Source: Bacillota bacterium | GTDB lineage: Bacteria > Bacillota > Clostridia > TANB77 > CAG-465 | Direction of reading: 5' to 3' | Assembly (NCBI GenBank): GCA_023460515.1 | Contig: JAEWPS010000038.1 | Span: 7,409 to 71,408, forward strand | DNA length: 64,000 nucleotides | The notes under the pieces: generated by a model | Database searches by the model: none | What the model was told of the DNA's origin: nothing | What the model saw: only the letters and a program-made list of their open reading frames with translations | Shown here: piece after piece, positions 1 through 64,000 of the stretch | Position numbering within the stretch: the first letter of the stretch is position 1 | Layout: every line of letters starts with the position of its first letter | Program-made: the position numbers and the translations under genes

Positions 1-183
1 TTGCAATACTAAAGTAGAATTATCTGAAGTATAAAAATCTAATTTGCAAGTTTCGTCTTTTAACACTTCTAATTTATCTTTTTTATTAGTTATATCACAA
101 GCATTTTGTAATCTAGAAATATCTAATTTTAGGTTATTTAACTTTTCTTTTATATCATCTATATCCATATTTATACCATCCAT
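1..183 (-). CDS. prfB: peptide chain release factor 2, N-terminal fragment (continues past window start)
   Basis: Hand translation of the minus strand from ATG 183 (alternative ATG 168) gives MDGINMDIDDIKEKLNNLKLDISRLQNACDITNKKDKLEVLKDETCKLDFYTSDNSTLVLQ. This fits the RF2 N-terminal helical region (..SL/D...K..L..L.....DFW.D pattern). It is below the ORF-track length cutoff. Confidence 0.5.
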   Translation of the reverse strand, partial: MDGINMDIDDIKEKLNNLKLDISRLQNACDITNKKDKLEVLKDETCKLDFYTSDNSTLVLQ

Positions 184-887
184 ATTTTATCTATATTATA
201 TAATTCATTATTACTTTCTACTTTTGCTATATCTATTGGTGAACAATTAAACTCTAAATACTCATCTTTGGTTGGATGGTAAAAAGATAAATAACATGAC
301 CACAAAGCTAAATTTTGTCCTACTTTGTTAGTTTTTTGCCCATATTTTATATCCCCATATAGTGGATAACCAGCATTTGCAAATTGTACTCTAATTTGAT
401 GGTGTCTACCAGTTTTTAAATTTACATTAACTAATGAATATTCCCTATTCATATATTTAAAGTTAGATATAGTTGTATATTCCAATAGTGCCTCTTTACT
501 ATTCTTGACATTACTAGATACAACCTTACTCATATTTAATCTTTCATCTTTTACTAAATAATCTTTAAGTTCTCCACTACCAGTAATACTACCATTTACA
601 ACTGCTAAATATTTTTTTTTGAATTCCCTATTTCTAATATATTCAGATAATCTGCTAGCAGCCTTAGAGGTTTTTGCAAAAACCATTAAACCTCCTACCA
701 TTCTATCTAATCTATGTACTAACCCTAAATATACTTCACCAGGTTTATTATATTTTTCTTTAATGTATGATTTAACTATAGTAAGCATATCTATATCCCC
801 AGATTTATCTGCTTGAACTGGTATATTACTAGGTTTAATTACTACTATTATATGATTATCTTCATAAACAATATGTAACTTATCCAT
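171..887 (-). CDS. RluA-family 23S rRNA/tRNA pseudouridine synthase
   Basis: ORF 171..920 carries the motifs HRLDRMVGGLMVFAKT and GRHHQIRVQF. Start placed at ATG 887 (MDKLHIVYEDNHIIVV), just after the upstream stop at 892 and preceded by a GAAAGGTAAGG SD-like sequence. ATG 920 is the longest alternative. Confidence 0.85.
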   Translation of the reverse strand: MDKLHIVYEDNHIIVVIKPSNIPVQADKSGDIDMLTIVKSYIKEKYNKPGEVYLGLVHRLDRMVGGLMVFAKTSKAASRLSEYIRNREFKKKYLAVVNGSITGSGELKDYLVKDERLNMSKVVSSNVKNSKEALLEYTTISNFKYMNREYSLVNVNLKTGRHHQIRVQFANAGYPLYGDIKYGQKTNKVGQNLALWSCYLSFYHPTKDEYLEFNCSPIDIAKVESNNELYNIDKIWMV

Positions 888-891
888 ATAT

Positions 892-2796
892 CTAAACCTT
901 ACCTTTCTTCTTATGTACATTACGTATTCTTGGTTTACTTTTTCTGATTTGTTCTTGTTTTTTTATTTCTGACTGCCTTTTTATAGCAGATATTCTTCCT
1001 TTATCACTTTCTCTAGGTTTTATTAAACACTTATTATCAAAACCAATTAAATCTGTTCTATCTGCCTTTATTAAGGCTTCCTTTACTACATCATAATTTT
1101 CTTTTTTCCTATATTGTAATAAAGTTCTTTGCATTCTCTTCTCATTTTCAAGTTTTGGAACATATACACTTTCCATAGTCCTTGGATCTAATCCAGTATA
1201 ATACATACATGTAGATATTGTAGCAGGAGTTGGATAAAAATCTTGTACTTGCTCTGGCATATATCCTATAGAATTCAAATACTCAGATAATCTAACAGCG
1301 CTTTTTAAACTACATCCCGGATGTGAAGATATATAGTAAGGAACAATATATTGTTCTTTACCTAACTTTTTATTTACTTCTTTAAATTTAGTAACAAACT
1401 TTCTATATACATCAAAATCTGGCTTACCCATTTTTTTAAGTACACCTGATTCACTATGCTCTGGGGCAACTTTTAATTGACCACTTACATGATGCTCACA
1501 TAATTCTTTTAAGAAAGTATCGTCTTTATCTTGCATTACATAATCAAAACGTATACCTGAACGTATAAACACTTTTTTTACTTTATTTATTTTTCTAAGT
1601 TTTCTAAGCAAACTAACATAATCCGAATGGTCTACTATTAAATTTTTACAAGGTGTAGGAAATAGACATTGTCTATCCTTACATACACCGTGCTTTAATT
1701 GTTTTGTACAAGCAACTTGTCTAAAGTTTGCTGTAGGACCACCAACATCATGAATATATCCCTTGAAGTTACCTTTTCTGGTTAATAATTCAGCCTCTTT
1801 AACTATTGATTCATGACTTCTTACACTTAATTTTCTACCTTGATGGTATGTAATAGCACAATAATTACAAGAACCAAAACAACCTCTATTTGAAACCAAA
1901 CTAAATTCTACTTCTTCAATAGAAGCTACACCACCTTGCTCTTTGTATTTAGGGTGATATGTTCTTTCATATGGTAAATCATATATCTTATCTAGTTCCT
2001 CTGTTGTCAGTTGCTTTGCAGGTTCATTTTGAACTACATATACATCTCCATGTTTTTGTATTATACATTTTCCATAAATATCATCTTGCTCTTTCAAAAC
2101 TTGCATGTGTGCTGTAGCATATGCCTTCTTATCACTACTTACTTCTTCAAACGAAGGAATAATTAAGCAATCTTTTTTAGTTATTAATTTATCTATATTT
2201 GTTTCTAAATATACAGTTCCTCTAACATCTTTTATACTACTTAGTGGTATACCTTTTTTTATCTTTTCACATATTTCTTTAATAGGATTTTCTCCCATTC
2301 CATATACAAGTAAATCTGCACCTGAAGATATTAGTATAGACGGTAATACTTTATCTTGCCAATAATCATAATGTGCAAATTTTCTAAGTGACACTTCTAT
2401 ACTACCAGCCAAACAAAATACGTCAGGATATATACTCTTAATCATTTTAGTGTATACATCAGTAGCCATATCCGGTCTTAACCCTGCTTTAGAGCCTGGA
2501 CTATAAACGTCTTTACTTCTTTTTTTCTTAGCTACTGTATAGTTGTTTACCATAGAGTCTATAACCCCTGATGAAATTAAAAAAGCGTGATTTGGTTTGC
2601 CCAGTTCCATGTAATCTTTTTTACTTTGTGGTTGAGCTATTATACCAACAGTAAAACCCATTGATTCAATATATCTAGATATTATTGCTTGACCAAATGA
2701 AGGATGATCTGTATATGCTTCACCTGTAATCATTATAAAGTCTAATGTATTAATATTTCTTTCTTTTAAATCTTGTTTTGATATTGGTAAAAACAT
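892..2796 (-). CDS. YgiQ-family (UPF0313) radical SAM protein
   Basis: 634-aa ORF with the radical SAM cluster [12 protein letters not shown] and YgiQ-like overall layout. GGAGGG SD before ATG 2796. Lys/Arg-rich C-terminal tail. Confidence 0.88.
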
Positions 2797-2825
2797 TTTA
2801 TTTACCCTCCTTATTAATTGGTCTT

Positions 2826-4226
2826 TTATTTATTGTTATTATTACTATTGTTATATTTTTTAGATATTTTATTTATGCTTCCTATAAAACCTTTTGCAGA
2901 AGTTTCACATATATTAATATTATTATATTTTAATTTTAAATCTATAAGTTTTACATCATCTAAAAATATCTCTTCATCTTCTTTTAGACAAACATCTGGA
3001 ATAATTATTGTTCTGCTTTTTGGTAAATCTTTTATAGTATCTAGTATATCGTTACCTGTCATAAGCCCAGTAACGGTTATATTACTGCCGAAATAATTAT
3101 TTTCAACATATCTTACGTCTACGTCTATATTACCTATAATTTCAGCTAATATTTTTGCTTTTTTATTTATAAATTCATATGTTATTTTTCCAGTAAGTAT
3201 TGTTATACAAATTTTGTTTTTTTCTTTGTATTCTACATTAGCTAATTTTCTTTTTAATTTAGTTAATTCTTTATTAAACTCATCTTCAAAAACTGCAATC
3301 ATTCCTACACCATTTTCAAGTTGTGGGAAATCTTCATAATCTTTATACTCTGGAATATCCATATTGGCTTTTAAGTAAAATTCATCTGATAAATATACTA
3401 AATTTGTGCTATATTTTTTCTTAAATTGCTTTTGAAATTTACTTACATTTTCTATTACCTCTATACAATCTTGTTTTTCAAGAGGATATAACTTAAATAG
3501 ATTATCTCTATGTTTACTTATTCCAACAGGTACAATACAAATACTTTTAATCATTGGCATATATTTAGTAATATCTTTTAATGTTGTATTTAGTACTTCT
3601 TTATCATTAATATCTTTGCATAAAACTATTTGCATATTCATTTCTATTTTTGCTTCATATAGTTTATCTATATATTTAAGTACTTTACCTGCATTTTTAT
3701 TATTTAACATTTTACATCTTATTTCTTCATTAGTTGTGTGTAAAGATATATTAATAGGCGATATTCTATATTTAATAATTCTGTCTATATCGCTTTCCTT
3801 CATATTTGTAAGTGTTATATAATTTCCAGAAAAAAAAGATAATCTATAATCGTCATCTTTAAATATTAATGTATCCCTAACATGTTTAGGTAATTGTTCC
3901 ATAAAACAAAATACACACTTGTTATGACAGTTTTTAGGCTTGTCTATTAATTCAGTTTCAAATACCAACCCTAAATCTTCATATTCTTCTTTTTCAATTT
4001 CATATATTTCTATTTCACCTTGCAAATTTTCAAATTCAATTTCTAAATATTCATCTGCAATCAAAAATTTATAATCTAGTATATCTATTATTTTATTACC
4101 ATTTATACTAATCAATTTAAAACCTATAGATATTCCTATTTGATCAGATATACTATCTTTTACAACATCTTTTATTATGTTTGCTCTATCTTTTAATCTA
4201 TAACTAGTTTCATATTTGTTTTTCAA
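2826..4226 (-). CDS. DUF512 domain protein (PDZ-like N-terminus plus radical-SAM-like core)
   Basis: 466-aa ORF with a TTG start 10 nt after AAGGGGG. Cys cluster CHNKCVFCF and a PDZ-like segment ([18 protein letters not shown]), typical of Firmicute DUF512 proteins. Confidence 0.75.
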
Positions 4227-4281
4227 AAATAATATACCCCCTTAAAAAATAAAAAACTCCACAAGCTGTGGAGTAAAATAA

Positions 4282-4479
4282 CTATTTTGTTTCTTTTTCT
4301 TTGCTTTTAATTTCCACTGCTTGTTTCTTATCATAGAATCCGCAACTTGGACAAGCAACGTGAGAAAGCACTGCTTCTCCACAATTTGAACATGTAGATA
4401 AGTTTTTGCCTTCGATTTTCCATGTTGAACGTCTTAAATGTGTTCTTTCTTTAGACCATCTTCTTTTTGGTTGTGCCAT
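4282..4479 (-). CDS. rpmF: 50S ribosomal protein L32
   Basis: 65 aa, MAQPKRRWSKERTHLRR..., with a CxxC...CxxC zinc ribbon (CSNCGE...CPSCG). Confidence 0.95.
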   Translation of the reverse strand: MAQPKRRWSKERTHLRRSTWKIEGKNLSTCSNCGEAVLSHVACPSCGFYDKKQAVEIKSKEKETK

Positions 4480-4566
4480 TTATTATTCCCCCTTTTGTAT
4501 AAAAAGAAATATGTTTATAATCAAATAAATGACTATATAATTTCTAAGTTTATTTATTACCAATAT

Positions 4567-4595
4567 ATTATATACTAGATTTACTTTAAAGTCAA
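4567..4595 (-). promoter_or_regulatory. sigma-A type promoter for rpmF (TTGACT-N17-TATAAT)
   Basis: On the minus strand: TTGACT (4590..4595), a 17-nt spacer, then TATAAT (4567..4572), ~90 nt upstream of the rpmF ATG. Confidence 0.55.
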
Positions 4596-4674
4596 TATAT
4601 TTTTAAAAAGTTTAGTGCTATTTTATCATTTTGAGTTAAAACTACTTATTTTATAATTAATATTTATAAACAAC

Positions 4675-4704
4675 TTGCTAGTTTGAGTAGGTTTGTGATA
4701 TAAT
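4675..4704 (+). promoter_or_regulatory. sigma-A type promoter for the DUF1294 gene (TTGCTA-N18-TGaTATAAT)
   Basis: TTGCTA at 4675..4680 and an extended -10 TGATATAAT ending at 4704. The GAGGTG SD and TTG start at 4729 follow. Confidence 0.5.
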
Positions 4705-4728
4705 TTAAATCAGATGAGGTGATCACTT

Positions 4729-5005
4729 TTGAATATACAATTATATATTACTTTATATATAATAATTATTAATATAATAGCTTTTTTTGTTATGAAAATA
4801 GATAAAAATAAAGCCATAAAGCATGAATGTAGAATAAGTGAAAAAACAATATTTACTTATGCTTTATTTCTTCGGAGCAATTGGTATATATGCTGGAATG
4901 CATAAATATAGGCATAAGACTAAACATATGAAATTTGTTATTCTTATACCTATATTAATTTTCTTAAATATTTTAACTGTATATTATATTTTTATATCAT
5001 TATAA
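4729..5005 (+). pseudogene. DUF1294 membrane protein gene disrupted by a +1 frameshift near 4868..4873
   Basis: Frame A runs from TTG 4729 (SD GAGGTG): LNIQLYITLYIIIINIIAFFVMKIDKNKAIKHECRISEKTIFTYALF, then stops at 4903. Frame B continues FGAIGIYAGMHKYRHKTKHMKFVILIPILIFLNILTVYYIFISL* to 5005. Joined, they reproduce the DUF1294 pattern (DK.KA....RI.E.TL..LAL.GG..GA..GM...RHKTKH.KF). Confidence 0.65.
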
Positions 5006-7357
5006 TGTTTGACTTTTATTAAATTTACTTACTACTATCGTTACATCATCATGTAATGTGTTTTTATATTCTTTTAATACCAGTTTATGAAGTTCATTTG
5101 CAATTTCTTTTGAACTTCTTGATGAATCAATACTAGTTAATACTTTTGTAAAGTAATTATCGTTTGCATTCATATTATCATTTACTACACCATCAGATAT
5201 TTGAATAATAATATCGTTTTCATCTAATTTTTTAGATATTGGAACATATTCATTATCATTTACAAGTCCAACAGGTATATTACATGAGTTTATTGTTATT
5301 ACTTTTCCACTTTGTATTATATAAGTAGGAGCAGCTCCTAATTTAATATACTCAGATTCAGCTTTTTCTAAATCATTTATTACTATATCTAACGAAGCAA
5401 AAATATTCTCATCTTGTTTCATTTTTATTATTGTATTTATAATTTCTATTGCTTTTTCTTGTTCAAAACCACCATCTAATAGTTTTTCTAACATATTAAT
5501 TACAGTTCTACTACTTTTTTCTGCGACTTCACCACTTCCAGCCCCATCACTTATTGCAGACATATATTTTCCTACTCCTAAATCCATAGATAAATATGAG
5601 TCTCCTGATACAGATTCATTCATTTTAGGACTTTTTGCAATACCTATTTCCAAACTATACTTTGACATTGAAACAAGTTTTATTTTTGATCTTTCACTTT
5701 TGCTAATATTTAATAATAATTTAATATTCATAGGTTTTTCTAACATATTAGATACAAGTTTAACTATTTCTTTTTTTTGTTTATCTATATCATTTAATAT
5801 ATCTGTTATAAATGTATATTCTATATAGTTTTTATCTATATTTAAATCATCTTCATATATCATATAACCATGTAGCTTTAATTCTTCTCTTAAACCTTTA
5901 ATATTTTTCTCTGTTTTTGCCGGCATATTTTTTATATTCTTAGATATATTAGATATTATTTTAGAAACTTCTTTATATTGTTTAGATAGTTTTTTATTAC
6001 TTTCTTCTTCCTTCTTTTTTAGTATTCTCATTACTTTCATACTACTATATATTTCTTTTATATCTTTTATAATTCTAGATGATTCTACACATTTAATATT
6101 AAGCATAGACTCAGAAATTTCTTCGTTATTTTCAAGTTTTGATGCAATATAATCCACAGATAATTCAAGATTTTCTTCATTTAAACAGTCATATTTGCTT
6201 GTACAACCAATGCAGTTATTATGAGTATAATCTACTATATATCTTTTAATAACTTCACGTGTTTCTACCATATCTTCTTTACTTGATTCAAGTGTTATAT
6301 CTGATAAACTATTGAAAACTCCAGAAACTGCATCTAGCCTATTTTTAACATCACTTCCAAAATCTAATAAATTATCATATGAACTTTTTAGTGTTGTATT
6401 TATGTTAAAGAAATTATCTAATTTTTTTTCAAGTTTCTTAGGCATAAATAAAAGTGGCACAGAAGCTATAAGAATTTCTATTAATGTTGTAGTAAAATAT
6501 GAAGAACTTCCTGCTAGATAATTTACTAATAAAGATCCAGATATAAATCCAATAACAACTGAAATCTTTCCGATTTTACCCAATAATCCAGCAAGCATAC
6601 TACTAAAAGCAAGCGTAACAATATATGTTAAATTAGCTTGACTTCCTGTAGATATTATAAGTCCCATTATAAGGCCAGAAGCACATCCAAGTATAGGACC
6701 ATTTTTCCATCCGTATATTAAAACACATGTTATACCTAAAATATTCATTATTGAAATATCTAATATATTAGTATTTTTAAATCCAACTATTAAAAATGCT
6801 ATTATACAAAGAACAGCTATATTTTCCTCTCCAGAGAAAATATATCCCTTCTTATAATTAAGTATCACATACATTCCAGATAGAAACACTATATATAGTA
6901 TTGCTACTAAAAGTATTTCATATATTGATGAAACTATAGTTAAATCTTGAATAAATAACAAATTAATAATTTTCACTATAGATACGGATAACATGAGTTT
7001 AATCATTGCACTATATTTTCTACTTATACCTTCTATATTAATCATTACGGTTAAAAAAGTAAATATTACAAAAAATACAGTTAGTCCAATTATTTTAGTT
7101 ATTGAAAATGCAGATATAATCATACCTATTACACTAGATATAAATACTGCAAGCAGTGGAACATTAAATATACTAGCAATTCCAAGCATTACGTATCCAA
7201 ACGGATTAAGCCCCTCAGTCATAGTTTGCATTGATAAAATTATAGATAATATCATAAATATCACTGTTTTAATGCTAATAATATTCCCTTTAGTTTTAAC
7301 ATTTTGAATCATATCACTATCTAAGATATCATCTTCTAAATATTCGTTATACACCAT
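5000..7357 (-). CDS. spoIIE: stage II sporulation protein E (membrane PP2C phosphatase)
   Basis: 785 aa with ~10 N-terminal TM helices, a central regulatory region and a C-terminal PP2C domain (SGDSYLSMDLG..., ISDGAGSG, ISDGV). AAGAGGTG SD. Confidence 0.9.
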   Translation of the reverse strand: MVYNEYLEDDILDSDMIQNVKTKGNIISIKTVIFMILSIILSMQTMTEGLNPFGYVMLGIASIFNVPLLAVFISSVIGMIISAFSITKIIGLTVFFVIFTFLTVMINIEGISRKYSAMIKLMLSVSIVKIINLLFIQDLTIVSSIYEILLVAILYIVFLSGMYVILNYKKGYIFSGEENIAVLCIIAFLIVGFKNTNILDISIMNILGITCVLIYGWKNGPILGCASGLIMGLIISTGSQANLTYIVTLAFSSMLAGLLGKIGKISVVIGFISGSLLVNYLAGSSSYFTTTLIEILIASVPLLFMPKKLEKKLDNFFNINTTLKSSYDNLLDFGSDVKNRLDAVSGVFNSLSDITLESSKEDMVETREVIKRYIVDYTHNNCIGCTSKYDCLNEENLELSVDYIASKLENNEEISESMLNIKCVESSRIIKDIKEIYSSMKVMRILKKKEEESNKKLSKQYKEVSKIISNISKNIKNMPAKTEKNIKGLREELKLHGYMIYEDDLNIDKNYIEYTFITDILNDIDKQKKEIVKLVSNMLEKPMNIKLLLNISKSERSKIKLVSMSKYSLEIGIAKSPKMNESVSGDSYLSMDLGVGKYMSAISDGAGSGEVAEKSSRTVINMLEKLLDGGFEQEKAIEIINTIIKMKQDENIFASLDIVINDLEKAESEYIKLGAAPTYIIQSGKVITINSCNIPVGLVNDNEYVPISKKLDENDIIIQISDGVVNDNMNANDNYFTKVLTSIDSSRSSKEIANELHKLVLKEYKNTLHDDVTIVVSKFNKSQTL

Positions 7358-7524
7358 CTATTACACCTCTTTTATTACATATATGCTACGTATTATACTA
7401 TATATATTTTGAATATTTTGTCATATTTTTAAATCTAACAAATATTTATCTACTTTCGAATAAATATATCAAAATAGTAGGCATAACAAACTATTTTGAT
7501 ATATTATCTTTTGTATAAATTATA

Positions 7525-8766
7525 TTATTTATCTTTTTTCTTTGACTTAGTTATTTCCTTATCTTTTTTAATTTTTTCTTTTACTACTTTAGTTTTTAGT
7601 GGTTTATCCTTTTTAACGCTTTTAGATTTTACATTACTAGTAACTTTTTTAATATTTTTTACTATTCTATCCTTCAGACTAGTCTTTTTATTATCTTCTT
7701 TAGCAACATCTTCAATAATTTCTTCTTTAACTACTACTTCTACTTTACCTAGCGCGTTACCTATCATCTTTCTAGCAATTTCGTTTTCAGATGTATCATA
7801 GGCTCTTTCAAGTATAAATGTATCTAGTTCGTCATACATGAAATTAGTTACTAATTTTGAATATTCTAAATATTCATCCTCTGTTTTTATTGTTCTATGA
7901 ACATCATTTACCATAGTTTTAATTTTCATATCATATATTTCTTTATACATTCTTACATAATCTTTTAAAGTTATAACATCAAAAGCTAAACTTTCATCAT
8001 ATATTTTAAGTATTTTAAGAAACACTTTATCTATAATTTTAAAATATCTATATGAGTTTTTACATATATTAATTAATATCTTAAATTCATACATATGTCT
8101 ATCTATATCTGATTCAATTCCTTTAATCATAGTTTCTATAACAAATTCAATAAGTTCTCTTTCATCACTTGGTAATCTTGCTATATCATAATTATCATTT
8201 ATATAACCTACATAGTCATCTATAACTTCAAATATTTCTTTATACATTATATCTGTATATTCATCTGTTTGAATCTTTGTATCAATTTCGCTTGCTGTCT
8301 TAACTAAATTATTATATCTTTGATTTTTACCTTCATCTTTAATATTTTGCTTTACTTCTTCAATTACTGAAGATAAAATAAGTAAGTGATATTTTATATC
8401 TTCTTTAAACTTAAACTTAGATTTTGTTACTCTATCATACTCCATTTCAAGAAATACCTTTTGGAGTTTAAGTCTTTCAGTTTTATCTGTAGAATTAATA
8501 TTTGAAATAATATCTTCAGGATATGATATTTTTAGTTCATACATTTCCCTTTGCATAATATCGTATTGATATTTAACAAAAACTATTTCTCTTAATATAT
8601 TTTGTTGATATTCCTTTTGTTCTTCTTTTTCTAATTTGTTTATACTATTTAAATGCTCATCAATTGCTCTATTCATTTTGCTCATATTAACCATAATAAC
8701 AACTGTTTGAATTACTCTGTCAAATATATTAATTTTTTTCTTTTCGCTAACTACTATATCTGCCAT
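7525..8766 (-). CDS. hypothetical all-helical protein with Lys-rich C-terminal tail
   Basis: ORF 7525..8790. Start moved to ATG 8766 (MADIVVSEKK), preceded by AAAGGGGG. No recognisable family. The last ~70 aa are strongly basic (KK.TS.VKSKSVKKDKPLKTKVVKEKIKKDKE). Confidence 0.6.
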   Translation of the reverse strand: MADIVVSEKKKINIFDRVIQTVVIMVNMSKMNRAIDEHLNSINKLEKEEQKEYQQNILREIVFVKYQYDIMQREMYELKISYPEDIISNINSTDKTERLKLQKVFLEMEYDRVTKSKFKFKEDIKYHLLILSSVIEEVKQNIKDEGKNQRYNNLVKTASEIDTKIQTDEYTDIMYKEIFEVIDDYVGYINDNYDIARLPSDERELIEFVIETMIKGIESDIDRHMYEFKILINICKNSYRYFKIIDKVFLKILKIYDESLAFDVITLKDYVRMYKEIYDMKIKTMVNDVHRTIKTEDEYLEYSKLVTNFMYDELDTFILERAYDTSENEIARKMIGNALGKVEVVVKEEIIEDVAKEDNKKTSLKDRIVKNIKKVTSNVKSKSVKKDKPLKTKVVKEKIKKDKEITKSKKKDK

Positions 8767-8869
8767 ATTTTGGCCCCCTTTATATTTCAAATATATTATA
8801 CATTGTTTTTAATAATTTAGCAAGTATTTTGTACAAATAATTGCTAAATTTCGTTTTTTTTCGCCTTAT

Positions 8870-8910
8870 GAAAGACAAACAAACTGCCAGCAAAAATTTA
8901 TTGCTAGCAG
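8870..8910 (-). terminator. rho-independent terminator after the 216-aa gene
   Basis: Arms CTGCCAGCAA (8884..8893) and TTGCTAGCAG (8901..8910) with one mismatch. On the minus strand the stem is followed by TTTGTTTGTCTTTC. Confidence 0.6.
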
Positions 8911-8935
8911 TTCATTATAACTGTATTAATTTGTA

Positions 8936-9586
8936 TTAATCTTTTATTCGATGTTCTATGACACCTTGAATAGAGTCAATACATAAAAATGGTGGAATAA
9001 TCTCATCAATATTTTCTGTAAAGATTGCTTTTTTAAGTTCGCAGCCTATAGAAAAAACAATAGTATTAGTTCCCTTAGAATGATAGTACTCAATTCCTTT
9101 CATTATTTTAATAGAATCTTCAATTTTCTCATTAGAAATTGTTTCATTCCATTTTGTAATACTATCTATGCAATCAAACTGGTTTGAAAATGTACCGCAG
9201 TATTGTACTATTCGAAGTACCTTTCTACCACAGAAAATATACGTTGTATCTCTGGTAGACTTAAGTTTATGCGTTTTGCTAAGTTCTATAATATTGCAAA
9301 GTTGATCTTCATTCGTATGGTATACACTTACTAAACCAATTTGAATAATATCTAAATTTGAATCATCTACAAACTCAGCATTAGAATAATTTACAAGAAG
9401 CTCTTTAACCTCAGAACGTGTCTTACTATCATCTCCACTAATAATCCAAGAATATTGTAATGTATAGTCATCGAATTCTTCATAATACTTTACAAAAGCT
9501 GTGCCTCCGGCAAGTTCTTCGGTTACTGATTCATTCCTTTCTTTTGATTGTTTCATCATATTTTTAATTCCTGCGCAATAACACAT
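8936..9586 (-). CDS. hypothetical cytoplasmic Cys-rich protein
   Basis: 216-aa ORF. Strong AGGAGGT SD 9 nt before ATG 9586 and its own terminator. No family recognised. Confidence 0.6.
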   Translation of the reverse strand: MCYCAGIKNMMKQSKERNESVTEELAGGTAFVKYYEEFDDYTLQYSWIISGDDSKTRSEVKELLVNYSNAEFVDDSNLDIIQIGLVSVYHTNEDQLCNIIELSKTHKLKSTRDTTYIFCGRKVLRIVQYCGTFSNQFDCIDSITKWNETISNEKIEDSIKIMKGIEYYHSKGTNTIVFSIGCELKKAIFTENIDEIIPPFLCIDSIQGVIEHRIKD

Positions 9587-9662
9587 ACTTATCCTACCTC
9601 CTAACTTTATTTGGTATATTTTTTAAAATTGACATATATTATATCATGGTTTACGTAAAAAG

Positions 9663-12101
9663 TCAATATTTTACTATTATACCTCCCTTGCTTTCAGTTA
9701 CCATATACTTTATATTATATTTTTTGAGTAGATTTAGTACTGCCTTACTCGGATGGCCATAAACGACTTTTTTACTTGAAATAACAGCAAGTTTTGCTTT
9801 TATATTTTTAAGAAAATATTCTGAAGTTGATGTATTAGAACCATGATGACCAACTTGAATAGCTTCTATATTTTGTAATTTCTCTAAATATGAATCTTTT
9901 TTCTTTAAATCAAGTATATCCTTTAGCATTACTTCTTCACTTTCAGTTGTACTATCGCCCATAAACAAAAAGTTATAATTATTAATAGATATCATTGCAA
10001 TTATTGAGTTAGAATTTACTTTGTCATTTGATTTAATTATTTCATTATCCCTCGGGTTTATTACATCTACAGATACATTATTACCTAAACTTATTTTATC
10101 AAATTTTTCTACCATAATCTGTTTTATTTTAAACCTATTAATAAAATTTTCAAACTCTACAAAGCTAATACTATTTTCAGTATACTTACTTATATTACTA
10201 CTATCACAGTTTTTAGGAATAGCATAAATAATTGATTCTATTTTTATTTCATTTTTTAACAACTTTTCCTCTAGTTTAAATAATCCATTTATATGATCAC
10301 TGTGCAAATGAGTTACGAGAAAAAAGTCTATTTGATCTATATTATACGCTTTTAAAAAACTTTCAAGGTTACTAATTATATTTGCATTACCTGTTGTTCC
10401 CATATCAACTAATATTACTTTACTTCCAAATTTAATTATGCTCATATTACCTTGTTCTACATTAAAATAATATACAAAATTTTGAAAATATGTTGTATAT
10501 ATATTAAAATATATTATGTATGAAAAACTCAATGTACATATTAATTTAATGATAAGTGCAACTTTCAATTTTTTTAATTTGTATTTCAAAAGGAAATTTA
10601 TTTTATATCCATAAAAAATAATTATAACAATTATATAGTAACTAAAAATACATAAGAAATTTGGAGTCGGAAGCTTTATTTCAAGTACATTAACTTTAAT
10701 TAATATTTCAGAAATTTTTATAATAATCCATAAAATTAAATAGTTAAGATTAGCAATTATATCTACTATATAAGGTAATTTACAAAGCAATATAAATATA
10801 AAACCAAAAGCAAGTTGAAGGGTTGAAAATACATATATTATTAAATTAGATATTAGAGAAATTGGCTGAATTGAATTGAAAAAATATACTTGAATCGGTA
10901 TTAATAAAATTTGAACTGAAAAGTATAATGAAAGTATATTAGAAACAAATCTTAATAATTTATATAATATAACAGTATATCTTTTACCTTTAGTTTCTTT
11001 AATCTTTATGTAATTGTTAATACCAATTAACTTTATTATATAAAAATCAAAGAAACTATTTATTTGACTAAAAAATAATATTATACCAATAAACGCTGTA
11101 AATGAAAGTATAAACGATACATTGAATATACTGCAGGGATTATATATAATAATTAAAGTAAATGCCAAAATTACTGAAATAAATTTATTTACTTTTATAG
11201 CTTTTATTTTTATATATAATGCAAAAATTGAAATTATACTTGCCCTTATTACAGATATTTCAAAATTTGAAATTGCACAAAAAACAAATATGACGACACA
11301 ATTGATAATAAATGAAAATTTAAAATTTAAGTTTTTAAATATAAAAGAAAGTATTAATATAACTATACCTACATTGCTTCCAGATACTGCGAGTAAATGT
11401 GAAAGTCCTAGTTTAGTAAAGTTTTCTTTTATATTTTCATCTAAACATGTATCATCCCCATATATCATGCTTTTAAAAAGATTTGACTCTCTAGGTGGTA
11501 ATTTACTATTAATTACATGTCCTAAAGTATCTCTAAATCTATATATATAAGTAAATAGTGAATTATTAATCCCCTCTATTTCAGCATCATATGTCATTAT
11601 TGTTCCCACTAAATTTTTAGAATTTAAAAATCTTTTATAATTAAATTCATGCAAGTTATTAAGCTTTTTTGGTATAGAAATTTTACCTTTTATTTTAATA
11701 ATATCTCCATACTTAAAATTGCCATATTTGGTATAATAAAGCTTAGTATCTTCATCAGTTATTATTTTTTTATCTTTAAATATATTTAATATAAATTTAT
11801 CTGTAAACCTATCTTTTTCTTTTATTTTTACTAAATAGCTAATATATGTTTCCTTTTCCTTCTCTTTACTTAAAATAATTAAAGAAATATTTTTATCAAT
11901 TTGCTCATTATCATATTTATAATTAAATAAATAAAAACTATAAATTATTCTAATTATTAAAATCACAAAAATAATTAAAATGATTATATATTTGTTTTTT
12001 TTAATATAATGATTTAAATTTATAGATTTAAAAAAGTTTAATATTTTAAAGATTAAATAAAGGTGAAAGAAATTATATAGATAAAATTTTATTTTTTTCA
12101 T
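9663..12101 (-). CDS. comEC: DNA internalization competence protein ComEC/Rec2
   Basis: 812 aa. Polytopic membrane competence domain plus a C-terminal metallo-beta-lactamase domain (HLHSDHINGL ... GHHGS). Confidence 0.85.
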   Translation of the reverse strand: MKKIKFYLYNFFHLYLIFKILNFFKSINLNHYIKKNKYIIILIIFVILIIRIIYSFYLFNYKYDNEQIDKNISLIILSKEKEKETYISYLVKIKEKDRFTDKFILNIFKDKKIITDEDTKLYYTKYGNFKYGDIIKIKGKISIPKKLNNLHEFNYKRFLNSKNLVGTIMTYDAEIEGINNSLFTYIYRFRDTLGHVINSKLPPRESNLFKSMIYGDDTCLDENIKENFTKLGLSHLLAVSGSNVGIVILILSFIFKNLNFKFSFIINCVVIFVFCAISNFEISVIRASIISIFALYIKIKAIKVNKFISVILAFTLIIIYNPCSIFNVSFILSFTAFIGIILFFSQINSFFDFYIIKLIGINNYIKIKETKGKRYTVILYKLLRFVSNILSLYFSVQILLIPIQVYFFNSIQPISLISNLIIYVFSTLQLAFGFIFILLCKLPYIVDIIANLNYLILWIIIKISEILIKVNVLEIKLPTPNFLCIFSYYIIVIIIFYGYKINFLLKYKLKKLKVALIIKLICTLSFSYIIYFNIYTTYFQNFVYYFNVEQGNMSIIKFGSKVILVDMGTTGNANIISNLESFLKAYNIDQIDFFLVTHLHSDHINGLFKLEEKLLKNEIKIESIIYAIPKNCDSSNISKYTENSISFVEFENFINRFKIKQIMVEKFDKISLGNNVSVDVINPRDNEIIKSNDKVNSNSIIAMISINNYNFLFMGDSTTESEEVMLKDILDLKKKDSYLEKLQNIEAIQVGHHGSNTSTSEYFLKNIKAKLAVISSKKVVYGHPSKAVLNLLKKYNIKYMVTESKGGIIVKY

Positions 12102-12159
12102 ATTAATATTTTAACATATATTAATATATAATGTAAAACAAATTTTATATAAAAAAACA

Positions 12160-12188
12160 GCAAAAAAAGAGGATATTTATATCCTCTT
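12160..12188 (-). terminator. rho-independent terminator of spoVG
   Basis: Stem AAGAGGAT/ATCCTCTT (12167..12188), followed on the minus strand by a 7-T run. Confidence 0.7.
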
Positions 12189-12203
12189 TTAACAATCTAT
12201 TAA

Positions 12204-12470
12204 CTAAGCTTGAACTTCGTCAGTTTCATTGTATTTTTCGATAACTTTAGCTTGAATCATCTCTCTTGTTTCAGTGTTTATTGGATGAGCTATATCTTTA
12301 AATTCTCCGTTTGGAGTTTTTCTGCTAGGCATAGCAATAAATAAACCTTTATCACTTTCAATGATTTTTATATCGTGAATTACGAATACGTCATCGATAG
12401 TTATAGAAGCTATTGCTTTCATCCTGTTTTGAGAAACTACTTTTCTTACTCTTATATCAGTTATTGTCAT
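12204..12470 (-). CDS. spoVG: septation protein SpoVG
   Basis: 88 aa, [11 protein letters not shown]...[21 protein letters not shown]...[22 protein letters not shown]. Confidence 0.95.
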
Positions 12471-12504
12471 AATGTTACACCGCCTTCCTTTATTGTATGA
12501 CTAT

Positions 12505-12533
12505 ATTATACTTAAAACTTTTCAATATGTCAA
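12505..12533 (-). promoter_or_regulatory. sigma-A consensus promoter for spoVG (TTGACA-N17-TATAAT)
   Basis: On the minus strand: TTGACA (12528..12533), a 17-nt spacer, then TATAAT (12505..12510). Confidence 0.6.
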
Positions 12534-12570
12534 TAGCAAAATTTAAAAAAAGTAAAAAATAACCAAATTA

Positions 12571-13251
12571 TTACAAATTAAAGAGAATTTTATCTCTTTT
12601 TATATTATATTCTAAATCTTGTGAAATATATTCATTAAAACCAATTGTTATATACTCTGGCTTCAAGTTACTTTTAGAACCTGTATTTACAGTTACTTCC
12701 AATTTTCCGTCTAATAAAAAGTCATAAGATATGATCATTGGTTTTATATCTACTCTTTCCATTCTCTCTGTAGATTTTTTAATAACTAACAAATAATCTT
12801 GCTCTAGATATTCTTGTAATTTAATTTTGTACCAAGTTTTTATATCTTCTATTTGCTTCTTATTTTTTCCAGCCATCATTTCATTTTTATAACAAATTTC
12901 AATCGTATATGTAGAAGCATATACTCTTGCCATTATGTTTTTTTCATTTAAATTTACATATTCTGCAGATAGTATAGTAATTGATGGTGGAATAACTCTA
13001 TTTAATTCTCTTATTATATATGATATAGGAAACTCTTCTTGTAATATAGCTTCAAATATTTCTCCAGTACTTTCTATTCCTACGGTTAAAGGATGTGCAA
13101 ATACAATCTCAGGTTTTGGATTGAATCCTTTACTATATTCAAGTGGAACATTTGCTCTTCTAAAAGTTTTTTCAAAAACTCCCATTATATCTAAATGAGA
13201 TAAATACATAGCATCTTTTGTTTTACTATATACTGCTCTTAATTTAACCAT
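12571..13251 (-). CDS. TIGR03936/DUF2344 radical-SAM-associated protein
   Basis: 226 aa, ...MYLSHLDIMGVFEKTFRRANVPLEYSKGFNPKPEIVFAHPLTVGIES, characteristic of DUF2344. Confidence 0.8.
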   Translation of the reverse strand: MVKLRAVYSKTKDAMYLSHLDIMGVFEKTFRRANVPLEYSKGFNPKPEIVFAHPLTVGIESTGEIFEAILQEEFPISYIIRELNRVIPPSITILSAEYVNLNEKNIMARVYASTYTIEICYKNEMMAGKNKKQIEDIKTWYKIKLQEYLEQDYLLVIKKSTERMERVDIKPMIISYDFLLDGKLEVTVNTGSKSNLKPEYITIGFNEYISQDLEYNIKRDKILFNL

Positions 13252-13359
13252 TATTTTTATCTCCTTTTTTTCTTAAATTTATACATTTTCTATTGAATAG
13301 TATATCACAATATTGAAAAATGTCAATATTTATGTACATATACTTACTTGGTTTTATAT

Positions 13360-13399
13360 GAAATTTAAAACCACCCTACTATTTTAGTAAGGTGGTTTT
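13360..13399 (-). terminator. terminator downstream of tRNA-Gly
   Basis: Stem AAAACCACC (13367..13375) / GGTGGTTTT (13391..13399), with a T-rich run after it on the minus strand. Confidence 0.6.
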
Positions 13400-13406
13400 A
13401 AATTAA

Positions 13407-13480
13407 TGGAGCGGGCTGTGAGAATCGAACTCACATCAAAAGATCGGAAGCCTTTTATTCTACCACTAAACTAAGCCCGC
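13407..13480 (-). tRNA. tRNA-Gly (anticodon TCC)
   Basis: Reverse complement GCGGGCTTAGTTTAGTGGTAGAATAAAAGGCTTCCGATCTTTTGATGTGAGTTCGATTCTCACAGCCCGCTCCA. Acceptor GCGGGCT/AGCCCGC, anticodon loop CTTCCGA, T-arm GTGAG-TTCGATT-CTCAC, encoded CCA. Confidence 0.88.
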
Positions 13481-13613
13481 ATATTACTTTATATTTAATA
13501 TTATACATTATATTTAAACTTTTTTCAATACTTTAATTAATATTTCACTATTTGTTCCTAAATTTATATATAATTTTAATTATATGTTTTTAATAAAATT
13601 TTTATCAAAAATA

Positions 13614-13641
13614 TTGAAAAACACAAAAAATATGATATAAT
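13614..13641 (+). promoter_or_regulatory. promoter for adk (TTGAAA-N16-TGaTATAAT)
   Basis: TTGAAA at 13614..13619 and an extended -10 TGATATAAT ending at 13641. Confidence 0.5.
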
Positions 13642-13706
13642 ATATCCTTGCTGACTAAATTAATTAATTTATTAAATCATAATTATGATGAAGGAGGAAA
13701 ATATTT

Positions 13707-14324
13707 ATGCATTATGTAATTTTAGGAGGTCCTGCTGCCGGTAAAGGAACTATGTCAAAAATTTTATGCGCAGAATTACAAATACCCCATATTTCAACTG
13801 GTGATCTTTTCAGAAAGTTAAGTGAAACAGACTTAGATATACGTGAAAGTTTAAATAAGGGTATATATATATCTGACGACATAACTACTAAAATGTTATA
13901 TGAAAGGATATCTCAAGTTGATTGTTTAAACGGTTGTGTTCTAGATGGTTACCCAAGAAATTTAAATCAAGCTCTTCTTTTAGATGATATTTTACAAAAA
14001 TTTGGTAAAAGTTTAACAGCTGCCATAGAGCTAACAGTTCCAGACAGTGTTGTTTTTGAAAGAATTTTAAAAAGAAAAGCATGTCCTAAATGTGGAAGAA
14101 TCTATGGTTTAACTGTTCCATCTAAAGTTGAAAACATTTGTGACGATTGTAAACTTGAACTTGTAACACGTTCTGACGACAACGAAGAAACATTAAAAAC
14201 AAGAATTGATCTATATAAATCACAAGTTAAACCTATACTAGATTATTATAGAGAAAAAGGGTTACTTATAACAATAGATGCATCAGATAATCCACAAAAA
14301 ATACTACAAGTAATCAATTATTAG
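13707..14324 (+). CDS. adk: adenylate kinase (zinc-lid type), stand-alone
   Basis: 205 aa. P-loop GGPAAGKGT, HISTGDLFR, DGYPRN, and a lid with CPKCGR...CDDC. GAAGGAGG SD. Confidence 0.82.
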   Translation: MHYVILGGPAAGKGTMSKILCAELQIPHISTGDLFRKLSETDLDIRESLNKGIYISDDITTKMLYERISQVDCLNGCVLDGYPRNLNQALLLDDILQKFGKSLTAAIELTVPDSVVFERILKRKACPKCGRIYGLTVPSKVENICDDCKLELVTRSDDNEETLKTRIDLYKSQVKPILDYYREKGLLITIDASDNPQKILQVINY

Positions 14325-14343
14325 TAGGATTTAAAATAAAAAT

Positions 14344-14376
14344 AAAATAGAGGATTTTAATAAAATTCTCTATTTT
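14344..14376. terminator. bidirectional hairpin between adk and tRNA-Leu
   Basis: AAAATAGAGGATTTT-AAT-AAAATTCTCTATTTT long hairpin, followed by a T-run on the plus strand. Confidence 0.65.
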
Positions 14377-14392
14377 ATTTTTTTATTCATTT

Positions 14393-14479
14393 TGGTGCCG
14401 GAAGTGGGACTTGAACCCACACGAGTGTTACCTCACCAGATTTTGAGTCTAGCGCGTCTGCCAATTCCACCATTTCGGC
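14393..14479 (-). tRNA. tRNA-Leu (anticodon CAA)
   Basis: Reverse complement GCCGAAATGGTGGAATTGGCAGACGCGCTAGACTCAAAATCTGGTGAGGTAACACTCGTGTGGGTTCAAGTCCCACTTCCGGCACCA. Long variable arm, anticodon loop CTCAAAA, T-arm GTGGG-TTCAAGT-CCCAC, encoded CCA. Confidence 0.9.
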
Positions 14480-14816
14480 ATATTTACGTACTTCTTAGTT
14501 AACTTTTACTTTAACCACGTCAGATTATTACATGTTTATCGCATAAGATTAATACATATATATTATACACTATTAAATTTAAATTTCAATCATTTTTTAA
14601 AATTTTAATAATTTTACATTAAATTTATTAAAAGAAAATACACATATGAATAAATATACAATTACTATTAAATAAATGACTGATATTTTTAAAAAAGTAA
14701 TGAACTAAGCTTTATACGTGTAAACAATTGAAAATAGTAGGATGAAATATTCAACAGACATAATTTCTTTCAACAAATTTTGGAAAATAATTGAATTTAG
14801 AATTCTTAAAATAAGA

Positions 14817-14858
14817 TAAAAACAATAAGAGAAATTTAAATTTCTCTTATTGTTTTTG
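14817..14858 (-). terminator. terminator of the metalloprotease gene
   Basis: Perfect 17-bp palindrome AACAATAAGAGAAATTT/AAATTTCTCTTATTGTT (14821..14854), flanked by A/T runs. Confidence 0.7.
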
Positions 14859-14922
14859 AAATAAATTCATTGTAAATTTTAACTCTTATTTATTGCAATA
14901 TTAGTCACTGTACATTTTACAA

Positions 14923-15498
14923 CTAATATATTGCATTCAATCCTGCAATATCATCAGAAGTTAAGGCACGCAAAAAAGAGTTGGGAACTTGCGGTTGAGA
15001 CATTACAGAACCTGCTACATTAGACTCTCCTAATCCCAGAACATGTCCAAGTTCATGAGTATACATAGTCTGAGCATCATATCCATTAGCAGCACCAGGT
15101 GAAAAAATATAATTATAACTAATATTTACATCAATGTTACCTTCATAAATCACGCCGCTTGTATCATAAGATATTCGTGTCACTGCTATTGGACGTCCAG
15201 TACCCATCGCTGAAAGAGTGACACCATTCAAACCATCTCTCACACCTGGAAATGGAACTGCTTTTACTCCTCCGTAAACAAATAGAGTTCCTTTTCCCGC
15301 ATTATTCCACGTGTTTATCGCATTATTCAATGCAGTTATATGACTTGATGTCATATTTGTATGTGCGTACATTACAATAGGCCTAGTATAAAAACCTTCA
15401 GCACAAGTGATAACATAAGCATTTGCTACCATAGTTGTTGAAATAAGCATTACAAACATCATTACCACTACTGTTAAAACTTTTAATTTTGATTTCAT
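14923..15498 (-). CDS. secreted minimal zinc metalloprotease, matrixin (M10)-like with HExxHxxGxxE motif
   Basis: 191 aa. Signal peptide MKSKLKVLTVVVMMFVMLISTTMVANA, then HELGHVLGLGES, a Met-turn-like SVM, and a C-terminal LTSDDIAGLNAIY as in matrixins (L..DDI.GIQ.LY). AGGGGAGGA SD. Visibly more G+C rich than its flanks (by eye). Confidence 0.7.
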   Translation of the reverse strand: MKSKLKVLTVVVMMFVMLISTTMVANAYVITCAEGFYTRPIVMYAHTNMTSSHITALNNAINTWNNAGKGTLFVYGGVKAVPFPGVRDGLNGVTLSAMGTGRPIAVTRISYDTSGVIYEGNIDVNISYNYIFSPGAANGYDAQTMYTHELGHVLGLGESNVAGSVMSQPQVPNSFLRALTSDDIAGLNAIY

Positions 15499-15770
15499 TT
15501 GAAATCCTCCCCTTAATAATTATTATTTAACAATTACTTGAATATTTTTATAACTCCCACATTATACCATTTTTAAAATTTAATGTCAATCATTTGCTAA
15601 AATAATCGTTCCCTATAATTCTTATATACCTATTAAATAATACATTTTATAAATTAATAAACTATATACTTATATTTTTTTAACTTAGATTTTATCTGAT
15701 GTTGTTTTGCTATTAGTTTTAAAATCATTAGAGTACTTTGCTTACATACTACACTATTAATTAAAAATAT

Positions 15771-15804
15771 AAAAGTTACAAAATTTTATAACTTTGTAAC
15801 TTTT
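15771..15804 (-). terminator. terminator of the 180-aa gene
   Basis: Arms AAAAGTTACAAA (15771..15782) and TTTGTAACTTTT (15793..15804). Confidence 0.6.
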
Positions 15805-15811
15805 ATATAAC

Positions 15812-16354
15812 TTATTTAACATTAATCTTGAATCCGTAATACATATGTCCTCTATTTTTTACTTCCATAAAAATCTGACAATTATAATTTTTATCAATAT
15901 CTAAATCATCTACTTTTATATCTACTTTTTTATTGTCTATGCTTAAATTTGTTAGCCTCACTAACTTACCAGTATCATCTGCAATTAATAAAGTTATTAG
16001 ATATTGTTGTTCAAAAACATAATTTTCAAATGAATTTAAATCTATTTTTAATATATCACTAGATAAAATTTTTATACTATCCTTTTCCTTTAAGAACTGG
16101 GTTATTGTACTAGACTCGACATTTGGGTCTGATTTTACAAAACCTAAATTAATTATACCATCTTTAGGTTCTTTCCATACATCACTCTTTAAATATGCTT
16201 TTCCAATAATCACGTCATTTAATAACACATTAATTTGTTCTTTTGGCATTTGCAAATCACTTGTAACTTTTTTATTATTATTATATATAATTAAAAGTAT
16301 ACCAGTCATAATTATTATGAATACAAACACAACTATTATTATTATTTTTCTCAT
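15812..16354 (-). CDS. hypothetical membrane-anchored extracytoplasmic protein
   Basis: 180 aa with a single N-terminal TM helix (MRKIIIIVVFVFIIIMTGILLIIY). No family recognised. Confidence 0.55.
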   Translation of the reverse strand: MRKIIIIVVFVFIIIMTGILLIIYNNNKKVTSDLQMPKEQINVLLNDVIIGKAYLKSDVWKEPKDGIINLGFVKSDPNVESSTITQFLKEKDSIKILSSDILKIDLNSFENYVFEQQYLITLLIADDTGKLVRLTNLSIDNKKVDIKVDDLDIDKNYNCQIFMEVKNRGHMYYGFKINVK

Positions 16355-16573
16355 TAGAACACCCCTAAATTAATTATACACTATTTTGTTTTTTTGTCAA
16401 TACTTACCATTAATTTATATTATATCTATCTAATATAATGTTATTTGTTATAAAAATTATCCATAAAAAACCACACCGGATTATGACTTTTATCATAAAA
16501 TAATCTGATGTGGTTTTTTGTTTCTATATATTTATTAAAACGCTTATAAACGCTGTTAATTGAACTTTTAGGA

Positions 16574-16648
16574 ACTTGAACTCACACGAGTGTTACCCCA
16601 CCAGATTTTGAGTCTGGCGCGTCTGCCAATTCCACCATTTCGGCATAT
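16574..16648 (-). pseudogene. truncated tRNA-Leu(CAA) copy (5' 71 nt only; T-stem 3' strand and acceptor 3' strand missing)
   Basis: 72 of 75 nt identical to 14409..14483 (hand alignment). The sequence beyond 16574 (TCCTAAAAGTTCAATT on the minus strand) cannot pair with GTGAG or GCCGAAA, so no cloverleaf forms. Confidence 0.8.
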
Positions 16649-16707
16649 ACAAAAGATGTATTAATATATTAACACATCTTGATTAAAAAATCAATAGCTT
16701 ATACAAA

Positions 16708-17880
16708 TTATTTTTCTGTAACCTTTTCTCTTTGTATATCTTCAGCTATTTTATTTTCTATTATCGACTTCTTTTTTGATGCAATTTCTAATTCTTTCAT
16801 GTAATCATTTTTATCTCTATTTTTTTGTTCTAATTCAAGAAGACCTTTTTCAAAATCAATTATTTTATCTTTAATATTTTCAAAAACTAGTTCTTCTTTT
16901 GCCTCTTTTAAATATTTAGGTTCTATCTGTACTGCATATTCTAAACAGCTCATAGCCTTTTCATATTCTTTTGAAGCTGCATATACCGTTGCAAGTTTAT
17001 AATATGCTTTTCCACCATATATTGTAGACGAACGTGCCAATTTAAAAAATTCTATTGCTTTTGCATAATCACCTTTTAAGTAATTTATTATTCCTATATT
17101 ATAATATGCACTATATAATTTTGGTTTTAAACTAGCAGCTTTTTCGAAACTTTTTTCCGATTCATCATAATAACCAATTTCAAGTTCTACCATAGCTATA
17201 TTATAGTATAATTCAAATGACTCAGGATGATATTCCACAGCATTTTTATATACTCTCAATGCTTCCTCATACCTTGCCTGTGATGTATAACAAATCCCCA
17301 AACTTTCTGCTGCATCATAAAAATCTGGTTTTATCCTTAAAGAGTTATTAAACATAATTATTGCTGTTTCTTTCTTATTAGTCTCATCTAATATACAACC
17401 AAGTTCATAATATGATAAATAATCTCTCTTATCTAACTCAACAGCTAGAGCAAATGAATCTCTAGAGTTTACAAAGTCATTTAAATGTTTATAGCATACA
17501 CCTAAATGATAGTAATACTCCGATTTTCTACCAGTTTGTTCTATAAGTTTATATAATAAAGTTTTAGCCTTTTCATAATCTTGTAAATACATATTCCATT
17601 TCATTTTGTAATATAATATTTTTTTTGTTAATATAATATTATTATATTGTAATAAAGCAAAAATTAGTGGTATAACAAACATTGATATAATAAGTAATAT
17701 TTGAATGAATTCTGGTATATATATTCCATTAATTGTAAAAACTAAATATGAACCAAAAGCAAATGATGATATTGATTCAATAAATATATTTTCTGGTACA
17801 TATCTTTTAACAAATTTATGTACTAAGAAGAAGTTTAATAATACGATTGCTACTACTGTTACTACCTTTTCAATAACCAT
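16708..17880 (-). CDS. membrane-anchored tetratricopeptide (TPR) repeat protein
   Basis: ORF 16708..17928. Start moved to ATG 17880 (MVIEKVVTVV), preceded by GGGGGAAAGGA. Three N-terminal TM helices, then ~8 TPR-like 34-aa repeats (..YY.LG.CY....Y..A...F..A..L.P). Confidence 0.75.
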   Translation of the reverse strand: MVIEKVVTVVAIVLLNFFLVHKFVKRYVPENIFIESISSFAFGSYLVFTINGIYIPEFIQILLIISMFVIPLIFALLQYNNIILTKKILYYKMKWNMYLQDYEKAKTLLYKLIEQTGRKSEYYYHLGVCYKHLNDFVNSRDSFALAVELDKRDYLSYYELGCILDETNKKETAIIMFNNSLRIKPDFYDAAESLGICYTSQARYEEALRVYKNAVEYHPESFELYYNIAMVELEIGYYDESEKSFEKAASLKPKLYSAYYNIGIINYLKGDYAKAIEFFKLARSSTIYGGKAYYKLATVYAASKEYEKAMSCLEYAVQIEPKYLKEAKEELVFENIKDKIIDFEKGLLELEQKNRDKNDYMKELEIASKKKSIIENKIAEDIQREKVTEK

Positions 17881-18002
17881 TATCCTTTCCCCCAATTTAA
17901 ACATATTATATACTATTAAATTGCACATTTCAAGTTTTTTTGGTACATTACCTTTTTTTAAACAAAAAAAGACAATAAATTTTATTAAAATATATAAAAC
18001 AT

Positions 18003-18031
18003 TTGACTATTTGTATTTTTTTTTGTATAAT
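18003..18031 (+). promoter_or_regulatory. promoter for murC (TTGACT-N17-TATAAT)
   Basis: TTGACT at 18003..18008 and TATAAT at 18026..18031. Confidence 0.55.
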
Positions 18032-18072
18032 TATAGTAAAATATTATTAAATTAAGATAAGGATGTGATGAC

Positions 18073-19509
18073 TTGCTAAATAATTCGAATTATAACATAA
18101 AATCTAAAAATATCGGGTTGAATAGTATAAAAAAAATTCATATGATAGGTATAGGTGGGGTTAGTATGAGCGCTATAGCTCTTGTACTACACGATGCTGG
18201 ATACACTGTTACTGGATCAGATAAAAATGATTCAGATATGATAAGAATATTAAAAGAAAAAGGAATACAAGTTTTTATAGGTTCTAATGCTGAACTTGTT
18301 AAAAATTCAGATGCTGTCGTATATACTTCAGCAATAAACCAACATGATGTAGAATTTGTTAGAGCTAAATCCTTAAATATACCTACATTTGAAAGAGCAG
18401 TTTTTTTAGGAATGTTACTTGAGGCATATAATAAAACAATTTGTATATCTGGAACACATGGTAAAACTACCACAACTTCAATGACAGCTGCCATATTTAT
18501 AGATGCTGGACTTGAACCAAATGTTCAAGTTGGTGGTAAATTCAAAAAATTAAACGACTTAAATTACTTAATAGGAAATTCAGATTATTTTATACTTGAA
18601 TCTTGTGAATATGTAGATAGTTTTTTAAATTTCCCTCATCAAACAGCCGTTATTTTGAATATTGATGAAGATCATCTAGATTACTTCTCTGGTATTGATG
18701 ACATAAAAAAATCTTTTAAAAAGTTTATATTAATGTTACCTAAAGATGGTATATTAGTTATTAACAAAGATGATTCAAATTGCATTGATGTCTTAACTGA
18801 TATATCAGATGAATTAGATAAAAAGAAAGTTAACACTTATACTTTTTCTTTAAGTGACCCTACTTCTACTATATATGCTAAAAACATATTTTGTAATGTT
18901 AAAGGTTTTTATTCTTTTGATGTTACATGTCCAAAAACAAAGAAAGTTTATGAATTTTATTTAACAGTTCCTGGAATTCATAATGTGTATGATGCATTAG
19001 CTTCAATTACTGCTGCATATGCACACGGTGTTGATTTCAGTGTAATGCAGAAAAGTTTAAATGAGTTTTGTGGTGCAAAAAGAAGATTTGAACTAAAAAA
19101 AGAATTGAAAGATAATATATTAGTTTATGATGATTATGCTCATCATCCTACAGAAATAAAAGCTACACTAGCTGCTGCAAAACAAAAGAATAAATCAAGA
19201 GTAATTGCAATATTCCAACCACATACATATACAAGAACAAAAGAACTTCTAGACGACTTCTCTACTTCATTCTTTGATTGTAACCTTTGTATAATAACTG
19301 ATATATATGCAGCAAGAGAAATTGATGACGGAACAGTCTCATCTAAAGATTTAGTTAAATTACTTAAACAAAATAAAGTAGATGCAATACATATATCTAG
19401 TTTTGAAGATATTGTAAAACATTTAAAAGAAATACTAAAACCTGGAGATATAGTTCTTACAATAGGTGCTGGTGATATAACAAAGCTTAGTGATATGATA
19501 GATTTATAG
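18073..19509 (+). CDS. murC: UDP-N-acetylmuramate--L-alanine ligase
   Basis: 478 aa with a TTG start after AAGGATG. Motifs IHMIGIGGVSMSAIA and GTHGKTTTTSM, plus Mur ligase middle and C-terminal domains. Confidence 0.9.
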   Translation: MLNNSNYNIKSKNIGLNSIKKIHMIGIGGVSMSAIALVLHDAGYTVTGSDKNDSDMIRILKEKGIQVFIGSNAELVKNSDAVVYTSAINQHDVEFVRAKSLNIPTFERAVFLGMLLEAYNKTICISGTHGKTTTTSMTAAIFIDAGLEPNVQVGGKFKKLNDLNYLIGNSDYFILESCEYVDSFLNFPHQTAVILNIDEDHLDYFSGIDDIKKSFKKFILMLPKDGILVINKDDSNCIDVLTDISDELDKKKVNTYTFSLSDPTSTIYAKNIFCNVKGFYSFDVTCPKTKKVYEFYLTVPGIHNVYDALASITAAYAHGVDFSVMQKSLNEFCGAKRRFELKKELKDNILVYDDYAHHPTEIKATLAAAKQKNKSRVIAIFQPHTYTRTKELLDDFSTSFFDCNLCIITDIYAAREIDDGTVSSKDLVKLLKQNKVDAIHISSFEDIVKHLKEILKPGDIVLTIGAGDITKLSDMIDL

Positions 19510-19548
19510 TAAATAATAATTATATATATTAAAAATAAAAACGCATAT

Positions 19549-20046
19549 TTATGCGTTTTTATTTTTCACATCATTTTTAAGTTTTTCAAATTCTAATGGA
19601 TAATCCACATAATATTTTGGACACTTTTTACACGTAACATCATAATGCCTTATAATATCTTGGGTAGGATCTAAATCATACTTATTAGATAAATATGATA
19701 GTAACTCCACTAGTGAATTATATGTGTATGTATTAAATTTTCCTGTATCATCTAAATATGTATTTTCAATACCTATACTAATTCTATTAACTTCTTTATT
19801 ACCACTATGAAGAGCAACTTCATCTTCCGGTATAATTCTAATTATCTCACCATCTAAACCAATTATATAATGTGCAGATAAATATATCTTGTCTTGATAC
19901 TTTAAACTTTCAAAATAATTTCTATTTAATATAGCATTTGAAGATGGACTATTTACATAGTGGACTATTAATTTTTTTATCTGCTTTAATTTAATTCCCG
20001 GTCTTGACATTGGATTAATTGAAAGCAACTTTTCTTCTATATACAT
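19549..20046 (-). CDS. N-acetylmuramoyl-L-alanine amidase (amidase_2/PGRP fold), catalytic domain only
   Basis: 165 aa with IVHYVNSP, SAHYIIGLDGEI, ISIGIEN and RHYDVTCKKCPKYY (His/His/Cys zinc ligand pattern of T7-lysozyme-like amidases). No signal peptide or wall-binding repeats. Confidence 0.75.
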   Translation of the reverse strand: MYIEEKLLSINPMSRPGIKLKQIKKLIVHYVNSPSSNAILNRNYFESLKYQDKIYLSAHYIIGLDGEIIRIIPEDEVALHSGNKEVNRISIGIENTYLDDTGKFNTYTYNSLVELLSYLSNKYDLDPTQDIIRHYDVTCKKCPKYYVDYPLEFEKLKNDVKNKNA

Positions 20047-20123
20047 TACTTATATCACTCCCCTATTAAAATAATATGCTTAAATTTATATTTTAATACT
20101 AAGTGTAAAATATAGTGTTTTAC

Positions 20124-20152
20124 TTGACTTATCCTCCTTTTTAATATATAAT
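20124..20152 (+). promoter_or_regulatory. promoter for ychF (TTGACT-N17-TATAAT)
   Basis: TTGACT at 20124..20129 and TATAAT at 20147..20152. Confidence 0.55.
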
Positions 20153-20181
20153 TATATGTAAAAATAAAGGATGTGTTTAAT

Positions 20182-21276
20182 TTGAAATTAGGAATAGTTG
20201 GGCTTCCAAATGTAGGTAAAAGTACTCTTTTTAATGCAATAACAAAGGTAGGAGCAGAAAGTGCTAATTACCCATTTTGTACAATAGAACCAAACGTAGG
20301 TATTGTTACAGTACCTGATACAAGAATTGATGTTTTATCTAAAATGTATGATACAGATAAAACTACATATGCTACAGTTGAATTTGTAGATATTGCCGGT
20401 TTAGTAAAAGGAGCTTCTAAAGGTGAAGGTCTTGGTAATAAATTTTTATCTCATATACGTGAAACAGATGCAATTGTTCATATAGTTAGATGTTTTGAAG
20501 ATGAAAAAATAATACATGTAGAAGGTAAAATTGACCCATTAGATGATATTGAAACAATTTCTTTAGAACTTATATTAAGTGATACTGAAACTGTTAAAAC
20601 AAGAATTGAAAGATTATCTAAATCAGTAAAAGCTGGGGATAAAAAAGCTATAGCAGAGTTAGATATATTAAATAATATCTTATCTTGTCTATCTGACTTA
20701 AAACCTGTCAGAAGTATTAGTTTTAGTGAAGTAGAAAAAGATTTATTAAAAGATACTTACTTGCTTACAAACAAACCAATTATATACGTTGCCAATGTTT
20801 CTGAAGATCAATTAGTAAATATAGAAAATGATAAGTATGTTAATATTGTGAAAGAATTTGCAAAAAATGAAAATAGTGAAGTTATTTCACTTTGTGCTAA
20901 ATTTGAAGAAGATTTATCTGAGCTTGATAATGACGATAAAATAATGCTTATGGATGAATATGGCATAAAAGAATCTGGACTTGACAAATTAGTTAAAGCA
21001 AGTTATTCTTTACTTGGACTTATATCTTTTTTAACTGCTGGTAAACAAGAAGTAAGAGCTTGGACTATAATAAGAGGTACTAAAGCTCCACAAGCTGCAG
21101 GTAAAATCCACACAGACTTTGAACGTGGATTTATTAAAGCTGAAGTTGTTTCATATAATGATTTAATTGAAAATGGAACTATGCTTAAGGCTAAAGAAAA
21201 AGGATTAGTTAGATTAGAAGGAAAAGAGTATATTATGCAAGATGGAGATATTGTTCTATTCAGATTCAATGTGTAA
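20182..21276 (+). CDS. ychF: redox-regulated ATPase YchF
   Basis: ORF track starts at GTG 20173, but AAAGGA at 20166..20171 is better spaced for TTG 20182 (MKLGIVGLPNVGKSTLFN). TGS-like C-terminus GFIKAEV... Confidence 0.9.
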   Translation: MKLGIVGLPNVGKSTLFNAITKVGAESANYPFCTIEPNVGIVTVPDTRIDVLSKMYDTDKTTYATVEFVDIAGLVKGASKGEGLGNKFLSHIRETDAIVHIVRCFEDEKIIHVEGKIDPLDDIETISLELILSDTETVKTRIERLSKSVKAGDKKAIAELDILNNILSCLSDLKPVRSISFSEVEKDLLKDTYLLTNKPIIYVANVSEDQLVNIENDKYVNIVKEFAKNENSEVISLCAKFEEDLSELDNDDKIMLMDEYGIKESGLDKLVKASYSLLGLISFLTAGKQEVRAWTIIRGTKAPQAAGKIHTDFERGFIKAEVVSYNDLIENGTMLKAKEKGLVRLEGKEYIMQDGDIVLFRFNV

Positions 21277-21304
21277 TTTACATAAGAATTTAACATAAAA
21301 AAAG

Positions 21305-21329
21305 GTGCAAAAAAAAATTGCACTTTTTT
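21305..21329 (+). terminator. terminator of ychF
   Basis: Stem GTGCAA-A7-TTGCAC followed by TTTTTT. Confidence 0.65.
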
Positions 21330-21350
21330 CTATTTTTTTTGTAAAAAGTA

Positions 21351-21379
21351 TTGACTTTTATACTAAAATTAGTTATAAT
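21351..21379 (+). promoter_or_regulatory. promoter of the two-tRNA operon (TTGACT-N17-TATAAT)
   Basis: TTGACT at 21351..21356 and TATAAT at 21374..21379, 20 nt before the first tRNA. Confidence 0.65.
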
Positions 21380-21399
21380 ATTATTGTTCCACAAAACGT

Positions 21400-21476
21400 G
21401 GGCCTTTAGCTCAGTTGGTTAGAGCAACCGGCTCATAACCGGTTGGTCCGGAGTTCGAGTCTCTGAAGGCCCACCA
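21400..21476 (+). tRNA. tRNA with CAT anticodon (Met-type; sequence resembles lysidine-dependent tRNA-Ile2)
   Basis: GGGCCTTTAGCTCAGTTGGTTAGAGCAACCGGCTCATAACCGGTTGGTCCGGAGTTCGAGTCTCTGAAGGCCCACCA. Clean cloverleaf with anticodon loop CTCATAA. The acceptor and D-arm resemble Bacillus tRNA-Ile(CAU) as I recall it. Identity (Met vs Ile2) not resolved. Confidence 0.88.
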
Positions 21477-21489
21477 TTTTTTTATATAC

Positions 21490-21575
21490 GGGAAGATGTC
21501 CGAGTGGTTAAAGGAGGCAGACTGTAAATCTGTTAGCTTACGCTTACAATGGTTCGAATCCATTTCTTCCCACCA
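21490..21575 (+). tRNA. tRNA-Tyr (anticodon GTA)
   Basis: GGGAAGATGTCCGAGTGGTTAAAGGAGGCAGACTGTAAATCTGTTAGCTTACGCTTACAATGGTTCGAATCCATTTCTTCCCACCA. Long variable arm and anticodon loop CTGTAAA. Confidence 0.9.
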
Positions 21576-21588
21576 TATAGAAAAATTC

Positions 21589-21618
21589 CACATAACTTTA
21601 TAAGTTATGTGTTTTTTT
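21589..21618 (+). terminator. terminator of the tRNA operon
   Basis: Stem CACATAACTT/AAGTTATGTG followed by TTTTTTT. Confidence 0.7.
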
Positions 21619-21687
21619 ATTTCTATTTTACATTCAATAAATATTTAAAAAGTGTAAGTTTAATTAAAAACCCACACTCTTATATAA

Positions 21688-22398
21688 TTAATATAAATAT
21701 TTTTCATTTAGTATCTTCTTCTTATCTTTCCAATCTGGCATTAAATCAGATAAATAACTATAAAAAATTTTATTGTGTCCTGATACTAAAAAATGTATTA
21801 ATTCATGTAGCATAACATAATTCAAACAATCTTTTGAAAATTTTGCAAGTTCATAATTTATTGTTACTATATTTTTACTTTTATTACATGAACCCCATCT
21901 TGATCTCATTTTACGTATTTTGAGCTTTGGCCTACTAACAGAATACGGCTTTACTAATTCTAACATTTCATTTAAAGAATTGTCAAAAAGTTGTATTGCC
22001 ACACTTTTAAGTAACTTATCTATTATTTTTTTCTTTCTATTTTTATCAGATATATCGGTTGTAAACAAATAAATAAAATTATCTTGAATTATAGCTCTAT
22101 TCTTTTTATCAGTAGCAAGTATAATTTTATATTCATTATCTTGTATTTTTAATTTACTACCAGTTATATACTCTATATCCTCTTCGTTATTCTTTATATA
22201 ATCATCAATTTTATTAAGTCCTTCAATAATCCAAGCTTTCTTAGATTTTACGAACTCCTCAATCTTATTAATTTTAATTCTATTATTTACAGACACCTTT
22301 ACAGTTTTATCTCTGCCTATTTTTAAGTTAATATTTTTAACTTTTTTCCTTTGTATTACTATATTAATACCATCAACATAAATTATTTCTTTATTCAT
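21688..22398 (-). CDS. YgjP-like (DUF45) M48-family zinc metallopeptidase
   Basis: 236 aa with a C-terminal HELIHFLVSGHNKIF (HExxH) in the DUF45 context WGSC....I..N. Confidence 0.75.
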   Translation of the reverse strand: MNKEIIYVDGINIVIQRKKVKNINLKIGRDKTVKVSVNNRIKINKIEEFVKSKKAWIIEGLNKIDDYIKNNEEDIEYITGSKLKIQDNEYKIILATDKKNRAIIQDNFIYLFTTDISDKNRKKKIIDKLLKSVAIQLFDNSLNEMLELVKPYSVSRPKLKIRKMRSRWGSCNKSKNIVTINYELAKFSKDCLNYVMLHELIHFLVSGHNKIFYSYLSDLMPDWKDKKKILNEKYLY

Positions 22399-22523
22399 CT
22401 TTCCCCCTTATTTTTCTTTGTTTTTATTAATTATTACAAATTATATCTTTTTTGTACATAAATGTCAAGCATTTTGGGTAAAAAAAATCGCAATATACAA
22501 ATTTTGTAAATATTGCGAAAGTT

Positions 22524-22597
22524 TGGCACGGGCAGAGAGACTCGAACTCCCATGAGCAGTTTTGGAGACTGCCATGCTACCATTGCATCATGCCCGT
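22524..22597 (-). tRNA. tRNA-Trp (anticodon CCA)
   Basis: Reverse complement ACGGGCATGATGCAATGGTAGCATGGCAGTCTCCAAAACTGCTCATGGGAGTTCGAGTCTCTCTGCCCGTGCCA. Anticodon loop CTCCAAA. Confidence 0.88.
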
Positions 22598-22691
22598 TTA
22601 TTTTAAGTAGCGTATATATTTTAACATGTTTTATATATTTTTTCAATAGTTTTAATAAAAGTTACTAAAATAATAGTAACTTTTATTAAAA

Positions 22692-23393
22692 CTATAATTT
22701 AACTACATTAAAATTTGTATAATCACAAGAGACCATAATGTATTCAACACCGTTTATTATTCCTTCTTTTATCTTACTATGACCATATCCGTGTAAATGT
22801 CCATATACGCATTTTTTTACTTTATATTCTTCTAATATTTTTTGAAACTCTAAATTAAATGGTGGGAAATGCATAGCCACTAATATGTTTTTTTCTATCC
22901 CTTTTTCTAAGTATTTTTGCCTTAATTTATTTCCTTCATCTAAAGACAATCTAAGTCTTATTGCTTCTCTTTTTATTAGCTTATCGTCCTCTTTTTGATT
23001 ATTTTCTGTATCTCCCCAACCTCTCGCACCGCAGATTATATATTCTTCAGTATCTATGGCGTTATTTTGTAGTATATGTATATTACTTATATTAGTTTCT
23101 TTAAAAAAGCTTTCTAACTTACTCTTAGTATCAAAATAATAATCATGATTTCCTTTAAGTATTATTTTATTTCCTGGCAAACTATTTATATAGTCAAAAT
23201 CCCCTTTTGCTTCAGATAAATATGTAGCCCAAGATATATCTCCTGCAATTATAACAAAATCATCTGGTTTAACTTCATTTTTCCAATTTAATTTTATCTT
23301 ATCCTCATAATTACACCATACTTTTCCAAATATATTCATCGGCTTATTTGTTCCAAATGATAAATGTAAATCGGATATTCCAAACACTGACAT
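22692..23393 (-). CDS. calcineurin-like metallophosphoesterase
   Basis: 233 aa with the motifs ISDLHL, AGDIS, GNHDY and GHLHG. Confidence 0.8.
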   Translation of the reverse strand: MSVFGISDLHLSFGTNKPMNIFGKVWCNYEDKIKLNWKNEVKPDDFVIIAGDISWATYLSEAKGDFDYINSLPGNKIILKGNHDYYFDTKSKLESFFKETNISNIHILQNNAIDTEEYIICGARGWGDTENNQKEDDKLIKREAIRLRLSLDEGNKLRQKYLEKGIEKNILVAMHFPPFNLEFQKILEEYKVKKCVYGHLHGYGHSKIKEGIINGVEYIMVSCDYTNFNVVKL

Positions 23394-23429
23394 TATTTGT
23401 CCCCCTATTTAAAAATTATGTTTTATTTA

Positions 23430-23861
23430 TTATCTATTATTTTTTAAATTTATTGCTCTTTTAATGTCTTCTATAACTTTACTATCGTCTACGCCTATCA
23501 TAAGCCATTTACAACCATTCATAGATCCACTATTTTTTATTATATCTAAAAAATATTTTGAGTAGACATCTTTTTGCTGCATTATTTTATTTATTTCTAA
23601 TTCACGTATTATCAAAAGAATAGTAAAATATTCTCTATCAGGATAAATTGTACAAAATGATTTACTCCCTTTTTTATACTTTATATTCCATCCCGGCATA
23701 GCAGAGCATTTACTATACATAACCACTGGAGTAGCATTATACTCTTCAGTTAAAAAATTAGCTATTTTAATACAATTTTCTCTTGTGTAATTATTCATAT
23801 AATCGAGTATTTGTTTTAAGCTAGGCTCTACAAATTGATTTTTAATTATATCCTCAGACAT
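23430..23861 (-). CDS. DUF3788 domain protein
   Basis: 143 aa. The pattern ...GWNIKYKKGSKSFCTIYPDREYFTILLII... is typical of DUF3788. Confidence 0.6.
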   Translation of the reverse strand: MSEDIIKNQFVEPSLKQILDYMNNYTRENCIKIANFLTEEYNATPVVMYSKCSAMPGWNIKYKKGSKSFCTIYPDREYFTILLIIRELEINKIMQQKDVYSKYFLDIIKNSGSMNGCKWLMIGVDDSKVIEDIKRAINLKNNR

Positions 23862-23886
23862 ATTATTTCTCCTCTTTTACTATAAA

Positions 23887-24906
23887 TTACTTGTTATTTT
23901 CACCTATTTTCAAATTTGCTTTTGCATTTAAATCAAGATTGTTTAGTATACTAAATTTAGATTTATCTTCCGTACATATATAATTATAATATGCAGCACT
24001 AGCTATCATTGCTGCATTATCTGTACAATATTTTAATTCTGGTATATAAGCTTTAAAATTATTTTTATTTGCCTCTTTAACTAAATATTCTCTTAAATAT
24101 TTATTAGCAGCAACTCCTCCTGCAAGCACAACAGTATCAATATTAAAATCTTTCATTGCGCTTAATGTATGTTCTACTAATGTTTCTACCACATTAACCT
24201 CAAAACTTTTTGCCATATCTGCTTTTCTTATATTTTCTTCCTCTTTATGTACTAAATTTATAACTGCTGTTTTAATTCCACTAAAACTAAAATCATAGTT
24301 CTCAAACTTTGTTTTAGGTAACTTATATGTAGCCTCTCCATTTTCTGCTAACTTTGAAACTTCAGGTCCACCTGGATATGGAAGTCCTAATGTTCTTGCT
24401 ACTTTATCAAAAGCCTCTCCAACTGCGTCATCTCTTGTTTTAGCGATTATTTCTAGTTTAGTGTAATCTTTTACATATATTAGATGTGAATGTCCACCTG
24501 ACACAACTAGAGCTAAAAAAGGTGGTTTTAAATCTGGATGTGAAATATAATTTGCAGCTATATGTCCCTCAATATGATGGACAGGCACTATTGGTAAATT
24601 CAAAGAATATGCTAAAGATTTAGCATATGATACTCCAACAAGTAATGCACCTACTAATCCAGGTCCATACGTTACCCCTATATATTCTAAATCTTTAAAT
24701 GTAACGTTTGCCTCATTTAATGATTCTTCTACAACATAAGAAATATTAGACACATGATGTCTTGAAGCAATTTCCGGAACTACTCCGCCATATTGTTTAT
24801 GTATTTCTATTTGAGATGAAACAATATTCGAAAGAATTTCTCTTCCATCCTTTATCACTGATACTGATGTTTCATCACAACTTGATTCTATAACTAATCC
24901 TATCAT
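23887..24906 (-). CDS. tsaD: tRNA N6-adenosine threonylcarbamoyltransferase TsaD
   Basis: 339 aa, MIGLVIESSCDETSVSV..., HHIEGHI, VSGGHSH, GGVAAN. Confidence 0.93.
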   Translation of the reverse strand: MIGLVIESSCDETSVSVIKDGREILSNIVSSQIEIHKQYGGVVPEIASRHHVSNISYVVEESLNEANVTFKDLEYIGVTYGPGLVGALLVGVSYAKSLAYSLNLPIVPVHHIEGHIAANYISHPDLKPPFLALVVSGGHSHLIYVKDYTKLEIIAKTRDDAVGEAFDKVARTLGLPYPGGPEVSKLAENGEATYKLPKTKFENYDFSFSGIKTAVINLVHKEEENIRKADMAKSFEVNVVETLVEHTLSAMKDFNIDTVVLAGGVAANKYLREYLVKEANKNNFKAYIPELKYCTDNAAMIASAAYYNYICTEDKSKFSILNNLDLNAKANLKIGENNK

Positions 24907-24918
24907 AAGTTTTCCTTT

Positions 24919-25563
24919 CTAAAGATTCAATATTATATTAAGTAAATATGTTATTCCATTTATAAACGGATTCATAATATAATTGAAAACTCCAGTTACA
25001 AGTAATATTATAATTATATAAAATGAGTATTGTTCCATACTATATATGATTTTTTTTGCTTTATATGGTAAAAAATGTAATAACACTTTCGAACCATCTA
25101 ATGGCGGAATTGGTAACATATTAAATACCGCAAATACGACATTATATTGAATAAACAACATAAACATAGTTAGTACAATTGAACCAATATTATTTGCTGA
25201 AACTGCATCTAATATATTTGCCATAGATAATAACTTAAGTATTATAGTAGATATAACAGCTAAAAACAAATTAGATAATGGTCCTGCTAAAGAAACTAGC
25301 ATATTATCTCTACTCTTATTTTTAAAGTTACTATCATCTACATAAACAGGTTTTCCCCAACCAAAGTTAAAGACCATTATAGATATAAAACCAATTATAT
25401 CCATATGTACTAGAGGATCAAGAGTCATCCTTCCTTGCAATTTTTGTGATCTATCTCCTAGTTTATACGCAACATATGAATGTGAACATTCATGAACAGC
25501 TATAGCTAGCAAGATTATTGGTGCTAAATATAACTTTAAAATTAGACTGTCTCCAAATAACAT
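24919..25563 (-). CDS. site-2 protease (M50) family membrane metalloprotease
   Basis: 214 aa, polytopic, with HECSHSYVAYKLGD (HExxH) and a downstream LPIPPLDGSKV motif. Confidence 0.8.
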   Translation of the reverse strand: MLFGDSLILKLYLAPIILLAIAVHECSHSYVAYKLGDRSQKLQGRMTLDPLVHMDIIGFISIMVFNFGWGKPVYVDDSNFKNKSRDNMLVSLAGPLSNLFLAVISTIILKLLSMANILDAVSANNIGSIVLTMFMLFIQYNVVFAVFNMLPIPPLDGSKVLLHFLPYKAKKIIYSMEQYSFYIIIILLVTGVFNYIMNPFINGITYLLNIILNL

Positions 25564-25742
25564 AAAATTTCTCCTTTTAATTTTTACTTATAAATTATAT
25601 CATATATTAGGTTAAATATCAAAGGTTTTTAATATTTTAATTGTATTGATTAAAATATATTCTAAACAGAAATAACTTTTCTTTTTCATTATGTAATTAA
25701 AAATAAAATAACAAGATATATTTTATACCTTGCTATTTAAAA

Positions 25743-26816
25743 CTATATTATTTTTCCTCCACCTAAAACACAGTCATCTATATAAAATACTATAGATTGT
25801 CCTGGTGTTACGGCCCTTTGCTTATTTTCAAATACAATTTTAGCTGTGTTATCTGTTAAGGGATATAACTTTGCTTTCTCCTCCTTAGCGGAGTAACGTA
25901 TTTTAGCTGTTATATCTAAAGGTTTATCTATAATATCAAATAAAAGATAATTTATATCTTCTACCAAAACTTCAGTAGAATAAATATCTTTTTCTTCGCC
26001 CACTATTACATTGTTATTTTTTTTATCTAATTTAACAACATATAATGGTGTACTCTTGGATAATCCCAAACCTTTTCTCTGACCTATCGTATAATTAATT
26101 ATACCTTTATGTCTTGTTAGAATCTTACCATTTGTATCAACTATATTACCTTCTTTTATTTCATCATTCATATTTTCTTTTAAAAATTTAACATAATCAT
26201 TATCCGGTATAAAACAGATTTCTTGACTATCTGGTTTTTTGGCAATAAGTAAATTATGTTGCTCTGCAATTTTCCTAACATCACTTTTTTCTTTAAAACT
26301 ACCAAGCGGAAATAATACTTTATCTACTATTTCTTTTGGTATGTTATATAGTGCATACGTTTGATCTTTTTTTAAAGCTTCGGATTTTTTAAGGACATGC
26401 TTGTTATACTTTTCACTATATTCAGTTTTAGCATAATGGCCTGTTGCAATATAATCTATTCCTAATTGCTTTGCTTTTTTATACATTATATCAAATTTAA
26501 GGTATCTATTACATTCTATACAAGGATTAGGTGTTTTACCAACTTTATATTTATTTATAAAATCATCTATAACATGCTGTTTAAATTCGTCCATAAAATT
26601 AAATACATAATGTGGTATACCTAATAAGTCACATACCCTCTTAGCATCATATGTTGAACTTAAACTACAACATCCACTATTACATTCTGGTTCTTCATCA
26701 TTTTGCCATAGTTTCATTGTTGCTCCAATTACATCATAACCTTGCTCTTTAAGCAGAATAGCAGCGACGCTGCTATCTACGCCACCACTCATTCCTAATA
26801 AAACTTTAGGTTTCAT
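25743..26816 (-). CDS. mnmA: tRNA 2-thiouridine(34) synthase MnmA
   Basis: 357 aa. PP-loop GMSGGVDSSVAA and a catalytic Cys context (NPCIECN). Confidence 0.93.
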   Translation of the reverse strand: MKPKVLLGMSGGVDSSVAAILLKEQGYDVIGATMKLWQNDEEPECNSGCCSLSSTYDAKRVCDLLGIPHYVFNFMDEFKQHVIDDFINKYKVGKTPNPCIECNRYLKFDIMYKKAKQLGIDYIATGHYAKTEYSEKYNKHVLKKSEALKKDQTYALYNIPKEIVDKVLFPLGSFKEKSDVRKIAEQHNLLIAKKPDSQEICFIPDNDYVKFLKENMNDEIKEGNIVDTNGKILTRHKGIINYTIGQRKGLGLSKSTPLYVVKLDKKNNNVIVGEEKDIYSTEVLVEDINYLLFDIIDKPLDITAKIRYSAKEEKAKLYPLTDNTAKIVFENKQRAVTPGQSIVFYIDDCVLGGGKII

Positions 26817-26818
26817 AA

Positions 26819-27265
26819 TTATTCTTGTCCTATATCATGACTATGTACGCATACAGTATTTTTTAAGCTACATACTTTGTCAATTTCTTCTTTACTCATA
26901 CCTTTTTTAGTATAATAATCTGCTATTGCGGCTTTGATAGCTTCTTCAGCTAAAACTGAACAATGCATTTTAGCAGGTGGTAATCCATCTAATTCATCAA
27001 CAACTCTTTTATTAGTTATATCCAATGCTTCTTCAATTGTTTTGCCTTTAACTAATTCTGTAGATATACTACTTGTAGCTATTGCTGCTCCACAACCAAA
27101 TGTTTTGAATTTTACGTCCACTATAACATTATCTTTTATTTTTAAATATATTTTCATGATATCTCCACATACTGGATTACCAACTTTTCCTACTCCATCA
27201 GCACCCACGATTTGTCCAACGTTTCTTGGGTGTTCATAATGGTCCATTACTTTTTTTGAATACAT
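26819..27265 (-). CDS. nifU: Fe-S cluster assembly scaffold NifU/IscU
   Basis: 148 aa with GNPVCGD, FGCGAAIA and HCSVLAEEA. Confidence 0.9.
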   Translation of the reverse strand: MYSKKVMDHYEHPRNVGQIVGADGVGKVGNPVCGDIMKIYLKIKDNVIVDVKFKTFGCGAAIATSSISTELVKGKTIEEALDITNKRVVDELDGLPPAKMHCSVLAEEAIKAAIADYYTKKGMSKEEIDKVCSLKNTVCVHSHDIGQE

Positions 27266-27285
27266 TCTTTCTTTCCTCCTATTAT

Positions 27286-28470
27286 TTACATAGTATATGT
27301 TCCGTCTACGAAATCTTCGTAAAGCGGTGACATTTCTCTAAGTCTATTTACTATTTCTTCTAATTCACTAATTAATTCAATTACATCTTCTTTAGTATTT
27401 TCTATACCAAAAGTTACTCTAAGTGAACCATGTGCTACTTCATGTATTAAACCAATAGCAAGTAATACATGAGACGGATCTAAACTACCAGATGTACATG
27501 CACTACCACTAGATGCGCATATTCCTTTTATGTCTAAGTTAAGTAACAAAGATTCTCCTTCTATAAATTTAAATGATATGTTAGCGTTACCTGGAAGACG
27601 TTTTTCTCTATGACCATTTAATTTAACATATGGTATTTTTGCCTCTATTTCAGATATATATAAGTCTCTTAATTCTTTCAAGTGTCTATTGTTTTCTTCT
27701 AATTTTTCACAAGCCATTTCTATTGCTTTTGAAAGTCCTACAATACCTGCTACATTTTCAGTTCCAGCTCTTTTATTTCTTTCTTGATGTCCACCATCTA
27801 TGAATTTATTAAATCTTACTGTTTTTCTAACATATAAAGCTCCTACACCTTTTGGTCCATAGAATTTATGTGCAGATAAAGATAATAAATCTATATTTAA
27901 TTTGTTTACATCTATATCTATATTTCCAACTGCTTGTACTGCATCTGTATGAAAGTATATCTTATGTTGCTTTGCTATTTTACCTATTTCTTCAATAGGT
28001 TGAATAGTACCAATTTCATTATTTGCAAACATTATAGTTATTAATATAGTTTTATCTGTTATAGCATTTTTTAGTTCTTCTAAATCTACTAGTCCTTCAG
28101 AATCTACATTTAAATATGTTACTTCAAAACCATCTTTTTCTAATGATTTACAAGTATCTAAAACTGCCGGATGTTCTATTTTAGTTGTTATTATATGATT
28201 ACCTTTTTTTCTATTAGCATATGCTACACCTTTTATAGCTGTGTTGTCTGACTCACTACCACTTCCAGTAAAGTATATTTCTTTAGCATCTGCATTAAAT
28301 ACTTTTGCAACCTTTTCTCTTGCGTCTTCTATTGCTTTTTTATTACTTCTACCTAAGCTATATATTGATGATGGATTACCATATTCCTCAGTTAAATAAG
28401 GAAGCATTTCTTTTAATACATCTTCGTTTAATTTAGTTGTTGCTGCATGATCAAAATATTTTATTTTCAT
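27286..28470 (-). CDS. nifS: cysteine desulfurase NifS/IscS
   Basis: ORF extends to 28491. Start moved to ATG 28470 (MKIKYFDHAATT) after AAAGGAGGAA. PLP Lys context SAHKFYGPKG and active-site SSGSACTS. Confidence 0.9.
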   Translation of the reverse strand: MKIKYFDHAATTKLNEDVLKEMLPYLTEEYGNPSSIYSLGRSNKKAIEDAREKVAKVFNADAKEIYFTGSGSESDNTAIKGVAYANRKKGNHIITTKIEHPAVLDTCKSLEKDGFEVTYLNVDSEGLVDLEELKNAITDKTILITIMFANNEIGTIQPIEEIGKIAKQHKIYFHTDAVQAVGNIDIDVNKLNIDLLSLSAHKFYGPKGVGALYVRKTVRFNKFIDGGHQERNKRAGTENVAGIVGLSKAIEMACEKLEENNRHLKELRDLYISEIEAKIPYVKLNGHREKRLPGNANISFKFIEGESLLLNLDIKGICASSGSACTSGSLDPSHVLLAIGLIHEVAHGSLRVTFGIENTKEDVIELISELEEIVNRLREMSPLYEDFVDGTYTM

Positions 28471-28553
28471 TATTCCTCCTTTTGTTAGCATACGCTAACA
28501 TTGTTTCAAAAATATATGAGACAGAATACCCATCCCAATATTAATATGTATTT

Positions 28554-28582
28554 AGTATAACATATTATTTTTATATTGTCAA
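28554..28582 (-). promoter_or_regulatory. promoter of the nifS-nifU-mnmA operon (TTGACA-N17-TGtTATACT)
   Basis: On the minus strand: TTGACA at 28577..28582 and TATACT at 28554..28559. Confidence 0.55.
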
Positions 28583-28679
28583 TAATATTATTTAAATTTA
28601 ATTATAATATTCACTATTTAATAATCTATATTTTATATATACAATTAGTCTTTTCATTTTTATTAAAAACATTCTATAT

Positions 28680-28723
28680 AAACAAAAATATAGAATTATT
28701 TAATAAATTCTATATTTTTGTTT
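28680..28723 (-). terminator. hairpin terminator after the 103-aa gene
   Basis: Perfect 18-bp inverted repeat AAACAAAAATATAGAATT (28680..28697) / AATTCTATATTTTTGTTT (28706..28723). Confidence 0.6.
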
Positions 28724-28747
28724 ATATCACTTTCATTATAAATACCA

Positions 28748-29059
28748 TTACTTAGATATATTAGGCAAATACCATTGTTGTAAAGGTTTGTCAAGTACCC
28801 ACTCTTTTTCATTAGAATATCTTAAGTATATGACTTCTTTCCCAAGTGCTACTTTCATGTCTTCTTCAATTTTTTTCAAAAAAACTTTATCAAATTCTGT
28901 TACATGATGTAATTGTTTCAACTCTTCAGTAATATCAGCGGAAATATGTTGAGGCATTCCCATCATATCATCGTCATACTCAACAACTAAAAACACCCGC
29001 TTATCCTCTCTTCTTACAAATAAAGAATCAAGCCTTCCTGAGACAACAGTATTATTCAT
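28748..29059 (-). CDS. hypothetical small acidic protein
   Basis: ORF extends to 29089. Start moved to ATG 29059 (MNNTVVSGRLD) after AAAGGAGTG. No family recognised. Confidence 0.5.
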   Translation of the reverse strand: MNNTVVSGRLDSLFVRREDKRVFLVVEYDDDMMGMPQHISADITEELKQLHHVTEFDKVFLKKIEEDMKVALGKEVIYLRYSNEKEWVLDKPLQQWYLPNISK

Positions 29060-29260
29060 TGTATTCACTCCTTTAGTAGCATTAGCCACTTAAATTAAAT
29101 TTTAATACTCATATATTATATCATATTTTTTGTATAATTCAACCAGTAAATTGTCGAAAGTAAAAGCTAAAAATGTATAAATATAGTTTATACAGACATT
29201 TACATATTATTAAAATAAATATATGTTATCTTGTATTTTGTAAAATTTTGTTAAAAATTG

Positions 29261-29289
29261 TTGACAAAAATTTATATTTATTATAAAAT
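29261..29289 (+). promoter_or_regulatory. promoter of the 514-aa pilin-leader gene (TTGACA-N17-TAAAAT)
   Basis: TTGACA at 29261..29266 and TAAAAT at 29284..29289. TTTGTAA-like motifs recur at ~10-bp spacing at 29237..29263. Confidence 0.5.
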
Positions 29290-29349
29290 TAATTTAGTAT
29301 TTAGTATAGTTATAATGACTAATTATTAAATAAAAATAGGAGGATTTAT

Positions 29350-30894
29350 ATGAAAAGAAATGAAGGTGTTTCTTTAATTGTATTAGTAATAACTATAATA
29401 GTTATATTAATATTAGCAGGAACGGTAATATTAAATTTATCAAATAATAACCCAGTAAATGCAGCGAATGAAGCAAAATTCAAATCAAATGTAAAAACAT
29501 ATGATACGGAATTGTCTATAATTTTAACAGATAAATATTTAAAAAACAATTTATTTAATCCTAATAATTTTAATGCAGGTATATGGGATGGAACTGGTAA
29601 TGTACTCGGAACAATAAAAGAATATATAACTAGTATAACAAAAGATGATGCAAAAAAATTTGAAATACAGGCAAGTAAATTAGTATATACAGGAACAAAT
29701 GCTTTAGAGATGCAATGGGCGTCTGAAGCAGGACTATCGTCTGGTATAATTGTTTTTGATGGTTCTGTCTACAACGAAGAAGCTGAATTTTATCAATATT
29801 GCTTAAAAGCACTTGAATATAAAACAGATAGTGGAAACGATATAGATATTGATGGTTACTTTGGAAACCAATCAAAAAGTGTACTAAATAAATTTTTATT
29901 AGCAGAAGGATTTTCAAACTTTACATATGAAGCAAGAAACAAACTTGTAGAATTAGCAGAAAGCAAACCTTACCCTGCTTATAATACCGGATTTATCACT
30001 AGCCAAAATAACTTAAACCATCTATCTTTCGTATATTGTAAATTATCCAATATAGATAATAAAAGTGATCCTTTTTACTCTATTAATGTATTGAAAAATC
30101 TTCCATATATAGTTACTGCAGAACCATCTGAATTATCTTATTCATCAAAAATGGTTACAGAAGCTATAAAAAGCAACACAAAATTATTCGGATATGTAAA
30201 TTTAGGGCCAAATAATCCTACTGATGCTAAAGCATCCTGGATAATGTCAGATTTAAATGAAGTTAAATCTCAAATAGATAATATAGCAAACGCTAAATGG
30301 TATGGAGTATTTATAGATCAGTTTGGTTATGATTGGAATGAAACAAGAGCAAGACAAAATGAAATTGTAGATTATGCACATAGTAAAGGTTTATCAGTAA
30401 TGGCTAACGGTTGGTTTGTAGATGATATATTTGCTTCAATAGTAAATGATTCTAATCCTACTGGTACACCTACTCATTTAGGAGCAAATGACTGGTATTT
30501 AATTGAAAGTTTCTTTACAGATGGAACTTCTTATAGAGCAGATAGCTCATACATAGATAAATATATAAAGGCTATGCAATATCATCAAAGTACTGGAATC
30601 AAAATCACTACATTATCATATAAGGTAAGTGCAAAAAGTTGGTTAGAATCTTCTGAAGATATAAGAATATCATATATACTTGCGGAATGTTTAAATTATA
30701 ATGGATGGTGGTTTGGAAAGTCTGACACAAGTGATAATTTAACTTATGGGCACGATCCAAGTATAGATTTAGGTACTTTCACACAATATTTAACATATGT
30801 TAGTGGTACTAAATACATTGCAAAAACAACAAAATATACAATAGAATATTATGCTGATTCAACTCCTACTATAAATTTATTGCCAAATCCATAG
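29350..30894 (+). CDS. prepilin-like-leader protein with PG_binding_1-like domain and uncharacterised C-terminal domain
   Basis: 514 aa. N-terminus MKRNEG|VSLIVLVITIIVILILAGTVILNLSNN matches the leaders of the two giant proteins. Residues ~150-195 (YQYCLKALEY...IDGYFGNQSKSVLNKFLLAEGF) fit the peptidoglycan-binding PG_binding_1 pattern. The C-terminal ~280 aa (YVNLGP..., GVFIDQFGYDW, ANGWF) weakly resemble a glycosidase-like barrel. AGGAGGA SD. Confidence 0.7.
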   Translation: MKRNEGVSLIVLVITIIVILILAGTVILNLSNNNPVNAANEAKFKSNVKTYDTELSIILTDKYLKNNLFNPNNFNAGIWDGTGNVLGTIKEYITSITKDDAKKFEIQASKLVYTGTNALEMQWASEAGLSSGIIVFDGSVYNEEAEFYQYCLKALEYKTDSGNDIDIDGYFGNQSKSVLNKFLLAEGFSNFTYEARNKLVELAESKPYPAYNTGFITSQNNLNHLSFVYCKLSNIDNKSDPFYSINVLKNLPYIVTAEPSELSYSSKMVTEAIKSNTKLFGYVNLGPNNPTDAKASWIMSDLNEVKSQIDNIANAKWYGVFIDQFGYDWNETRARQNEIVDYAHSKGLSVMANGWFVDDIFASIVNDSNPTGTPTHLGANDWYLIESFFTDGTSYRADSSYIDKYIKAMQYHQSTGIKITTLSYKVSAKSWLESSEDIRISYILAECLNYNGWWFGKSDTSDNLTYGHDPSIDLGTFTQYLTYVSGTKYIAKTTKYTIEYYADSTPTINLLPNP

Positions 30895-30905
30895 AAAATA
30901 AAATT

Positions 30906-30946
30906 AAACCATCCTTAAATATGATTCATATTTAAGGATGGTTTTT
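30906..30946. terminator. bidirectional terminator between the 514-aa gene and pyrG
   Basis: 18-bp inverted repeat AACCATCCTTAAATATGA/TCATATTTAAGGATGGTT followed by TTTTT. Confidence 0.75.
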
Positions 30947-30960
30947 TATAATATTTATAA

Positions 30961-32571
<1,611 letters not shown>

Positions 32572-32591
32572 CTAACAATTAAAACTAATAC

Positions 32592-33056
32592 TTATTTTAA
32601 CTTTTTTTTCAGTCTACTTTTTGCTGTTTTTTTAACACAGCTTTTGCACTTATCACTTTCTGGATTATAACAGCATTCCAAATCACTAACATCTATTATA
32701 CTTTGTATATACGTTTCTAATTTATTTATTGTATCTTCAGAAACTGAATGTTTCATAGTTTTAGCTTCATTTTCTGCAATATCTTTATCTACTTCTAAAA
32801 CCTCTACTAAAAAAGCTTTCAAAGTATTATGCCTCTTTAATATGTTTTTAGCAATAGTCTTTCCTATTTCAGTAAGTTCAATATCTCCATAATTTTCATA
32901 TTCAATTAAACCTTCAGATTTTAAAACTTTAAGTGCTCTATTAACACTTGCTTTTGAGTAATTCAAATATTTTGCAATATCTGTTACCCTTGCAAAAGAA
33001 AATTTTTGTATTAATATATATATTGTTTTTAAATATTCTTCTAATGATGCACTCAT
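32592..33056 (-). CDS. DtxR/MntR-family metal-dependent transcriptional regulator
   Basis: 154 aa. wHTH (VTDIAKYLNYSKASVNRALKVLKSEGLI) plus a DtxR dimerisation/metal-binding helix region (RHNTLKAFL...). Confidence 0.8.
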   Translation of the reverse strand: MSASLEEYLKTIYILIQKFSFARVTDIAKYLNYSKASVNRALKVLKSEGLIEYENYGDIELTEIGKTIAKNILKRHNTLKAFLVEVLEVDKDIAENEAKTMKHSVSEDTINKLETYIQSIIDVSDLECCYNPESDKCKSCVKKTAKSRLKKKLK

Positions 33057-33122
33057 GTATTCACTCCTTTCTTTATATTTTTTGTAATATTATTTTATTT
33101 ATTTTCAACTTACATAATGAAA

Positions 33123-33815
33123 TTAAAATGCTATATATAACAAATATAACGCCATTATTAATGTCATAATTCCAAAAACTATTTTTAATATTTGTCCTAT
33201 TCTCATATATTTATTACTAACTGAAAGTTTATTTATTGCTTCTAATGAAGTTCCCGCTAGTATAATTACTGCGCAATGACCTATAGAATAAACTGCCATA
33301 AGCAAAGCACCAATTAGTATATTTCCTTGATTTGAAGTATATGTCAATATTACTGCAAGAGCTGGAGTTGAACAAGGTGAATCAAATATTCCACCTAGTA
33401 TTCCTAAAAAGAACGCTCCAAGTACTCCTTTTCTTAATTTCGGTTTATGACAATGATCTTTTTCTTTATGTTTTATAACGCCAAAAAGTTGTAAAGTTAC
33501 AAATATAAGGATACAAGCTAATATATAATACCATAGATCACCAAATATTCTAAGTCTATCTCCTATTAAAACTGAAGAAATACCAATTATAGTAAATGTA
33601 ATTACTATACCTATTGAAAAGAATATACTATATAACCATCCTTTTTTACTTGAGCAGTCTTTACACTCTGTACCAACGTACCCTATTATCAAAGGAAGTG
33701 TAGATAAACTACAAGGGCTAAATGATGATACTAGTCCAGCTATCAAAGCTATAAATATTCCTAAAAATATGTTTTGATTTAATGCTTCAGCAAAATTATT
33801 CAATACACCATCCAT
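33123..33815 (-). CDS. ccdA: cytochrome c biogenesis protein CcdA / DsbD-family thiol-disulfide transporter
   Basis: 230 aa with 6 TM helices, SFSPCSLSTLPL and a second PCSTP motif. Confidence 0.85.
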   Translation of the reverse strand: MDGVLNNFAEALNQNIFLGIFIALIAGLVSSFSPCSLSTLPLIIGYVGTECKDCSSKKGWLYSIFFSIGIVITFTIIGISSVLIGDRLRIFGDLWYYILACILIFVTLQLFGVIKHKEKDHCHKPKLRKGVLGAFFLGILGGIFDSPCSTPALAVILTYTSNQGNILIGALLMAVYSIGHCAVIILAGTSLEAINKLSVSNKYMRIGQILKIVFGIMTLIMALYLLYIAF

Positions 33816-34270
33816 TATTTATTACCCCATTTATCTATAAATTTTCTAAACTCATCTTCTGGTACATAACCTATTAGTTTATCTACTTTTGCACCTTTTT
33901 CATCTATCACAACAAATGTAGGAGTATATGCTATCCCATAAGTATAACACAATTTTGTGTTTTTTTCATCATCTACATCAATATATTCAAATTCAATCGA
34001 TGATTTATATTCTTCCTTTATTTTTTCATATATAGGATCCATTTGTCTACACGCCGAGCAAAACTCAGATCCAAAATTATATACTTTATATGTTTTTATA
34101 GTTACTTCTTCATTATGATCTAAACAATTTGGATCGCTACAATCACTTAAAGCATTTCCATTTAACTTTTTAGTAACAAATACTGCTAGAATAAGAAGTA
34201 CTATTACTCCAATTATTATATATGACCTATTGTTTTTTATTTTATCCAAAATACAAAACTCCTTTAACAT
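33815..34270 (-). CDS. membrane-anchored thioredoxin-fold thiol-disulfide oxidoreductase
   Basis: 151 aa with an N-terminal TM helix and a CSAC active site in a thioredoxin-like context (NFGSEFCSACRQMDP...TPTFVVID). Overlaps the addB stop by 7 nt. Confidence 0.8.
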   Translation of the reverse strand: MLKEFCILDKIKNNRSYIIIGVIVLLILAVFVTKKLNGNALSDCSDPNCLDHNEEVTIKTYKVYNFGSEFCSACRQMDPIYEKIKEEYKSSIEFEYIDVDDEKNTKLCYTYGIAYTPTFVVIDEKGAKVDKLIGYVPEDEFRKFIDKWGNK

Positions 34271-37200
34271 AAATTCTCTTTTCTACAAATACTACTAAAT
34301 TCACAATACTTGCAGTGATTTACTTTCTTATTTGGTTTTATACTAACATTACCAGAGAGTATATCATTACCTATATCTCTTAATATATCTGTAATATCTA
34401 AACATAATTTTTCAAATTCTTCTTTTGTCTGAAATTTACTACTTTTCTTATCGCTTGTAACTGAACCTGGAAATACATCTATTAACTTATCTGTTTCATC
34501 TATCTTATTATCCATTAGTTTTAATATTTCGATATCTTTTAAAAATATACCATCCATTCTTAAACTCTCAATAATCTTTTTAGATATTTTACTTTCATCT
34601 TTAGTATACTCTTTAATATTTATCAGTTTTTCAGATAACGTAAAATAAAGCATTCCTGCTGGAATAATTTTTTGACTATTATCTTTTTTCGAATTATTTA
34701 TAAATGAGGATAAATATGTTATTAATTGAAGAGAAATTCCTTCTTTAATATCTTCTAATTTTAATTTTTTAGTTGAAGATTTATAATCTACTATTCTAGC
34801 ATATATTGCATCACCTAATTTTAATGTGTCTATTCTATCTATTTTTCCAACTATATACATAGAACTATTACTAAGTTTTATTTCTATAGGTGCAAATAGT
34901 CCTCTATTTTTAAATTCTATTTCATAGCCAAACGGTAAAAACTTGCTTTGATTAAAACTCTGTGCTATAGTAATTATAACTTTATTCATAGTTGCTTTTA
35001 ACTTTTGTTTTAATATTAAATATTTGACATTTTCCTTATGTTTATAAAAAGTTTTATCTAGCTCATTGTTTATTTGTTCTTCTAATATTTTGTAATACTT
35101 TTCTGTATCTAATAAAATTTCATGCCAATTTATGTTATTTTCAAGTAAATATATAGAAAATTTTTCTAATACATTATGCATAAAGCTACCTGTATCCATG
35201 CTTGTTATCGAGAATATTTTTCTTTCATTTAACTTTAAACCATATTTCATAAAGTAAGAAAACGGACATTTTTTAAATAATTCTAATTTAGATACACTTG
35301 TCACAAAATCATTTTTATTTATGTCGTTCATAGTTTGTTTAGTTAAATTTTCGTTTTCTCTAATATATTTTAATATATCATCTAAATCTGAATATTGCGA
35401 TATATACTTGTACAGTAAAAGCATTTCATCAGTTATACCTTCATCTCTATTAAATAACCTAATCAATTTTTCAAATGCATTTTTTCTAGAATAAATATTT
35501 TCAATTTCACTTTCGGATATTACATTACCTGTAACCTCCACTTTTAGTAATTTTTTTAAAATTATTATTAAACTAGAAGGTCTTAAAGATTTTCCATCTA
35601 CACTAGATGAAACAAAAGAAAAATACAATTTATCTTCAACATTATTTATTAATTCATATATATTATATAATTGCATATTTAATTTAAATAAACTTGTTTC
35701 TTTAAATTTTATATTATAGCTTTCAAGATTTGTAAGTTCCATATCATTAAATAATAGATCATCATCAATCTTTTTAGGTAGTTTGTCTTCATTTACACCT
35801 ACAAAAAACATTATTTTTTTAACGCCAGATTTAGATATATTTACATCTAAAACTTGAACTTCATCTATAGTAGGTTCAATACCTTTTACTTTAATATCCT
35901 TAAGAGAATACTTTAAAAGTTTATCAAAATCTGAAATAGTTATCTTAGTATCTTCATATATTTTTGTTACTGATGAAAACACTTCACACAAATTATCCCA
36001 CATTTGATATCCAAGATTTCCGCTATATTTAATTGTAGGATCATTACTATTTTTCATCTTATCTATAACTATATTATAATTATCCAATATTTTATTTTCT
36101 AATAAATGATCATATATTTTTTCTATTATTTCTAAAGTTGTATGTTTAACAGATGTAAATTTAGATATATCTTGAAATATGTTTATTACTTGTTTTCTTA
36201 TTTCGTTTAATTTATCTAAATTGTATATAGTACCATTAGCTGAATTATTATATAAAAATTCTCTTTCAAACTTATATCTATCATTATTAAATTCTAAGAC
36301 ATAATTTTCTAAATATGATATATCTTCCATACTTATATCATTTAAACCAAATTTTAATATTTGAAAAATATTTTCTATCTTATATCCTGTTTTACATATT
36401 TCAATTAGCTTTTGTATGTATTTAATCAAAACATTGCTTTGTATATTAACTTTAGAGTCTATATATACAGGTATATTATATTCATAAAAAGTTTTACGCA
36501 CAACATATGAATATTCATCAACATTCGATGTATATATTACAAAATCCTTGTATCTATATCCTTGTCTTATTTTTTCAGATATTATATTTGCTATTTTATC
36601 TATCTCTGTATATACATTAGTAGTTAAACTTACTGATATATTATTTGCTTCTATTTTATTATTTGAAATATCCGACATAAAAATATTATTTGATAAATAT
36701 TTTATATCCTCTTTTGCATTAGAAAAATTTGAACGCATTATTTCTGTATCTATCTTCAAATTCAATTTTTTAGCGTATTTTAACAGAGTTAATAAAGTTA
36801 AATTTGCTTGTGTAAATATATTTGAAATGTCTTCCATAAGTAAATTTGAAAGTTCATTAGGACTATAGCATGTTATATCATTTTCTAATATATCTGCAAT
36901 GTTTGTGGTTATACTAAATGTAACATTAAAGTTAAGTTTTAAAAGTAATTTAATAAATTTAAATTCATGGTTTGTAAAATTATTATATGCATCAAAATAT
37001 ATACATGTATTACTAACATCTTTTCCTTCATATAGCCTTTCAAATAAATTTAAAAATATTTCTGTTTCATCTATTACATCTATAAATTTATTTTCAGTAT
37101 AATCAATATATTCTTTATATACATTTGTTATTTCTTTTAATTTATATTCTAATAACTTATCTGAAAGTTGTAAAGAATTTATTTCATCTATTTTAATATC

Positions 37201-37587
37201 TTCTTTTTTAAATATATCAATATATATATTTAAATTTTCTAAAAATCCTTCTTTGTTTTTAACTTTTTTAAACATATTAAATAAATCAGGGTTTTCAAGC
37301 ATTATTCTAGTCAAAATAAGTTTTCTATCTAGTTTAGATATAAATTTATCTTCATGATTTACATTATATTGGTTTAAGAAGTCTTTAATATATGAAGTTA
37401 TAGTGGTTACATTTAAATCTATAATACCAGGTTTATTTTGAAAGTTTATATAATTTTCCTCTCCCAAAACCCTTGTTTGAGAGGGAACAAAATATATAAC
37501 CTTTTTACCTAATAGTATATCATTATCTATCTGATCATATATATATTTTGACTTTCCTGTTTTACTCTTGCCTAGTACTAGATTCAT
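34264..37587 (-). CDS. addB: ATP-dependent helicase/deoxyribonuclease subunit B (AddB)
   Basis: 1107 aa. N-terminal Walker A GKSKTGKS, C-terminal nuclease motif (GKIDRID...IVDYKSS) and a four-Cys iron-staple (CPFSYF ... CKYCEFSSIC). Confidence 0.85.
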   Translation of the reverse strand: MNLVLGKSKTGKSKYIYDQIDNDILLGKKVIYFVPSQTRVLGEENYINFQNKPGIIDLNVTTITSYIKDFLNQYNVNHEDKFISKLDRKLILTRIMLENPDLFNMFKKVKNKEGFLENLNIYIDIFKKEDIKIDEINSLQLSDKLLEYKLKEITNVYKEYIDYTENKFIDVIDETEIFLNLFERLYEGKDVSNTCIYFDAYNNFTNHEFKFIKLLLKLNFNVTFSITTNIADILENDITCYSPNELSNLLMEDISNIFTQANLTLLTLLKYAKKLNLKIDTEIMRSNFSNAKEDIKYLSNNIFMSDISNNKIEANNISVSLTTNVYTEIDKIANIISEKIRQGYRYKDFVIYTSNVDEYSYVVRKTFYEYNIPVYIDSKVNIQSNVLIKYIQKLIEICKTGYKIENIFQILKFGLNDISMEDISYLENYVLEFNNDRYKFEREFLYNNSANGTIYNLDKLNEIRKQVINIFQDISKFTSVKHTTLEIIEKIYDHLLENKILDNYNIVIDKMKNSNDPTIKYSGNLGYQMWDNLCEVFSSVTKIYEDTKITISDFDKLLKYSLKDIKVKGIEPTIDEVQVLDVNISKSGVKKIMFFVGVNEDKLPKKIDDDLLFNDMELTNLESYNIKFKETSLFKLNMQLYNIYELINNVEDKLYFSFVSSSVDGKSLRPSSLIIILKKLLKVEVTGNVISESEIENIYSRKNAFEKLIRLFNRDEGITDEMLLLYKYISQYSDLDDILKYIRENENLTKQTMNDINKNDFVTSVSKLELFKKCPFSYFMKYGLKLNERKIFSITSMDTGSFMHNVLEKFSIYLLENNINWHEILLDTEKYYKILEEQINNELDKTFYKHKENVKYLILKQKLKATMNKVIITIAQSFNQSKFLPFGYEIEFKNRGLFAPIEIKLSNSSMYIVGKIDRIDTLKLGDAIYARIVDYKSSTKKLKLEDIKEGISLQLITYLSSFINNSKKDNSQKIIPAGMLYFTLSEKLINIKEYTKDESKISKKIIESLRMDGIFLKDIEILKLMDNKIDETDKLIDVFPGSVTSDKKSSKFQTKEEFEKLCLDITDILRDIGNDILSGNVSIKPNKKVNHCKYCEFSSICRKENLC

Positions 37588-37597
37588 TACTTCACCT

Positions 37598-38143
37598 TCA
37601 ATTCTCTATATCATTTATCATCATTTGTTCATCTTTAATTTTTATATCTTCATAATTTGGAAGTTCTGATATATTCTTTATATTACAGTTTTTCAAAAAC
37701 TCTTTTGTAACTGAATATATAGCTGGTCTACCAGGAGCATTAAGTCTTGCAACTTCTTCAATTAAACCGCATTCTAACAATCTACCTACTGCAAAGTCAC
37801 TACTTACTCCTCTTATTCTTTCTATTTCTGCCTTTGTTATTTTAGAGTTATATGCAATTATTGTTAGCGTTTCCATCGCAGATGAAGATAAATTTTGCCT
37901 TTTAGTATTTTCGATGAATAAATTAACATACTCATAATATTTTTTATTTGTTACAAGTTGCACACTATCTTCAATCACATATAAAACTATAGCATTTGAT
38001 TCGTTATACTTTTGCTTTAAATTTTCTACTCCACTATTTATTTCATTCAAATCTACTTTTAAAGTTTGAGATAATTCATCTAAAGTAATACTTCTTCCTA
38101 AAGCAAATAAAACTGCTTCTATAATATTTTCTATATTTTCCAT
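37598..38143 (-). CDS. scpB: segregation and condensation protein B
   Basis: 181 aa, ...IIEAVLFALGRSITLDELS... and ...EIERIRGVSSDFAVGRLLECGLIEEVARLNAPGRPAIYSVT. Confidence 0.9.
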   Translation of the reverse strand: MENIENIIEAVLFALGRSITLDELSQTLKVDLNEINSGVENLKQKYNESNAIVLYVIEDSVQLVTNKKYYEYVNLFIENTKRQNLSSSAMETLTIIAYNSKITKAEIERIRGVSSDFAVGRLLECGLIEEVARLNAPGRPAIYSVTKEFLKNCNIKNISELPNYEDIKIKDEQMMINDIEN

Positions 38144-38155
38144 TTAAATTTCCCC

Positions 38156-40900
38156 CTAATTATTACTTTCTAAAATGTTAGCACAATCATAACAAGCATA
38201 GCGGTACTTTATATGTCTACCAACATCATTTCTATAATTATGACACCTTTCACATTTCTGTGCTTCAGACTTTTGCACTAAAGCAACAAATTTATTAGAA
38301 ATTTCAACATCAATATTTGATATATTTAATGCTTTTAAGATATCATTATTATTTTGTTGTATAAACTCATACATTTCCTTTTTACATTTTACTAAAATAG
38401 ATGCTTGTAATGTGTCACCTATTATATTATCATTTTGAGCACTTGATATATATTTTCTTATTTTCTTTTTAAAATCAAATATTTTATTCCATTTTTCACA
38501 TTCTTTAGAATAATTATCTATATTATTTTCTTTGTTTTCTCTTTCATATAACAAATTATCAAAATCAGTCAAATATGAACAACTTTCAATAAATAAATAC
38601 GGTACAATTGGGCTAAGATAAATATTAAGCATATTAAATATATCATATAACATAGATTGAGTTGACCTTCTATTTTTACTATCTTGTTTCAAAATATACA
38701 AGTTATATTTTATAGAATTGAAATATTCTTCACATAAAGTTTCTAAACAGAAGTCTTTAATTAACATATATGCCTCATAAAAATCAAATTCATTATAGCA
38801 CCTTATAAGTTTCTTGCGTAAATCCTTTGTTTTAATATAAATATACTTGTCCAAATCTGTTCTGTTTTCAATATTTATATAATGTTTTTTAAAATCAAAA
38901 TCAGATATGTTAGATATTATAAAACCAAGTGTTTTTCTTATATTAGTATATATTCTTTCTTCATACCTTACATTATTTTCATCTATCAATATAGTTTTGT
39001 TTTTAGATTTATGTAATGCCCATAACCTTAATATATCAGGACCATATTTATTTATTATATCCTCGATATCTATATTTGTTATTATAAAATCTTGATCATC
39101 CCTAAGATTTTTTATATCTTCTTTCAAATAGAATTTTGGAACACCTAAAATCTTTTTATTTTTAATTATATTTCCATATATAAAAAATTTATCTATTTTT
39201 TTCATTTCTTCATTAAATCTGTCATTATATCTATTTATCTCTACACTTTTAATAAACTTATCAATGTTTGAAATAAATATATTATTTATTTTTTCATAAC
39301 TTGAATCTATGTTTGCTATATCTGATGATAATATTTCAAATGATTCATTAAATAAATTTTCATTCTTATAAAAAAATATACCACCACAATCACAGGCAAT
39401 AACACCGTCTAATAATTCTTCTGGTGTCATTTTATATACACTTTCACTGCCGTATTTTTCAATTTTATCTTTATATTGTTTAATAACTTTTTCGTTTATT
39501 ATTTTTTTATTACAAAGACCACAAGTAATAGATGGAATTATAACACCCTTATTTGTATTTTTAGATATTTTTAAATATTGGGATTTTTTATCCAAAAAAT
39601 TAATATGCATACTAGATTTTTTTAATATTTTATTTATATCATTTTCTATAGATTTATTACCACTTTCTTTAATATACCATTCAGAAAGATATCTATATAC
39701 AAGTTCACTATCACAATTTTCACATTTAGGAATATTAATTTTTTTTCTATCTATAAAAAGTAACATGTCGGACTTTCTAAGTTTATCGATTATATTTAAG
39801 TTAGCATCTTTGTAATACATAAATTTATATTCATCTATAACTGCACAAATTTTCCCATCCATATCTATATAATTTCTTATTTGATTTAAACCATTTTCTT
39901 TAAATATAGAATACTCAAGATAACTATGCGCAGGCGTTATAGTAATTGCTTTAGTATTTATTTTTGATAAGTCCATAGCTGTAGTCAAACATTTTATTTT
40001 CTTACTAGAATCTATGGAACTCAGGAATGTCATATTTTCTAACAATTTCCCAGACAAAGTTTTTTTGACTTTATATTTAAAAATAAGTGCATTTGCCATA
40101 TAATCTTCTACATATTTACTAGCAATTATATAGTGCAATTCCACTCCCTGCTGTGATATTACCTCTACTATACTATACTCTTCATCCTTTTGAACAGCAA
40201 CATTACTGATTCCAATTAAGGTCCAAGGTCTTATTGTAGAAGCAACAATAAAGGTATTTCTTAAATTATTATATTCAGCTAAAACATAATCTGGATCATC
40301 TTGAGCCCTAAATAATATATGAAATATTGAAACATTAATCTTATTATTTACCTCTATTACATTTTTACATTTTGTACAACATTTAGTAGGTGTATCTACG
40401 CTATATATTTTACCAGAATTATATAATTCAAAAAACAAATCAATCATCTTTTGTGAAAATATAAGACTAGTAGTAGTGTTATATGATTTTGTAAAATCAA
40501 TAATGCTACCAGATTTATTGATTGTGTTTATTTCTTTTTTTATAACATCATTCATGCTTTTGAATTTTTTGTTATTACTTTCTATACTATTTGTATATGA
40601 AAGTAATAACTTAGTTTCCGCTATTTGTCCACTCATTAGTGAATATCTTATAATAATATCTTTCAAAATATTACCTAGGAGATCATTGTTAGTAAGTTTA
40701 GTATCTAGTTCAATAGGTACCTCAGATATATACGTTTTTATTTTTGAGTTACGGTTTATTTCTAATGATTTTATATAGTTATTACTTGTTAGTAACTTAT
40801 CATTAAAATATCCTGTTCTTAATTCTAAACTTGCATACACACTCAAAGTTTTTTTAGGTAGATTTAAAGTTTTTTCAAAATTTTTATTATTTATATCCAT
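38156..40900 (-). CDS. isoleucyl-tRNA synthetase-like protein lacking HIGH and KMSKS signatures (probable pseudo-synthetase)
   Basis: 914 aa, collinear with Firmicute IleRS: N-terminal EKTLNLPKK, LGNILKDIIIRY, TIRPWTL, ITITPAHSYLEY, CENCDSELVYRYLSEWY, INKYGPDILRLW and a C-terminal CERCHNY...CYDC zinc knuckle. The HIGH position reads KLTNNDLLGN, and no KMSKS-like loop precedes YGPDILRLW. Confidence 0.7.
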   Translation of the reverse strand: MDINNKNFEKTLNLPKKTLSVYASLELRTGYFNDKLLTSNNYIKSLEINRNSKIKTYISEVPIELDTKLTNNDLLGNILKDIIIRYSLMSGQIAETKLLLSYTNSIESNNKKFKSMNDVIKKEINTINKSGSIIDFTKSYNTTTSLIFSQKMIDLFFELYNSGKIYSVDTPTKCCTKCKNVIEVNNKINVSIFHILFRAQDDPDYVLAEYNNLRNTFIVASTIRPWTLIGISNVAVQKDEEYSIVEVISQQGVELHYIIASKYVEDYMANALIFKYKVKKTLSGKLLENMTFLSSIDSSKKIKCLTTAMDLSKINTKAITITPAHSYLEYSIFKENGLNQIRNYIDMDGKICAVIDEYKFMYYKDANLNIIDKLRKSDMLLFIDRKKINIPKCENCDSELVYRYLSEWYIKESGNKSIENDINKILKKSSMHINFLDKKSQYLKISKNTNKGVIIPSITCGLCNKKIINEKVIKQYKDKIEKYGSESVYKMTPEELLDGVIACDCGGIFFYKNENLFNESFEILSSDIANIDSSYEKINNIFISNIDKFIKSVEINRYNDRFNEEMKKIDKFFIYGNIIKNKKILGVPKFYLKEDIKNLRDDQDFIITNIDIEDIINKYGPDILRLWALHKSKNKTILIDENNVRYEERIYTNIRKTLGFIISNISDFDFKKHYINIENRTDLDKYIYIKTKDLRKKLIRCYNEFDFYEAYMLIKDFCLETLCEEYFNSIKYNLYILKQDSKNRRSTQSMLYDIFNMLNIYLSPIVPYLFIESCSYLTDFDNLLYERENKENNIDNYSKECEKWNKIFDFKKKIRKYISSAQNDNIIGDTLQASILVKCKKEMYEFIQQNNNDILKALNISNIDVEISNKFVALVQKSEAQKCERCHNYRNDVGRHIKYRYACYDCANILESNN

Positions 40901-40935
40901 ATAATAACTCCTTCATTTGAAGATTTATGGCAATT

Positions 40936-42042
40936 TTATTTTCTTTTAAATTTTAAAATATGTTTAATTCCTACTGCATGAACTGGACAATGCTCTAAAC
41001 AACAAAAACATCTTATACATTTATTTTTGTCTTTTAAAACAACTTTGTTATTTATTAATTTAAGCGCATTAACCGGGCACCTATCTATACATAATTTGCA
41101 TCTTATACACTTCTTATCATTAAAGGTTGGATAAGGTTTAATAAATTTAGTTAATCTAAAAACACGGCCAAAACGTTTTTTAGATAAAGTATCTGGAAGT
41201 TTAAAATCTTTTATGTTTATGTCTTTTATTTTTTCTCCCACAACTTCAATTGATTTTGGATTAGTAAGTATGCCTCTTTCAATACTGTTTTTAACAATAT
41301 ATGAGTCTTCTAATTTTAAATTTATTAATTTAGAAGCTATATAATCTATTTCAAATTGATTACTCGAAGCTATTATTAGCCCAGTATTTCTTGGAGTACC
41401 AGAATTTGGTCCATTACCTTCCATCGAATATATTGCATCAACGATTGTTATTTGATTTTTAACATAACTAGATATATCTATTATTGCGTCTGCAAAGTCA
41501 CTATAGCTTGGATAAATAGAATGAATTTCAGCCTTTCTTTCACCTGGAACTATTCCAAATAAATTTTTAACTGCACATGTTAAATTCATCATAGCATGAG
41601 TTTTAAGTTTTGGAAGATTTATAACTAAATCTGCATTTAATATTGGATTTATAATTTCTATATTTTTTACAAGTTTTCCATTTATATTGACTAATTTAGA
41701 TGTAATATCTAAATTTAAAGTAGCCCCTATCTCTTCTGTTTCTAAATAACCTAATTTTTCATAAACTTTAGATAAACCTTTACTACTATATTTACCTGGT
41801 GGACTATCACAAATTACACATTTTGCTCCAAGAGATACTACTTTCTTTGCTACACACTTAGTAAACAAATGATGAGTAGTAGTTGCTGTATTTTCATCCC
41901 TTATAGCTAATAAATTTGGTTTTAACACAACGTTCATACCACTTGTTATTCTTTCATTAAATTTTAAATCAATAAATATCTTATTAATTGACTCATCAAT
42001 TAATTTTTCATCATAAGTTTCACATTTATATATACCAACCAT
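40936..42042 (-). CDS. DUF362 domain protein with C-terminal 2x[4Fe-4S] ferredoxin motifs
   Basis: 368 aa with CIRCKLCIDRCP and CIRCFCCLEHCP at the C-terminus, and a DUF362-like N-terminal body. Confidence 0.75.
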   Translation of the reverse strand: MVGIYKCETYDEKLIDESINKIFIDLKFNERITSGMNVVLKPNLLAIRDENTATTTHHLFTKCVAKKVVSLGAKCVICDSPPGKYSSKGLSKVYEKLGYLETEEIGATLNLDITSKLVNINGKLVKNIEIINPILNADLVINLPKLKTHAMMNLTCAVKNLFGIVPGERKAEIHSIYPSYSDFADAIIDISSYVKNQITIVDAIYSMEGNGPNSGTPRNTGLIIASSNQFEIDYIASKLINLKLEDSYIVKNSIERGILTNPKSIEVVGEKIKDINIKDFKLPDTLSKKRFGRVFRLTKFIKPYPTFNDKKCIRCKLCIDRCPVNALKLINNKVVLKDKNKCIRCFCCLEHCPVHAVGIKHILKFKRK

Positions 42043-42746
42043 TAATCTCCTCTTTTATTATTTATTATATTTTCTAATTCAATAATTCTTTTAGAAATAT
42101 CATCTGTATTTGAAGTTAAATAACTCCCTACAACAAAACTATTTACTCCTAATTTATTTGGTCTAATTATTGTACTATCATTTATTCCGCCATCTATTTG
42201 TACTAATTTTTTCATATCTAAAGCTATTTCTATCTTTTTATTTACCTTATTAATATAAGTTTGACCACCCATACCAGGTTTTACACTCATTAAAAGAATA
42301 ACATCACACATGCTTGAATAATTAAATATTTTTTTTATATCTGTATCTGGTTTTATTGATATACCAATAGATAATTTCTTTTTCTCCTTTTTTAAACTAT
42401 CTTTAACAGTATTCAAATATTTTAAATTGTCATATAGGTTGTCAATTTCATAATGAATAGTTATATTATCTGCACCTAATTCTAATGCCTTATCTATATA
42501 ATCTTTAGGATTAAAGCACATTAAATGTACATCAACAAAAAAATTATATTTTTTAACAACTTTTATTAGCTCAATATTAATACCATGATTAGCTACAAAG
42601 TCTCCATCCATTACGTCAAAATGAATAATTAAGTTATTTAAACTAAATTCTTTTCTTATTTCATTTAATTTAAATAAAAAGTTTTCTAAATCATCTACAT
42701 TCAAAATAGATATTGAAATAGTTTTTTCTTTTAAAAAATTACTCAT
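42042..42746 (-). CDS. rpe: ribulose-phosphate 3-epimerase
   Basis: 234 aa with HFDVMDGDFVAN, DVHLM, MSVKPGMGGQ and QIDGGIN. Confidence 0.9.
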   Translation of the reverse strand: MSNFLKEKTISISILNVDDLENFLFKLNEIRKEFSLNNLIIHFDVMDGDFVANHGINIELIKVVKKYNFFVDVHLMCFNPKDYIDKALELGADNITIHYEIDNLYDNLKYLNTVKDSLKKEKKKLSIGISIKPDTDIKKIFNYSSMCDVILLMSVKPGMGGQTYINKVNKKIEIALDMKKLVQIDGGINDSTIIRPNKLGVNSFVVGSYLTSNTDDISKRIIELENIINNKRGD

Positions 42747-42757
42747 ACACTACCTCT

Positions 42758-43658
42758 TCACTTATATTTAACATCTTCTTTTTCTTTTAAAGATGTATAT
42801 ATATATTTATACCTTTCATATCTTAGCACATCTATTTCACTATTATCTACTGCCTGTTTAACCTTACATACTTTTATGCCTTCGTTTATATGATTACAAT
42901 CTAAATAATCACATGTATATTTAGAAAATTCATCATAGTATTTTTTTAAATCTTCAGATTCTATATCATATAAATCATAGCTTGAAAACCCAGGAGTATC
43001 TAAAATATATGAATTTTGGCATATACTATATAATTTTACATACTTTGTTGTATGTTTACCTTTGTTTATTTTAGAAGCTATCTCTCCAACTTCTATATTA
43101 AGTAAATTATTATTTAATAGTTTCATTATTACAGAAGATTTACCGTACGCCAGAATTACCTGAAAAAGCAGATGTTTTACCTAATAATTTTTCTTTCAAT
43201 TTTTCTAAGCCAATTTCATCTTTACTACTTATTTCTAGAATTTCAATATTAGAATAAGTTTTTTTAATATACTCTAAATCAATATTTAAATCATCATTAA
43301 GTAAATCAATTTTATTAATACATATTATTGGAGTAATATTTTTACTTCTACATAGAACTAATTGTTTATCTAATAAAATATAATCTGGTTTAGGATTATC
43401 TATAGATACTAATAGTATCATTTGATCGATATTGCTTACAGGTGGACGTATAACGAAATTTTTTCTTTGGTATATTTCTGTTATAACATAAATATCATAA
43501 CTTTTGTTTATATTAACAATATCTCCAACATATATTTTATTTTTTTTCATATTACCAGGTAAAATAGCAGTATGAAGAGAATTACTCTCTTCATCTACTG
43601 TTATATACTTATCTAGTAATATCTCTATTACTTTTGACTTAATAAAATCCTTATTCAA
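42758..43658 (-). pseudogene. rsgA: ribosome small-subunit GTPase RsgA (YloQ) split by a 1-nt insertion inside the P-loop codons
   Basis: The N-terminal ORF ends ...SAFSGNSGVR* (stop 43140..43142). Skipping one base at ~43145 gives GNSGV-GKSSVIMKLLNN..., restoring G1 (GxSGVGKSS) in frame with ORF 42758..43126, which carries DTPGF and the zinc-finger CDYLDCNH...C. G4 (CINKIDL) is in the N-terminal part. Confidence 0.75.
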
Positions 43659-43669
43659 ATTAATCTCCT

Positions 43670-45697
43670 TTATTCAGTAAATTTAATTGTTTGTGATTTA
43701 ACTTCTTTTCCATCTATATATATTTTTAAAGACGCAGATGTATATCCGTTAAGTGTAAACTCTGCTTTAGTAGCAGTTGGTGCAAATGATTTATCAAATA
43801 CTGTATTAGCAGCTGATCCATCTATACTTGCGGTTACTTTTACTTCAATATTATCTGTATATTCAGTTGTACCTTTTAACTCAGTTAAATTTAACGAAAC
43901 TACTTTACTTACAGAAAGTCTATTAACAGTTATTGTAACTAAATCTCCCTCTTTTAATTCCTGATTTTGAGGATAGCTTTGAGCAATTACAGTTCCATTA
44001 GCTTTACTTTCATCTTTTCCAGTTTCAACTTTTACTGTTAATTTCAAATCTGTTAAAGTTTTATTTGCAGCAGCTTCTGTAGAACCTAACACTGATGGCA
44101 TAACTATTCTAGCTTTTCCATCACCTTTACTTACTTTAATCTTTATAGTACTTCCAAAAGGCAATTGTGTATCTTTAACAGGATCTTGTGATATAACTAT
44201 ATTTTGTAATATTTTAGTACTTACTTCTTCTTCAGCAGCAATTACAAAACCAAGTGTATCTTCTAGTTCATATTTAACAACCTTAATATCTTTACCTGTA
44301 ACATCAGGAACCGTAACCATTTTTTGACCTTTACTTACAACAACATAAATTTTCCTATTTGTTGTTGAAGTAGCCTTTTCAGGTGTTTGCGATATTATTA
44401 ATCCAACTGCTAAAGTAGCATCATATTCAGCTTTATCTTGAATGATTTCAATATTTTGAGTTGCATATTCTTTTACTACTTCTTCAAAGCTTCTACCAAC
44501 TAAATTTGGAACTTCGTATGAAATAGCTGGTTTATTATCTGCATTAATTTTGTTGATTATTTTAACCGTAAAAAATATTATAATAGATAAAAGAATTACG
44601 CCTACAACTGCAGCAATTATAATTATTGTTTTTTTGCTTAACTTTTTATCTGATTTTTCTACTTCTTCGTTTACTTCATCATCTTTTACTATTTCTTTAT
44701 TTTCTTGTTTTAATTCATTTTTTGTACTTTTTGATGTTACCAAATTCATTCTACGAGCATTTCTTGTTCTTAGATTTGGTACTATATTTTCTTCAATTAT
44801 TTCATCTGTTATAACAGGAATAATTTGTGTATTTCCAGCTTCTACAGATGAATTTATTTTAGCATATTTACTAGAATTATTAAGTGCATTATGAATATCT
44901 TCCAACATTTCAGTTGCACTCTTATATCTACTAGCAGTATTTTTTGCCATTGCTTTTAAAATTATACCATTTAACTCTTCAGATATTTTATCATTAACAA
45001 CAATAGGTTCAATAGGCATTTCTTGTATATGTTTCAATGCAACAGAAACAGGAGAATCACTATTAAATGGTACTCTACCAGTAGCCATTTCGTACATAAC
45101 AACGCCAAGTGAATATATATCTGATTTTTCATCTGTATACCCACCTTTAGCATGCTCTGGAGAAAAATAATGTACTGATCCCATAGTTGTTCCAAAATTA
45201 GTTATTGTTGTTGAAGTAGTTGCTTTTGCTATACCAAAATCTGTTACCTTAGCAACCATATTTCTATTTAAAACTATATTCTGTGGTTTTATATCTCTAT
45301 GTATAATATGTTCTTTATGTGCAGCTTCTAACGCTGATGCTATTTGCATAGATATTTTTAATGTTTCCTCTGTTGAAAGAGCACCTTTTTCCTCTATATA
45401 ATCTTTTAAAGATCTACTTTCTAAAAGTTCCATAACTATATAGTTTATTCCGTTTTCTTCACCAACATCATATACAGAAACTATATTTGGATGAGTTAAA
45501 GAAGCTGCGGATTGTGCTTCAGTTTTAAATCTTTTAACAAATGTATCATCTTTAGCATACTCTGGTTTGAGTACTTTAACAGCAACGTTTCTGTTTAGTA
45601 ATCTACATCTAGCTTTATACACGTAAGCCATTCCACCTACACCAATTTCTTCAATTATCTCATATCTATTAGATAATACCTTACCTATAAGTTCCAT
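43670..45697 (-). CDS. prkC: Ser/Thr protein kinase with PASTA repeats
   Basis: 675 aa. Hanks kinase domain (GVGGMAYVYKA, HRDIKPQN, DFGIA), a TM helix and three PASTA-like repeats. Confidence 0.92.
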   Translation of the reverse strand: MELIGKVLSNRYEIIEEIGVGGMAYVYKARCRLLNRNVAVKVLKPEYAKDDTFVKRFKTEAQSAASLTHPNIVSVYDVGEENGINYIVMELLESRSLKDYIEEKGALSTEETLKISMQIASALEAAHKEHIIHRDIKPQNIVLNRNMVAKVTDFGIAKATTSTTITNFGTTMGSVHYFSPEHAKGGYTDEKSDIYSLGVVMYEMATGRVPFNSDSPVSVALKHIQEMPIEPIVVNDKISEELNGIILKAMAKNTASRYKSATEMLEDIHNALNNSSKYAKINSSVEAGNTQIIPVITDEIIEENIVPNLRTRNARRMNLVTSKSTKNELKQENKEIVKDDEVNEEVEKSDKKLSKKTIIIIAAVVGVILLSIIIFFTVKIINKINADNKPAISYEVPNLVGRSFEEVVKEYATQNIEIIQDKAEYDATLAVGLIISQTPEKATSTTNRKIYVVVSKGQKMVTVPDVTGKDIKVVKYELEDTLGFVIAAEEEVSTKILQNIVISQDPVKDTQLPFGSTIKIKVSKGDGKARIVMPSVLGSTEAAANKTLTDLKLTVKVETGKDESKANGTVIAQSYPQNQELKEGDLVTITVNRLSVSKVVSLNLTELKGTTEYTDNIEVKVTASIDGSAANTVFDKSFAPTATKAEFTLNGYTSASLKIYIDGKEVKSQTIKFTE

Positions 45698-45711
45698 AAT
45701 CCAAACTCCTT

Positions 45712-46467
45712 TTAATTTAAACTTGAAATATCAATTACAAGAGCAGTAATATTATCAATTCCGCCTTTATCATTTGATTCTTCAACTATTTTCTGTGCTA
45801 TTATATCAAATTCATTATCTTTAAATATATTTAATATCTCGTGGTCTTTGATCATATTTGTCACACCATCAGTGCATAAAAGAATGTAACCATCAAGCTT
45901 ATCATCTACTTTACTAACTTCAGTATCTATTTCCTTAAATACTCCTACTGCTTTTGTAAGAATATGTTTTTGTGGATGATTTTTAGATTCTTCATAAGTT
46001 ATAATATTAGTTTTAACTAATGTATTTACATAAGTATCATCTTCAGTCAAACGTACTATTTCAGTCAAATTTCTATTTATATAATATATTCTACTATCTC
46101 CAATAGATAAGTAATATATAGTATCAAAATATCTAAATACAACTAATAATGTAGTACCCATTCCTTTATATTTAATATCTGTTTTTTCAAGATTAAATAT
46201 CTTTTCATTAACATTTGAAACTATATTTCTTAACATATTAGATACATATTTATCTTTATTTTTACTTTTAGATATACCTTCATATTCATATAATATACTT
46301 TCATATATAGATTCTGCACATATTTTACTTGCAACTTCACCACATTCATATCCGCCAAGTCCATCAGCCACAATATATATGTCACATGCATTATCTATTT
46401 TTTTTACTAAATAGTAATCTTCATTTATTTCTCTTTTTTTACCTACGTCACTTCTAACAACATACAT
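45712..46467 (-). CDS. stp: PP2C-family Ser/Thr phosphatase (Stp/PrpC)
   Basis: 251 aa with NEDYY, VADGLGG, IGDSR and CTDGV, directly upstream of prkC. Confidence 0.9.
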   Translation of the reverse strand: MYVVRSDVGKKREINEDYYLVKKIDNACDIYIVADGLGGYECGEVASKICAESIYESILYEYEGISKSKNKDKYVSNMLRNIVSNVNEKIFNLEKTDIKYKGMGTTLLVVFRYFDTIYYLSIGDSRIYYINRNLTEIVRLTEDDTYVNTLVKTNIITYEESKNHPQKHILTKAVGVFKEIDTEVSKVDDKLDGYILLCTDGVTNMIKDHEILNIFKDNEFDIIAQKIVEESNDKGGIDNITALVIDISSLN

Positions 46468-46622
46468 GAATAAAAACCACCTACTTTCATATGATATATT
46501 TTACTACATAATACATTATATTGCAAGACTTGTCAAAAAATTTAATATAATTTAATGCAATATAATAACAACTTGAAAAAATACATTCATACCAACTTAT
46601 ATAAGCTGATATGAATATTTTA

Positions 46623-47660
46623 TTATCCTTTATTTTCTTCTATATGTTTCTGCCTCAATTGTCCACAAGCAGCATCTATATCACTACCTAATTCTCTTCT
46701 TACTGTCGTAACAACACCTGATGAATTTAGTGTATCCATAAATATTTGTATGTTTTTTTCTTTAGGTTTAGAATACATACCATTTTTGATTTCGTTTACA
46801 GGAATTAAATTTACGTGAGCAATCATGCCACGTAAAAGTTTTGCTAAACTAAGAGCTACTTCTTTCGTATCATTTACTTCATTAATTAAAGCATATTCAA
46901 AACTAATTCTTCTACCTGTCGTTTTTATATAATATTTGCAAGCATCAAGTAATTCTTTAATTGTATATTTATTTGCTATAGGCATAATTTTTCTTCTTTC
47001 TTCATCAGTAGTACTATGTAGAGAAATAGATAAGGTACATTGTATATTTTCGTCTGCTAATTTATATATATTTGGAACAATACCACATGTAGATAAACTT
47101 ATATGTCTAGCCCCTATATTTAGTCCTAAGGGATAATTAATTATTCTAATAGATTTTACTACATTATCGTAATTATCTAAAGGTTCACCAATTCCCATAT
47201 ATACAACATTTGAAATTCTTTCTTTAGTATATTTTTCAACAGCAATTATTTGTCCTTCAATTTCACTTGCAAGTAAACTTCTTTCATAACCAGCTTTAGT
47301 AGAAGCACAAAATTTACATCCCATTTTGCATCCAACTTGTGTCGATACACATATAGTATTTCCATGATTATATTTCATAAATACAGCTTCAATGGCGCAA
47401 TTATCTGGAAGTTTAATCAAGAACTTAATTGTATCGTCTTTTGTAGATTTTTGAGCTTCTAAAATAGTTAATTTCATTATACTAGTATTTTCTTTTAATT
47501 TATCTCTTAAACTTTTAGATATATCCGTCATTTCATCAAAACTCTCTACTTTTTCTCTATGTAACCATTTATATATTTGTTTTGCGTGAAACTTCTTTTC
47601 ACCTAATTCATCAATGTATTTTTCTAATTCCTCTAATGTATATTCATTCAAAATTATCAT
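46623..47660 (-). CDS. rlmN: 23S rRNA (adenine2503-C2)-methyltransferase RlmN
   Basis: 345 aa with the radical SAM motif GCKMGCKFCAST and a C-terminal DIDAACGQL. Its start overlaps the fmt stop by 4 nt. Confidence 0.92.
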   Translation of the reverse strand: MIILNEYTLEELEKYIDELGEKKFHAKQIYKWLHREKVESFDEMTDISKSLRDKLKENTSIMKLTILEAQKSTKDDTIKFLIKLPDNCAIEAVFMKYNHGNTICVSTQVGCKMGCKFCASTKAGYERSLLASEIEGQIIAVEKYTKERISNVVYMGIGEPLDNYDNVVKSIRIINYPLGLNIGARHISLSTCGIVPNIYKLADENIQCTLSISLHSTTDEERRKIMPIANKYTIKELLDACKYYIKTTGRRISFEYALINEVNDTKEVALSLAKLLRGMIAHVNLIPVNEIKNGMYSKPKEKNIQIFMDTLNSSGVVTTVRRELGSDIDAACGQLRQKHIEENKG

Positions 47661-48601
47661 TCAAACATATCTCCCAATTCTATTTTATTTCCATTTAAAA
47701 ATGCAGATATCTCCATAACTTTACTACCTTGTGGTTGTATTTTAATTACTTCAATACAGCTATCTTTGCATTTGATAACTAATCTATTTTTATTAACATA
47801 AACAACTTGACCAATATTTCCTTCAAAATTTTCGGCTATTTTTACTTCTAATACCTTAAACTTTCTGCCATCATTATGGATTATATAACTTCCTATGTAT
47901 GGAGAAAGGCCTCTTACAAAATTAAATATTTCTCTAGCAGATTTATTAAAATCTATTTTTGTCATATCTTTTTCTATCATAGGTGCAATAGTAAAATCAC
48001 CTTCTTGTTTTATTCTAACTATATCCCCAATAACTATTTTATCTAAAGTTTTAACTAATAAATCACTACCAACTTGCATAAGTTTGTTTGTCATTGTTTC
48101 CAAATTATCTTTATCAGATATTTTCACTACTTCTTTAAGTAACATATCTCCTGTATCCATACCTATATCCATAAACATGGTAGTTATACCAGTTTCAGAT
48201 TCACCGTTGATTATAGCATGATGTATTGGAGCAGCACCTCTATATTTAGGAAGTAATGATCCATGAACATTTATACAACCTAATCTTGGAAAATCTAATA
48301 TTTCTTTTGGTAATATTTTTCCATAAGCAGTTACTGCAATTATGTCTGGTTTTAATTCATTTAATATTTCAATAATTTCTTCATTTTTTCTAATCTTTTG
48401 TGGTTGAAACACAGGTATATTTTTGCTTAGTGCATACTCTTTTACAACTGAAGCTTTTAACTTCATACCTCTACCGCTTAAAGTATCTGGGTTTGTAAAA
48501 ACTCCAACTACATCATATCCGCTTTCATATAAACCTTCTAACGAACATTTAGCAAATTCTGGTGTTCCCATAAATACAACTTTAATATTTTTTCTATTCA
48601 T
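47657..48601 (-). CDS. fmt: methionyl-tRNA formyltransferase
   Basis: 314 aa, KVVFMGTPEFA..., NVHGSLLPKYRGAAPI. GGAGG SD. Confidence 0.93.
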   Translation of the reverse strand: MNRKNIKVVFMGTPEFAKCSLEGLYESGYDVVGVFTNPDTLSGRGMKLKASVVKEYALSKNIPVFQPQKIRKNEEIIEILNELKPDIIAVTAYGKILPKEILDFPRLGCINVHGSLLPKYRGAAPIHHAIINGESETGITTMFMDIGMDTGDMLLKEVVKISDKDNLETMTNKLMQVGSDLLVKTLDKIVIGDIVRIKQEGDFTIAPMIEKDMTKIDFNKSAREIFNFVRGLSPYIGSYIIHNDGRKFKVLEVKIAENFEGNIGQVVYVNKNRLVIKCKDSCIEVIKIQPQGSKVMEISAFLNGNKIELGDMFE

Positions 48602-48627
48602 ATATACCTCCGCTTAAATCCAAATTA

Positions 48628-48656
48628 ATTATACCACAAATATGCTTGTTTAGCAA
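48628..48656 (-). promoter_or_regulatory. dedicated promoter for fmt (TTGCTA-N17-TGgTATAAT)
   Basis: On the minus strand: TTGCTA at 48651..48656 and an extended -10 TGGTATAAT with TATAAT at 48628..48633, ~27 nt before the fmt ATG. Confidence 0.6.
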
Positions 48657-48685
48657 TACTTTATGTTAATACATATATAAAAATA

Positions 48686-48707
48686 GCGCTACAAAATACT
48701 GTAACGC
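48686..48707 (-). terminator. weak hairpin terminator after giant gene 1
   Basis: GCGCTACA...TGTAACGC (one mismatch), followed by T-rich sequence on the minus strand. Confidence 0.35.
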
Positions 48708-48806
48708 CATTTTAAATTTTATTTTTTCTTATATGTCACAAAAAAGTGTTCGTAACTCAAATGTTCAATTTCTATAGCAGATTTATCACTTGATTTACTT
48801 TAATCT

Positions 48807-51800
48807 TTATGGATAAATTTCATACAATCTGATACTAGCATATGCGACTTGTGTGAAATATTTTATATATTTTGTATTCGCAGGTACTGTATATGTATCT
48901 GTATATAATGTAACACCATTTATTTTGCTATTTCTAGTAAACGTACTTATAACTGTTTTTTGAGAATTTAAAAAGCTTATACCTGGTATTCCTTCACCCA
49001 TATCCCATTTACATTTTATTGTTTTTCCTATCATACTTGGATCTACTTCTATATATTGATCTGTCTTAGTATAAGTAGATGTATTCAAATTATTGTCAAA
49101 CGCTTCTACTTTTAATGCGTCAGCCACATTTGCCGTATAACTAGATATTATTCTTGTTTCACTTCCATATTGATCTATTCCTTTTGCATATATTGTCTGA
49201 CCTTGATCTACTTTGATAGGATTATTAATATAATTTAACCATTCTCCGGTTGTTCCTATTCTATATAATTTTTGTATACTACTTTGAAAATATGAAATTG
49301 ATACCATTTGATGTGGTAGTCTTACAGCATTTGCTGGATCTGCTGTTAATATCATATATCCATCTGTTGTAGTAAATGTTGGTTCATCGCTTAACCCAAT
49401 TTCATAAAAAGCATTATAATTACCAAGAACTCCATCATACGTATACATTATCCATTTTGCATTTACTGGGACAGTATATATATCATTGTATGTTCCAATA
49501 TTTGCTCTACTTAGTGTATCTATTACGTTTTTATTTTCATCTAAAAATTTCAAGTATATTGAACCAGAATTACCTATTGCTCCTCTATTCCATAAAATCC
49601 ATATTTTCTTTCCTTGTATACTACTATCGACCTTAATATATCTATTATTAGCAGATGTATATGTAGTATTATTTTTATCATAAGATTCTGCTCCTAAAGC
49701 ATCATTCATAGTAGCAGTATAACTTGATACAATTCTAGTTTCAATTCCACTTTGATCTATTCCTTTTGTATATATTGTCTGACCTTGTAATACCTTTATA
49801 GGTTGGTCGTTATAATTTAACCACTCTCCAGTTGTTCCTATTCTATATAATCTTTGAACACTCGTTGGAAAATAATTTACTGTTACCATTTGATATGGTT
49901 CTCTTACATCTCTTGTTGGATCGGCTGATAGTACCATATAAGAATTTGCTGCACTGAATGTTGGTTCATTACTTGTTTGTATCTCATATAATCCATAAAT
50001 ATTAACTACCTTTATCCACTTTGTATTTAGTGGAATAGTATATACTTCATCATACATAAGGTTTTGATTATACACAGTTTTATCAATTTGACTTATTATT
50101 TGTCTACTTTCATTTAAGAATACAATACTTTGAGTTGATGGACCATTTGCTGCAACATTCCACTTAACCCTCATATTTTTTCCTTGCATAGTACTATCTA
50201 CAGCCATATATTGATTTGTTGCATTAGAAATATATGTACTGTTATTACCATCATACGCTTGCGCTTTCAATGCATCGGCTGGCATAGTTACTGTCTGACT
50301 AACTGATACTTCTAATCCACTACCTTTTTTAACGCTTTTGGCTATTATTGTTCCACTTGAAACATGTATTGGGGCTGTATATAATGTCCATGTTGTTCCG
50401 TTATTCGTACTATAATAATTATCTATATCTGTTCTATTATCATATACTATAGTTGTTGTATCATCAAATATTACACCATATGAAGCTAATATTGGATAAC
50501 TAGCTGTTGAATTTATAACTGGCAACTTTGGTTTATCTAGATCTAGACTTACTACCTTCTTTTGAACAGTTATTTCATTTCCGGCTGTATCTTTACCTTT
50601 TGCATATATTGTTACTGTTCCGTCTGCATTTTGCCAATTGTTTGCTAATATTGTATTTGATGTTATTGCAAATGTAGCTGTATAATTAGTCCAAACCGCA
50701 TTACTTGTTCCAATCTTATACTGTTTTAAAGTAGCATCGCCATAGTTTATTGTTACATTTGCATTTAATCCTACTGTGGTTTCTGGACTAACTTGTATAT
50801 CTATTTTTGGAGCAGTTAAGTCTACATTTGTTACATTTAATGTATATACTTGTTTATTTCCTACTCTATCTTCCGCGTAGAATGTATAGTAACCATTACT
50901 TGTTATATTTACTATATTATTATTCGCTATACTAGTTCCACCACTTGAAAAGTAACTTTCCCCTAAAGTTCCTGGGGCCCACTTAACCATTCCAACTTCT
51001 ACATCATCTGTTACATTTACTTTTACTGCTACTTTTTGCATTGCAGTATTTAAATCTGCAGTTAAATTAATTATTGGAGGATTCTCATCAATATTTGTTA
51101 CTTTAAGCATTCCTTCCCTAGACCATACTTCACTTTCATCCATTCCTTTTGCATATATTACTGCGTTATTTCTATCTACAGTTATTGGACCAGTATAATC
51201 TTGCCAGTCTCCTAGTGTTTCATTTGGATTTAATATTCTATACTGTTTCGTTATAAGTGATTGATCATATATAATAGTTGCATTTACCTCTTTAGCTGGA
51301 TTAGTTGTATTTAATACAATTTGTGGAGCTCCAGCTGCAACTCTATCCCATCTCATAAATATATTTTCAAACATTTCGCTTATTGGTACATTAATTAAAT
51401 AATAATCCCCCATAAATGTTATCAAATTACCATTTTCATCTTCTATTTTTACTAGTGTTCCATTTTGTATGACAGTATCTTTAAATTCTGGTTTTATTAA
51501 TAATATTCCATCATTTTTATAACTTTTCCAATCACCAGTTGAAGTCCATTTGTACTCTCTACCATTTGAACCTTCTGGGTAATTTAATTTTAATATATAA
51601 TAACTTCCTTTATCCAGTACAAGTACCGGTGGTGGTGGAACTATATTACTTACAGTATATGTTGAATTAGAACTTTGTCCTTTAATATTTTCACTATATG
51701 CAAATATTTTAGTACCGTTTTTTGTTACTTCAATATCTCCTGTATAATCTCTCAAAGATCCACCATCTATACTATATCTTTTAATTGTTGCATATTTATC

Positions 51801-54317
51801 ATAGCTTATTTTAACAGTAACTTTACTTGCCTGTATTTTATTTGATGGATTTGCGATTATTTCAGGTTCAGATATTCCATCTACTATATTATCTATAGTT
51901 TTAGCTGTTTGACCTAGTGAATTTGGTGCTTTTGCATACGCATACACTGTACAGCTTTTATCTACTTCAAACGCTCCAGTATATTCTTTCAAATCACCAT
52001 TTGAACCAATTTTATAGTATTTTTCTACTGCTTTCACATCATATTCTATATTTACTGTAGCCTTTGCAACCTTTGTAGTAGAAAGAGCTGGTTCAGGATT
52101 TACATTTATATTTATAGCTAAATTTTGTGTAGTCTTTGGAGGAGTTAATTTTCCTATATTTGTTATATCTAAATATGTATCTGTTACTCCATTTACGTTA
52201 GTACCTCTAGCATATATTCTTTTATTTTCAGTTATTGTAATAGGTGCAGTATATGGTACATATATAATTCCATCCTCGCTATATTGTATTTTGTCTGCAT
52301 CATTATATTTTACTGTCACAATTACTGAACTTTGCCCATATGTAGAACTCCACGGATATACTACTGCATCTATATATACATATGGTTTAGTAGCTGAAGT
52401 ACTACCTGTATCTCCAGGTTTTTTAATATTTTGGATTCTTGCCCTTGCTTCTTGTGATTGTCTACCGTCAGCTGTTTTATAATATGCATAAATTTCCACA
52501 TTATCTCTAACAACAATTGATGATTTATATTCTACATAATCTCCATATCTACCAACTTTTAAATATGTTTTGTTTGCTCCAGCAGGTGATGACACACTTA
52601 CTGTTACCGATGATACAAATCCACTGGTTGGATCTAAATTTATTATAGGAGCAATAGGTATAGTATCTATTACAGGTGGCTCTGGATAAGTATCCGGTGG
52701 CGTTACCACTTCGTTTATCCTAATATACGCTATATTTGACTTATTTCCATCTGAATCATAATAATATGCCATTATGAAAGTTCCCCAATTATTAACAATT
52801 ATATCTTGTGAATAGGTTTGTTCTAATCCATAATTTTGTATATATATTTTTTTAGCAGCATTTGCTGGATAAGTTATCTGTACTCTTGCTTTTTCATCAG
52901 CATTTTGCCCCGCATTTCTAGTAATAGTAGGTGCTACTAAATTATTAGTAGTAGACGTTTTCGGTGGTTCAAAAGGCGGTGGATTTTTTGGTTCATAAGG
53001 AGGTAATGGTTCATGTGGAGTAGGTTCCTTAGGAGGATTACCAGTTGTTGTATCATTTATATATATTGATGTTGAAACAGATTTTTTTCCACTAGCGTCA
53101 TAGTAATATGCTATTATGTATGTTCCATAATTTTGTACATTTACTTCGCTTGTATAATTTTCTTCTACTCCATAATTTATTGTATATATTTTTCTAGTGG
53201 CATTCTCTGGATATGTTACTTTTACTCTTGCTTTTTCTGTTCCTACTGGATCTAATCTAGTTATTGTTGGTGCTGCCAAAGTAATTTCTTTTATTTCTAT
53301 ATTTCCTATATATACACTATCACTTCCAGCAATATCTCTTGTAAGAAGTAACGAACCATCTGTGTTATATATATTTTCAGTCTTTTTTGCTCTTGCTTCT
53401 ATTATACAGTTTTCAGTTATAGTGAAAGGTCCTGTATATGACATCCAACCGCTTTCACCAACTCTATACTCTTTAATTGTTGCAGTTTCATCATAATTTA
53501 TATTTACATTTACTTGCTCAACTTTTGTAGTTCCGCTACTATCTGGAACTATATCTACTAAAAGTGTTCCTGCCGGTGGAATAACTACCTCTTTACCATT
53601 TACTTTATATTTTATCCATACATCTTTTGTTCTATCTAATGGAATTGTTATTGGTCCTGTGTAATTTTGCCACATTAACATTGGATCTACTCTAATTTCA
53701 CCTTCACTACCAAGTCTCCACTTTTTTTCCGTTGAATTTGCTGGATAGTATAACGTCAATTTTATCCAACCATCCCACATCTCCTGATTTTCTTCAGGTC
53801 CAGTAATACTTCCATTATCTATTATCCCGTTATCTAAAGTATGCCACCTTTTACCTTCAAAACTATCTCCAACATAATCATAAATTTGGTTTGTTTTTAC
53901 ATCTATTATATATCCTTTATCTTTCTTATTACTTGCTAAACCATTTACACCGGCTTGACTTTCATTTATCCAATATAAATCTATATCGTCTACTGTTTTA
54001 CCAGGATTTAATTCCTCAATTGTTGTGCTCAGTGTTGGCACATTACTTGTTATGTCTTGTTTATCGCTTAAACTTAGTTTACCTTCTAATGGAAGTTTAA
54101 AACTGTTTGGACTAGATATATCTATATTACTAACTGAATACAGATTTACCCCTTCCTCAACATTTTTAAAATCACTCATGAATCTTGCCTTTTTAGAACT
54201 ATCCATGATACCACCATTATTTAGAGTAAGAATTACTGCACCAGCTAAAATAATTACAACTATTATTGTTATAACTAAAGCTATTAATGATATCCCTTTT
54301 ACATTATATTTTTTCAT
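48807..54317 (-). CDS. giant (1836 aa) prepilin-like-leader surface protein: Ig-like repeat stalk plus three C-terminal discoidin/CBM32-like units
   Basis: N-terminus MKKYNVKG|ISLIALVITIIVVIILAGAVILTL. At least 14 ~85-aa repeats carry Y..G....W..YTGP(I/F).(I/V)...N..IYA(K/R)(A/G) (chitobiase/hexosaminidase C-terminal-like Ig). Pro-rich linker PPKEPTPHEPLPPYEPKNPPPFEPP. C-terminal triplicated (A/N)DAL.(A/V)(E/Q)(A/S)(Y/F)D.N..T(Y/S) ... LYEI units. GGAGG SD before ATG 54317. Confidence 0.85.
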   Translation of the reverse strand: MKKYNVKGISLIALVITIIVVIILAGAVILTLNNGGIMDSSKKARFMSDFKNVEEGVNLYSVSNIDISSPNSFKLPLEGKLSLSDKQDITSNVPTLSTTIEELNPGKTVDDIDLYWINESQAGVNGLASNKKDKGYIIDVKTNQIYDYVGDSFEGKRWHTLDNGIIDNGSITGPEENQEMWDGWIKLTLYYPANSTEKKWRLGSEGEIRVDPMLMWQNYTGPITIPLDRTKDVWIKYKVNGKEVVIPPAGTLLVDIVPDSSGTTKVEQVNVNINYDETATIKEYRVGESGWMSYTGPFTITENCIIEARAKKTENIYNTDGSLLLTRDIAGSDSVYIGNIEIKEITLAAPTITRLDPVGTEKARVKVTYPENATRKIYTINYGVEENYTSEVNVQNYGTYIIAYYYDASGKKSVSTSIYINDTTTGNPPKEPTPHEPLPPYEPKNPPPFEPPKTSTTNNLVAPTITRNAGQNADEKARVQITYPANAAKKIYIQNYGLEQTYSQDIIVNNWGTFIMAYYYDSDGNKSNIAYIRINEVVTPPDTYPEPPVIDTIPIAPIINLDPTSGFVSSVTVSVSSPAGANKTYLKVGRYGDYVEYKSSIVVRDNVEIYAYYKTADGRQSQEARARIQNIKKPGDTGSTSATKPYVYIDAVVYPWSSTYGQSSVIVTVKYNDADKIQYSEDGIIYVPYTAPITITENKRIYARGTNVNGVTDTYLDITNIGKLTPPKTTQNLAININVNPEPALSTTKVAKATVNIEYDVKAVEKYYKIGSNGDLKEYTGAFEVDKSCTVYAYAKAPNSLGQTAKTIDNIVDGISEPEIIANPSNKIQASKVTVKISYDKYATIKRYSIDGGSLRDYTGDIEVTKNGTKIFAYSENIKGQSSNSTYTVSNIVPPPPVLVLDKGSYYILKLNYPEGSNGREYKWTSTGDWKSYKNDGILLIKPEFKDTVIQNGTLVKIEDENGNLITFMGDYYLINVPISEMFENIFMRWDRVAAGAPQIVLNTTNPAKEVNATIIYDQSLITKQYRILNPNETLGDWQDYTGPITVDRNNAVIYAKGMDESEVWSREGMLKVTNIDENPPIINLTADLNTAMQKVAVKVNVTDDVEVGMVKWAPGTLGESYFSSGGTSIANNNIVNITSNGYYTFYAEDRVGNKQVYTLNVTNVDLTAPKIDIQVSPETTVGLNANVTINYGDATLKQYKIGTSNAVWTNYTATFAITSNTILANNWQNADGTVTIYAKGKDTAGNEITVQKKVVSLDLDKPKLPVINSTASYPILASYGVIFDDTTTIVYDNRTDIDNYYSTNNGTTWTLYTAPIHVSSGTIIAKSVKKGSGLEVSVSQTVTMPADALKAQAYDGNNSTYISNATNQYMAVDSTMQGKNMRVKWNVAANGPSTQSIVFLNESRQIISQIDKTVYNQNLMYDEVYTIPLNTKWIKVVNIYGLYEIQTSNEPTFSAANSYMVLSADPTRDVREPYQMVTVNYFPTSVQRLYRIGTTGEWLNYNDQPIKVLQGQTIYTKGIDQSGIETRIVSSYTATMNDALGAESYDKNNTTYTSANNRYIKVDSSIQGKKIWILWNRGAIGNSGSIYLKFLDENKNVIDTLSRANIGTYNDIYTVPVNAKWIMYTYDGVLGNYNAFYEIGLSDEPTFTTTDGYMILTADPANAVRLPHQMVSISYFQSSIQKLYRIGTTGEWLNYINNPIKVDQGQTIYAKGIDQYGSETRIISSYTANVADALKVEAFDNNLNTSTYTKTDQYIEVDPSMIGKTIKCKWDMGEGIPGISFLNSQKTVISTFTRNSKINGVTLYTDTYTVPANTKYIKYFTQVAYASIRLYEIYP
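48810..50546 (-). repeat. three tandem ~191-194-codon units (Ig-like plus discoidin/CBM32-like) at the 3' end of giant gene 1
   Basis: The DAL(K/G)(A/V) motif recurs at residues 1348, 1539 and 1733 (hand-indexed from coordinates 50276, 49703, 49121). Flanking blocks Y(Q/H)MV(T/S)(V/I)(N/S)YF..S(V/I)Q(R/K)LYRIGTTGEWLNY repeat nearly verbatim in units 2 and 3. Confidence 0.8.
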
Positions 54318-54397
54318 AAGTAACCTCCATATATATATTTATTATATCCATTTATTGATTTTCTAATAAACTTTTATTAACATATTTTTACATAAAT

Positions 54398-54433
54398 AAA
54401 ATTGCTAATAAACCTACTTATATTAGCAATTTT
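54398..54433. promoter_or_regulatory. 12-bp perfect inverted repeat (AAAATTGCTAAT-N12-ATTAGCAATTTT) abutting the -10 box of giant gene 1; candidate operator
   Basis: Arms at 54398..54409 and 54422..54433. An identical element lies at 62533..62568, although 6 of 12 spacer bases differ. Confidence 0.55.
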
Positions 54434-54462
54434 ATTATATTATATATGTTTTTTTTTGTCAA
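54434..54462 (-). promoter_or_regulatory. perfect sigma-A consensus promoter of giant gene 1 (TTGACA-N17-TATAAT)
   Basis: On the minus strand: TTGACA at 54457..54462 and TATAAT at 54434..54439. The spacer is built from TA repeats plus a T/A homopolymer. Confidence 0.7.
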
Positions 54463-54494
54463 TATCTTTTACACTTATTATATGTTAAATTATG

Positions 54495-54514
54495 ATTTGT
54501 AATATATTTGTAAT
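54495..54514. promoter_or_regulatory. direct repeat ATTTGTAAT-N2-ATTTGTAAT upstream of the giant gene 1 promoter
   Basis: Copies at 54495..54503 and 54506..54514 (11-bp period). The same pair is conserved at 62630..62649 upstream of giant gene 2. Confidence 0.4.
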
Positions 54515-54586
54515 CTTAAAACATATTGTCTATTTAATTGTTTTTTTAAAATATTTTATTATCCACTTTTATTAAATTTGACATAT

Positions 54587-54596
54587 GTGTTATAAT
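54587..54596 (+). promoter_or_regulatory. extended -10 promoter (TGtTATAAT) for the 305-aa gene
   Basis: TGTTATAAT ends at 54596 with a weak -35. The AAGGAGGG SD and ATG 54669 follow. Confidence 0.4.
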
Positions 54597-54668
54597 ATAT
54601 GATATTTAATATTTTAATGTATACAAAAACTTTTGTATACACTTACAATAATTTAAGGAGGGTCTACT

Positions 54669-55586
54669 ATGATATCATTAAATTCTTTCATATATCTACT
54701 AAAAAACACTCTGCCTACTGGTTTAGATGATATTTCAAAGGCAAAATATCTATATATACGATTGGGGGAAATTATTTCTTTCGATCCTCTATATTCATTT
54801 GGATCAAGCAAGGATCGATATCGGATATATAATAATATACAATACAAATATGATGATTTAAACGAATTATTTGAAAGCAAATTATTAATTTGTAAATCTA
54901 TTGCATATATCTATAAATATATACTTAATGAATTTGAAATTAATTCATATGTACGTTATGATAATCCAGATGATAATCACGTGTTTAATATCATTATAAC
55001 CCAGAATAACGTTAAAATTTCTGCTGATGTACAACGTGATTTAGAATTTATACAAACTAAGTCAAAAACACGGTATTTTGATTTTATCAATAGTACTTTA
55101 TATGATCAAGTAGAAATTGATAAGAAAATTGGCTATTTGCAAAATGATAATGATTATTTTGATATTAAGTTGCTTGAGTTTAAAAATTTTCTTAAAAAAA
55201 ATACCTCGCTAATTAGTAAAGTTGAATCAATATTTAATTTCTTATTTTGTAATAATAACATAAATAATTTAAAATTCTCAGAAAATATAAAATATTATAA
55301 ATATGTGTTAAAAGAAATTTTAGATTACAGAGAATTTAATAGATTATATTTCTCAATATGTTATGAAATCTGTAACAATAAACAAAAGTATATTCCTATA
55401 ATATGTATACGTTCTAATCCCTCAACAATTTTTATTTACTCTGAAAAAAATCATAAATATGATTTAATTTCCGAAATAGAGTTGTTAAAAAGGTTAAAAA
55501 GTAATTTACTCTTTATTCAAAGAGGTTCAATTTATATTATGAAAAAAGAAATAATATCTACAACAAACTTAAACAAAATCTTATAA
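54669..55586 (+). CDS. hypothetical cytoplasmic protein with possible transglutaminase-like Cys-His-Asp core
   Basis: 305 aa with a strong AAGGAGGG SD and no signal peptide. LLICKSIAYIYKYILNEF (C75) ... DNHVFNIII (H104) ... SADVQRD (D120/D124) matches the spacing of transglutaminase-like cysteine peptidase cores. It is the only plus-strand gene in the block. Confidence 0.6.
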   Translation: MISLNSFIYLLKNTLPTGLDDISKAKYLYIRLGEIISFDPLYSFGSSKDRYRIYNNIQYKYDDLNELFESKLLICKSIAYIYKYILNEFEINSYVRYDNPDDNHVFNIIITQNNVKISADVQRDLEFIQTKSKTRYFDFINSTLYDQVEIDKKIGYLQNDNDYFDIKLLEFKNFLKKNTSLISKVESIFNFLFCNNNINNLKFSENIKYYKYVLKEILDYREFNRLYFSICYEICNNKQKYIPIICIRSNPSTIFIYSEKNHKYDLISEIELLKRLKSNLLFIQRGSIYIMKKEIISTTNLNKIL

Positions 55587-55606
55587 TTAATAACCCAGCT
55601 ATAAAT

Positions 55607-55650
55607 AAAAATAAATATTGAAATGTAATTACATTTCAATATTTATTTTT
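55607..55650. terminator. bidirectional terminator between the 305-aa gene and giant gene 2
   Basis: Perfect 22-bp palindrome AAAATAAATATTGAAATGTAAT/ATTACATTTCAATATTTATTTT, checked base by base. Confidence 0.75.
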
Positions 55651-55774
55651 TATTTCTTTTTTTACGTTATATGAAAGCTATCCTTACAAAACATACAACA
55701 AAAATATTATTAGCATATATTTCCCATAGTACTAGTTTTTAAACTTTATACTATAAAATCTTTATTTAAATATT

Positions 55775-58700
55775 TTATAGTCCAGTGTTTACTACAATTA
55801 CTGGAATAAATCCACATCCAGTATTTCCACCATATGTATTATACATAGCAAATATCCCTGATGTTTTTGGTGTATTTTGATTCCAATATTCTCCACCACG
55901 TACACAAAAGCCATTACTATAATCTGGGGTTATTAGATAGTTATAAAACCATGCGTAAGCTCCTGAATATTCAGCTATCTCATACATTGCATGACCTTTT
56001 GGAGATGTAGTACTAAATAATGTTGTTGGTGTATATACATCTTTATATTGCGCTGGTGCATTAACTAAATTATTTCCCCAACCTAAAGATACATCACTTC
56101 TATATGCAGCTACAAAACTTCCTTTTACAGAAGACATATCATATATACCATATATATTTCCTGTTGTAGTTTGAGCAGCATTTGAAATATATCCTGTTCC
56201 TGTTGCACCACCTGTAGTAGTTGTAGAATTTCTAGTTATTTCAATTGCATCTTTTCCATAAGAAGATTTACTTAAATATGCTACTGCACCCCATTCAGAA
56301 TTCTTAATTAAATGTGTATCTAAACCTGATCCTGTAGTGCCCCATCCATACCTACTATTTGTTTCCATATTTCTACTTGCTGTGTATGCACCATTTATTC
56401 CACTACTATACATATCTAGCACTGTTATACCTGGTTTAAAATCTGGATTAGTAGTACTTCCGCTAGCCATGAATTTTGCTACCCATATACCCGTTAATTC
56501 TGTTGTTCCGAAGGTAAATGCTGGATGAGTAGTCCATGCGTTATTTGATGTAGTTACTGCACTTCCTGTATTTACTGTCCTATTAGAATTCCATAAATCA
56601 TTTATGCCTTGACTAAATTGTATATTTATTACTCCTGTAGTACTTGTTTGATGCCATCCTGAAGATATTTTATATACATATCTTGGTATCCACACCCACA
56701 TACTTCCATCTGCTGTTTGCGCATTTGCCCATTCTTTATTTTTATAGTTATACCAATTAGTATTATTATCTGGATCTGTAACTGTATCCCATGTGCTTGT
56801 TGAACTGTTCCAAATTTTTGCTGTCATTCCTGGTGCAAGCATTGGTTTATTTGCAACACCTTCCTCAATATTAGTTATAGTAATAGTACTTTGACCACTA
56901 TAATTTCCAGCTGCATTTCTTCCTCTAGCATAAATAGTAGTATTGTTTACTGTAACTACTATAGGCGATGTATATGTAAGCCACGTTGTTCCATTTAAAC
57001 TGTATTGCTTTGTTGTTACATCTGAAGAATATGTAATTGTAACTGTTACATTTCCACTTGTAAGTCCTGTAGGAGAAGCTGACATAATAGGATTTATTGG
57101 TGATATATTAGTTACTGTATATGTAGTTTCAGGAGACCAAAATCCATTTTGATCTAACGCTTTAGCATATATAATTGTAGTATTTTTATTTACTATAAAC
57201 GGACCTGTATAATCTAACCAATTACCTAATGTTCCACCTGGTTCTAGAATTCTGTATTTTCTTTCTACTGAACCTTGTTCATATGTAATTGTAGCTGTAA
57301 CTTCAGGTGCATTTGAAGTAGGATTTACTGTAACTTTAGGTTCTTCAGGCGCTACAACTATTATTGGTCTAATAATCCCATTTTCGTTACTGTATGTATT
57401 TTCTAAGCTAAATATACCAGCTTTATATGTACTATAATAATATCCTCCTCTCATGAAGAATGGTGAATATGAATACGGCTTATCTATAAAGTTACCAAAC
57501 CATTCTAGATTTCCACTATAATTACTTGAAGTTTCATAAAAAGCATCACCTTTTTTAGATGTTGCACTATATATATCTGTAATAGAATACATATCTCTAT
57601 ATTTAGCATTGGCATTTATCATAATCGGTGCATAAGCTAAATATCCGTTAGAATTATCATTTAAATATGCTGCAACAAAAGTGTATTTCATAGCTGACAT
57701 ATCGTATACACCATGTATATTTCCTGTAGTACTTTGCGCTCCATTAGATACATATGAGTTTGTAGTTCCACCACCTGCATAATATGAAGTACTAGGATTT
57801 ATAGATATTTCAACAGTATTTTTTCCATATGAAGATTTACTTAAATATGCAATTGCTCCCCATTCAGTATTTTTTATCATATGGGTATCTACCCTTTCAC
57901 CACTAGTTCCCCAACCATATCTGCTATTTGATTCCATATTTCTAACTGCTGTAAATGCTCCATCTAAACGTCCTATATTATATGCATCTAACATTGTACC
58001 ACCAGGCTTCGAATCAATTGCTGAACTAGTACCACTAGCTGCAAATTTTGCAACCCATATTCCAGTTAATTCCTGTGTTCCAAATGTAAATGCTGTATGA
58101 TTCGTCCAAGTATTATTTGATGCAGATGCTAAATTCGAGGTATTTATCAAACCTATTACTGCACTATTCCAATTATCATCTATACCTTTACTAAATTGTA
58201 TATTTATAACTCCTGTATTTGTTGTTTGATGCCATCCTGAAGATATTTTATATACATATCTAGGTATCCATACCCACATACTACCATCGGCTGTTTGTGC
58301 ATTTGCCCATTCTTTCCCAGCATAATTATACCATGTTGTATCAGTATCTGGATTAGTTACTGTATCCCACGTACTACTAGAACTATTCCATCTTTTTGCT
58401 GTCATACCTGGTGCAAGTAATGGTTTATTTACAACTACTTGAATTGCAAGTACAAAGGCGTTAGTTTTATTTACTACAGTATTTCCCGCATTATCCGTTC
58501 CCTTTACCCATAAATAATAAGTTCCTTCGACACCTGTTTTTGTTATTAATGAAGCATTCGTAAATGCTACCCAGCCTGAAGTTGGTGTAGTGATATTTTG
58601 TACATCCCAAACATATTGTAATGTTGATGCATCTACTCCACTACCATCAGTGTCTGTTACTGTAACTGTTGTACTAGCAGTTTCTACATTATTTGCTCCA

Positions 58701-61700
58701 TTAGTACTAAACCCAACCACAGGATTTATCTTATCTATATTTGAAACGGTAAGTGTACTTTGACCACTTTGATTCCCAGCTTCATCTTTTGCTTTAGCAT
58801 ATACAGTCGTATTATTATTTGTAATTATTATTGGGTTTACGTAAGCTTGCCAAGAAGTACCATTAGTACTATACTCTTTAATCACAGAACTTTCACTATA
58901 TACTATTGTAACAGTCACGCTTCCTTTAGTCCATGACGTTGGTGCTGCTGAAAGAATAGGATTTTCTGGCGGCAAAACGTCTATATTCTCAACATTTAAA
59001 GTATATACCTGTTTATTTCCTACTTGATCTTCCGCATAGAAAGTATAGTATCCATTTTCTGTTATGTTAACATTACTATTATTTGTTATTACAACTCCAT
59101 TTGAAGTAAAATAACTTTCACCTTGAGTGCCAGGTGCCCATTTTACTATACCCACAGCAACATCATCTGTTACATCTACTTTCACAGCTACACTTTGTTT
59201 TACAGATGTAAGATCTGCTGTTAGTTTTATTACTGGTGCAACTTCATCAATATTAGTTACTTTAAGCATTGCCTCTTGAGACCAAACTTCACTATTATCC
59301 ATAGCTTTTGCATATATTATAGTATTATTTCTGTCTATTATTATAGGTCCATTATAATTTAACCAATCTCCAAGTGTTCCACCAGGTTGTAATATTCTAT
59401 ATTGTTTTTTTACCATTTCTGTATCATAAACAATCGTTGCAGTAACTTGCTTTGTCGGTTCTATAGGATTTATTACTATTTGTGGAGCTAATGGTGCTAC
59501 TCTATCCCATCTCATAGATATATTAGCAAATAACTGACTTATTGGAACATCTATTAAATAATAATCACCTTCAAATGTTACTAATTTTCCATTTTCATCT
59601 TCTATTTTAATTAATGTACCGTTTTTTATAACTGAATCTTTAAATTCTGGCTTTATTAATAATATACCAGATTCTTTATACGGTTTCCACTCGCCATTTT
59701 CTTTCCACTTATATTCTCTACCTTTTGATCCTTCTGGATAACTTAATTTTAATAAATAATAATTTCCTTTATCTAGTGCAAGAACTGGTGGTGGAGGTAT
59801 TATATTTTCTACTGTATATCTTGAACTAGACTTTTCACCAGAACTATTTTCGCTATATGCATACACAGTTGTACCATTGGTAGTTATATCAAATGGTGCT
59901 GTATAGTCAATTAGTGCTGAACCATTTATACTATATTTTTTTATAGTTGCATACTTATCATATGTTATATTTATTCCAACTTTACTTGCTTGTATACTAT
60001 TACTTGGACTTGGAATTATTACAGGATTAGATATTCCAAGTAGTAAATTATCTATTACTTTAGATGCTTCACCTTTTCCATTTATAGATTTTGCATATGC
60101 ATATATAGTACAACTACTTGTTATATCAAATGGTACTGTATACGTTTTTAAATCTCCATATTTTCCAATTGAATAGTATTTTTCTGTTGCTTTACTATCA
60201 TATTCAATACTTACTTTTGAACTCGCAACCTTTGACGTAGATAATGAAGGTTCAGGATCTACGTTTATATTTACAGCCAAAATTTCAATTGCATCTGGTA
60301 CTTTTATTGCACCAATATTTGTTATATCCAAATACGCTTCTGATACACCATACGCGTTTGTCGCTCTAGCATATATTCTTTTATTTTCTTTTACTACAAA
60401 AGGAGCCGTATATGGATTATATACTATTCCATCATTACTATATTCTACTTTATCTGCATAACTAGATGCTACATTTACTACAACTTCAGTTGATTTATCT
60501 GCTCCACTCCATGGATACGGATTTGCATTTATATAGACATATGGCTTTTTATTTGCTGTTCCGTCATCATTTTTCAAAATATTGCTTATTCTTGAATGAG
60601 CTTCAAGTGACTTTTCCCCTGCAGAATTTCTATAGTATGCGTATAATTCAACATTATCCTTTACTACTACTGGAGTTGTATATTCTTGATATGTTCCATA
60701 TCTTCCTATTTTTAAGTATGTAACAGTTGCTCCAGCTGGAGAGGTTACACTAACTGATACCTCTGATACCAAACCACTATTTGGGTTTATATTAATAACA
60801 GGTGCTGGAACTATTTCTGAAGGTTCTATTGGAACTGGTTCTAAAATTCCTGGATCTGTTGGAATCTCGTTTACCCTAATCCATGCTATCTGAGATTTAT
60901 TACCATCTGCGTCATAATAATATGCCATTATATATGTTCCCCAGGTTGTTACACTTATCTCACTTACATAATTTTGTTCTACCCCATAATTTTGTGTAAA
61001 TATTTTCCTATCTGCATTTGCTGGATATGTTATTTGAATTCTTGCCTTTTCACTTCCATTTGAAGCATCAAGTCTTGTTATAATTGGTGGCGGAAGTTTT
61101 ATTTTTGTATCAGGCTCATATGGCAACGGAACTTCTGGCACATACGGCGGAAGTGCCTCATAAGGTTTAGGATCTTCTGCGGCCTTTACCGTAGTGTCGT
61201 TTATATATATCGATGTAGACAATGATTTTTTACCACTTACATCATAATAGTAGGCTATAATATGTGTTCCATAACTTTTTATACTTACTTCACTTGTATA
61301 GTTTTGTTCTACTCCATAATTTATCTTGAATATTTTTCTAACTGCATTTTCTGGATATGTTATTTGCAGCCTTGCTTTTTCATCACCGGTAGCAGGAGGA
61401 AGCCTTTTTATAACCGGGGCAGCAAGGTTAGTTTCTTCAACACCTATATTACCTATATATACTAGATCTTTTCCAACTATATCTCTTGACATAAGTAAAG
61501 TTCCATCTGTATTATATATATTTTCTGTCTTTTTTGCTCTTGCTTGTATAAGGCAATTTTCTGTAACAGCAAATCCTCCAACATATGGCATCCAATCGCT
61601 ATTTCCCACTTTGTATTCTTTTGTTGTAGCATCACTATCATAATTTATATTTACATTTACTTCAGAGACTTTTGTTGTTCCAGTTTTATCTGGAACTATA

Positions 61701-62455
61701 TCTACTAAAAGTGTTCCTGCTGGTGGCACTATAACCTCTTCATTATTAATTTTATACTTAATCCATACATCTTTTACTCTATCTAACGGTATTGATATAG
61801 GACCTGTATACTCTTGCCACATAAGCATAGGATCTACTCTAATTTCGCCTTCATTTCCAAGTCTCCACATTTTAGCAGTTGAATTTGTTGGATAGTATAA
61901 AGTTAGATTTATCCAACCGTTCCATAATTCTTGTGTGTCTGGAACAACAGCTATTTCAGTAACTCCACCATCTAATGTATGCCATCTTTTGGTTTCAAAG
62001 AAATCTCCTACATAATCATATATTTGATTTGTTGCTACATCTATAACATAACCTTTATCTTTCTTATTACTTGCCAAACCTTTTACTCCGGCATCAGCTT
62101 CATTTATCCAGTACAAATCAATATCATTTATTGTTTTACCAGGATTTAATTCTTCTATTTTTGTTTTAAGCGTTGGAACATTATTTGCTATATCTTGTTT
62201 ATCACTTAAACTTAGTTTACCTTCTAATGGAAGCTTAAAACTGTTTGAACCAGATATATCTATATTACTAACTGAATACAGATTTACCCCTTCTTCAACA
62301 TTTTTAAAATCACTCATGAATCTTGCCTTTTTAGAACTATCCATGATACCACCATTACTTAAAGTAATAATTACTGCACCAGCTAAAATAATTATAACTA
62401 TTATTGTTATAACTAAAGTTATTAATGATATCCCTTTTTCATTGTATTTTTTCAT
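55775..62455 (-). CDS. giant (2226 aa) prepilin-like-leader surface protein: shared Ig-repeat stalk plus two C-terminal FGE/SUMF1-like (C-type-lectin-fold) modules
   Basis: ORF extends to 62518. Start moved to ATG 62455 (MKKYNEKG|ISLITLVITIIVIIILAGAVIITL), preceded by the same GGAGG SD as gene 1. Stalk paralogous to gene 1 through residue ~1159. The tip has two copies of NKP(L/M)LAPGMTAK.WNSS.STWDTVT...GSMWVWIPRYVYKISSGWHQ...ELTGIWVAKF.ASG...N.EWGA.AYLSKSSYGK...TTGNI.G.YDMS...RGG.Y. Confidence 0.85.
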   Translation of the reverse strand: MKKYNEKGISLITLVITIIVIIILAGAVIITLSNGGIMDSSKKARFMSDFKNVEEGVNLYSVSNIDISGSNSFKLPLEGKLSLSDKQDIANNVPTLKTKIEELNPGKTINDIDLYWINEADAGVKGLASNKKDKGYVIDVATNQIYDYVGDFFETKRWHTLDGGVTEIAVVPDTQELWNGWINLTLYYPTNSTAKMWRLGNEGEIRVDPMLMWQEYTGPISIPLDRVKDVWIKYKINNEEVIVPPAGTLLVDIVPDKTGTTKVSEVNVNINYDSDATTKEYKVGNSDWMPYVGGFAVTENCLIQARAKKTENIYNTDGTLLMSRDIVGKDLVYIGNIGVEETNLAAPVIKRLPPATGDEKARLQITYPENAVRKIFKINYGVEQNYTSEVSIKSYGTHIIAYYYDVSGKKSLSTSIYINDTTVKAAEDPKPYEALPPYVPEVPLPYEPDTKIKLPPPIITRLDASNGSEKARIQITYPANADRKIFTQNYGVEQNYVSEISVTTWGTYIMAYYYDADGNKSQIAWIRVNEIPTDPGILEPVPIEPSEIVPAPVININPNSGLVSEVSVSVTSPAGATVTYLKIGRYGTYQEYTTPVVVKDNVELYAYYRNSAGEKSLEAHSRISNILKNDDGTANKKPYVYINANPYPWSGADKSTEVVVNVASSYADKVEYSNDGIVYNPYTAPFVVKENKRIYARATNAYGVSEAYLDITNIGAIKVPDAIEILAVNINVDPEPSLSTSKVASSKVSIEYDSKATEKYYSIGKYGDLKTYTVPFDITSSCTIYAYAKSINGKGEASKVIDNLLLGISNPVIIPSPSNSIQASKVGINITYDKYATIKKYSINGSALIDYTAPFDITTNGTTVYAYSENSSGEKSSSRYTVENIIPPPPVLALDKGNYYLLKLSYPEGSKGREYKWKENGEWKPYKESGILLIKPEFKDSVIKNGTLIKIEDENGKLVTFEGDYYLIDVPISQLFANISMRWDRVAPLAPQIVINPIEPTKQVTATIVYDTEMVKKQYRILQPGGTLGDWLNYNGPIIIDRNNTIIYAKAMDNSEVWSQEAMLKVTNIDEVAPVIKLTADLTSVKQSVAVKVDVTDDVAVGIVKWAPGTQGESYFTSNGVVITNNSNVNITENGYYTFYAEDQVGNKQVYTLNVENIDVLPPENPILSAAPTSWTKGSVTVTIVYSESSVIKEYSTNGTSWQAYVNPIIITNNNTTVYAKAKDEAGNQSGQSTLTVSNIDKINPVVGFSTNGANNVETASTTVTVTDTDGSGVDASTLQYVWDVQNITTPTSGWVAFTNASLITKTGVEGTYYLWVKGTDNAGNTVVNKTNAFVLAIQVVVNKPLLAPGMTAKRWNSSSSTWDTVTNPDTDTTWYNYAGKEWANAQTADGSMWVWIPRYVYKISSGWHQTTNTGVINIQFSKGIDDNWNSAVIGLINTSNLASASNNTWTNHTAFTFGTQELTGIWVAKFAASGTSSAIDSKPGGTMLDAYNIGRLDGAFTAVRNMESNSRYGWGTSGERVDTHMIKNTEWGAIAYLSKSSYGKNTVEISINPSTSYYAGGGTTNSYVSNGAQSTTGNIHGVYDMSAMKYTFVAAYLNDNSNGYLAYAPIMINANAKYRDMYSITDIYSATSKKGDAFYETSSNYSGNLEWFGNFIDKPYSYSPFFMRGGYYYSTYKAGIFSLENTYSNENGIIRPIIVVAPEEPKVTVNPTSNAPEVTATITYEQGSVERKYRILEPGGTLGNWLDYTGPFIVNKNTTIIYAKALDQNGFWSPETTYTVTNISPINPIMSASPTGLTSGNVTVTITYSSDVTTKQYSLNGTTWLTYTSPIVVTVNNTTIYARGRNAAGNYSGQSTITITNIEEGVANKPMLAPGMTAKIWNSSTSTWDTVTDPDNNTNWYNYKNKEWANAQTADGSMWVWIPRYVYKISSGWHQTSTTGVINIQFSQGINDLWNSNRTVNTGSAVTTSNNAWTTHPAFTFGTTELTGIWVAKFMASGSTTNPDFKPGITVLDMYSSGINGAYTASRNMETNSRYGWGTTGSGLDTHLIKNSEWGAVAYLSKSSYGKDAIEITRNSTTTTGGATGTGYISNAAQTTTGNIYGIYDMSSVKGSFVAAYRSDVSLGWGNNLVNAPAQYKDVYTPTTLFSTTSPKGHAMYEIAEYSGAYAWFYNYLITPDYSNGFCVRGGEYWNQNTPKTSGIFAMYNTYGGNTGCGFIPVIVVNTGL
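55778..56851 (-). repeat. FGE/SUMF1-like module B (internal duplication in giant gene 2)
   Basis: Residues 1869-2247, paralogous to residues 1343-1702. The 45-residue block from ...WANAQTADGSMWVWIPRYVYKISSGWHQT... is almost identical. Confidence 0.75.
57350..58429 (-). repeat. FGE/SUMF1-like module A (internal duplication in giant gene 2)
   Basis: Residues 1343-1702. See module B. Confidence 0.75.
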
Positions 62456-62532
62456 AAGTAACCTCCATATAAACTTATTATACCCATTTATTTGTTTGCT
62501 AATAAACTTTATTAACAAATTTTTACATAAAT

Positions 62533-62568
62533 AAAATTGCTAATTAAATACGTTATATTAGCAATTTT
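62533..62568. promoter_or_regulatory. second copy of the AAAATTGCTAAT-N12-ATTAGCAATTTT inverted repeat (candidate operator)
   Basis: Arms at 62533..62544 and 62557..62568, directly abutting the -10 box at 62569..62574. Confidence 0.55.
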
Positions 62569-62597
62569 ATTATACTTTATATATGTTTTTTTGTCAA
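62569..62597 (-). promoter_or_regulatory. perfect sigma-A consensus promoter of giant gene 2 (TTGACA-N17-TATAAT)
   Basis: On the minus strand: TTGACA at 62592..62597 and TATAAT at 62569..62574. Confidence 0.7.
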
Positions 62598-62629
62598 TAA
62601 TTTTTATACTTATTACATGTTAAATTATT

Positions 62630-62649
62630 ATTTGTAATATATTTGTAAT
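62630..62649. promoter_or_regulatory. direct repeat ATTTGTAAT-N2-ATTTGTAAT upstream of the giant gene 2 promoter
   Basis: Copies at 62630..62638 and 62641..62649. Same element and same distance from the -35 as at 54495..54514. Confidence 0.4.
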
Positions 62650-62663
62650 TTAAAAATATACGA

Positions 62664-62693
62664 AGAAAAAACAACTATATATATAATAGTTGT
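62664..62693 (-). terminator. terminator of the def / DUF86-like transcription unit
   Basis: Stem ACAACTAT (62671..62678) / ATAGTTGT (62686..62693), followed on the minus strand by TTTTTT. Confidence 0.65.
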
Positions 62694-62708
62694 CTTAAAA
62701 ATATATTA

Positions 62709-63119
62709 TTATCCTCTTTTATGCAAATCTTTTAAAAATATGCTAAGAGTTGGTAATTCGTTTAAAATTATATCATACATATATTTACTAGTAACTTCAT
62801 CATAATTAAAAATTAATTTGTTTCTAATATTCAACATACTATAATACTTGTCCAAATTTTTAGAATCTAATTTACCATTTTTACATAGTATTTCAAAAAT
62901 TTCATTATAATTTGAACCATTTTGAAGTTTAAATTTTTGAATAGTATGGGCGGACAAAAATATGGCAGTTTGAATCGCTCCATACATATATGTTTGCGAT
63001 GCGGCAGCATTCTTAGAATTTTCACAAAAACTTTTCTCATCCAGCTTTAGAAAATTTGATAATTCAATAACACATTTCTTAAAGAACTTAACTTTATCTG
63101 TTACCACTTTATTATCCAT
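62709..63119 (-). CDS. DUF86 (HepT/YutE-like) four-helix protein with degenerate R-x4-H-x-Y motif
   Basis: 136 aa. The C-terminal LNIRNKLIFNYDEVTSKYMYDIILNELPTLSIFLKDL matches the DUF86 pattern RN.L.H.Y..(I/V)d...(V/I)...(I/L)...L..L..F, but with Phe in place of the catalytic His. No adjacent nucleotidyltransferase (MNT) gene. Confidence 0.5.
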   Translation of the reverse strand: MDNKVVTDKVKFFKKCVIELSNFLKLDEKSFCENSKNAAASQTYMYGAIQTAIFLSAHTIQKFKLQNGSNYNEIFEILCKNGKLDSKNLDKYYSMLNIRNKLIFNYDEVTSKYMYDIILNELPTLSIFLKDLHKRG

Positions 63120-63143
63120 ATTTTTTACTCCTTTAAAATATAT

Positions 63144-63680
63144 TTATTTTTTATTTTTCTTATATTTTTTATTATTCTTACTATCCTTTGTACTATCTTC
63201 CTTCTCTCCTACGTATGTATTATATGCAATATCCACAAAAACTCTTCCATCTAGATGATCAATTTCATGTTGTAACACAATAGACTCTACATCTTTTGCA
63301 TGAATTATTATTTTGCTTCCATTTAAATCTTTTGCTTCTACTGTTATTTTTTCATGTCTATCTACATATCCAAATAAATCAGGAAAACTTAAGCATCCTT
63401 CTTCAGTAGTTACCATTTGTTTAGATGATTTAGTAATTACAGGATTAATCAAAACCTTCGGATTCTTAACTCCATCATCTTTTACATATTCTGAGTCATA
63501 AACGACTATTCTTTTCAAAATTCCAACTTGACATGCAGCAATTCCTATACCATCATATTTATACATGGTTTCTATCATGTCATTTGCAATTTCTTTTATT
63601 TTGTCATCAATTACTTCTACTTCTCTAGATTTTTTATATAGTAATTCATCTTTTAGTTTACGTATTTCTCTAACTGCCAT
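63144..63680 (-). CDS. def: peptide deformylase
   Basis: 178 aa with GIGIAACQVG, EGCLSFP and QHEIDHLDG. Lys-rich C-terminal extension. Confidence 0.93.
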   Translation of the reverse strand: MAVREIRKLKDELLYKKSREVEVIDDKIKEIANDMIETMYKYDGIGIAACQVGILKRIVVYDSEYVKDDGVKNPKVLINPVITKSSKQMVTTEEGCLSFPDLFGYVDRHEKITVEAKDLNGSKIIIHAKDVESIVLQHEIDHLDGRVFVDIAYNTYVGEKEDSTKDSKNNKKYKKNKK

Positions 63681-63705
63681 AACATATTTCCTTTCTATTT
63701 TTGTT

Positions 63706-64000
63706 TTATTCTTGTTCCTGTTTAGCTGCTTGTTGCATACTAAACTTTATTTCTTGCCATTCTTCTTTAGATATTAATAATTGTCTTGGCTTACTTCCAT
63801 CATAACCAGATATTAGACCTCTTGCTTCCATTTGATCTACTATTCTACCAGCTCTTGAATAGCCAATTTTGAATCTTCTTTGTAGCATTGAAGCAGATGC
63901 TTGACCCATATCTACTACCATATCTATTGCATCGTTTAATATTGGATCTGATTCATCAGCATTTTCACCATGTTCACTATCTTTACCTTTAGTATTAGCT
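63706..64000 (-). CDS. ftsK: DNA translocase FtsK/SpoIIIE, C-terminal fragment (gamma winged-helix domain; continues past window end)
   Basis: The frame is open to the window edge: ...ANTKGKDSEHGENADESDPILNDAIDMVVDMGQASASMLQRRFKIGYSRAGRIVDQMEARGLISGYDGSKPRQLL... Confidence 0.8.
   Translation of the reverse strand, partial: ANTKGKDSEHGENADESDPILNDAIDMVVDMGQASASMLQRRFKIGYSRAGRIVDQMEARGLISGYDGSKPRQLLISKEEWQEIKFSMQQAAKQEQE

Follow-up and report, generated by a model that had tools for sequence, protein, structure and literature searches.

The pseudo-IleRS locus

The window, by which we mean the whole 64-kb stretch of DNA that was analysed, contains a gene for a 914-aa protein (38156..40900) that derives from type-1 isoleucyl-tRNA synthetase (IleRS1) and is full-length, without any motif of the synthetic site. 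We refer to its product as pseudo-IleRS; the gene and all features described below are on the (-) strand. The start codon is ATG, and a Shine-Dalgarno sequence, AAGGAG, is found 7 nt 5' of it (40908..40913), within the 35-bp spacer that follows the upstream gene for a DUF362 + 2x[4Fe-4S] protein (40936..42042). On the downstream side, a 12-bp spacer is followed by scpB (37598..38143) and then by addB. The co-directional gene string reads fmt-rlmN-PP2C-pknB-rsgA-rpe-DUF362-X-scpB-addB, where X is the pseudo-IleRS gene. The original prediction had described this locus correctly: a long fmt...addB string, 35 bp to the DUF362 gene, no T-box leader, and frameshifts elsewhere in the genome. The spacer leaves no room for a T-box leader, and an Rfam search upstream of the gene detected neither a T-box nor any other element even at E<=1. 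As to frameshifts, rsgA is split into 172 and 122 aa in the window and in the same way in 96%-identical relatives; it is unbroken (301 aa) in a 72% relative.

Likeness to type-1 IleRS

Pseudo-IleRS had been proposed to be a full-length IleRS homolog, collinear throughout, and both alignment and structure prediction agree. With phmmer, residues 2-915 of S. aureus IleRS (1ffy) align collinearly with residues 7-912 of pseudo-IleRS, and P. megaterium IleRS1 (8c9e) aligns end to end (E about 5e-42). The AF2 model (pLDDT 77.6, pTM 0.65) has IleRS1 structures 8c9f, 8c9e, and 1qu2 as its best Foldseek matches, with E values from 1e-51 to 1e-47. Thus, pseudo-IleRS is predicted to keep the IleRS1 architecture and fold, comprising the HUP, CP1, anticodon-binding, and Zn-binding domains.

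Profile scores are low in spite of this likeness. With the NCBIfam equivalog model for isoleucine--tRNA ligase (TIGR00392; EC 6.1.1.5), pseudo-IleRS scores 184.6 bits, 30% of the cutoff (621.4), and Pfam tRNA-synt_1 yields only a fragment match of 37 bits. Housekeeping enzymes encoded in the same window exceed their equivalog cutoffs (score/cutoff of 854/308 for PyrG, 420/290 for RlmN, and 298/201 for fmt; MnmA, TsaD, YchF, and MurC pass likewise); therefore, the divergence is gene-specific and not genome-wide. Among the 162 positions that are at least 85% invariant in canonical IleRS, 120 are lost in pseudo-IleRS. The 42 that are kept are the Zn cysteines and the LRLW, YRxIRNT, KDRLY, and RRxxQ motifs of the anticodon domain; ILKD, RPWT, YGPDILRLW, and every Zn cysteine pair are retained.

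Loss of the synthetic-site motifs

Alignment with bona fide IleRS shows that the signature motifs have been replaced. The ATP-binding HIGH motif of the first Rossmann strand-helix, PPYANGxxHxGH, reads PIELDTKLTNND in pseudo-IleRS; in the former HIGH region (residues 62-77, PIELDTKLTNNDLLGN; 40670..40717) P62 is the sole survivor, and no His is present in the first 190 residues of the protein. GWDxHG has become LLSYTN, within the former amino-acid-binding motif GWDxHG(L/M)P (residues 98-106, LLLSYTNSI; 40583..40609), and DQxRGWF has become IDKFIKS (residues 545-553, NIDKFIKSV; 39242..39268). Both motifs are lost family-wide, and with them in pseudo-IleRS the isoleucine-binding residues, namely the Asp of GWDxHG and the Gln and Trp of DQxRGWF. 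RKMSKS is replaced by LRDDQDF with an insertion just before it; the former KMSKS loop (residues 581-609, …NLRDDQDF…; 39074..39160) has given way to an acidic, variable insertion whose low pLDDT of about 36 predicts disorder.

A regex scan of the whole protein for HxGH-like, KMSKS-like, SKS, and P-loop motifs came back without a match. A displaced motif and an alternative reading frame were rejected. In the A3 alignment, HxG[HNTQ] occurs neither in the window protein nor in 17 other members, and no family member has a KMSKS-like motif at the aligned position. The claim that the HIGH and KMSKS signatures are destroyed therefore stands, and displaced but intact motifs, which would have refuted it, were not found.

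A widespread family under purifying selection

The pseudo-IleRS family comprises 14 representatives at 50% identity, which score 563-1597 bits, with the next matches at <=442 bits; all 14 are without catalytic motifs. At least 22 GTDB species-representative genomes carry a member, all with 24-29% GC, among them Clostridium sp. CAG:465 (scaffold FR891275), CAG:921 (HF991961), and CAG:1219 (HF996743). Other assemblies with a member are JAQSXK01, which is of the window's species, and JAQUGQ01/JAQWEW01 (JAQUGQ01 being GCA_028704735.1). A putative placement of the host clade is in TANB77 (PMC11680825). The carriers are uncultured low-GC Clostridia from the guts of humans, rabbits, chickens, and ruminants. 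The ORF is intact, at about 900-1000 aa, in 22 species, and dozens of contigs from independent metagenome studies have it intact as well. Identity between members is only about 30%, yet 49 columns are invariant. With the broader A3 profile, the best canonical matches of the family HMM are Clostridia IleRS1. The IleRS of Atribacterota, Elusimicrobiota, and Endomicrobium, which came out on top with the A2 profile, were considered as a sister group and rejected, as A3 favours Clostridia IleRS1. No description of such an IleRS family was found in the literature that we searched. Public records name the members either "isoleucyl-tRNA synthetase" or "class I tRNA ligase family protein", and with such mixed naming they could be miscounted as ileS in MAG completeness estimates and metabolic reconstructions.

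Comparison with a 96% ortholog gives pseudo-IleRS a dN/dS of 0.094, and comparison with a 72% ortholog one of 0.186, both within the range of its neighbours (0.01-0.21); in six other subclades, it is 0.07-0.27. As far as substitution ratios can tell, these values establish that pseudo-IleRS is kept by purifying selection and is not decaying, and together with the ORFs in 22 species they bear out the selection part of the earlier proposal that the gene was retained intact for a non-catalytic role. A gene that stays intact under selection without its catalytic motifs must have a new job, probably an RNA-binding one.

Conservation shifted to the zinc sites and the anticodon-binding domain

The cysteine pairs of the Zn sites in pseudo-IleRS are C175/178, C393/396, C460/463, C503/505, and C883/886/903/906. 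The knuckle C175-x-x-C178 (40367..40378) pairs with C393/C396 (39713-39724). The second site, C460/C463 … C503/C505 (39386..39523), encloses residues 481-510 (MTPEELL…), where conservation is above that of canonical IleRS. The canonical motif YGPDILRLW (residues 619-627; 39020..39046) is kept at the start of the tRNA stem-contact/anticodon-binding region. In and near the helical anticodon-binding domain PF08264 (residues 684-835; 38396..38851), the canonical invariants Y651, R655, T657, N664, D684, K731, L734, Y735, R744, and Q748 are kept.

The C-terminal treble-clef Zn-binding domain (residues 878-910; 38171..38269) preserves CxRC…CxxC and gains a family-specific motif, KYRY(L/A)C (K-Y-R-Y-L-C-P). 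In S. aureus IleRS, W890 of this domain stacks on G34 (PMC11685878). This Trp is lost in pseudo-IleRS (H887), and the position is variable across the family, which makes specificity for tRNA-Ile doubtful. AT bias accounts for some of the abundance of Lys and Tyr, so that arguments from a "basic/aromatic motif" are weak.

Compared with canonical IleRS, conservation within the family is 1.2-2.7 BLOSUM units lower in the catalytic blocks and 1.0-1.5 units higher in residues 241-270, 481-510, 661-690, and 841-914. Measured in this way, the catalytic core has lost conservation, and the gain lies in the zinc knuckles, the anticodon-binding domain, and the remodelled C-terminal zinc domain.

A probable non-catalytic pseudo-synthetase

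The explanation that we prefer, and consider somewhat probable, is that pseudo-IleRS is a pseudo-synthetase, that is, a non-catalytic and probably RNA/tRNA-binding derivative of type-1 IleRS. Its ancestor would have been a Clostridia type-1 IleRS, and the descendant would have remained full-length. Isoleucine activation and tRNA charging would have been lost because the ATP-binding (HIGH, KMSKS) and isoleucine-binding (GWDxHG, DQxRGWF) motifs are erased, with selection maintaining a folded, zinc-stabilised protein. The preserved periphery corresponds to the parts with which a real IleRS holds tRNA, namely the segment of LRLW and the stem contacts, the helical domain that binds the anticodon, and the C-terminal zinc domain in its remodelled form. 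The CP1 pocket, which receives the aminoacylated 3' end in a real IleRS, is also partly preserved. Since the tRNA-holding periphery and part of CP1 are preserved, the most likely mode would be non-catalytic binding of tRNA or a tRNA-like RNA, with the wobble base presumably read in a manner unlike that of IleRS. Possible roles would include those of a tRNA chaperone, a sequestering factor, or a sensor, while real aminoacylation would fall to a second ileS, under T-box control, at another place in the genome. RNA binding is an inference from conservation alone, and the identity of the RNA is likewise only inferred. Every testable part of the original interpretation (motif loss, collinearity, and purifying selection) held.

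The CP1 editing domain

The CP1 "editing" domain (about residues 185-395; 39716..40348) is the best-modelled domain of pseudo-IleRS (pLDDT about 90), and its block 241-270 is more conserved in the family than in real IleRS. In the Thr-rich editing peptide (residues 220-227; 40220..40243), WTTTPWT has become ASTIRPWT; the second and third Thr are lost, and T222, P225, and W226 are family-invariant. STIRPW was considered as a motif of the whole family that had gained an Arg, and was rejected: T, P, and W alone are invariant, and the Arg is found in some subclades. GTGxVHxAPGHG reads NTKAITITPAHSY in pseudo-IleRS, and the remnant of the extended motif GTGxVHxAPGHGxxD (residues 314-330; 39911..39961) keeps an acidic residue at the position of the universal editing Asp. 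This position is acidic in 18 of 18 diverse members (E329 in the window's subclade, D in distant ones). The "TG" of GTG is kept in most distant members and has become TK in the window's subclade. Throughout the family, the VH His is lost, and so is the LPAN Asn; in E. coli IleRS these are H333 and N250, which are needed for post-transfer editing. Alignment with bona fide IleRS further shows ISKNT in place of ISRQR. The editing motifs had been described as degraded throughout, which is right for the VH His, the Asn, and two Thr, but not for the Asp/Glu, the first Thr, and the P-W pair, all conserved family-wide.

This mixed picture raises the possibility that the remodelled CP1 is itself a working site, either of a trans-editing deacylase or of an aminoacyl-tRNA-dependent transferase or sensor, onto which tRNA is docked via the anticodon and zinc domains. 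Such activities do not need ATP, so HIGH and KMSKS would be dispensable. The conserved acidic residue, first Thr, and P-W, the "TG" of most distant members, the quality of the CP1 model, and the conservation of block 241-270 all fit, and there is a precedent in SbzA, an IleRS homolog with Ile-tRNA-Ile as donor. However, the family-wide loss of the VH His and the LPAN Asn tells against a working pocket, as does its further degradation in the window's own subclade (TG to TK, D to E), and SbzA has HYGH, AMSKA, and a biosynthetic cluster, none of which the pseudo-IleRS family has. We regard a working CP1 site as unlikely, though the best placed of the alternatives to a non-catalytic RNA-binding protein.

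Gene neighbourhoods across the family

Synteny with the DUF362 gene and scpB is confined to the window's subclade; in others, the flanks are DUF3298 and dacB-like, GerA, or HD-domain genes. Comparison of neighbourhoods across subclades revealed no partner gene common to the whole family and no tRNA-related partner; the surroundings are housekeeping and sporulation genes. PADLOC defence-protein models matched neither the window protein nor P0011 or P0097, the latter a distant member from the most prevalent cluster of the family. A defence-system or phage origin was rejected, the former for lack of a PADLOC match.

These neighbourhoods weigh on the idea that pseudo-IleRS binds protein and no RNA, and serves the real IleRS or another enzyme as a regulatory or scaffold subunit, much as HisZ and the trypanosome prozymes do. 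Active enzymes are often regulated by dead paralogs, according to the general literature, and pseudo-IleRS is a large folded protein under strong purifying selection. On the other hand, no partner gene is conserved, the immediate neighbours vary by subclade, and the conserved surfaces are the tRNA-binding domains and not a new interface. It also counts against this idea that IleRS is a monomer. We consider it distinctly improbable, less plausible than a working CP1 site.

T-box control and the inferred housekeeping ileS

A T-box leader was found at none of 15 pseudo-IleRS family loci (the window and 14 others), and the canonical ileS of each of the relatives L034, L172, and L174 has a T-box upstream. 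A T-box leader with an Ile specifier is usual at the housekeeping ileS of Firmicutes, although it does not strictly define that locus. Judged by these leader regions, the regulation of pseudo-IleRS is decoupled from Ile-tRNA charging. L034 is 68-75% identical to the window at the nucleotide level in nifS, rlmN, and pknB (blastn) and carries a canonical, T-box-led ileS.

The term "paralog" in the original prediction implies that the genome with pseudo-IleRS also has a housekeeping ileS of its own; this is strongly inferred and has not been shown in any family-bearing genome, including that of the window. The 64 kb of the window contain no second ileS that could be found. With canonical IleRS as the query, tblastn of all family loci with flanks of +-10 kb found only the pseudo genes, and blastn found no same-species overlap of canonical and pseudo loci. 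The pattern YG[TPI]D[IV]LRLW, with which genomes were scanned, misses the usual YGAD form; the lack of a canonical ileS match is thus uninformative. Several candidates were rejected. The canonical group P0023/L034 has no WGS prefix or sample in common with the pseudo-bearing genomes and gives no same-assembly link. P0123, an extremely AT-biased canonical IleRS, is a singleton from unrelated samples; P0093 and P0061 come from an archaeal-type context and an unrelated bacterium. The FYMINK fraction of conserved enzymes in the window's genome is 0.33-0.39.

Failure to find a second ileS in these regions leaves room for pseudo-IleRS to be the organism's sole IleRS, charging tRNA-Ile via a radically non-canonical active site. 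This we hold to be very improbable: every ATP- and isoleucine-binding residue is gone, beyond the two signature motifs; the replacement of KMSKS is variable and acidic; conservation within the family is lowest in the catalytic core, the opposite of what is expected for an essential enzyme; and the relative L034 has a normal ileS under T-box control. A 2026 phylogeny reports "near-absolute conservation of HIGH" in type-1 IleRS. That the gene was recently inactivated and is an incipient pseudogene, or else is an artefact of annotation or assembly, as at least one split gene in the genome (rsgA) and a composition driven by AT to the same degree as in AddB and other fast-evolving proteins might suggest, is effectively refuted by the intact ORFs in 22 species and dozens of independent contigs, by 49 invariant columns at about 30% identity with dN/dS of 0.07-0.27 throughout, and by the strong ribosome-binding site.

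Significance and comparison with known systems

A bolder form of the pseudo-synthetase explanation, possible but in our view short of probable, is that this undescribed, widespread family of dead type-1 IleRS constitutes a dedicated RNA-binding factor (a tRNA chaperone, a sensor, or a trans-acting aminoacyl-tRNA factor) in which the G34-stacking Trp has been swapped for K-Y-R-Y and the CP1 Asp has been kept. If true, a complete class Ia synthetase scaffold would here have given rise to a tRNA factor of a new kind. Dead aminoacyl-tRNA synthetase (aaRS) paralogs are already known (HisZ, for example). By conserving all of the 900-aa class Ia scaffold but not its chemistry, such a family would amount to a natural experiment on which parts of a synthetase are needed to handle tRNA independently of catalysis. 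It may also bring to light a further layer of tRNA biology in uncultured bacteria that are prevalent in the gut.

IleRS1, as known from S. aureus (1FFY/1QU2) and P. megaterium (8C9E), resembles pseudo-IleRS in length, zinc knuckles, predicted fold, and domain order (Rossmann/HUP, CP1, anticodon-binding domains, and treble-clef Zn domain). In contrast to IleRS1, pseudo-IleRS is without HIGH, GWDxHG, DQxRGWF, KMSKS, the G34-stacking Trp, and a T-box. IleRS2/MupM-type copies (mupirocin resistance) are also second IleRS genes in Firmicutes genomes, but they are active enzymes whose motifs are intact (or include a variant of HIGH) and whose C-terminus is of type 2, whereas pseudo-IleRS is type-1-derived and motif-free. 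For IleRS, a review of aaRS duplications lists only the active IleRS2 and SbzA.

LeuRS-I of Sulfolobaceae is a full-length class Ia paralog without normal aminoacylation (Weitzel et al. 2020, cited in PMC9437257). It resembles pseudo-IleRS in being a full-length class Ia duplicate that selection has retained and that is suspected of a tRNA-dependent role other than canonical charging, and differs in the domain of life and the amino-acid family. It is also reported there to form leucyl-adenylate, so its synthetic site would be intact, unlike the erased site of pseudo-IleRS. SbzA, from SB-203208 biosynthesis, has the full IleRS architecture and, like pseudo-IleRS, has been repurposed from housekeeping charging; it uses tRNA-Ile as a ligand. 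However, SbzA keeps 61-HYGH-64 and 605-AMSKA-609 together with weak charging activity, and it is a self-resistance gene in a biosynthetic gene cluster, whereas the pseudo-IleRS family lacks the motifs and lies among housekeeping and sporulation genes.

HisZ, the HisRS-like regulatory subunit of ATP phosphoribosyltransferase, had been offered as the analogy for pseudo-IleRS. The comparison is apt in that both are dead aaRS paralogs under selection for a role other than aminoacylation. HisZ, however, is a class II protein that serves as a subunit of HisG in the histidine pathway, whereas pseudo-IleRS has no conserved partner, recurrent operon, or pathway context; without a partner gene conserved across the family, the analogy is loose. 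In pseudo-IleRS, unlike HisZ, it is the tRNA-binding domains and not the catalytic core that are conserved.

An IleRS homolog without catalytic motifs

The gene at 38156..40900 (reverse strand) is one intact ORF of 914 amino acids, with a ribosome-binding site (AAGGAG) 7 nt 5' of its ATG. As the original prediction held, its product is collinear with isoleucyl-tRNA synthetase (IleRS) over its full length: phmmer aligned residues 7-912 with residues 2-915 of S. aureus IleRS (1ffy) and also matched P. megaterium IleRS1 (E about 5e-42), and the best Foldseek matches of the AlphaFold2 model (pLDDT 77.6, pTM 0.65) were IleRS1 structures (E values of 1e-51 to 1e-47). Against TIGR00392, the ileS equivalog model, it scored 184.6 bits and did not reach the cutoff of 621.4. 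Alignment with bona fide enzymes bore out the claimed destruction of the class I signatures: the HIGH position reads PIELDTKLTNND, GWDxHG has become LLSYTN, DQxRGWF has become IDKFIKS, and a variable acidic insertion, predicted to be disordered, stands in place of the KMSKS loop. Displaced but intact motifs would have refuted the prediction; no HxGH-like, KMSKS-like or P-loop motif is found anywhere in the window protein or in the 17 other aligned family members. The divergence is specific, and a genome-wide effect is excluded, because nine other window proteins (PyrG, RlmN, Fmt, MnmA, TsaD, YchF, MurC, PknB, and NifS) score above their equivalog cutoffs. The protein, which we refer to as pseudo-IleRS, is an IleRS homolog with its chemistry removed.

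What selection keeps

The alignment we used paired 18 family members with 18 canonical IleRS sequences, both sets diverse. The canonical enzymes share 162 positions with an invariance of 85% or more; the family has lost 120 of them, every signature residue included. The 42 that are retained comprise five zinc cysteine pairs and motifs of the tRNA-binding half (G620, L624, R625, and L626 of LRLW; Y651, R655, and T657; N664; D684; K731, L734, and Y735 of KDRLY; R744 and Q748). Block by block, the catalytic segments (61-150, 421-450, and 511-600) are 1.2-2.7 BLOSUM units less conserved than in canonical IleRS; conservation exceeds that of real IleRS in four stretches: 241-270 in the CP1 editing domain, 481-510 in the second Zn insertion, 661-690 where the anticodon-binding domain starts, and 841-914 in the Zn-binding domain. 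In the zinc domain of S. aureus IleRS, W890 stacks on G34 (PMC11685878). The family has lost this Trp, the residue there is variable, and the domain instead has a strongly conserved, family-specific K-Y-R-Y-L-C-P-x-C-A motif. Judged from these alignments, the retained tRNA-half motifs and the lost Trp suggest that the tRNA-holding scaffold is preserved and that wobble-base reading has changed; we claim no specificity for tRNA-Ile.

The reading we favor, with somewhat better than even confidence, is that pseudo-IleRS is a non-catalytic pseudo-synthetase that binds RNA or tRNA. The leading alternative is that CP1 acts on aminoacyl-tRNA. The editing motifs had been called degraded throughout, but the pocket is only half erased: every member keeps the universal Asp (as Glu in the window's subclade), the Thr-rich peptide has its first Thr and its P-W across the family, and the excess conservation at 241-270 points the same way. 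However, the family has lost the VH His and the LPAN Asn, and we regard such an activity as unlikely.

Gene neighborhoods and regulation

The pseudo-IleRS gene lies 35 bp past a DUF362/[4Fe-4S] gene, and scpB follows 12 bp further on. The predicted fmt...addB co-directional string is seen in the window, in the order def, two giant ORFs, fmt, rlmN, PP2C, pknB, rsgA (split), rpe, DUF362, pseudo-IleRS, scpB, addB. The genome is strongly AT-rich (22-33% GC), and the host is a spore-forming member of the Clostridia, since SpoIIE is encoded. The absence of a T-box leader also held: neither a T-box nor another Rfam element was detected 5' of the window gene, even at permissive thresholds, or at 14 other family loci. 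The canonical ileS genes of three relatives (L034, L172, and L174) are each preceded by a T-box that scores above the gathering threshold.

Synteny of rpe, DUF362, pseudo-IleRS, scpB, and addB is limited to the window's subclade. In most of the distant members, the Firmicute cluster yqfC, yqfD, ybeY, dgkA, cdd is followed by DUF3298, the family gene, and a D-Ala-D-Ala carboxypeptidase gene; others have yet other neighbors. No partner gene is conserved across the family loci compared, and there was no defense-system signal. Motif loss and gene retention support the non-catalytic role that was proposed by analogy with HisZ, but a protein-scaffold role as a HisZ-like subunit is disfavored because a conserved partner is absent, and we consider it improbable.

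Other features of these loci deserve record. A split gene elsewhere in the genome, in line with the frameshifts originally claimed, is rsgA, which forms two ORFs at 42758-43126 and 43140-43658 (reverse strand; 172 + 122 aa, a 13-nt gap, different frames). The identical split occurs in three 96%-identical contigs (L001, L002, and L012), and the gene is unsplit (301 aa) in a 72% relative (L004/L013); a fixed frameshift and a functional split are both possible. The giant ORFs (48807-54317 and 55775-62518, reverse strand; 1836 and 2247 aa) are inserted between def and fmt and have no Pfam matches; the 72% relative has just a HepT-like gene at this position. Two regions of short repeats (about 56.65-56.75 kb and 58.22-58.32 kb) match one another and also match giant ORFs at the gut-Clostridia loci L141, L131, and L025 (a 2714-aa ORF). 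The addB gene (34264-37587, reverse strand) scores 555 bits, below its equivalog cutoff of 904, and is followed by thioredoxin and DsbD genes instead of addA; the whole 64-kb window contains no AddA-sized helicase ORF. At three family loci (L017, L018, and L022), the carboxypeptidase gene precedes genes for a recurrent SAF-domain protein and a 237-aa protein without a Pfam match; a pilus-type operon may begin here. Uncultured low-GC gut Clostridia are described as having a conserved complex of pilus genes (PMC11680825, on TANB77); membership of these three loci in that clade is unconfirmed.

A probable separate housekeeping ileS and the origin of the family

By tblastn, no canonical ileS lies in the 64-kb window or within 10 kb of any family locus. 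The pattern YG[TPI]D[IV]LRLW, with which we scanned one genome per GTDB species, is blind to the usual YGAD form and thus uninformative on a second ileS. Searches started from candidate canonical proteins led to no assembly that carries the family. The relative L034, a rabbit-gut Clostridia MAG (29% GC; 68-75% nucleotide identity to the window in nifS, rlmN, and pknB), has a canonical T-box-led type-1 ileS immediately 5' of nifS, and its IleRS shares 67% identity with an abundant gut-Clostridia IleRS group on contigs of 26-30% GC. L034 is the best indirect evidence. Because IleRS activity is essential and the catalytic core is the least conserved part of the family, a separate housekeeping ileS is very likely in family-bearing genomes. 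The poorly conserved core and the canonical gene of L034 also make it very doubtful that pseudo-IleRS is the sole active IleRS of its organism. The separate gene is inferred from established knowledge and none has been demonstrated: the original observation is confirmed and its interpretation supported, without a second ileS shown in the same genome.

At the position syntenic to the ileS of L034 (compared region, L034 481-4559), upstream of nifS (27286-28491), the window (28492-30894) has instead a non-coding stretch of about 860 bp and an opposite-strand 514-aa ORF without a Pfam match; tblastn found no ileS remnant.

The top canonical matches of a broad family HMM are Clostridia IleRS1 proteins (520-566 bits), which fits descent from a Clostridia type-1 gene that was duplicated or captured. 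The subclade of the window is the most derived, since its E values against the L034 IleRS are weaker (1e-58) than those of distant members (about 1e-97). A separate case is P0123 (locus L010; Logan SRR23215040), a canonical IleRS of extreme AT-driven composition (FYMINK 0.47, I/(I+V) 0.84) in the classic ylmE-sepF-ileS-rluD context. Its nearest relatives are all at 48% identity or less, and its 321-nt leader has no T-box at gathering score.

Distribution and selection

Ten orthologs with 66-96% identity, and two more with 31%, came from a word-indexed protein search. When the family profile was run exhaustively with HMMER against 1.84 billion representatives, 14 scored 563-1597 bits, after which scores fall to 442 bits or less; all 14 lack HIGH, KMSKS, TTTPWT, and DQxRGWF. 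Their organism labels go no further than "Clostridia bacterium"; one of the clusters contains 41 members. The GTDB scan identified members at 29-96% identity in 22 genomes, Clostridium sp. CAG:465, CAG:921, and CAG:1219 among them; these were sampled from human guts (Hadza included), rabbit and chicken guts, and others. All 22 are of 24-29% GC, with the motifs lacking; in essence, L012 (JAQSXK01, 96% identity) is of the same species as the window.

The ORFs are whole or clipped solely by contig ends, except that in L021 two in-frame stops close to the 5' end shorten the ORF to 874 aa. By the Nei-Gojobori method, dN/dS is 0.094 in comparison with the 96% ortholog and 0.186 with the 72% one, inside the range of housekeeping neighbors (0.01-0.21), which upholds the claim that selection retains the ORF; pairs from six other subclades gave 0.07-0.27. 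Together with the intact ORFs, these values leave almost no room for a decaying gene: pseudo-IleRS is a conserved family.

Some distant members (P0012 of L006/L023, 1322 aa; L027, 1389 aa; P0096; P0098) carry Asn/Lys/Thr-rich, low-complexity C-terminal tails of 300-400 aa past the zinc domain. Names given to the family in public records (P0001 and P0004) vary between "isoleucyl-tRNA synthetase" and "class I tRNA ligase family protein." The former misannotates the function, with possible effects on marker-gene and pathway calls.

Comparison with known systems

HIGH is near-absolutely conserved in type-1 enzymes according to a 2026 IleRS phylogeny. Two further IleRS-like proteins with degraded motifs are apparently independent of the family: P0108 (ENA, 923 aa; 40-45% identical to Clostridia IleRS) has "DITLGH," no KMSKS, and an intact DQYRGWF, and P0120 (JGI, 934 aa) is missing all motifs. 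IleRS copies may have lost their motifs on more than one occasion. In the literature searched, the only IleRS duplicates are active IleRS2/MupM-type copies and SbzA; no motif-less IleRS family is described there, which is no proof of novelty. Pseudo-IleRS adds to a known kind, the aaRS-derived pseudoenzymes, and differs from each system considered. SbzA retains HYGH and AMSKA, still charges weakly, and is encoded in a biosynthetic cluster; Sulfolobaceae LeuRS-I, at least as cited in PMC9437257, still makes adenylate; and HisZ is a class II protein that serves as a subunit of HisG.

Follow-up and report, generated by a model that had tools for sequence, protein, structure and literature searches.

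In this Clostridia contig, the interval between def and fmt is probably an old gene-turnover hotspot, whose cargo consists of independently transcribed, modular pilin-like adhesins. We hold this view with moderate confidence. The DNA analyzed (64 kb, referred to here as the window) carries intact copies of both genes on the minus strand. The peptide deformylase gene def (63144..63680) matches Pep_deformylase in Pfam (E = 1.1e-50) and TIGR00079 in NCBIfam (151 bits, cut-off 104), and its motifs read GIGIAACQ, EGCLS and QHEIDHLDG. The fmt gene (47657..48601), which forms the fixed right flank, also has Pfam and NCBIfam matches (TIGR00460, 298 bits, cut-off 201.5) and overlaps rlmN by 4 nt. As the original prediction had it, def and fmt share a strand but lie 14.5 kb apart, and fmt is not directly downstream of def. 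The gap (48602–63143; 14,542 nt) holds four genes: a HepT-like gene, two giant paralogues encoding proteins of 2226 and 1836 aa, and an orphan on the opposite strand, orf305. Signals in the gap comprise three hairpin terminators, a pair of perfect TTGACA-17-TATAAT promoters and one further promoter, for fmt.

Compared to the canonical def-fmt operon of E. coli and B. subtilis, the genes here are likewise intact and unchanged in strand and order, but 14.5 kb and terminators separate them, and fmt has a promoter to itself. Upstream of def, priA is replaced by ftsK, and ftsK is likewise found there in L035 (the source contig) and in the sister species L117 and L123. The pair had been described as normally contiguous, and this stands only in part. 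Distant Clostridia do keep priA-def-fmt together, with def directly upstream of fmt in 16 of the 27 loci fetched (PriA was verified in one of these genomes, L003), but a 2025 survey of 5,042 reference genomes found def and fmt co-localized in only 58% of bacterial species (PMC12690207).

Gene order between def and fmt in related genomes

Three sister species (L117, L123 and L124) show ∼82–84% protein identity to the window for fmt, rlmN and PrkC. A common backbone, ftsK-def-hepT … fmt-rlmN, is seen in the window and the sister species, with different cargo in each. In L117, def-hepT is followed by a 2025-aa giantB orthologue (76% identity, at the same locus), two small ORFs (o112 and o84) and fmt, in an interval of 7.3 kb. 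In L123, def-hepT is followed by genes encoding proteins of 498 aa, o112-like, 526 aa, 417 aa, 165 aa, orf305-like, o84-like and 395 aa, and then by fmt; this 8.8-kb interval contains no giant but four pilin-like genes of 395–526 aa. The L124 contig is partial and retains the fmt-side end, where fmt is accompanied by a GyrI-like gene, a gene resembling orf305 and the 3′ end of one resembling giantB. On the right, the order is fmt promoter and then fmt-rlmN-PP2C-prkC-rsgA-rpe.

The original prediction ascribed the split to the accessory block with its giant genes. This did not hold up, neither as the work of the giants nor as a recent event: the split is common to L117 and L123, and even L123, a relative without giants, keeps def and fmt apart, an outcome that the prediction itself had set against its reading. 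The separation of def and fmt is not a recent insertion and is ordinary in itself. Its age is only loosely bounded, because in the nearest other GTDB species (L002) no def lies within 4.5 kb of fmt and the contig ends there before any def is reached. A metagenome scan with def was dominated by the universal QHEIDHLD motif and yielded no relative above 48% identity.

The first gene of the interval belongs with the flank. The HepT-like/DUF86 gene (62709..63119, minus strand; PF01934, E = 1.2e-15; NF047751, 60.8 bits, cut-off 60) starts 24 nt past def in the same orientation. Its product is 82–83% identical in L117 and L123, and the gene adjoins def in the sister species; it is therefore part of the conserved left flank and not variable cargo. 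The catalytic motif of HepT is Rx4HxY. In the window, this motif reads RNKLIFNY, with Phe in place of His, and L117 carries the same Phe. No MntA partner is adjacent, the neighbors being def upstream and a terminator downstream. Hence, although the protein matches HEPN/HepT family HMMs, it differs from HepT/MntA type VII toxin–antitoxin systems in its catalytic residue, in the missing MntA and in its position behind def, and it is probably not an active toxin. Its top PDB matches, to designer PPR proteins, were set aside as summed short-repeat artefacts.

Transcription signals in the interval

Behind def-hepT lies an intrinsic terminator (62659..62696, minus strand; stem 62668–62696 plus U-run). 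The hairpin is real, as originally predicted for the def plus DUF86-like unit: its folding energy is –10.3 kcal/mol (z = –3.97), and none of 200 shuffled sequences was equally stable. Our consensus scanner missed it because the stem is poor in G-C pairs. Two further terminators were found, one after giantB (48675..48713, minus strand; hairpin 48680–48713; –17.4 kcal/mol, z = –5.9) and one between the convergent genes giantA and orf305, where a perfect palindrome of 22+22 nt (55607..55650; –19.6 kcal/mol) would act in both directions.

Consensus scanning also substantiated the promoters claimed for the individual genes. Each giant gene has its own TTGACA-17-TATAAT promoter matching at 12 of 12 positions, at 62569..62597 for giantA and 54434..54462 for giantB (both on the minus strand), and these are the only two such matches within 46–64 kb. 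The promoter and leader of giantB are 88% identical to those of giantA (repeat family D9). The extended –10 promoter of fmt, TTGCTA-17-TGgTATAAT (48628..48656, minus strand), is present as predicted and is conserved in L117 and in another assembly, L001. Promoter-like sites as a class show no enrichment in this AT-rich DNA (117 found versus 128 in shuffles), and hence the weight of these promoters comes from their position and conservation rather than from their number.

Upstream of the giantA –35 box lies a direct repeat, ATTACAAATAT-ATTACAAAT (62630..62649, minus strand), which we regard as a candidate activator site. The second copy of this repeat, ATTACAAATATATTACAAAT (54495..54514, minus strand), lies upstream of giantB. 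The 64-kb window has two exact copies, both at the same position relative to a giant gene, and analogous repeats with an 11-nt period are found upstream of giant-family members elsewhere. The giantA leader (∼115 nt) opens with a hairpin (62531..62570, minus strand; –11.4 kcal/mol, z = –4.0) that has no Rfam match; the giantB leader begins with a similarly placed hairpin (54395..54435, minus strand; –13.6 kcal/mol, z = –5.8). No known RNA elements or tRNA genes were detected at the borders of the interval. The giants' own promoters and terminators, the hairpin after def-hepT and the conserved fmt promoter suggest that def and fmt are separate transcription units and that transcription of the pair may thus have been rewired.

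Architecture and N-terminus of the giant proteins

The gene giantA (55775..62455, minus strand) starts at an ATG behind a GGAGG ribosome-binding site, not at the TTG at 62518. Its 2226-aa product comprises a pilin-like N-terminal module including the signal (about residues 1–165), a conserved family core of ∼1,100 aa with Ig-like/OmpL47-type repeats, and two modules of C-type-lectin/FGE fold, 364 aa each (nt 57344–58435 and 55778–56857). The 1836-aa product of giantB (48807..54317, minus strand) has the same kind of N-terminus and core and is 64% identical to giantA over 1272 aa. Its C-terminus carries three copies of a family-typical 105-aa unit, with an Ig-like domain after copies 1 and 2; a PDB profile search with the unit gave no match. 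The names of homologues suggested an F5/8 type C (discoidin) domain for this unit, an assignment that we rejected as unproven: the F5/8 type C Pfam matches in the homologues P0020 and P0027 sit in another, terminal domain, to which hhalign relates the giantB unit with a probability of 0.2. In all, the giant family yielded 86 matches. At least six copies are found in GCA_029256705.1, each next to different housekeeping genes. The giants are two old paralogues of a dispersed giant-protein family.

The fourth gene, orf305 (54669..55586, plus strand), has homologues in L123 and L124, and in both of these contexts it lies within the same def–fmt interval. It has no match in Pfam, PHROGs or PDB. Three residues are invariant (C75, H104 and D120), from which one might guess at a Cys-His-Asp hydrolase.

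The larger cargo proteins all open with a type IV pilin-like class III signal lacking Glu5, that is, a short basic leader, Gly and then ∼21 hydrophobic residues. In the giants, the leader reads MKKYN(V/E)KG and is followed by ISLI. The Gly at –1 is invariant in an alignment of 21 family members, and at position 5 of the predicted mature protein giantB has Ala and giantA has Thr. The leader also recurs on short proteins, namely orf514 in the window and four proteins in L123. The Pfam N_methyl model (PF07963) does not match the N-terminus of the window proteins even at E ≤ 10. Other family members with the same core carry canonical GFTLIEL leaders instead, and those pass the model. A profile of the N-terminal module finds the type IV pilin PilE1 as its best match (8pfb_G, E = 2.3e-5); the alignment covers PilE1 residues 2–78 and places the predicted mature N-terminus in register. 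Geopilin, GspG and PilA follow. An AF2 model shows a 53-residue N-terminal helix (helices 11–34 and 37–63) leading into a beta-rich domain. Foldseek with this model returned no match at E ≤ 0.001, the best being PilA1 of C. difficile (6t8s, E = 3.6).

Modular pilins, which carry adhesive modules grafted onto the pilin part, are widespread (Raynaud et al. 2021, PMC8179133), and type IV filament tip complexes are capped by a subunit without Glu5 (Pelicic 2023, PMC10191384). The residue at position 5 of the giants is compatible with a tip-capping subunit only (PMC10191384). Like S. sanguinis PilB/PilC, ETEC CofB and GspK of the type II secretion system, the giants combine a class III signal-like leader with a long alpha-1 helix and carry adhesive or lectin-type modules grafted after it. 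The absence of Glu5 matches the capping subunit of tip complexes, and canonical pilin modules are found in relatives whose cores are identical. In contrast to the known modular pilins, the giants are 1836–2226 aa long (the largest protein that the 2021 survey, PMC8179133, mentions has 860 aa) and do not match the N_methyl (IPR012902-type) signature. Their copies, at least six per genome, are monocistronic and scattered, outside any pil operon and without linked assembly machinery, and the proteins are putative filament subunits. Many paralogues lacking Glu5 per genome sit poorly with one cap per pilus.

A different view is that the N-terminus is only a signal-anchor that stays uncleaved, or an export tag specific to the lineage. 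The giants would then be large adhesins or S-layer-like proteins tethered to the membrane independently of type IV filament machinery, and not filament subunits. This is possible but, in our judgment, not likely. It would accommodate the missing Glu5, the failure of the N_methyl model, the lack of a significant pilin fold in Foldseek, and the many paralogues per genome together with the short proteins that share the leader. It would also fit the gene content of the 64-kb window, in which no prepilin peptidase, pil, comG or filament-assembly genes were seen. Against it stand the in-register profile match to solved pilins, the invariant Gly at –1 and, in same-core homologues, the swapping in of canonical GFTLIEL pilin modules. 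Separately, ComEC is present at 9663–12101 of the window.

More tentatively, and with low confidence, one could view the class III signal without Glu5 as this lineage's general display system for a large, quickly shuffled repertoire of lectin-headed surface proteins of ∼400 to 2,200 aa. The proteins would be interchangeable type IV filament caps or a bacterial counterpart of the archaeal 'bindosome'. Each cassette would bring a portable promoter, a direct-repeat operator and a leader module, and def–fmt would be one dedicated site of cassette exchange.

Origin of the interval and its variable cargo

Could the block have arrived recently, as a genomic island or degenerate mobile element that interrupted a contiguous def-fmt operon in this organism? 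Total GC is raised across the giants (0.31–0.33 versus ∼0.25), and family members occur at unrelated loci elsewhere, one of them beside a duplicated 5′ fragment of uvrB. However, GC3 and codon usage show the block to be native rather than foreign: GC3 is 0.133–0.136, compared to 0.10–0.15 in housekeeping genes, and codon usage does not leave the range of those genes. What raises total GC here is amino-acid composition (GC2 is 0.39–0.43, with native GC3). The block shows no integrase, transposase or tRNA and has no direct repeats at its flanks, in line with the original statement that no mobile element is recognizable. Searches by tblastn of phage and plasmid collections gave no matches, and 2.9 million viral contigs gave four matches, all confined to the leader; a phage, plasmid or viral origin was rejected on these grounds. 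One PHROG of unknown function matched an Ig-like repeat. Moreover, the split and its site are common to species ∼17% diverged in protein, and L117 and L123 thereby largely refute a recent insertion, which we consider very improbable.

The lectin-like modules raise the question of whether this locus is a hypermutation target, with the C-terminal modules of giantA serving as targets of a diversity-generating retroelement (DGR) elsewhere in the genome. A model of the 364-aa module (pLDDT 92.8) has the variable protein TaqVP as its best Foldseek match (5vf4; E = 3.6e-7, probability 1.00), followed by TvpA (2y3c) and FGE, and the position equivalent to the variable region (RGG…FRP) is kept. The fold is like that of DGR variable proteins and formylglycine-generating-enzyme-like domains, albeit with a TM-score of only ∼0.46 and ∼13% identity to the former. 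Unlike DGR variable proteins, giantA comes without template repeat or reverse transcriptase in the window and without strain-level hypervariability, and its module is fused to a pilin-type leader rather than a lipoprotein signal. Self-BLAST of the window revealed no TR/VR-like repeat whose mismatches are biased to adenine; no single base accounted for more than 56% of the mismatches, which is no more than expected in this AT-rich genome. No reverse transcriptase (RVT) was found among the window ORFs scanned. The C-terminal 100 nt of either module show no excess of substitutions relative to strain L001, and the orthologous modules in P0002 are not hypervariable in this part. We give the DGR idea scarcely any credence.

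The giantA-type module itself belongs to no Pfam family, yet it is present in 3121 protein clusters, and pilin-type leaders are found in about half of the 149 top-scoring module matches scanned. The 526-aa protein of the L123 interval contains a giantA-type module (46% identity). Sub-threshold matches to the FGE-sulfatase Pfam family were seen in P0099, a homologue from the module family, and in the 395-aa protein of the L123 interval.

The window derives from a metagenome-assembled contig, but an assembly or binning artefact joining unrelated contigs can practically be dismissed, as the same layout recurs in independent assemblies from ENA, NCBI, JGI and Logan (L035, 100% identical to the window; L001, ∼96%; and L036). 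Within the species, we saw no raised divergence of the island, identity to L001 being 95–98% throughout except for one 1-kb bin in the terminal repeats of giantB (87%).

Our preferred explanation, a gene-turnover hotspot, would run as follows. An ancestral priA-def-fmt cluster would have been broken in an uncultured low-GC Clostridia lineage, a small clade of which appears to keep both flanks fixed, with ftsK-def-hepT and a terminator on the left and the fmt promoter followed by fmt-rlmN-PP2C-prkC-rsgA-rpe on the right. Between them would sit variable monocistronic genes for surface proteins, represented here by the two giant paralogues and orf305. Control of the giant promoters probably runs through the direct repeats upstream, and the mRNA may be stabilized by the leader hairpin. 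The pilin-like helix would insert the giants into the membrane; lacking Glu5, they would serve as tip subunits capping a type IV filament or else remain anchored in the membrane, and they would act as adhesins by presenting lectin-like heads on a long Ig-like stalk. Cargo would change as paralogues recombine, duplicate and shuffle domains, and also through allelic replacement that uses the conserved flanks as anchors, with no self-mobile element involved.

Replacement islands between core genes include the pneumococcal cps locus (dexB/aliA) and O-antigen loci (galF/gnd). The interval resembles these in its conserved flanks, its surface-structure cargo that differs between close relatives, its native composition and its lack of mobility genes. 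It differs in that the predicted cargo is protein adhesins rather than polysaccharide pathways, that the flanks are translation/ribosome genes normally found in one operon, and that exchange by recombination is here a presumed step.

Because separation of def and fmt is common, the split alone teaches little. The pilin-like giants are more informative. They are more than twice as long as the longest protein noted in the published survey of modular pilins, which required the N_methyl/IPR012902 motif (PMC8179133); the giants fail this motif and would therefore be missed by signature-based searches of that kind. The 364-aa C-type-lectin-fold head extends to more than 3,000 protein clusters. If the giants are pilus tips, they would allow one to study how very large cargo is presented on filaments, and they would bear on how adhesive specificities are swapped in bacteria without mobile elements. 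The conserved flanks, from def-hepT to fmt, offer a PCR or metagenomic handle on surface-protein diversity in this uncultured group.

Age of the def–fmt separation

In the window, which comes from an uncultured Clostridia bacterium and has a GC content of ∼25%, def (63144–63680) and fmt (47657–48601) are intact genes whose family scores clear the curated cut-offs by a wide margin. They lie on the minus strand, 14,542 nt apart. ENA contig ERZ27268983:k141_44814 matches this sequence at 100% identity, and GCA_029256705.1 matches it at ∼96%. The original prediction held that a 14.5-kb accessory block had split a normally contiguous pair. The separation itself is upheld, as is the lack of mobile-element marks: searches turned up neither an integrase or transposase gene nor a tRNA or flanking repeats. 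The idea of an accessory block splitting an operon is borne out only in part: the split appears to be old, ordinary and earlier than the genes that now occupy the interval (the cargo).

We compared 27 loci, fetched with fmt from species-representative genomes. In 16 of these, def lies directly upstream of fmt. Because this group includes Clostridia at 47–56% fmt identity, where PriA precedes def, the order priA-def-fmt is best read as the ancestral state in the wider group. Relatives at ∼82–84% protein identity share the backbone of the window, with rsmD, a 145-aa ORF, ftsK, def and hepT on the left and fmt, rlmN, PP2C, prkC, rsgA and rpe on the right; hepT is thus part of the conserved flank. 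The cargo differs. In one sister species (L117), the 7.3-kb interval encodes a single giant of 2025 aa, which shares 76% identity with giantB along its whole length, together with a lipoprotein (o112) and a small membrane protein (o84). In another (L123), the interval is 8.8 kb and encodes proteins of 498, 526, 417 and 395 aa; it also holds o112-like and o84-like genes, a further ORF of 165 aa and, on the opposite strand, an orf305 homologue. On a partial contig (L124), fmt is accompanied by a GyrI-like gene, a homologue of orf305 and the 3′ end of a giantB-like gene. L123 has no giant and still has def and fmt apart, an outcome that the original prediction itself had named as counting against it. 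The giants are therefore not what split the pair, and gene order argues that the separation is older than the cargo now in place. In a 2025 survey covering 5,042 reference genomes, def and fmt were co-localised in only 58% of species (PMC12690207), so their separation as such is unremarkable.

The closest other species in GTDB (L002; fmt 65% identical) has no def in the 4.5 kb of sequence available upstream of fmt. There, 5.5 kb (L002 5473–10964) separates fmt from rlmN, two genes that overlap in the window. This gap contains a gene pair present twice, made up of a 342/356-aa ORF and a membrane ORF of 110/116 aa, and, on the opposite strand, a repeat-rich 399-aa ORF; hence in this group the surroundings of fmt are unstable to either side of the gene.

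Further along the right flank, rsgA (42758–43658, minus strand) is broken into two ORFs of 172 and 122 aa by a +1 frameshift within the P-loop codons (GTACGGTAAA in the window versus GVGKSS in sister species). RsgA is intact at 301 aa in L117 and L123. The extra base is also present in an independent assembly (L001), which argues against a one-off assembly error and for either a true pseudogene or a recoding site.

Occupants of the interval and their expression signals

The HepT/DUF86-like ORF (62709–63119, minus) begins 24 nt past def. It reads RNKLIFNY at the catalytic motif, with Phe replacing His; the motif of the HepT family is Rx4HxY. Given this change, and since no MntA partner was found, the protein is probably not an active toxin. 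Its position right behind def is conserved in three species, and this def–DUF86 pairing is both unusual and stable. Next come giantA (55775–62455, minus; 2226 aa, with the true start an ATG preceded by GGAGG), orf305 (54669–55586, plus) and giantB (48807–54317, minus; 1836 aa). The orf305 product matched nothing known. Homologues occupy the same interval in both contexts examined (L123 and L124), and Cys75, His104 and Asp120 are invariant.

The transcription signals described originally are largely as claimed. The terminator closing the def plus DUF86-like unit is real (minus strand, stem 62668–62696 followed by a U-run; ΔG –10.3 kcal/mol, z –3.97), and two more lie 3′ of giantB and between giantA and orf305. 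Each giant has a perfect TTGACA-17-TATAAT promoter upstream, and these are the only two such sites in 46–64 kb. The separate fmt promoter, TTGCTA-17-TGgTATAAT, is present and is kept in L001 and L117. With terminators and promoters at five transcription-unit boundaries, separate transcripts would be made from def-hepT, giantA, orf305, giantB and the unit beginning fmt-rlmN.

Promoter and leader DNA of giantA and giantB are 88% identical. A portable promoter, TTGACA(A)n, recurs family-wide, one per family member, preceded by 2–3 direct repeats of ∼11-nt period whose sequence varies by species; ATTACAAAT is the version upstream of the window giants. An activator would bind these repeats, and a 5′ hairpin would stabilise the long giant mRNAs. 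The ∼115-nt leaders of the giants (62456–62568 and 54318–54433; L117 9880–10000) have in common a conserved box, TTTTATTTATGTAAAAAT(A/T)TGTTAAT, and a TGG(G/A)TATAAT element near the ribosome-binding site. They have no match in Rfam, and may contain a second promoter or a regulatory RNA.

Foreign origin of the block, as judged by composition, is not borne out. GC across the giants (0.31–0.33) exceeds that of the window because of codon position 2 (GC2 0.39–0.43); GC3 (0.133–0.136) and codon usage are indistinguishable from those of housekeeping genes. Phage and plasmid collections gave no match, and viral contigs gave four matches only, all confined to the leader region. In these IMG/VR contigs (L125–L128), protein residues 1 to 25–110 resemble the E5-less leader and helix, with up to 76% identity over residues 2–26. 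Island and flanks alike are 95–98% identical to strain L001. By these measures, the island DNA is native and long-resident. Turnover of its cargo would involve recombination between paralogues as well as allelic replacement via the conserved flanks. The sole 1-kb bin clearly less identical to L001 (49000–50000; 87% versus 95–98% elsewhere) corresponds to the terminal repeat units of giantB, and may reflect repeat-mediated recombination.

A family of giant pilin-like proteins

GiantA and giantB share 64% identity across the first 1272 residues. We detected 86 proteins of this family, nearly all in uncultured Clostridia MAGs, with unrelated housekeeping genes as neighbours. A full-length giantA orthologue (P0002, 74%) follows clpC, a tandem pair follows gyrA, and other members follow rpsO and a peptidase M14 gene; GCA_029256705.1 by itself has at least six copies. 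One member (P0008) adjoins a duplicated 5′ fragment of uvrB (L029 9299–9616, approximately codons 1–90), and the full uvrB downstream (L029 17866–19816) is itself frameshifted, a hint that recombination can bring in giant-gene cassettes and duplicate adjacent sequence in the process. In another genome, tandem giants of 1749 and 1717 aa (L031 10001–20803) are spaced by a small opposite-strand rubredoxin gene and so repeat the arrangement of the window, a pair with a spacer.

The larger cargo proteins (both giants of the window, the giant of L117 and the four short proteins of L123) all start with a short basic leader and an invariant Gly, followed by I-S-L-I-x-L-V-I-T-I-I-V. The product of orf514, elsewhere in the window, starts in the same way. 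A profile built from the N-terminal module has as its first match a type IV pilin of solved structure, PilE1 (8pfb_G, E = 2.3e-5), in register at the predicted mature N-terminus, followed by geopilin, GspG and PilA. The AF2 model (pLDDT 80.6) has a ∼53-residue helix followed by a beta-rich domain, and in many homologues the same downstream core is preceded instead by a canonical pilin module (KGFTLIELL), which passes the N_methyl model. The profile match, helix and homologues together point to a pilin-type N-terminus. Against this, the giants lack Glu5, the window proteins do not pass the N_methyl model, and a Foldseek search with the N-terminal model gave no significant pilin match. Published work describes type IV filament tip complexes as capped by a Glu5-less subunit (PMC10191384).

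The third window member of this leader class, orf514 (29350–30894, plus; leader MKRNEGVSLIVLVITIIVILILAG), has the same E5-less, pilin-like start and lies outside the block. In its N-terminal module it is similar to the short proteins of the L123 island, and its promoter (∼29262–29290) is of the TTGACAAAAA type, with TTTTGT(A/T)AAA repeats just upstream. The window also encodes a ComEC competence channel (9663–12101), and so genes for a Com pseudopilus and a prepilin peptidase may lie elsewhere in the genome of this organism.

The C-terminus of giantA consists of two 364-aa modules. The high-confidence module model (pLDDT 92.8, pTM 0.94) has as its best structural match TaqVP (E = 3.6e-7), a variable protein of a diversity-generating retroelement (DGR); TvpA and formylglycine-generating enzymes (FGE) come next, which places the module in the C-type-lectin/FGE fold. 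A DGR target was considered but gained no support: the window has no adenine-biased repeat pair and no reverse transcriptase among its scanned ORFs, and comparison with L001 and with the P0002 orthologue shows no C-terminal hypervariability. Altogether, 3121 representative protein clusters contain the module, typically at the C-terminus of a ∼500-aa protein; about half of the 149 listed matches that we scanned have a pilin-type leader, with or without E5. The 526-aa protein of the L123 interval has the same module (46% identity). GiantB instead ends in three copies of a family-typical 105-aa unit, with an Ig-like domain after copies 1 and 2; a profile search of the PDB gave no fold for this unit.

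According to published work, modular pilins that carry grafted adhesive modules are widespread, and the largest one noted has 860 aa (PMC8179133). In the giants, the pilin-like helix would export and anchor the protein, which would either cap a type IV filament or remain in the membrane, displaying lectin-like heads on Ig-like stalks. Judged from sequence, the cargo appears to be a new, very large, E5-less form of modular pilin-like adhesins, and it is these proteins, rather than the def–fmt split, that are worth following.
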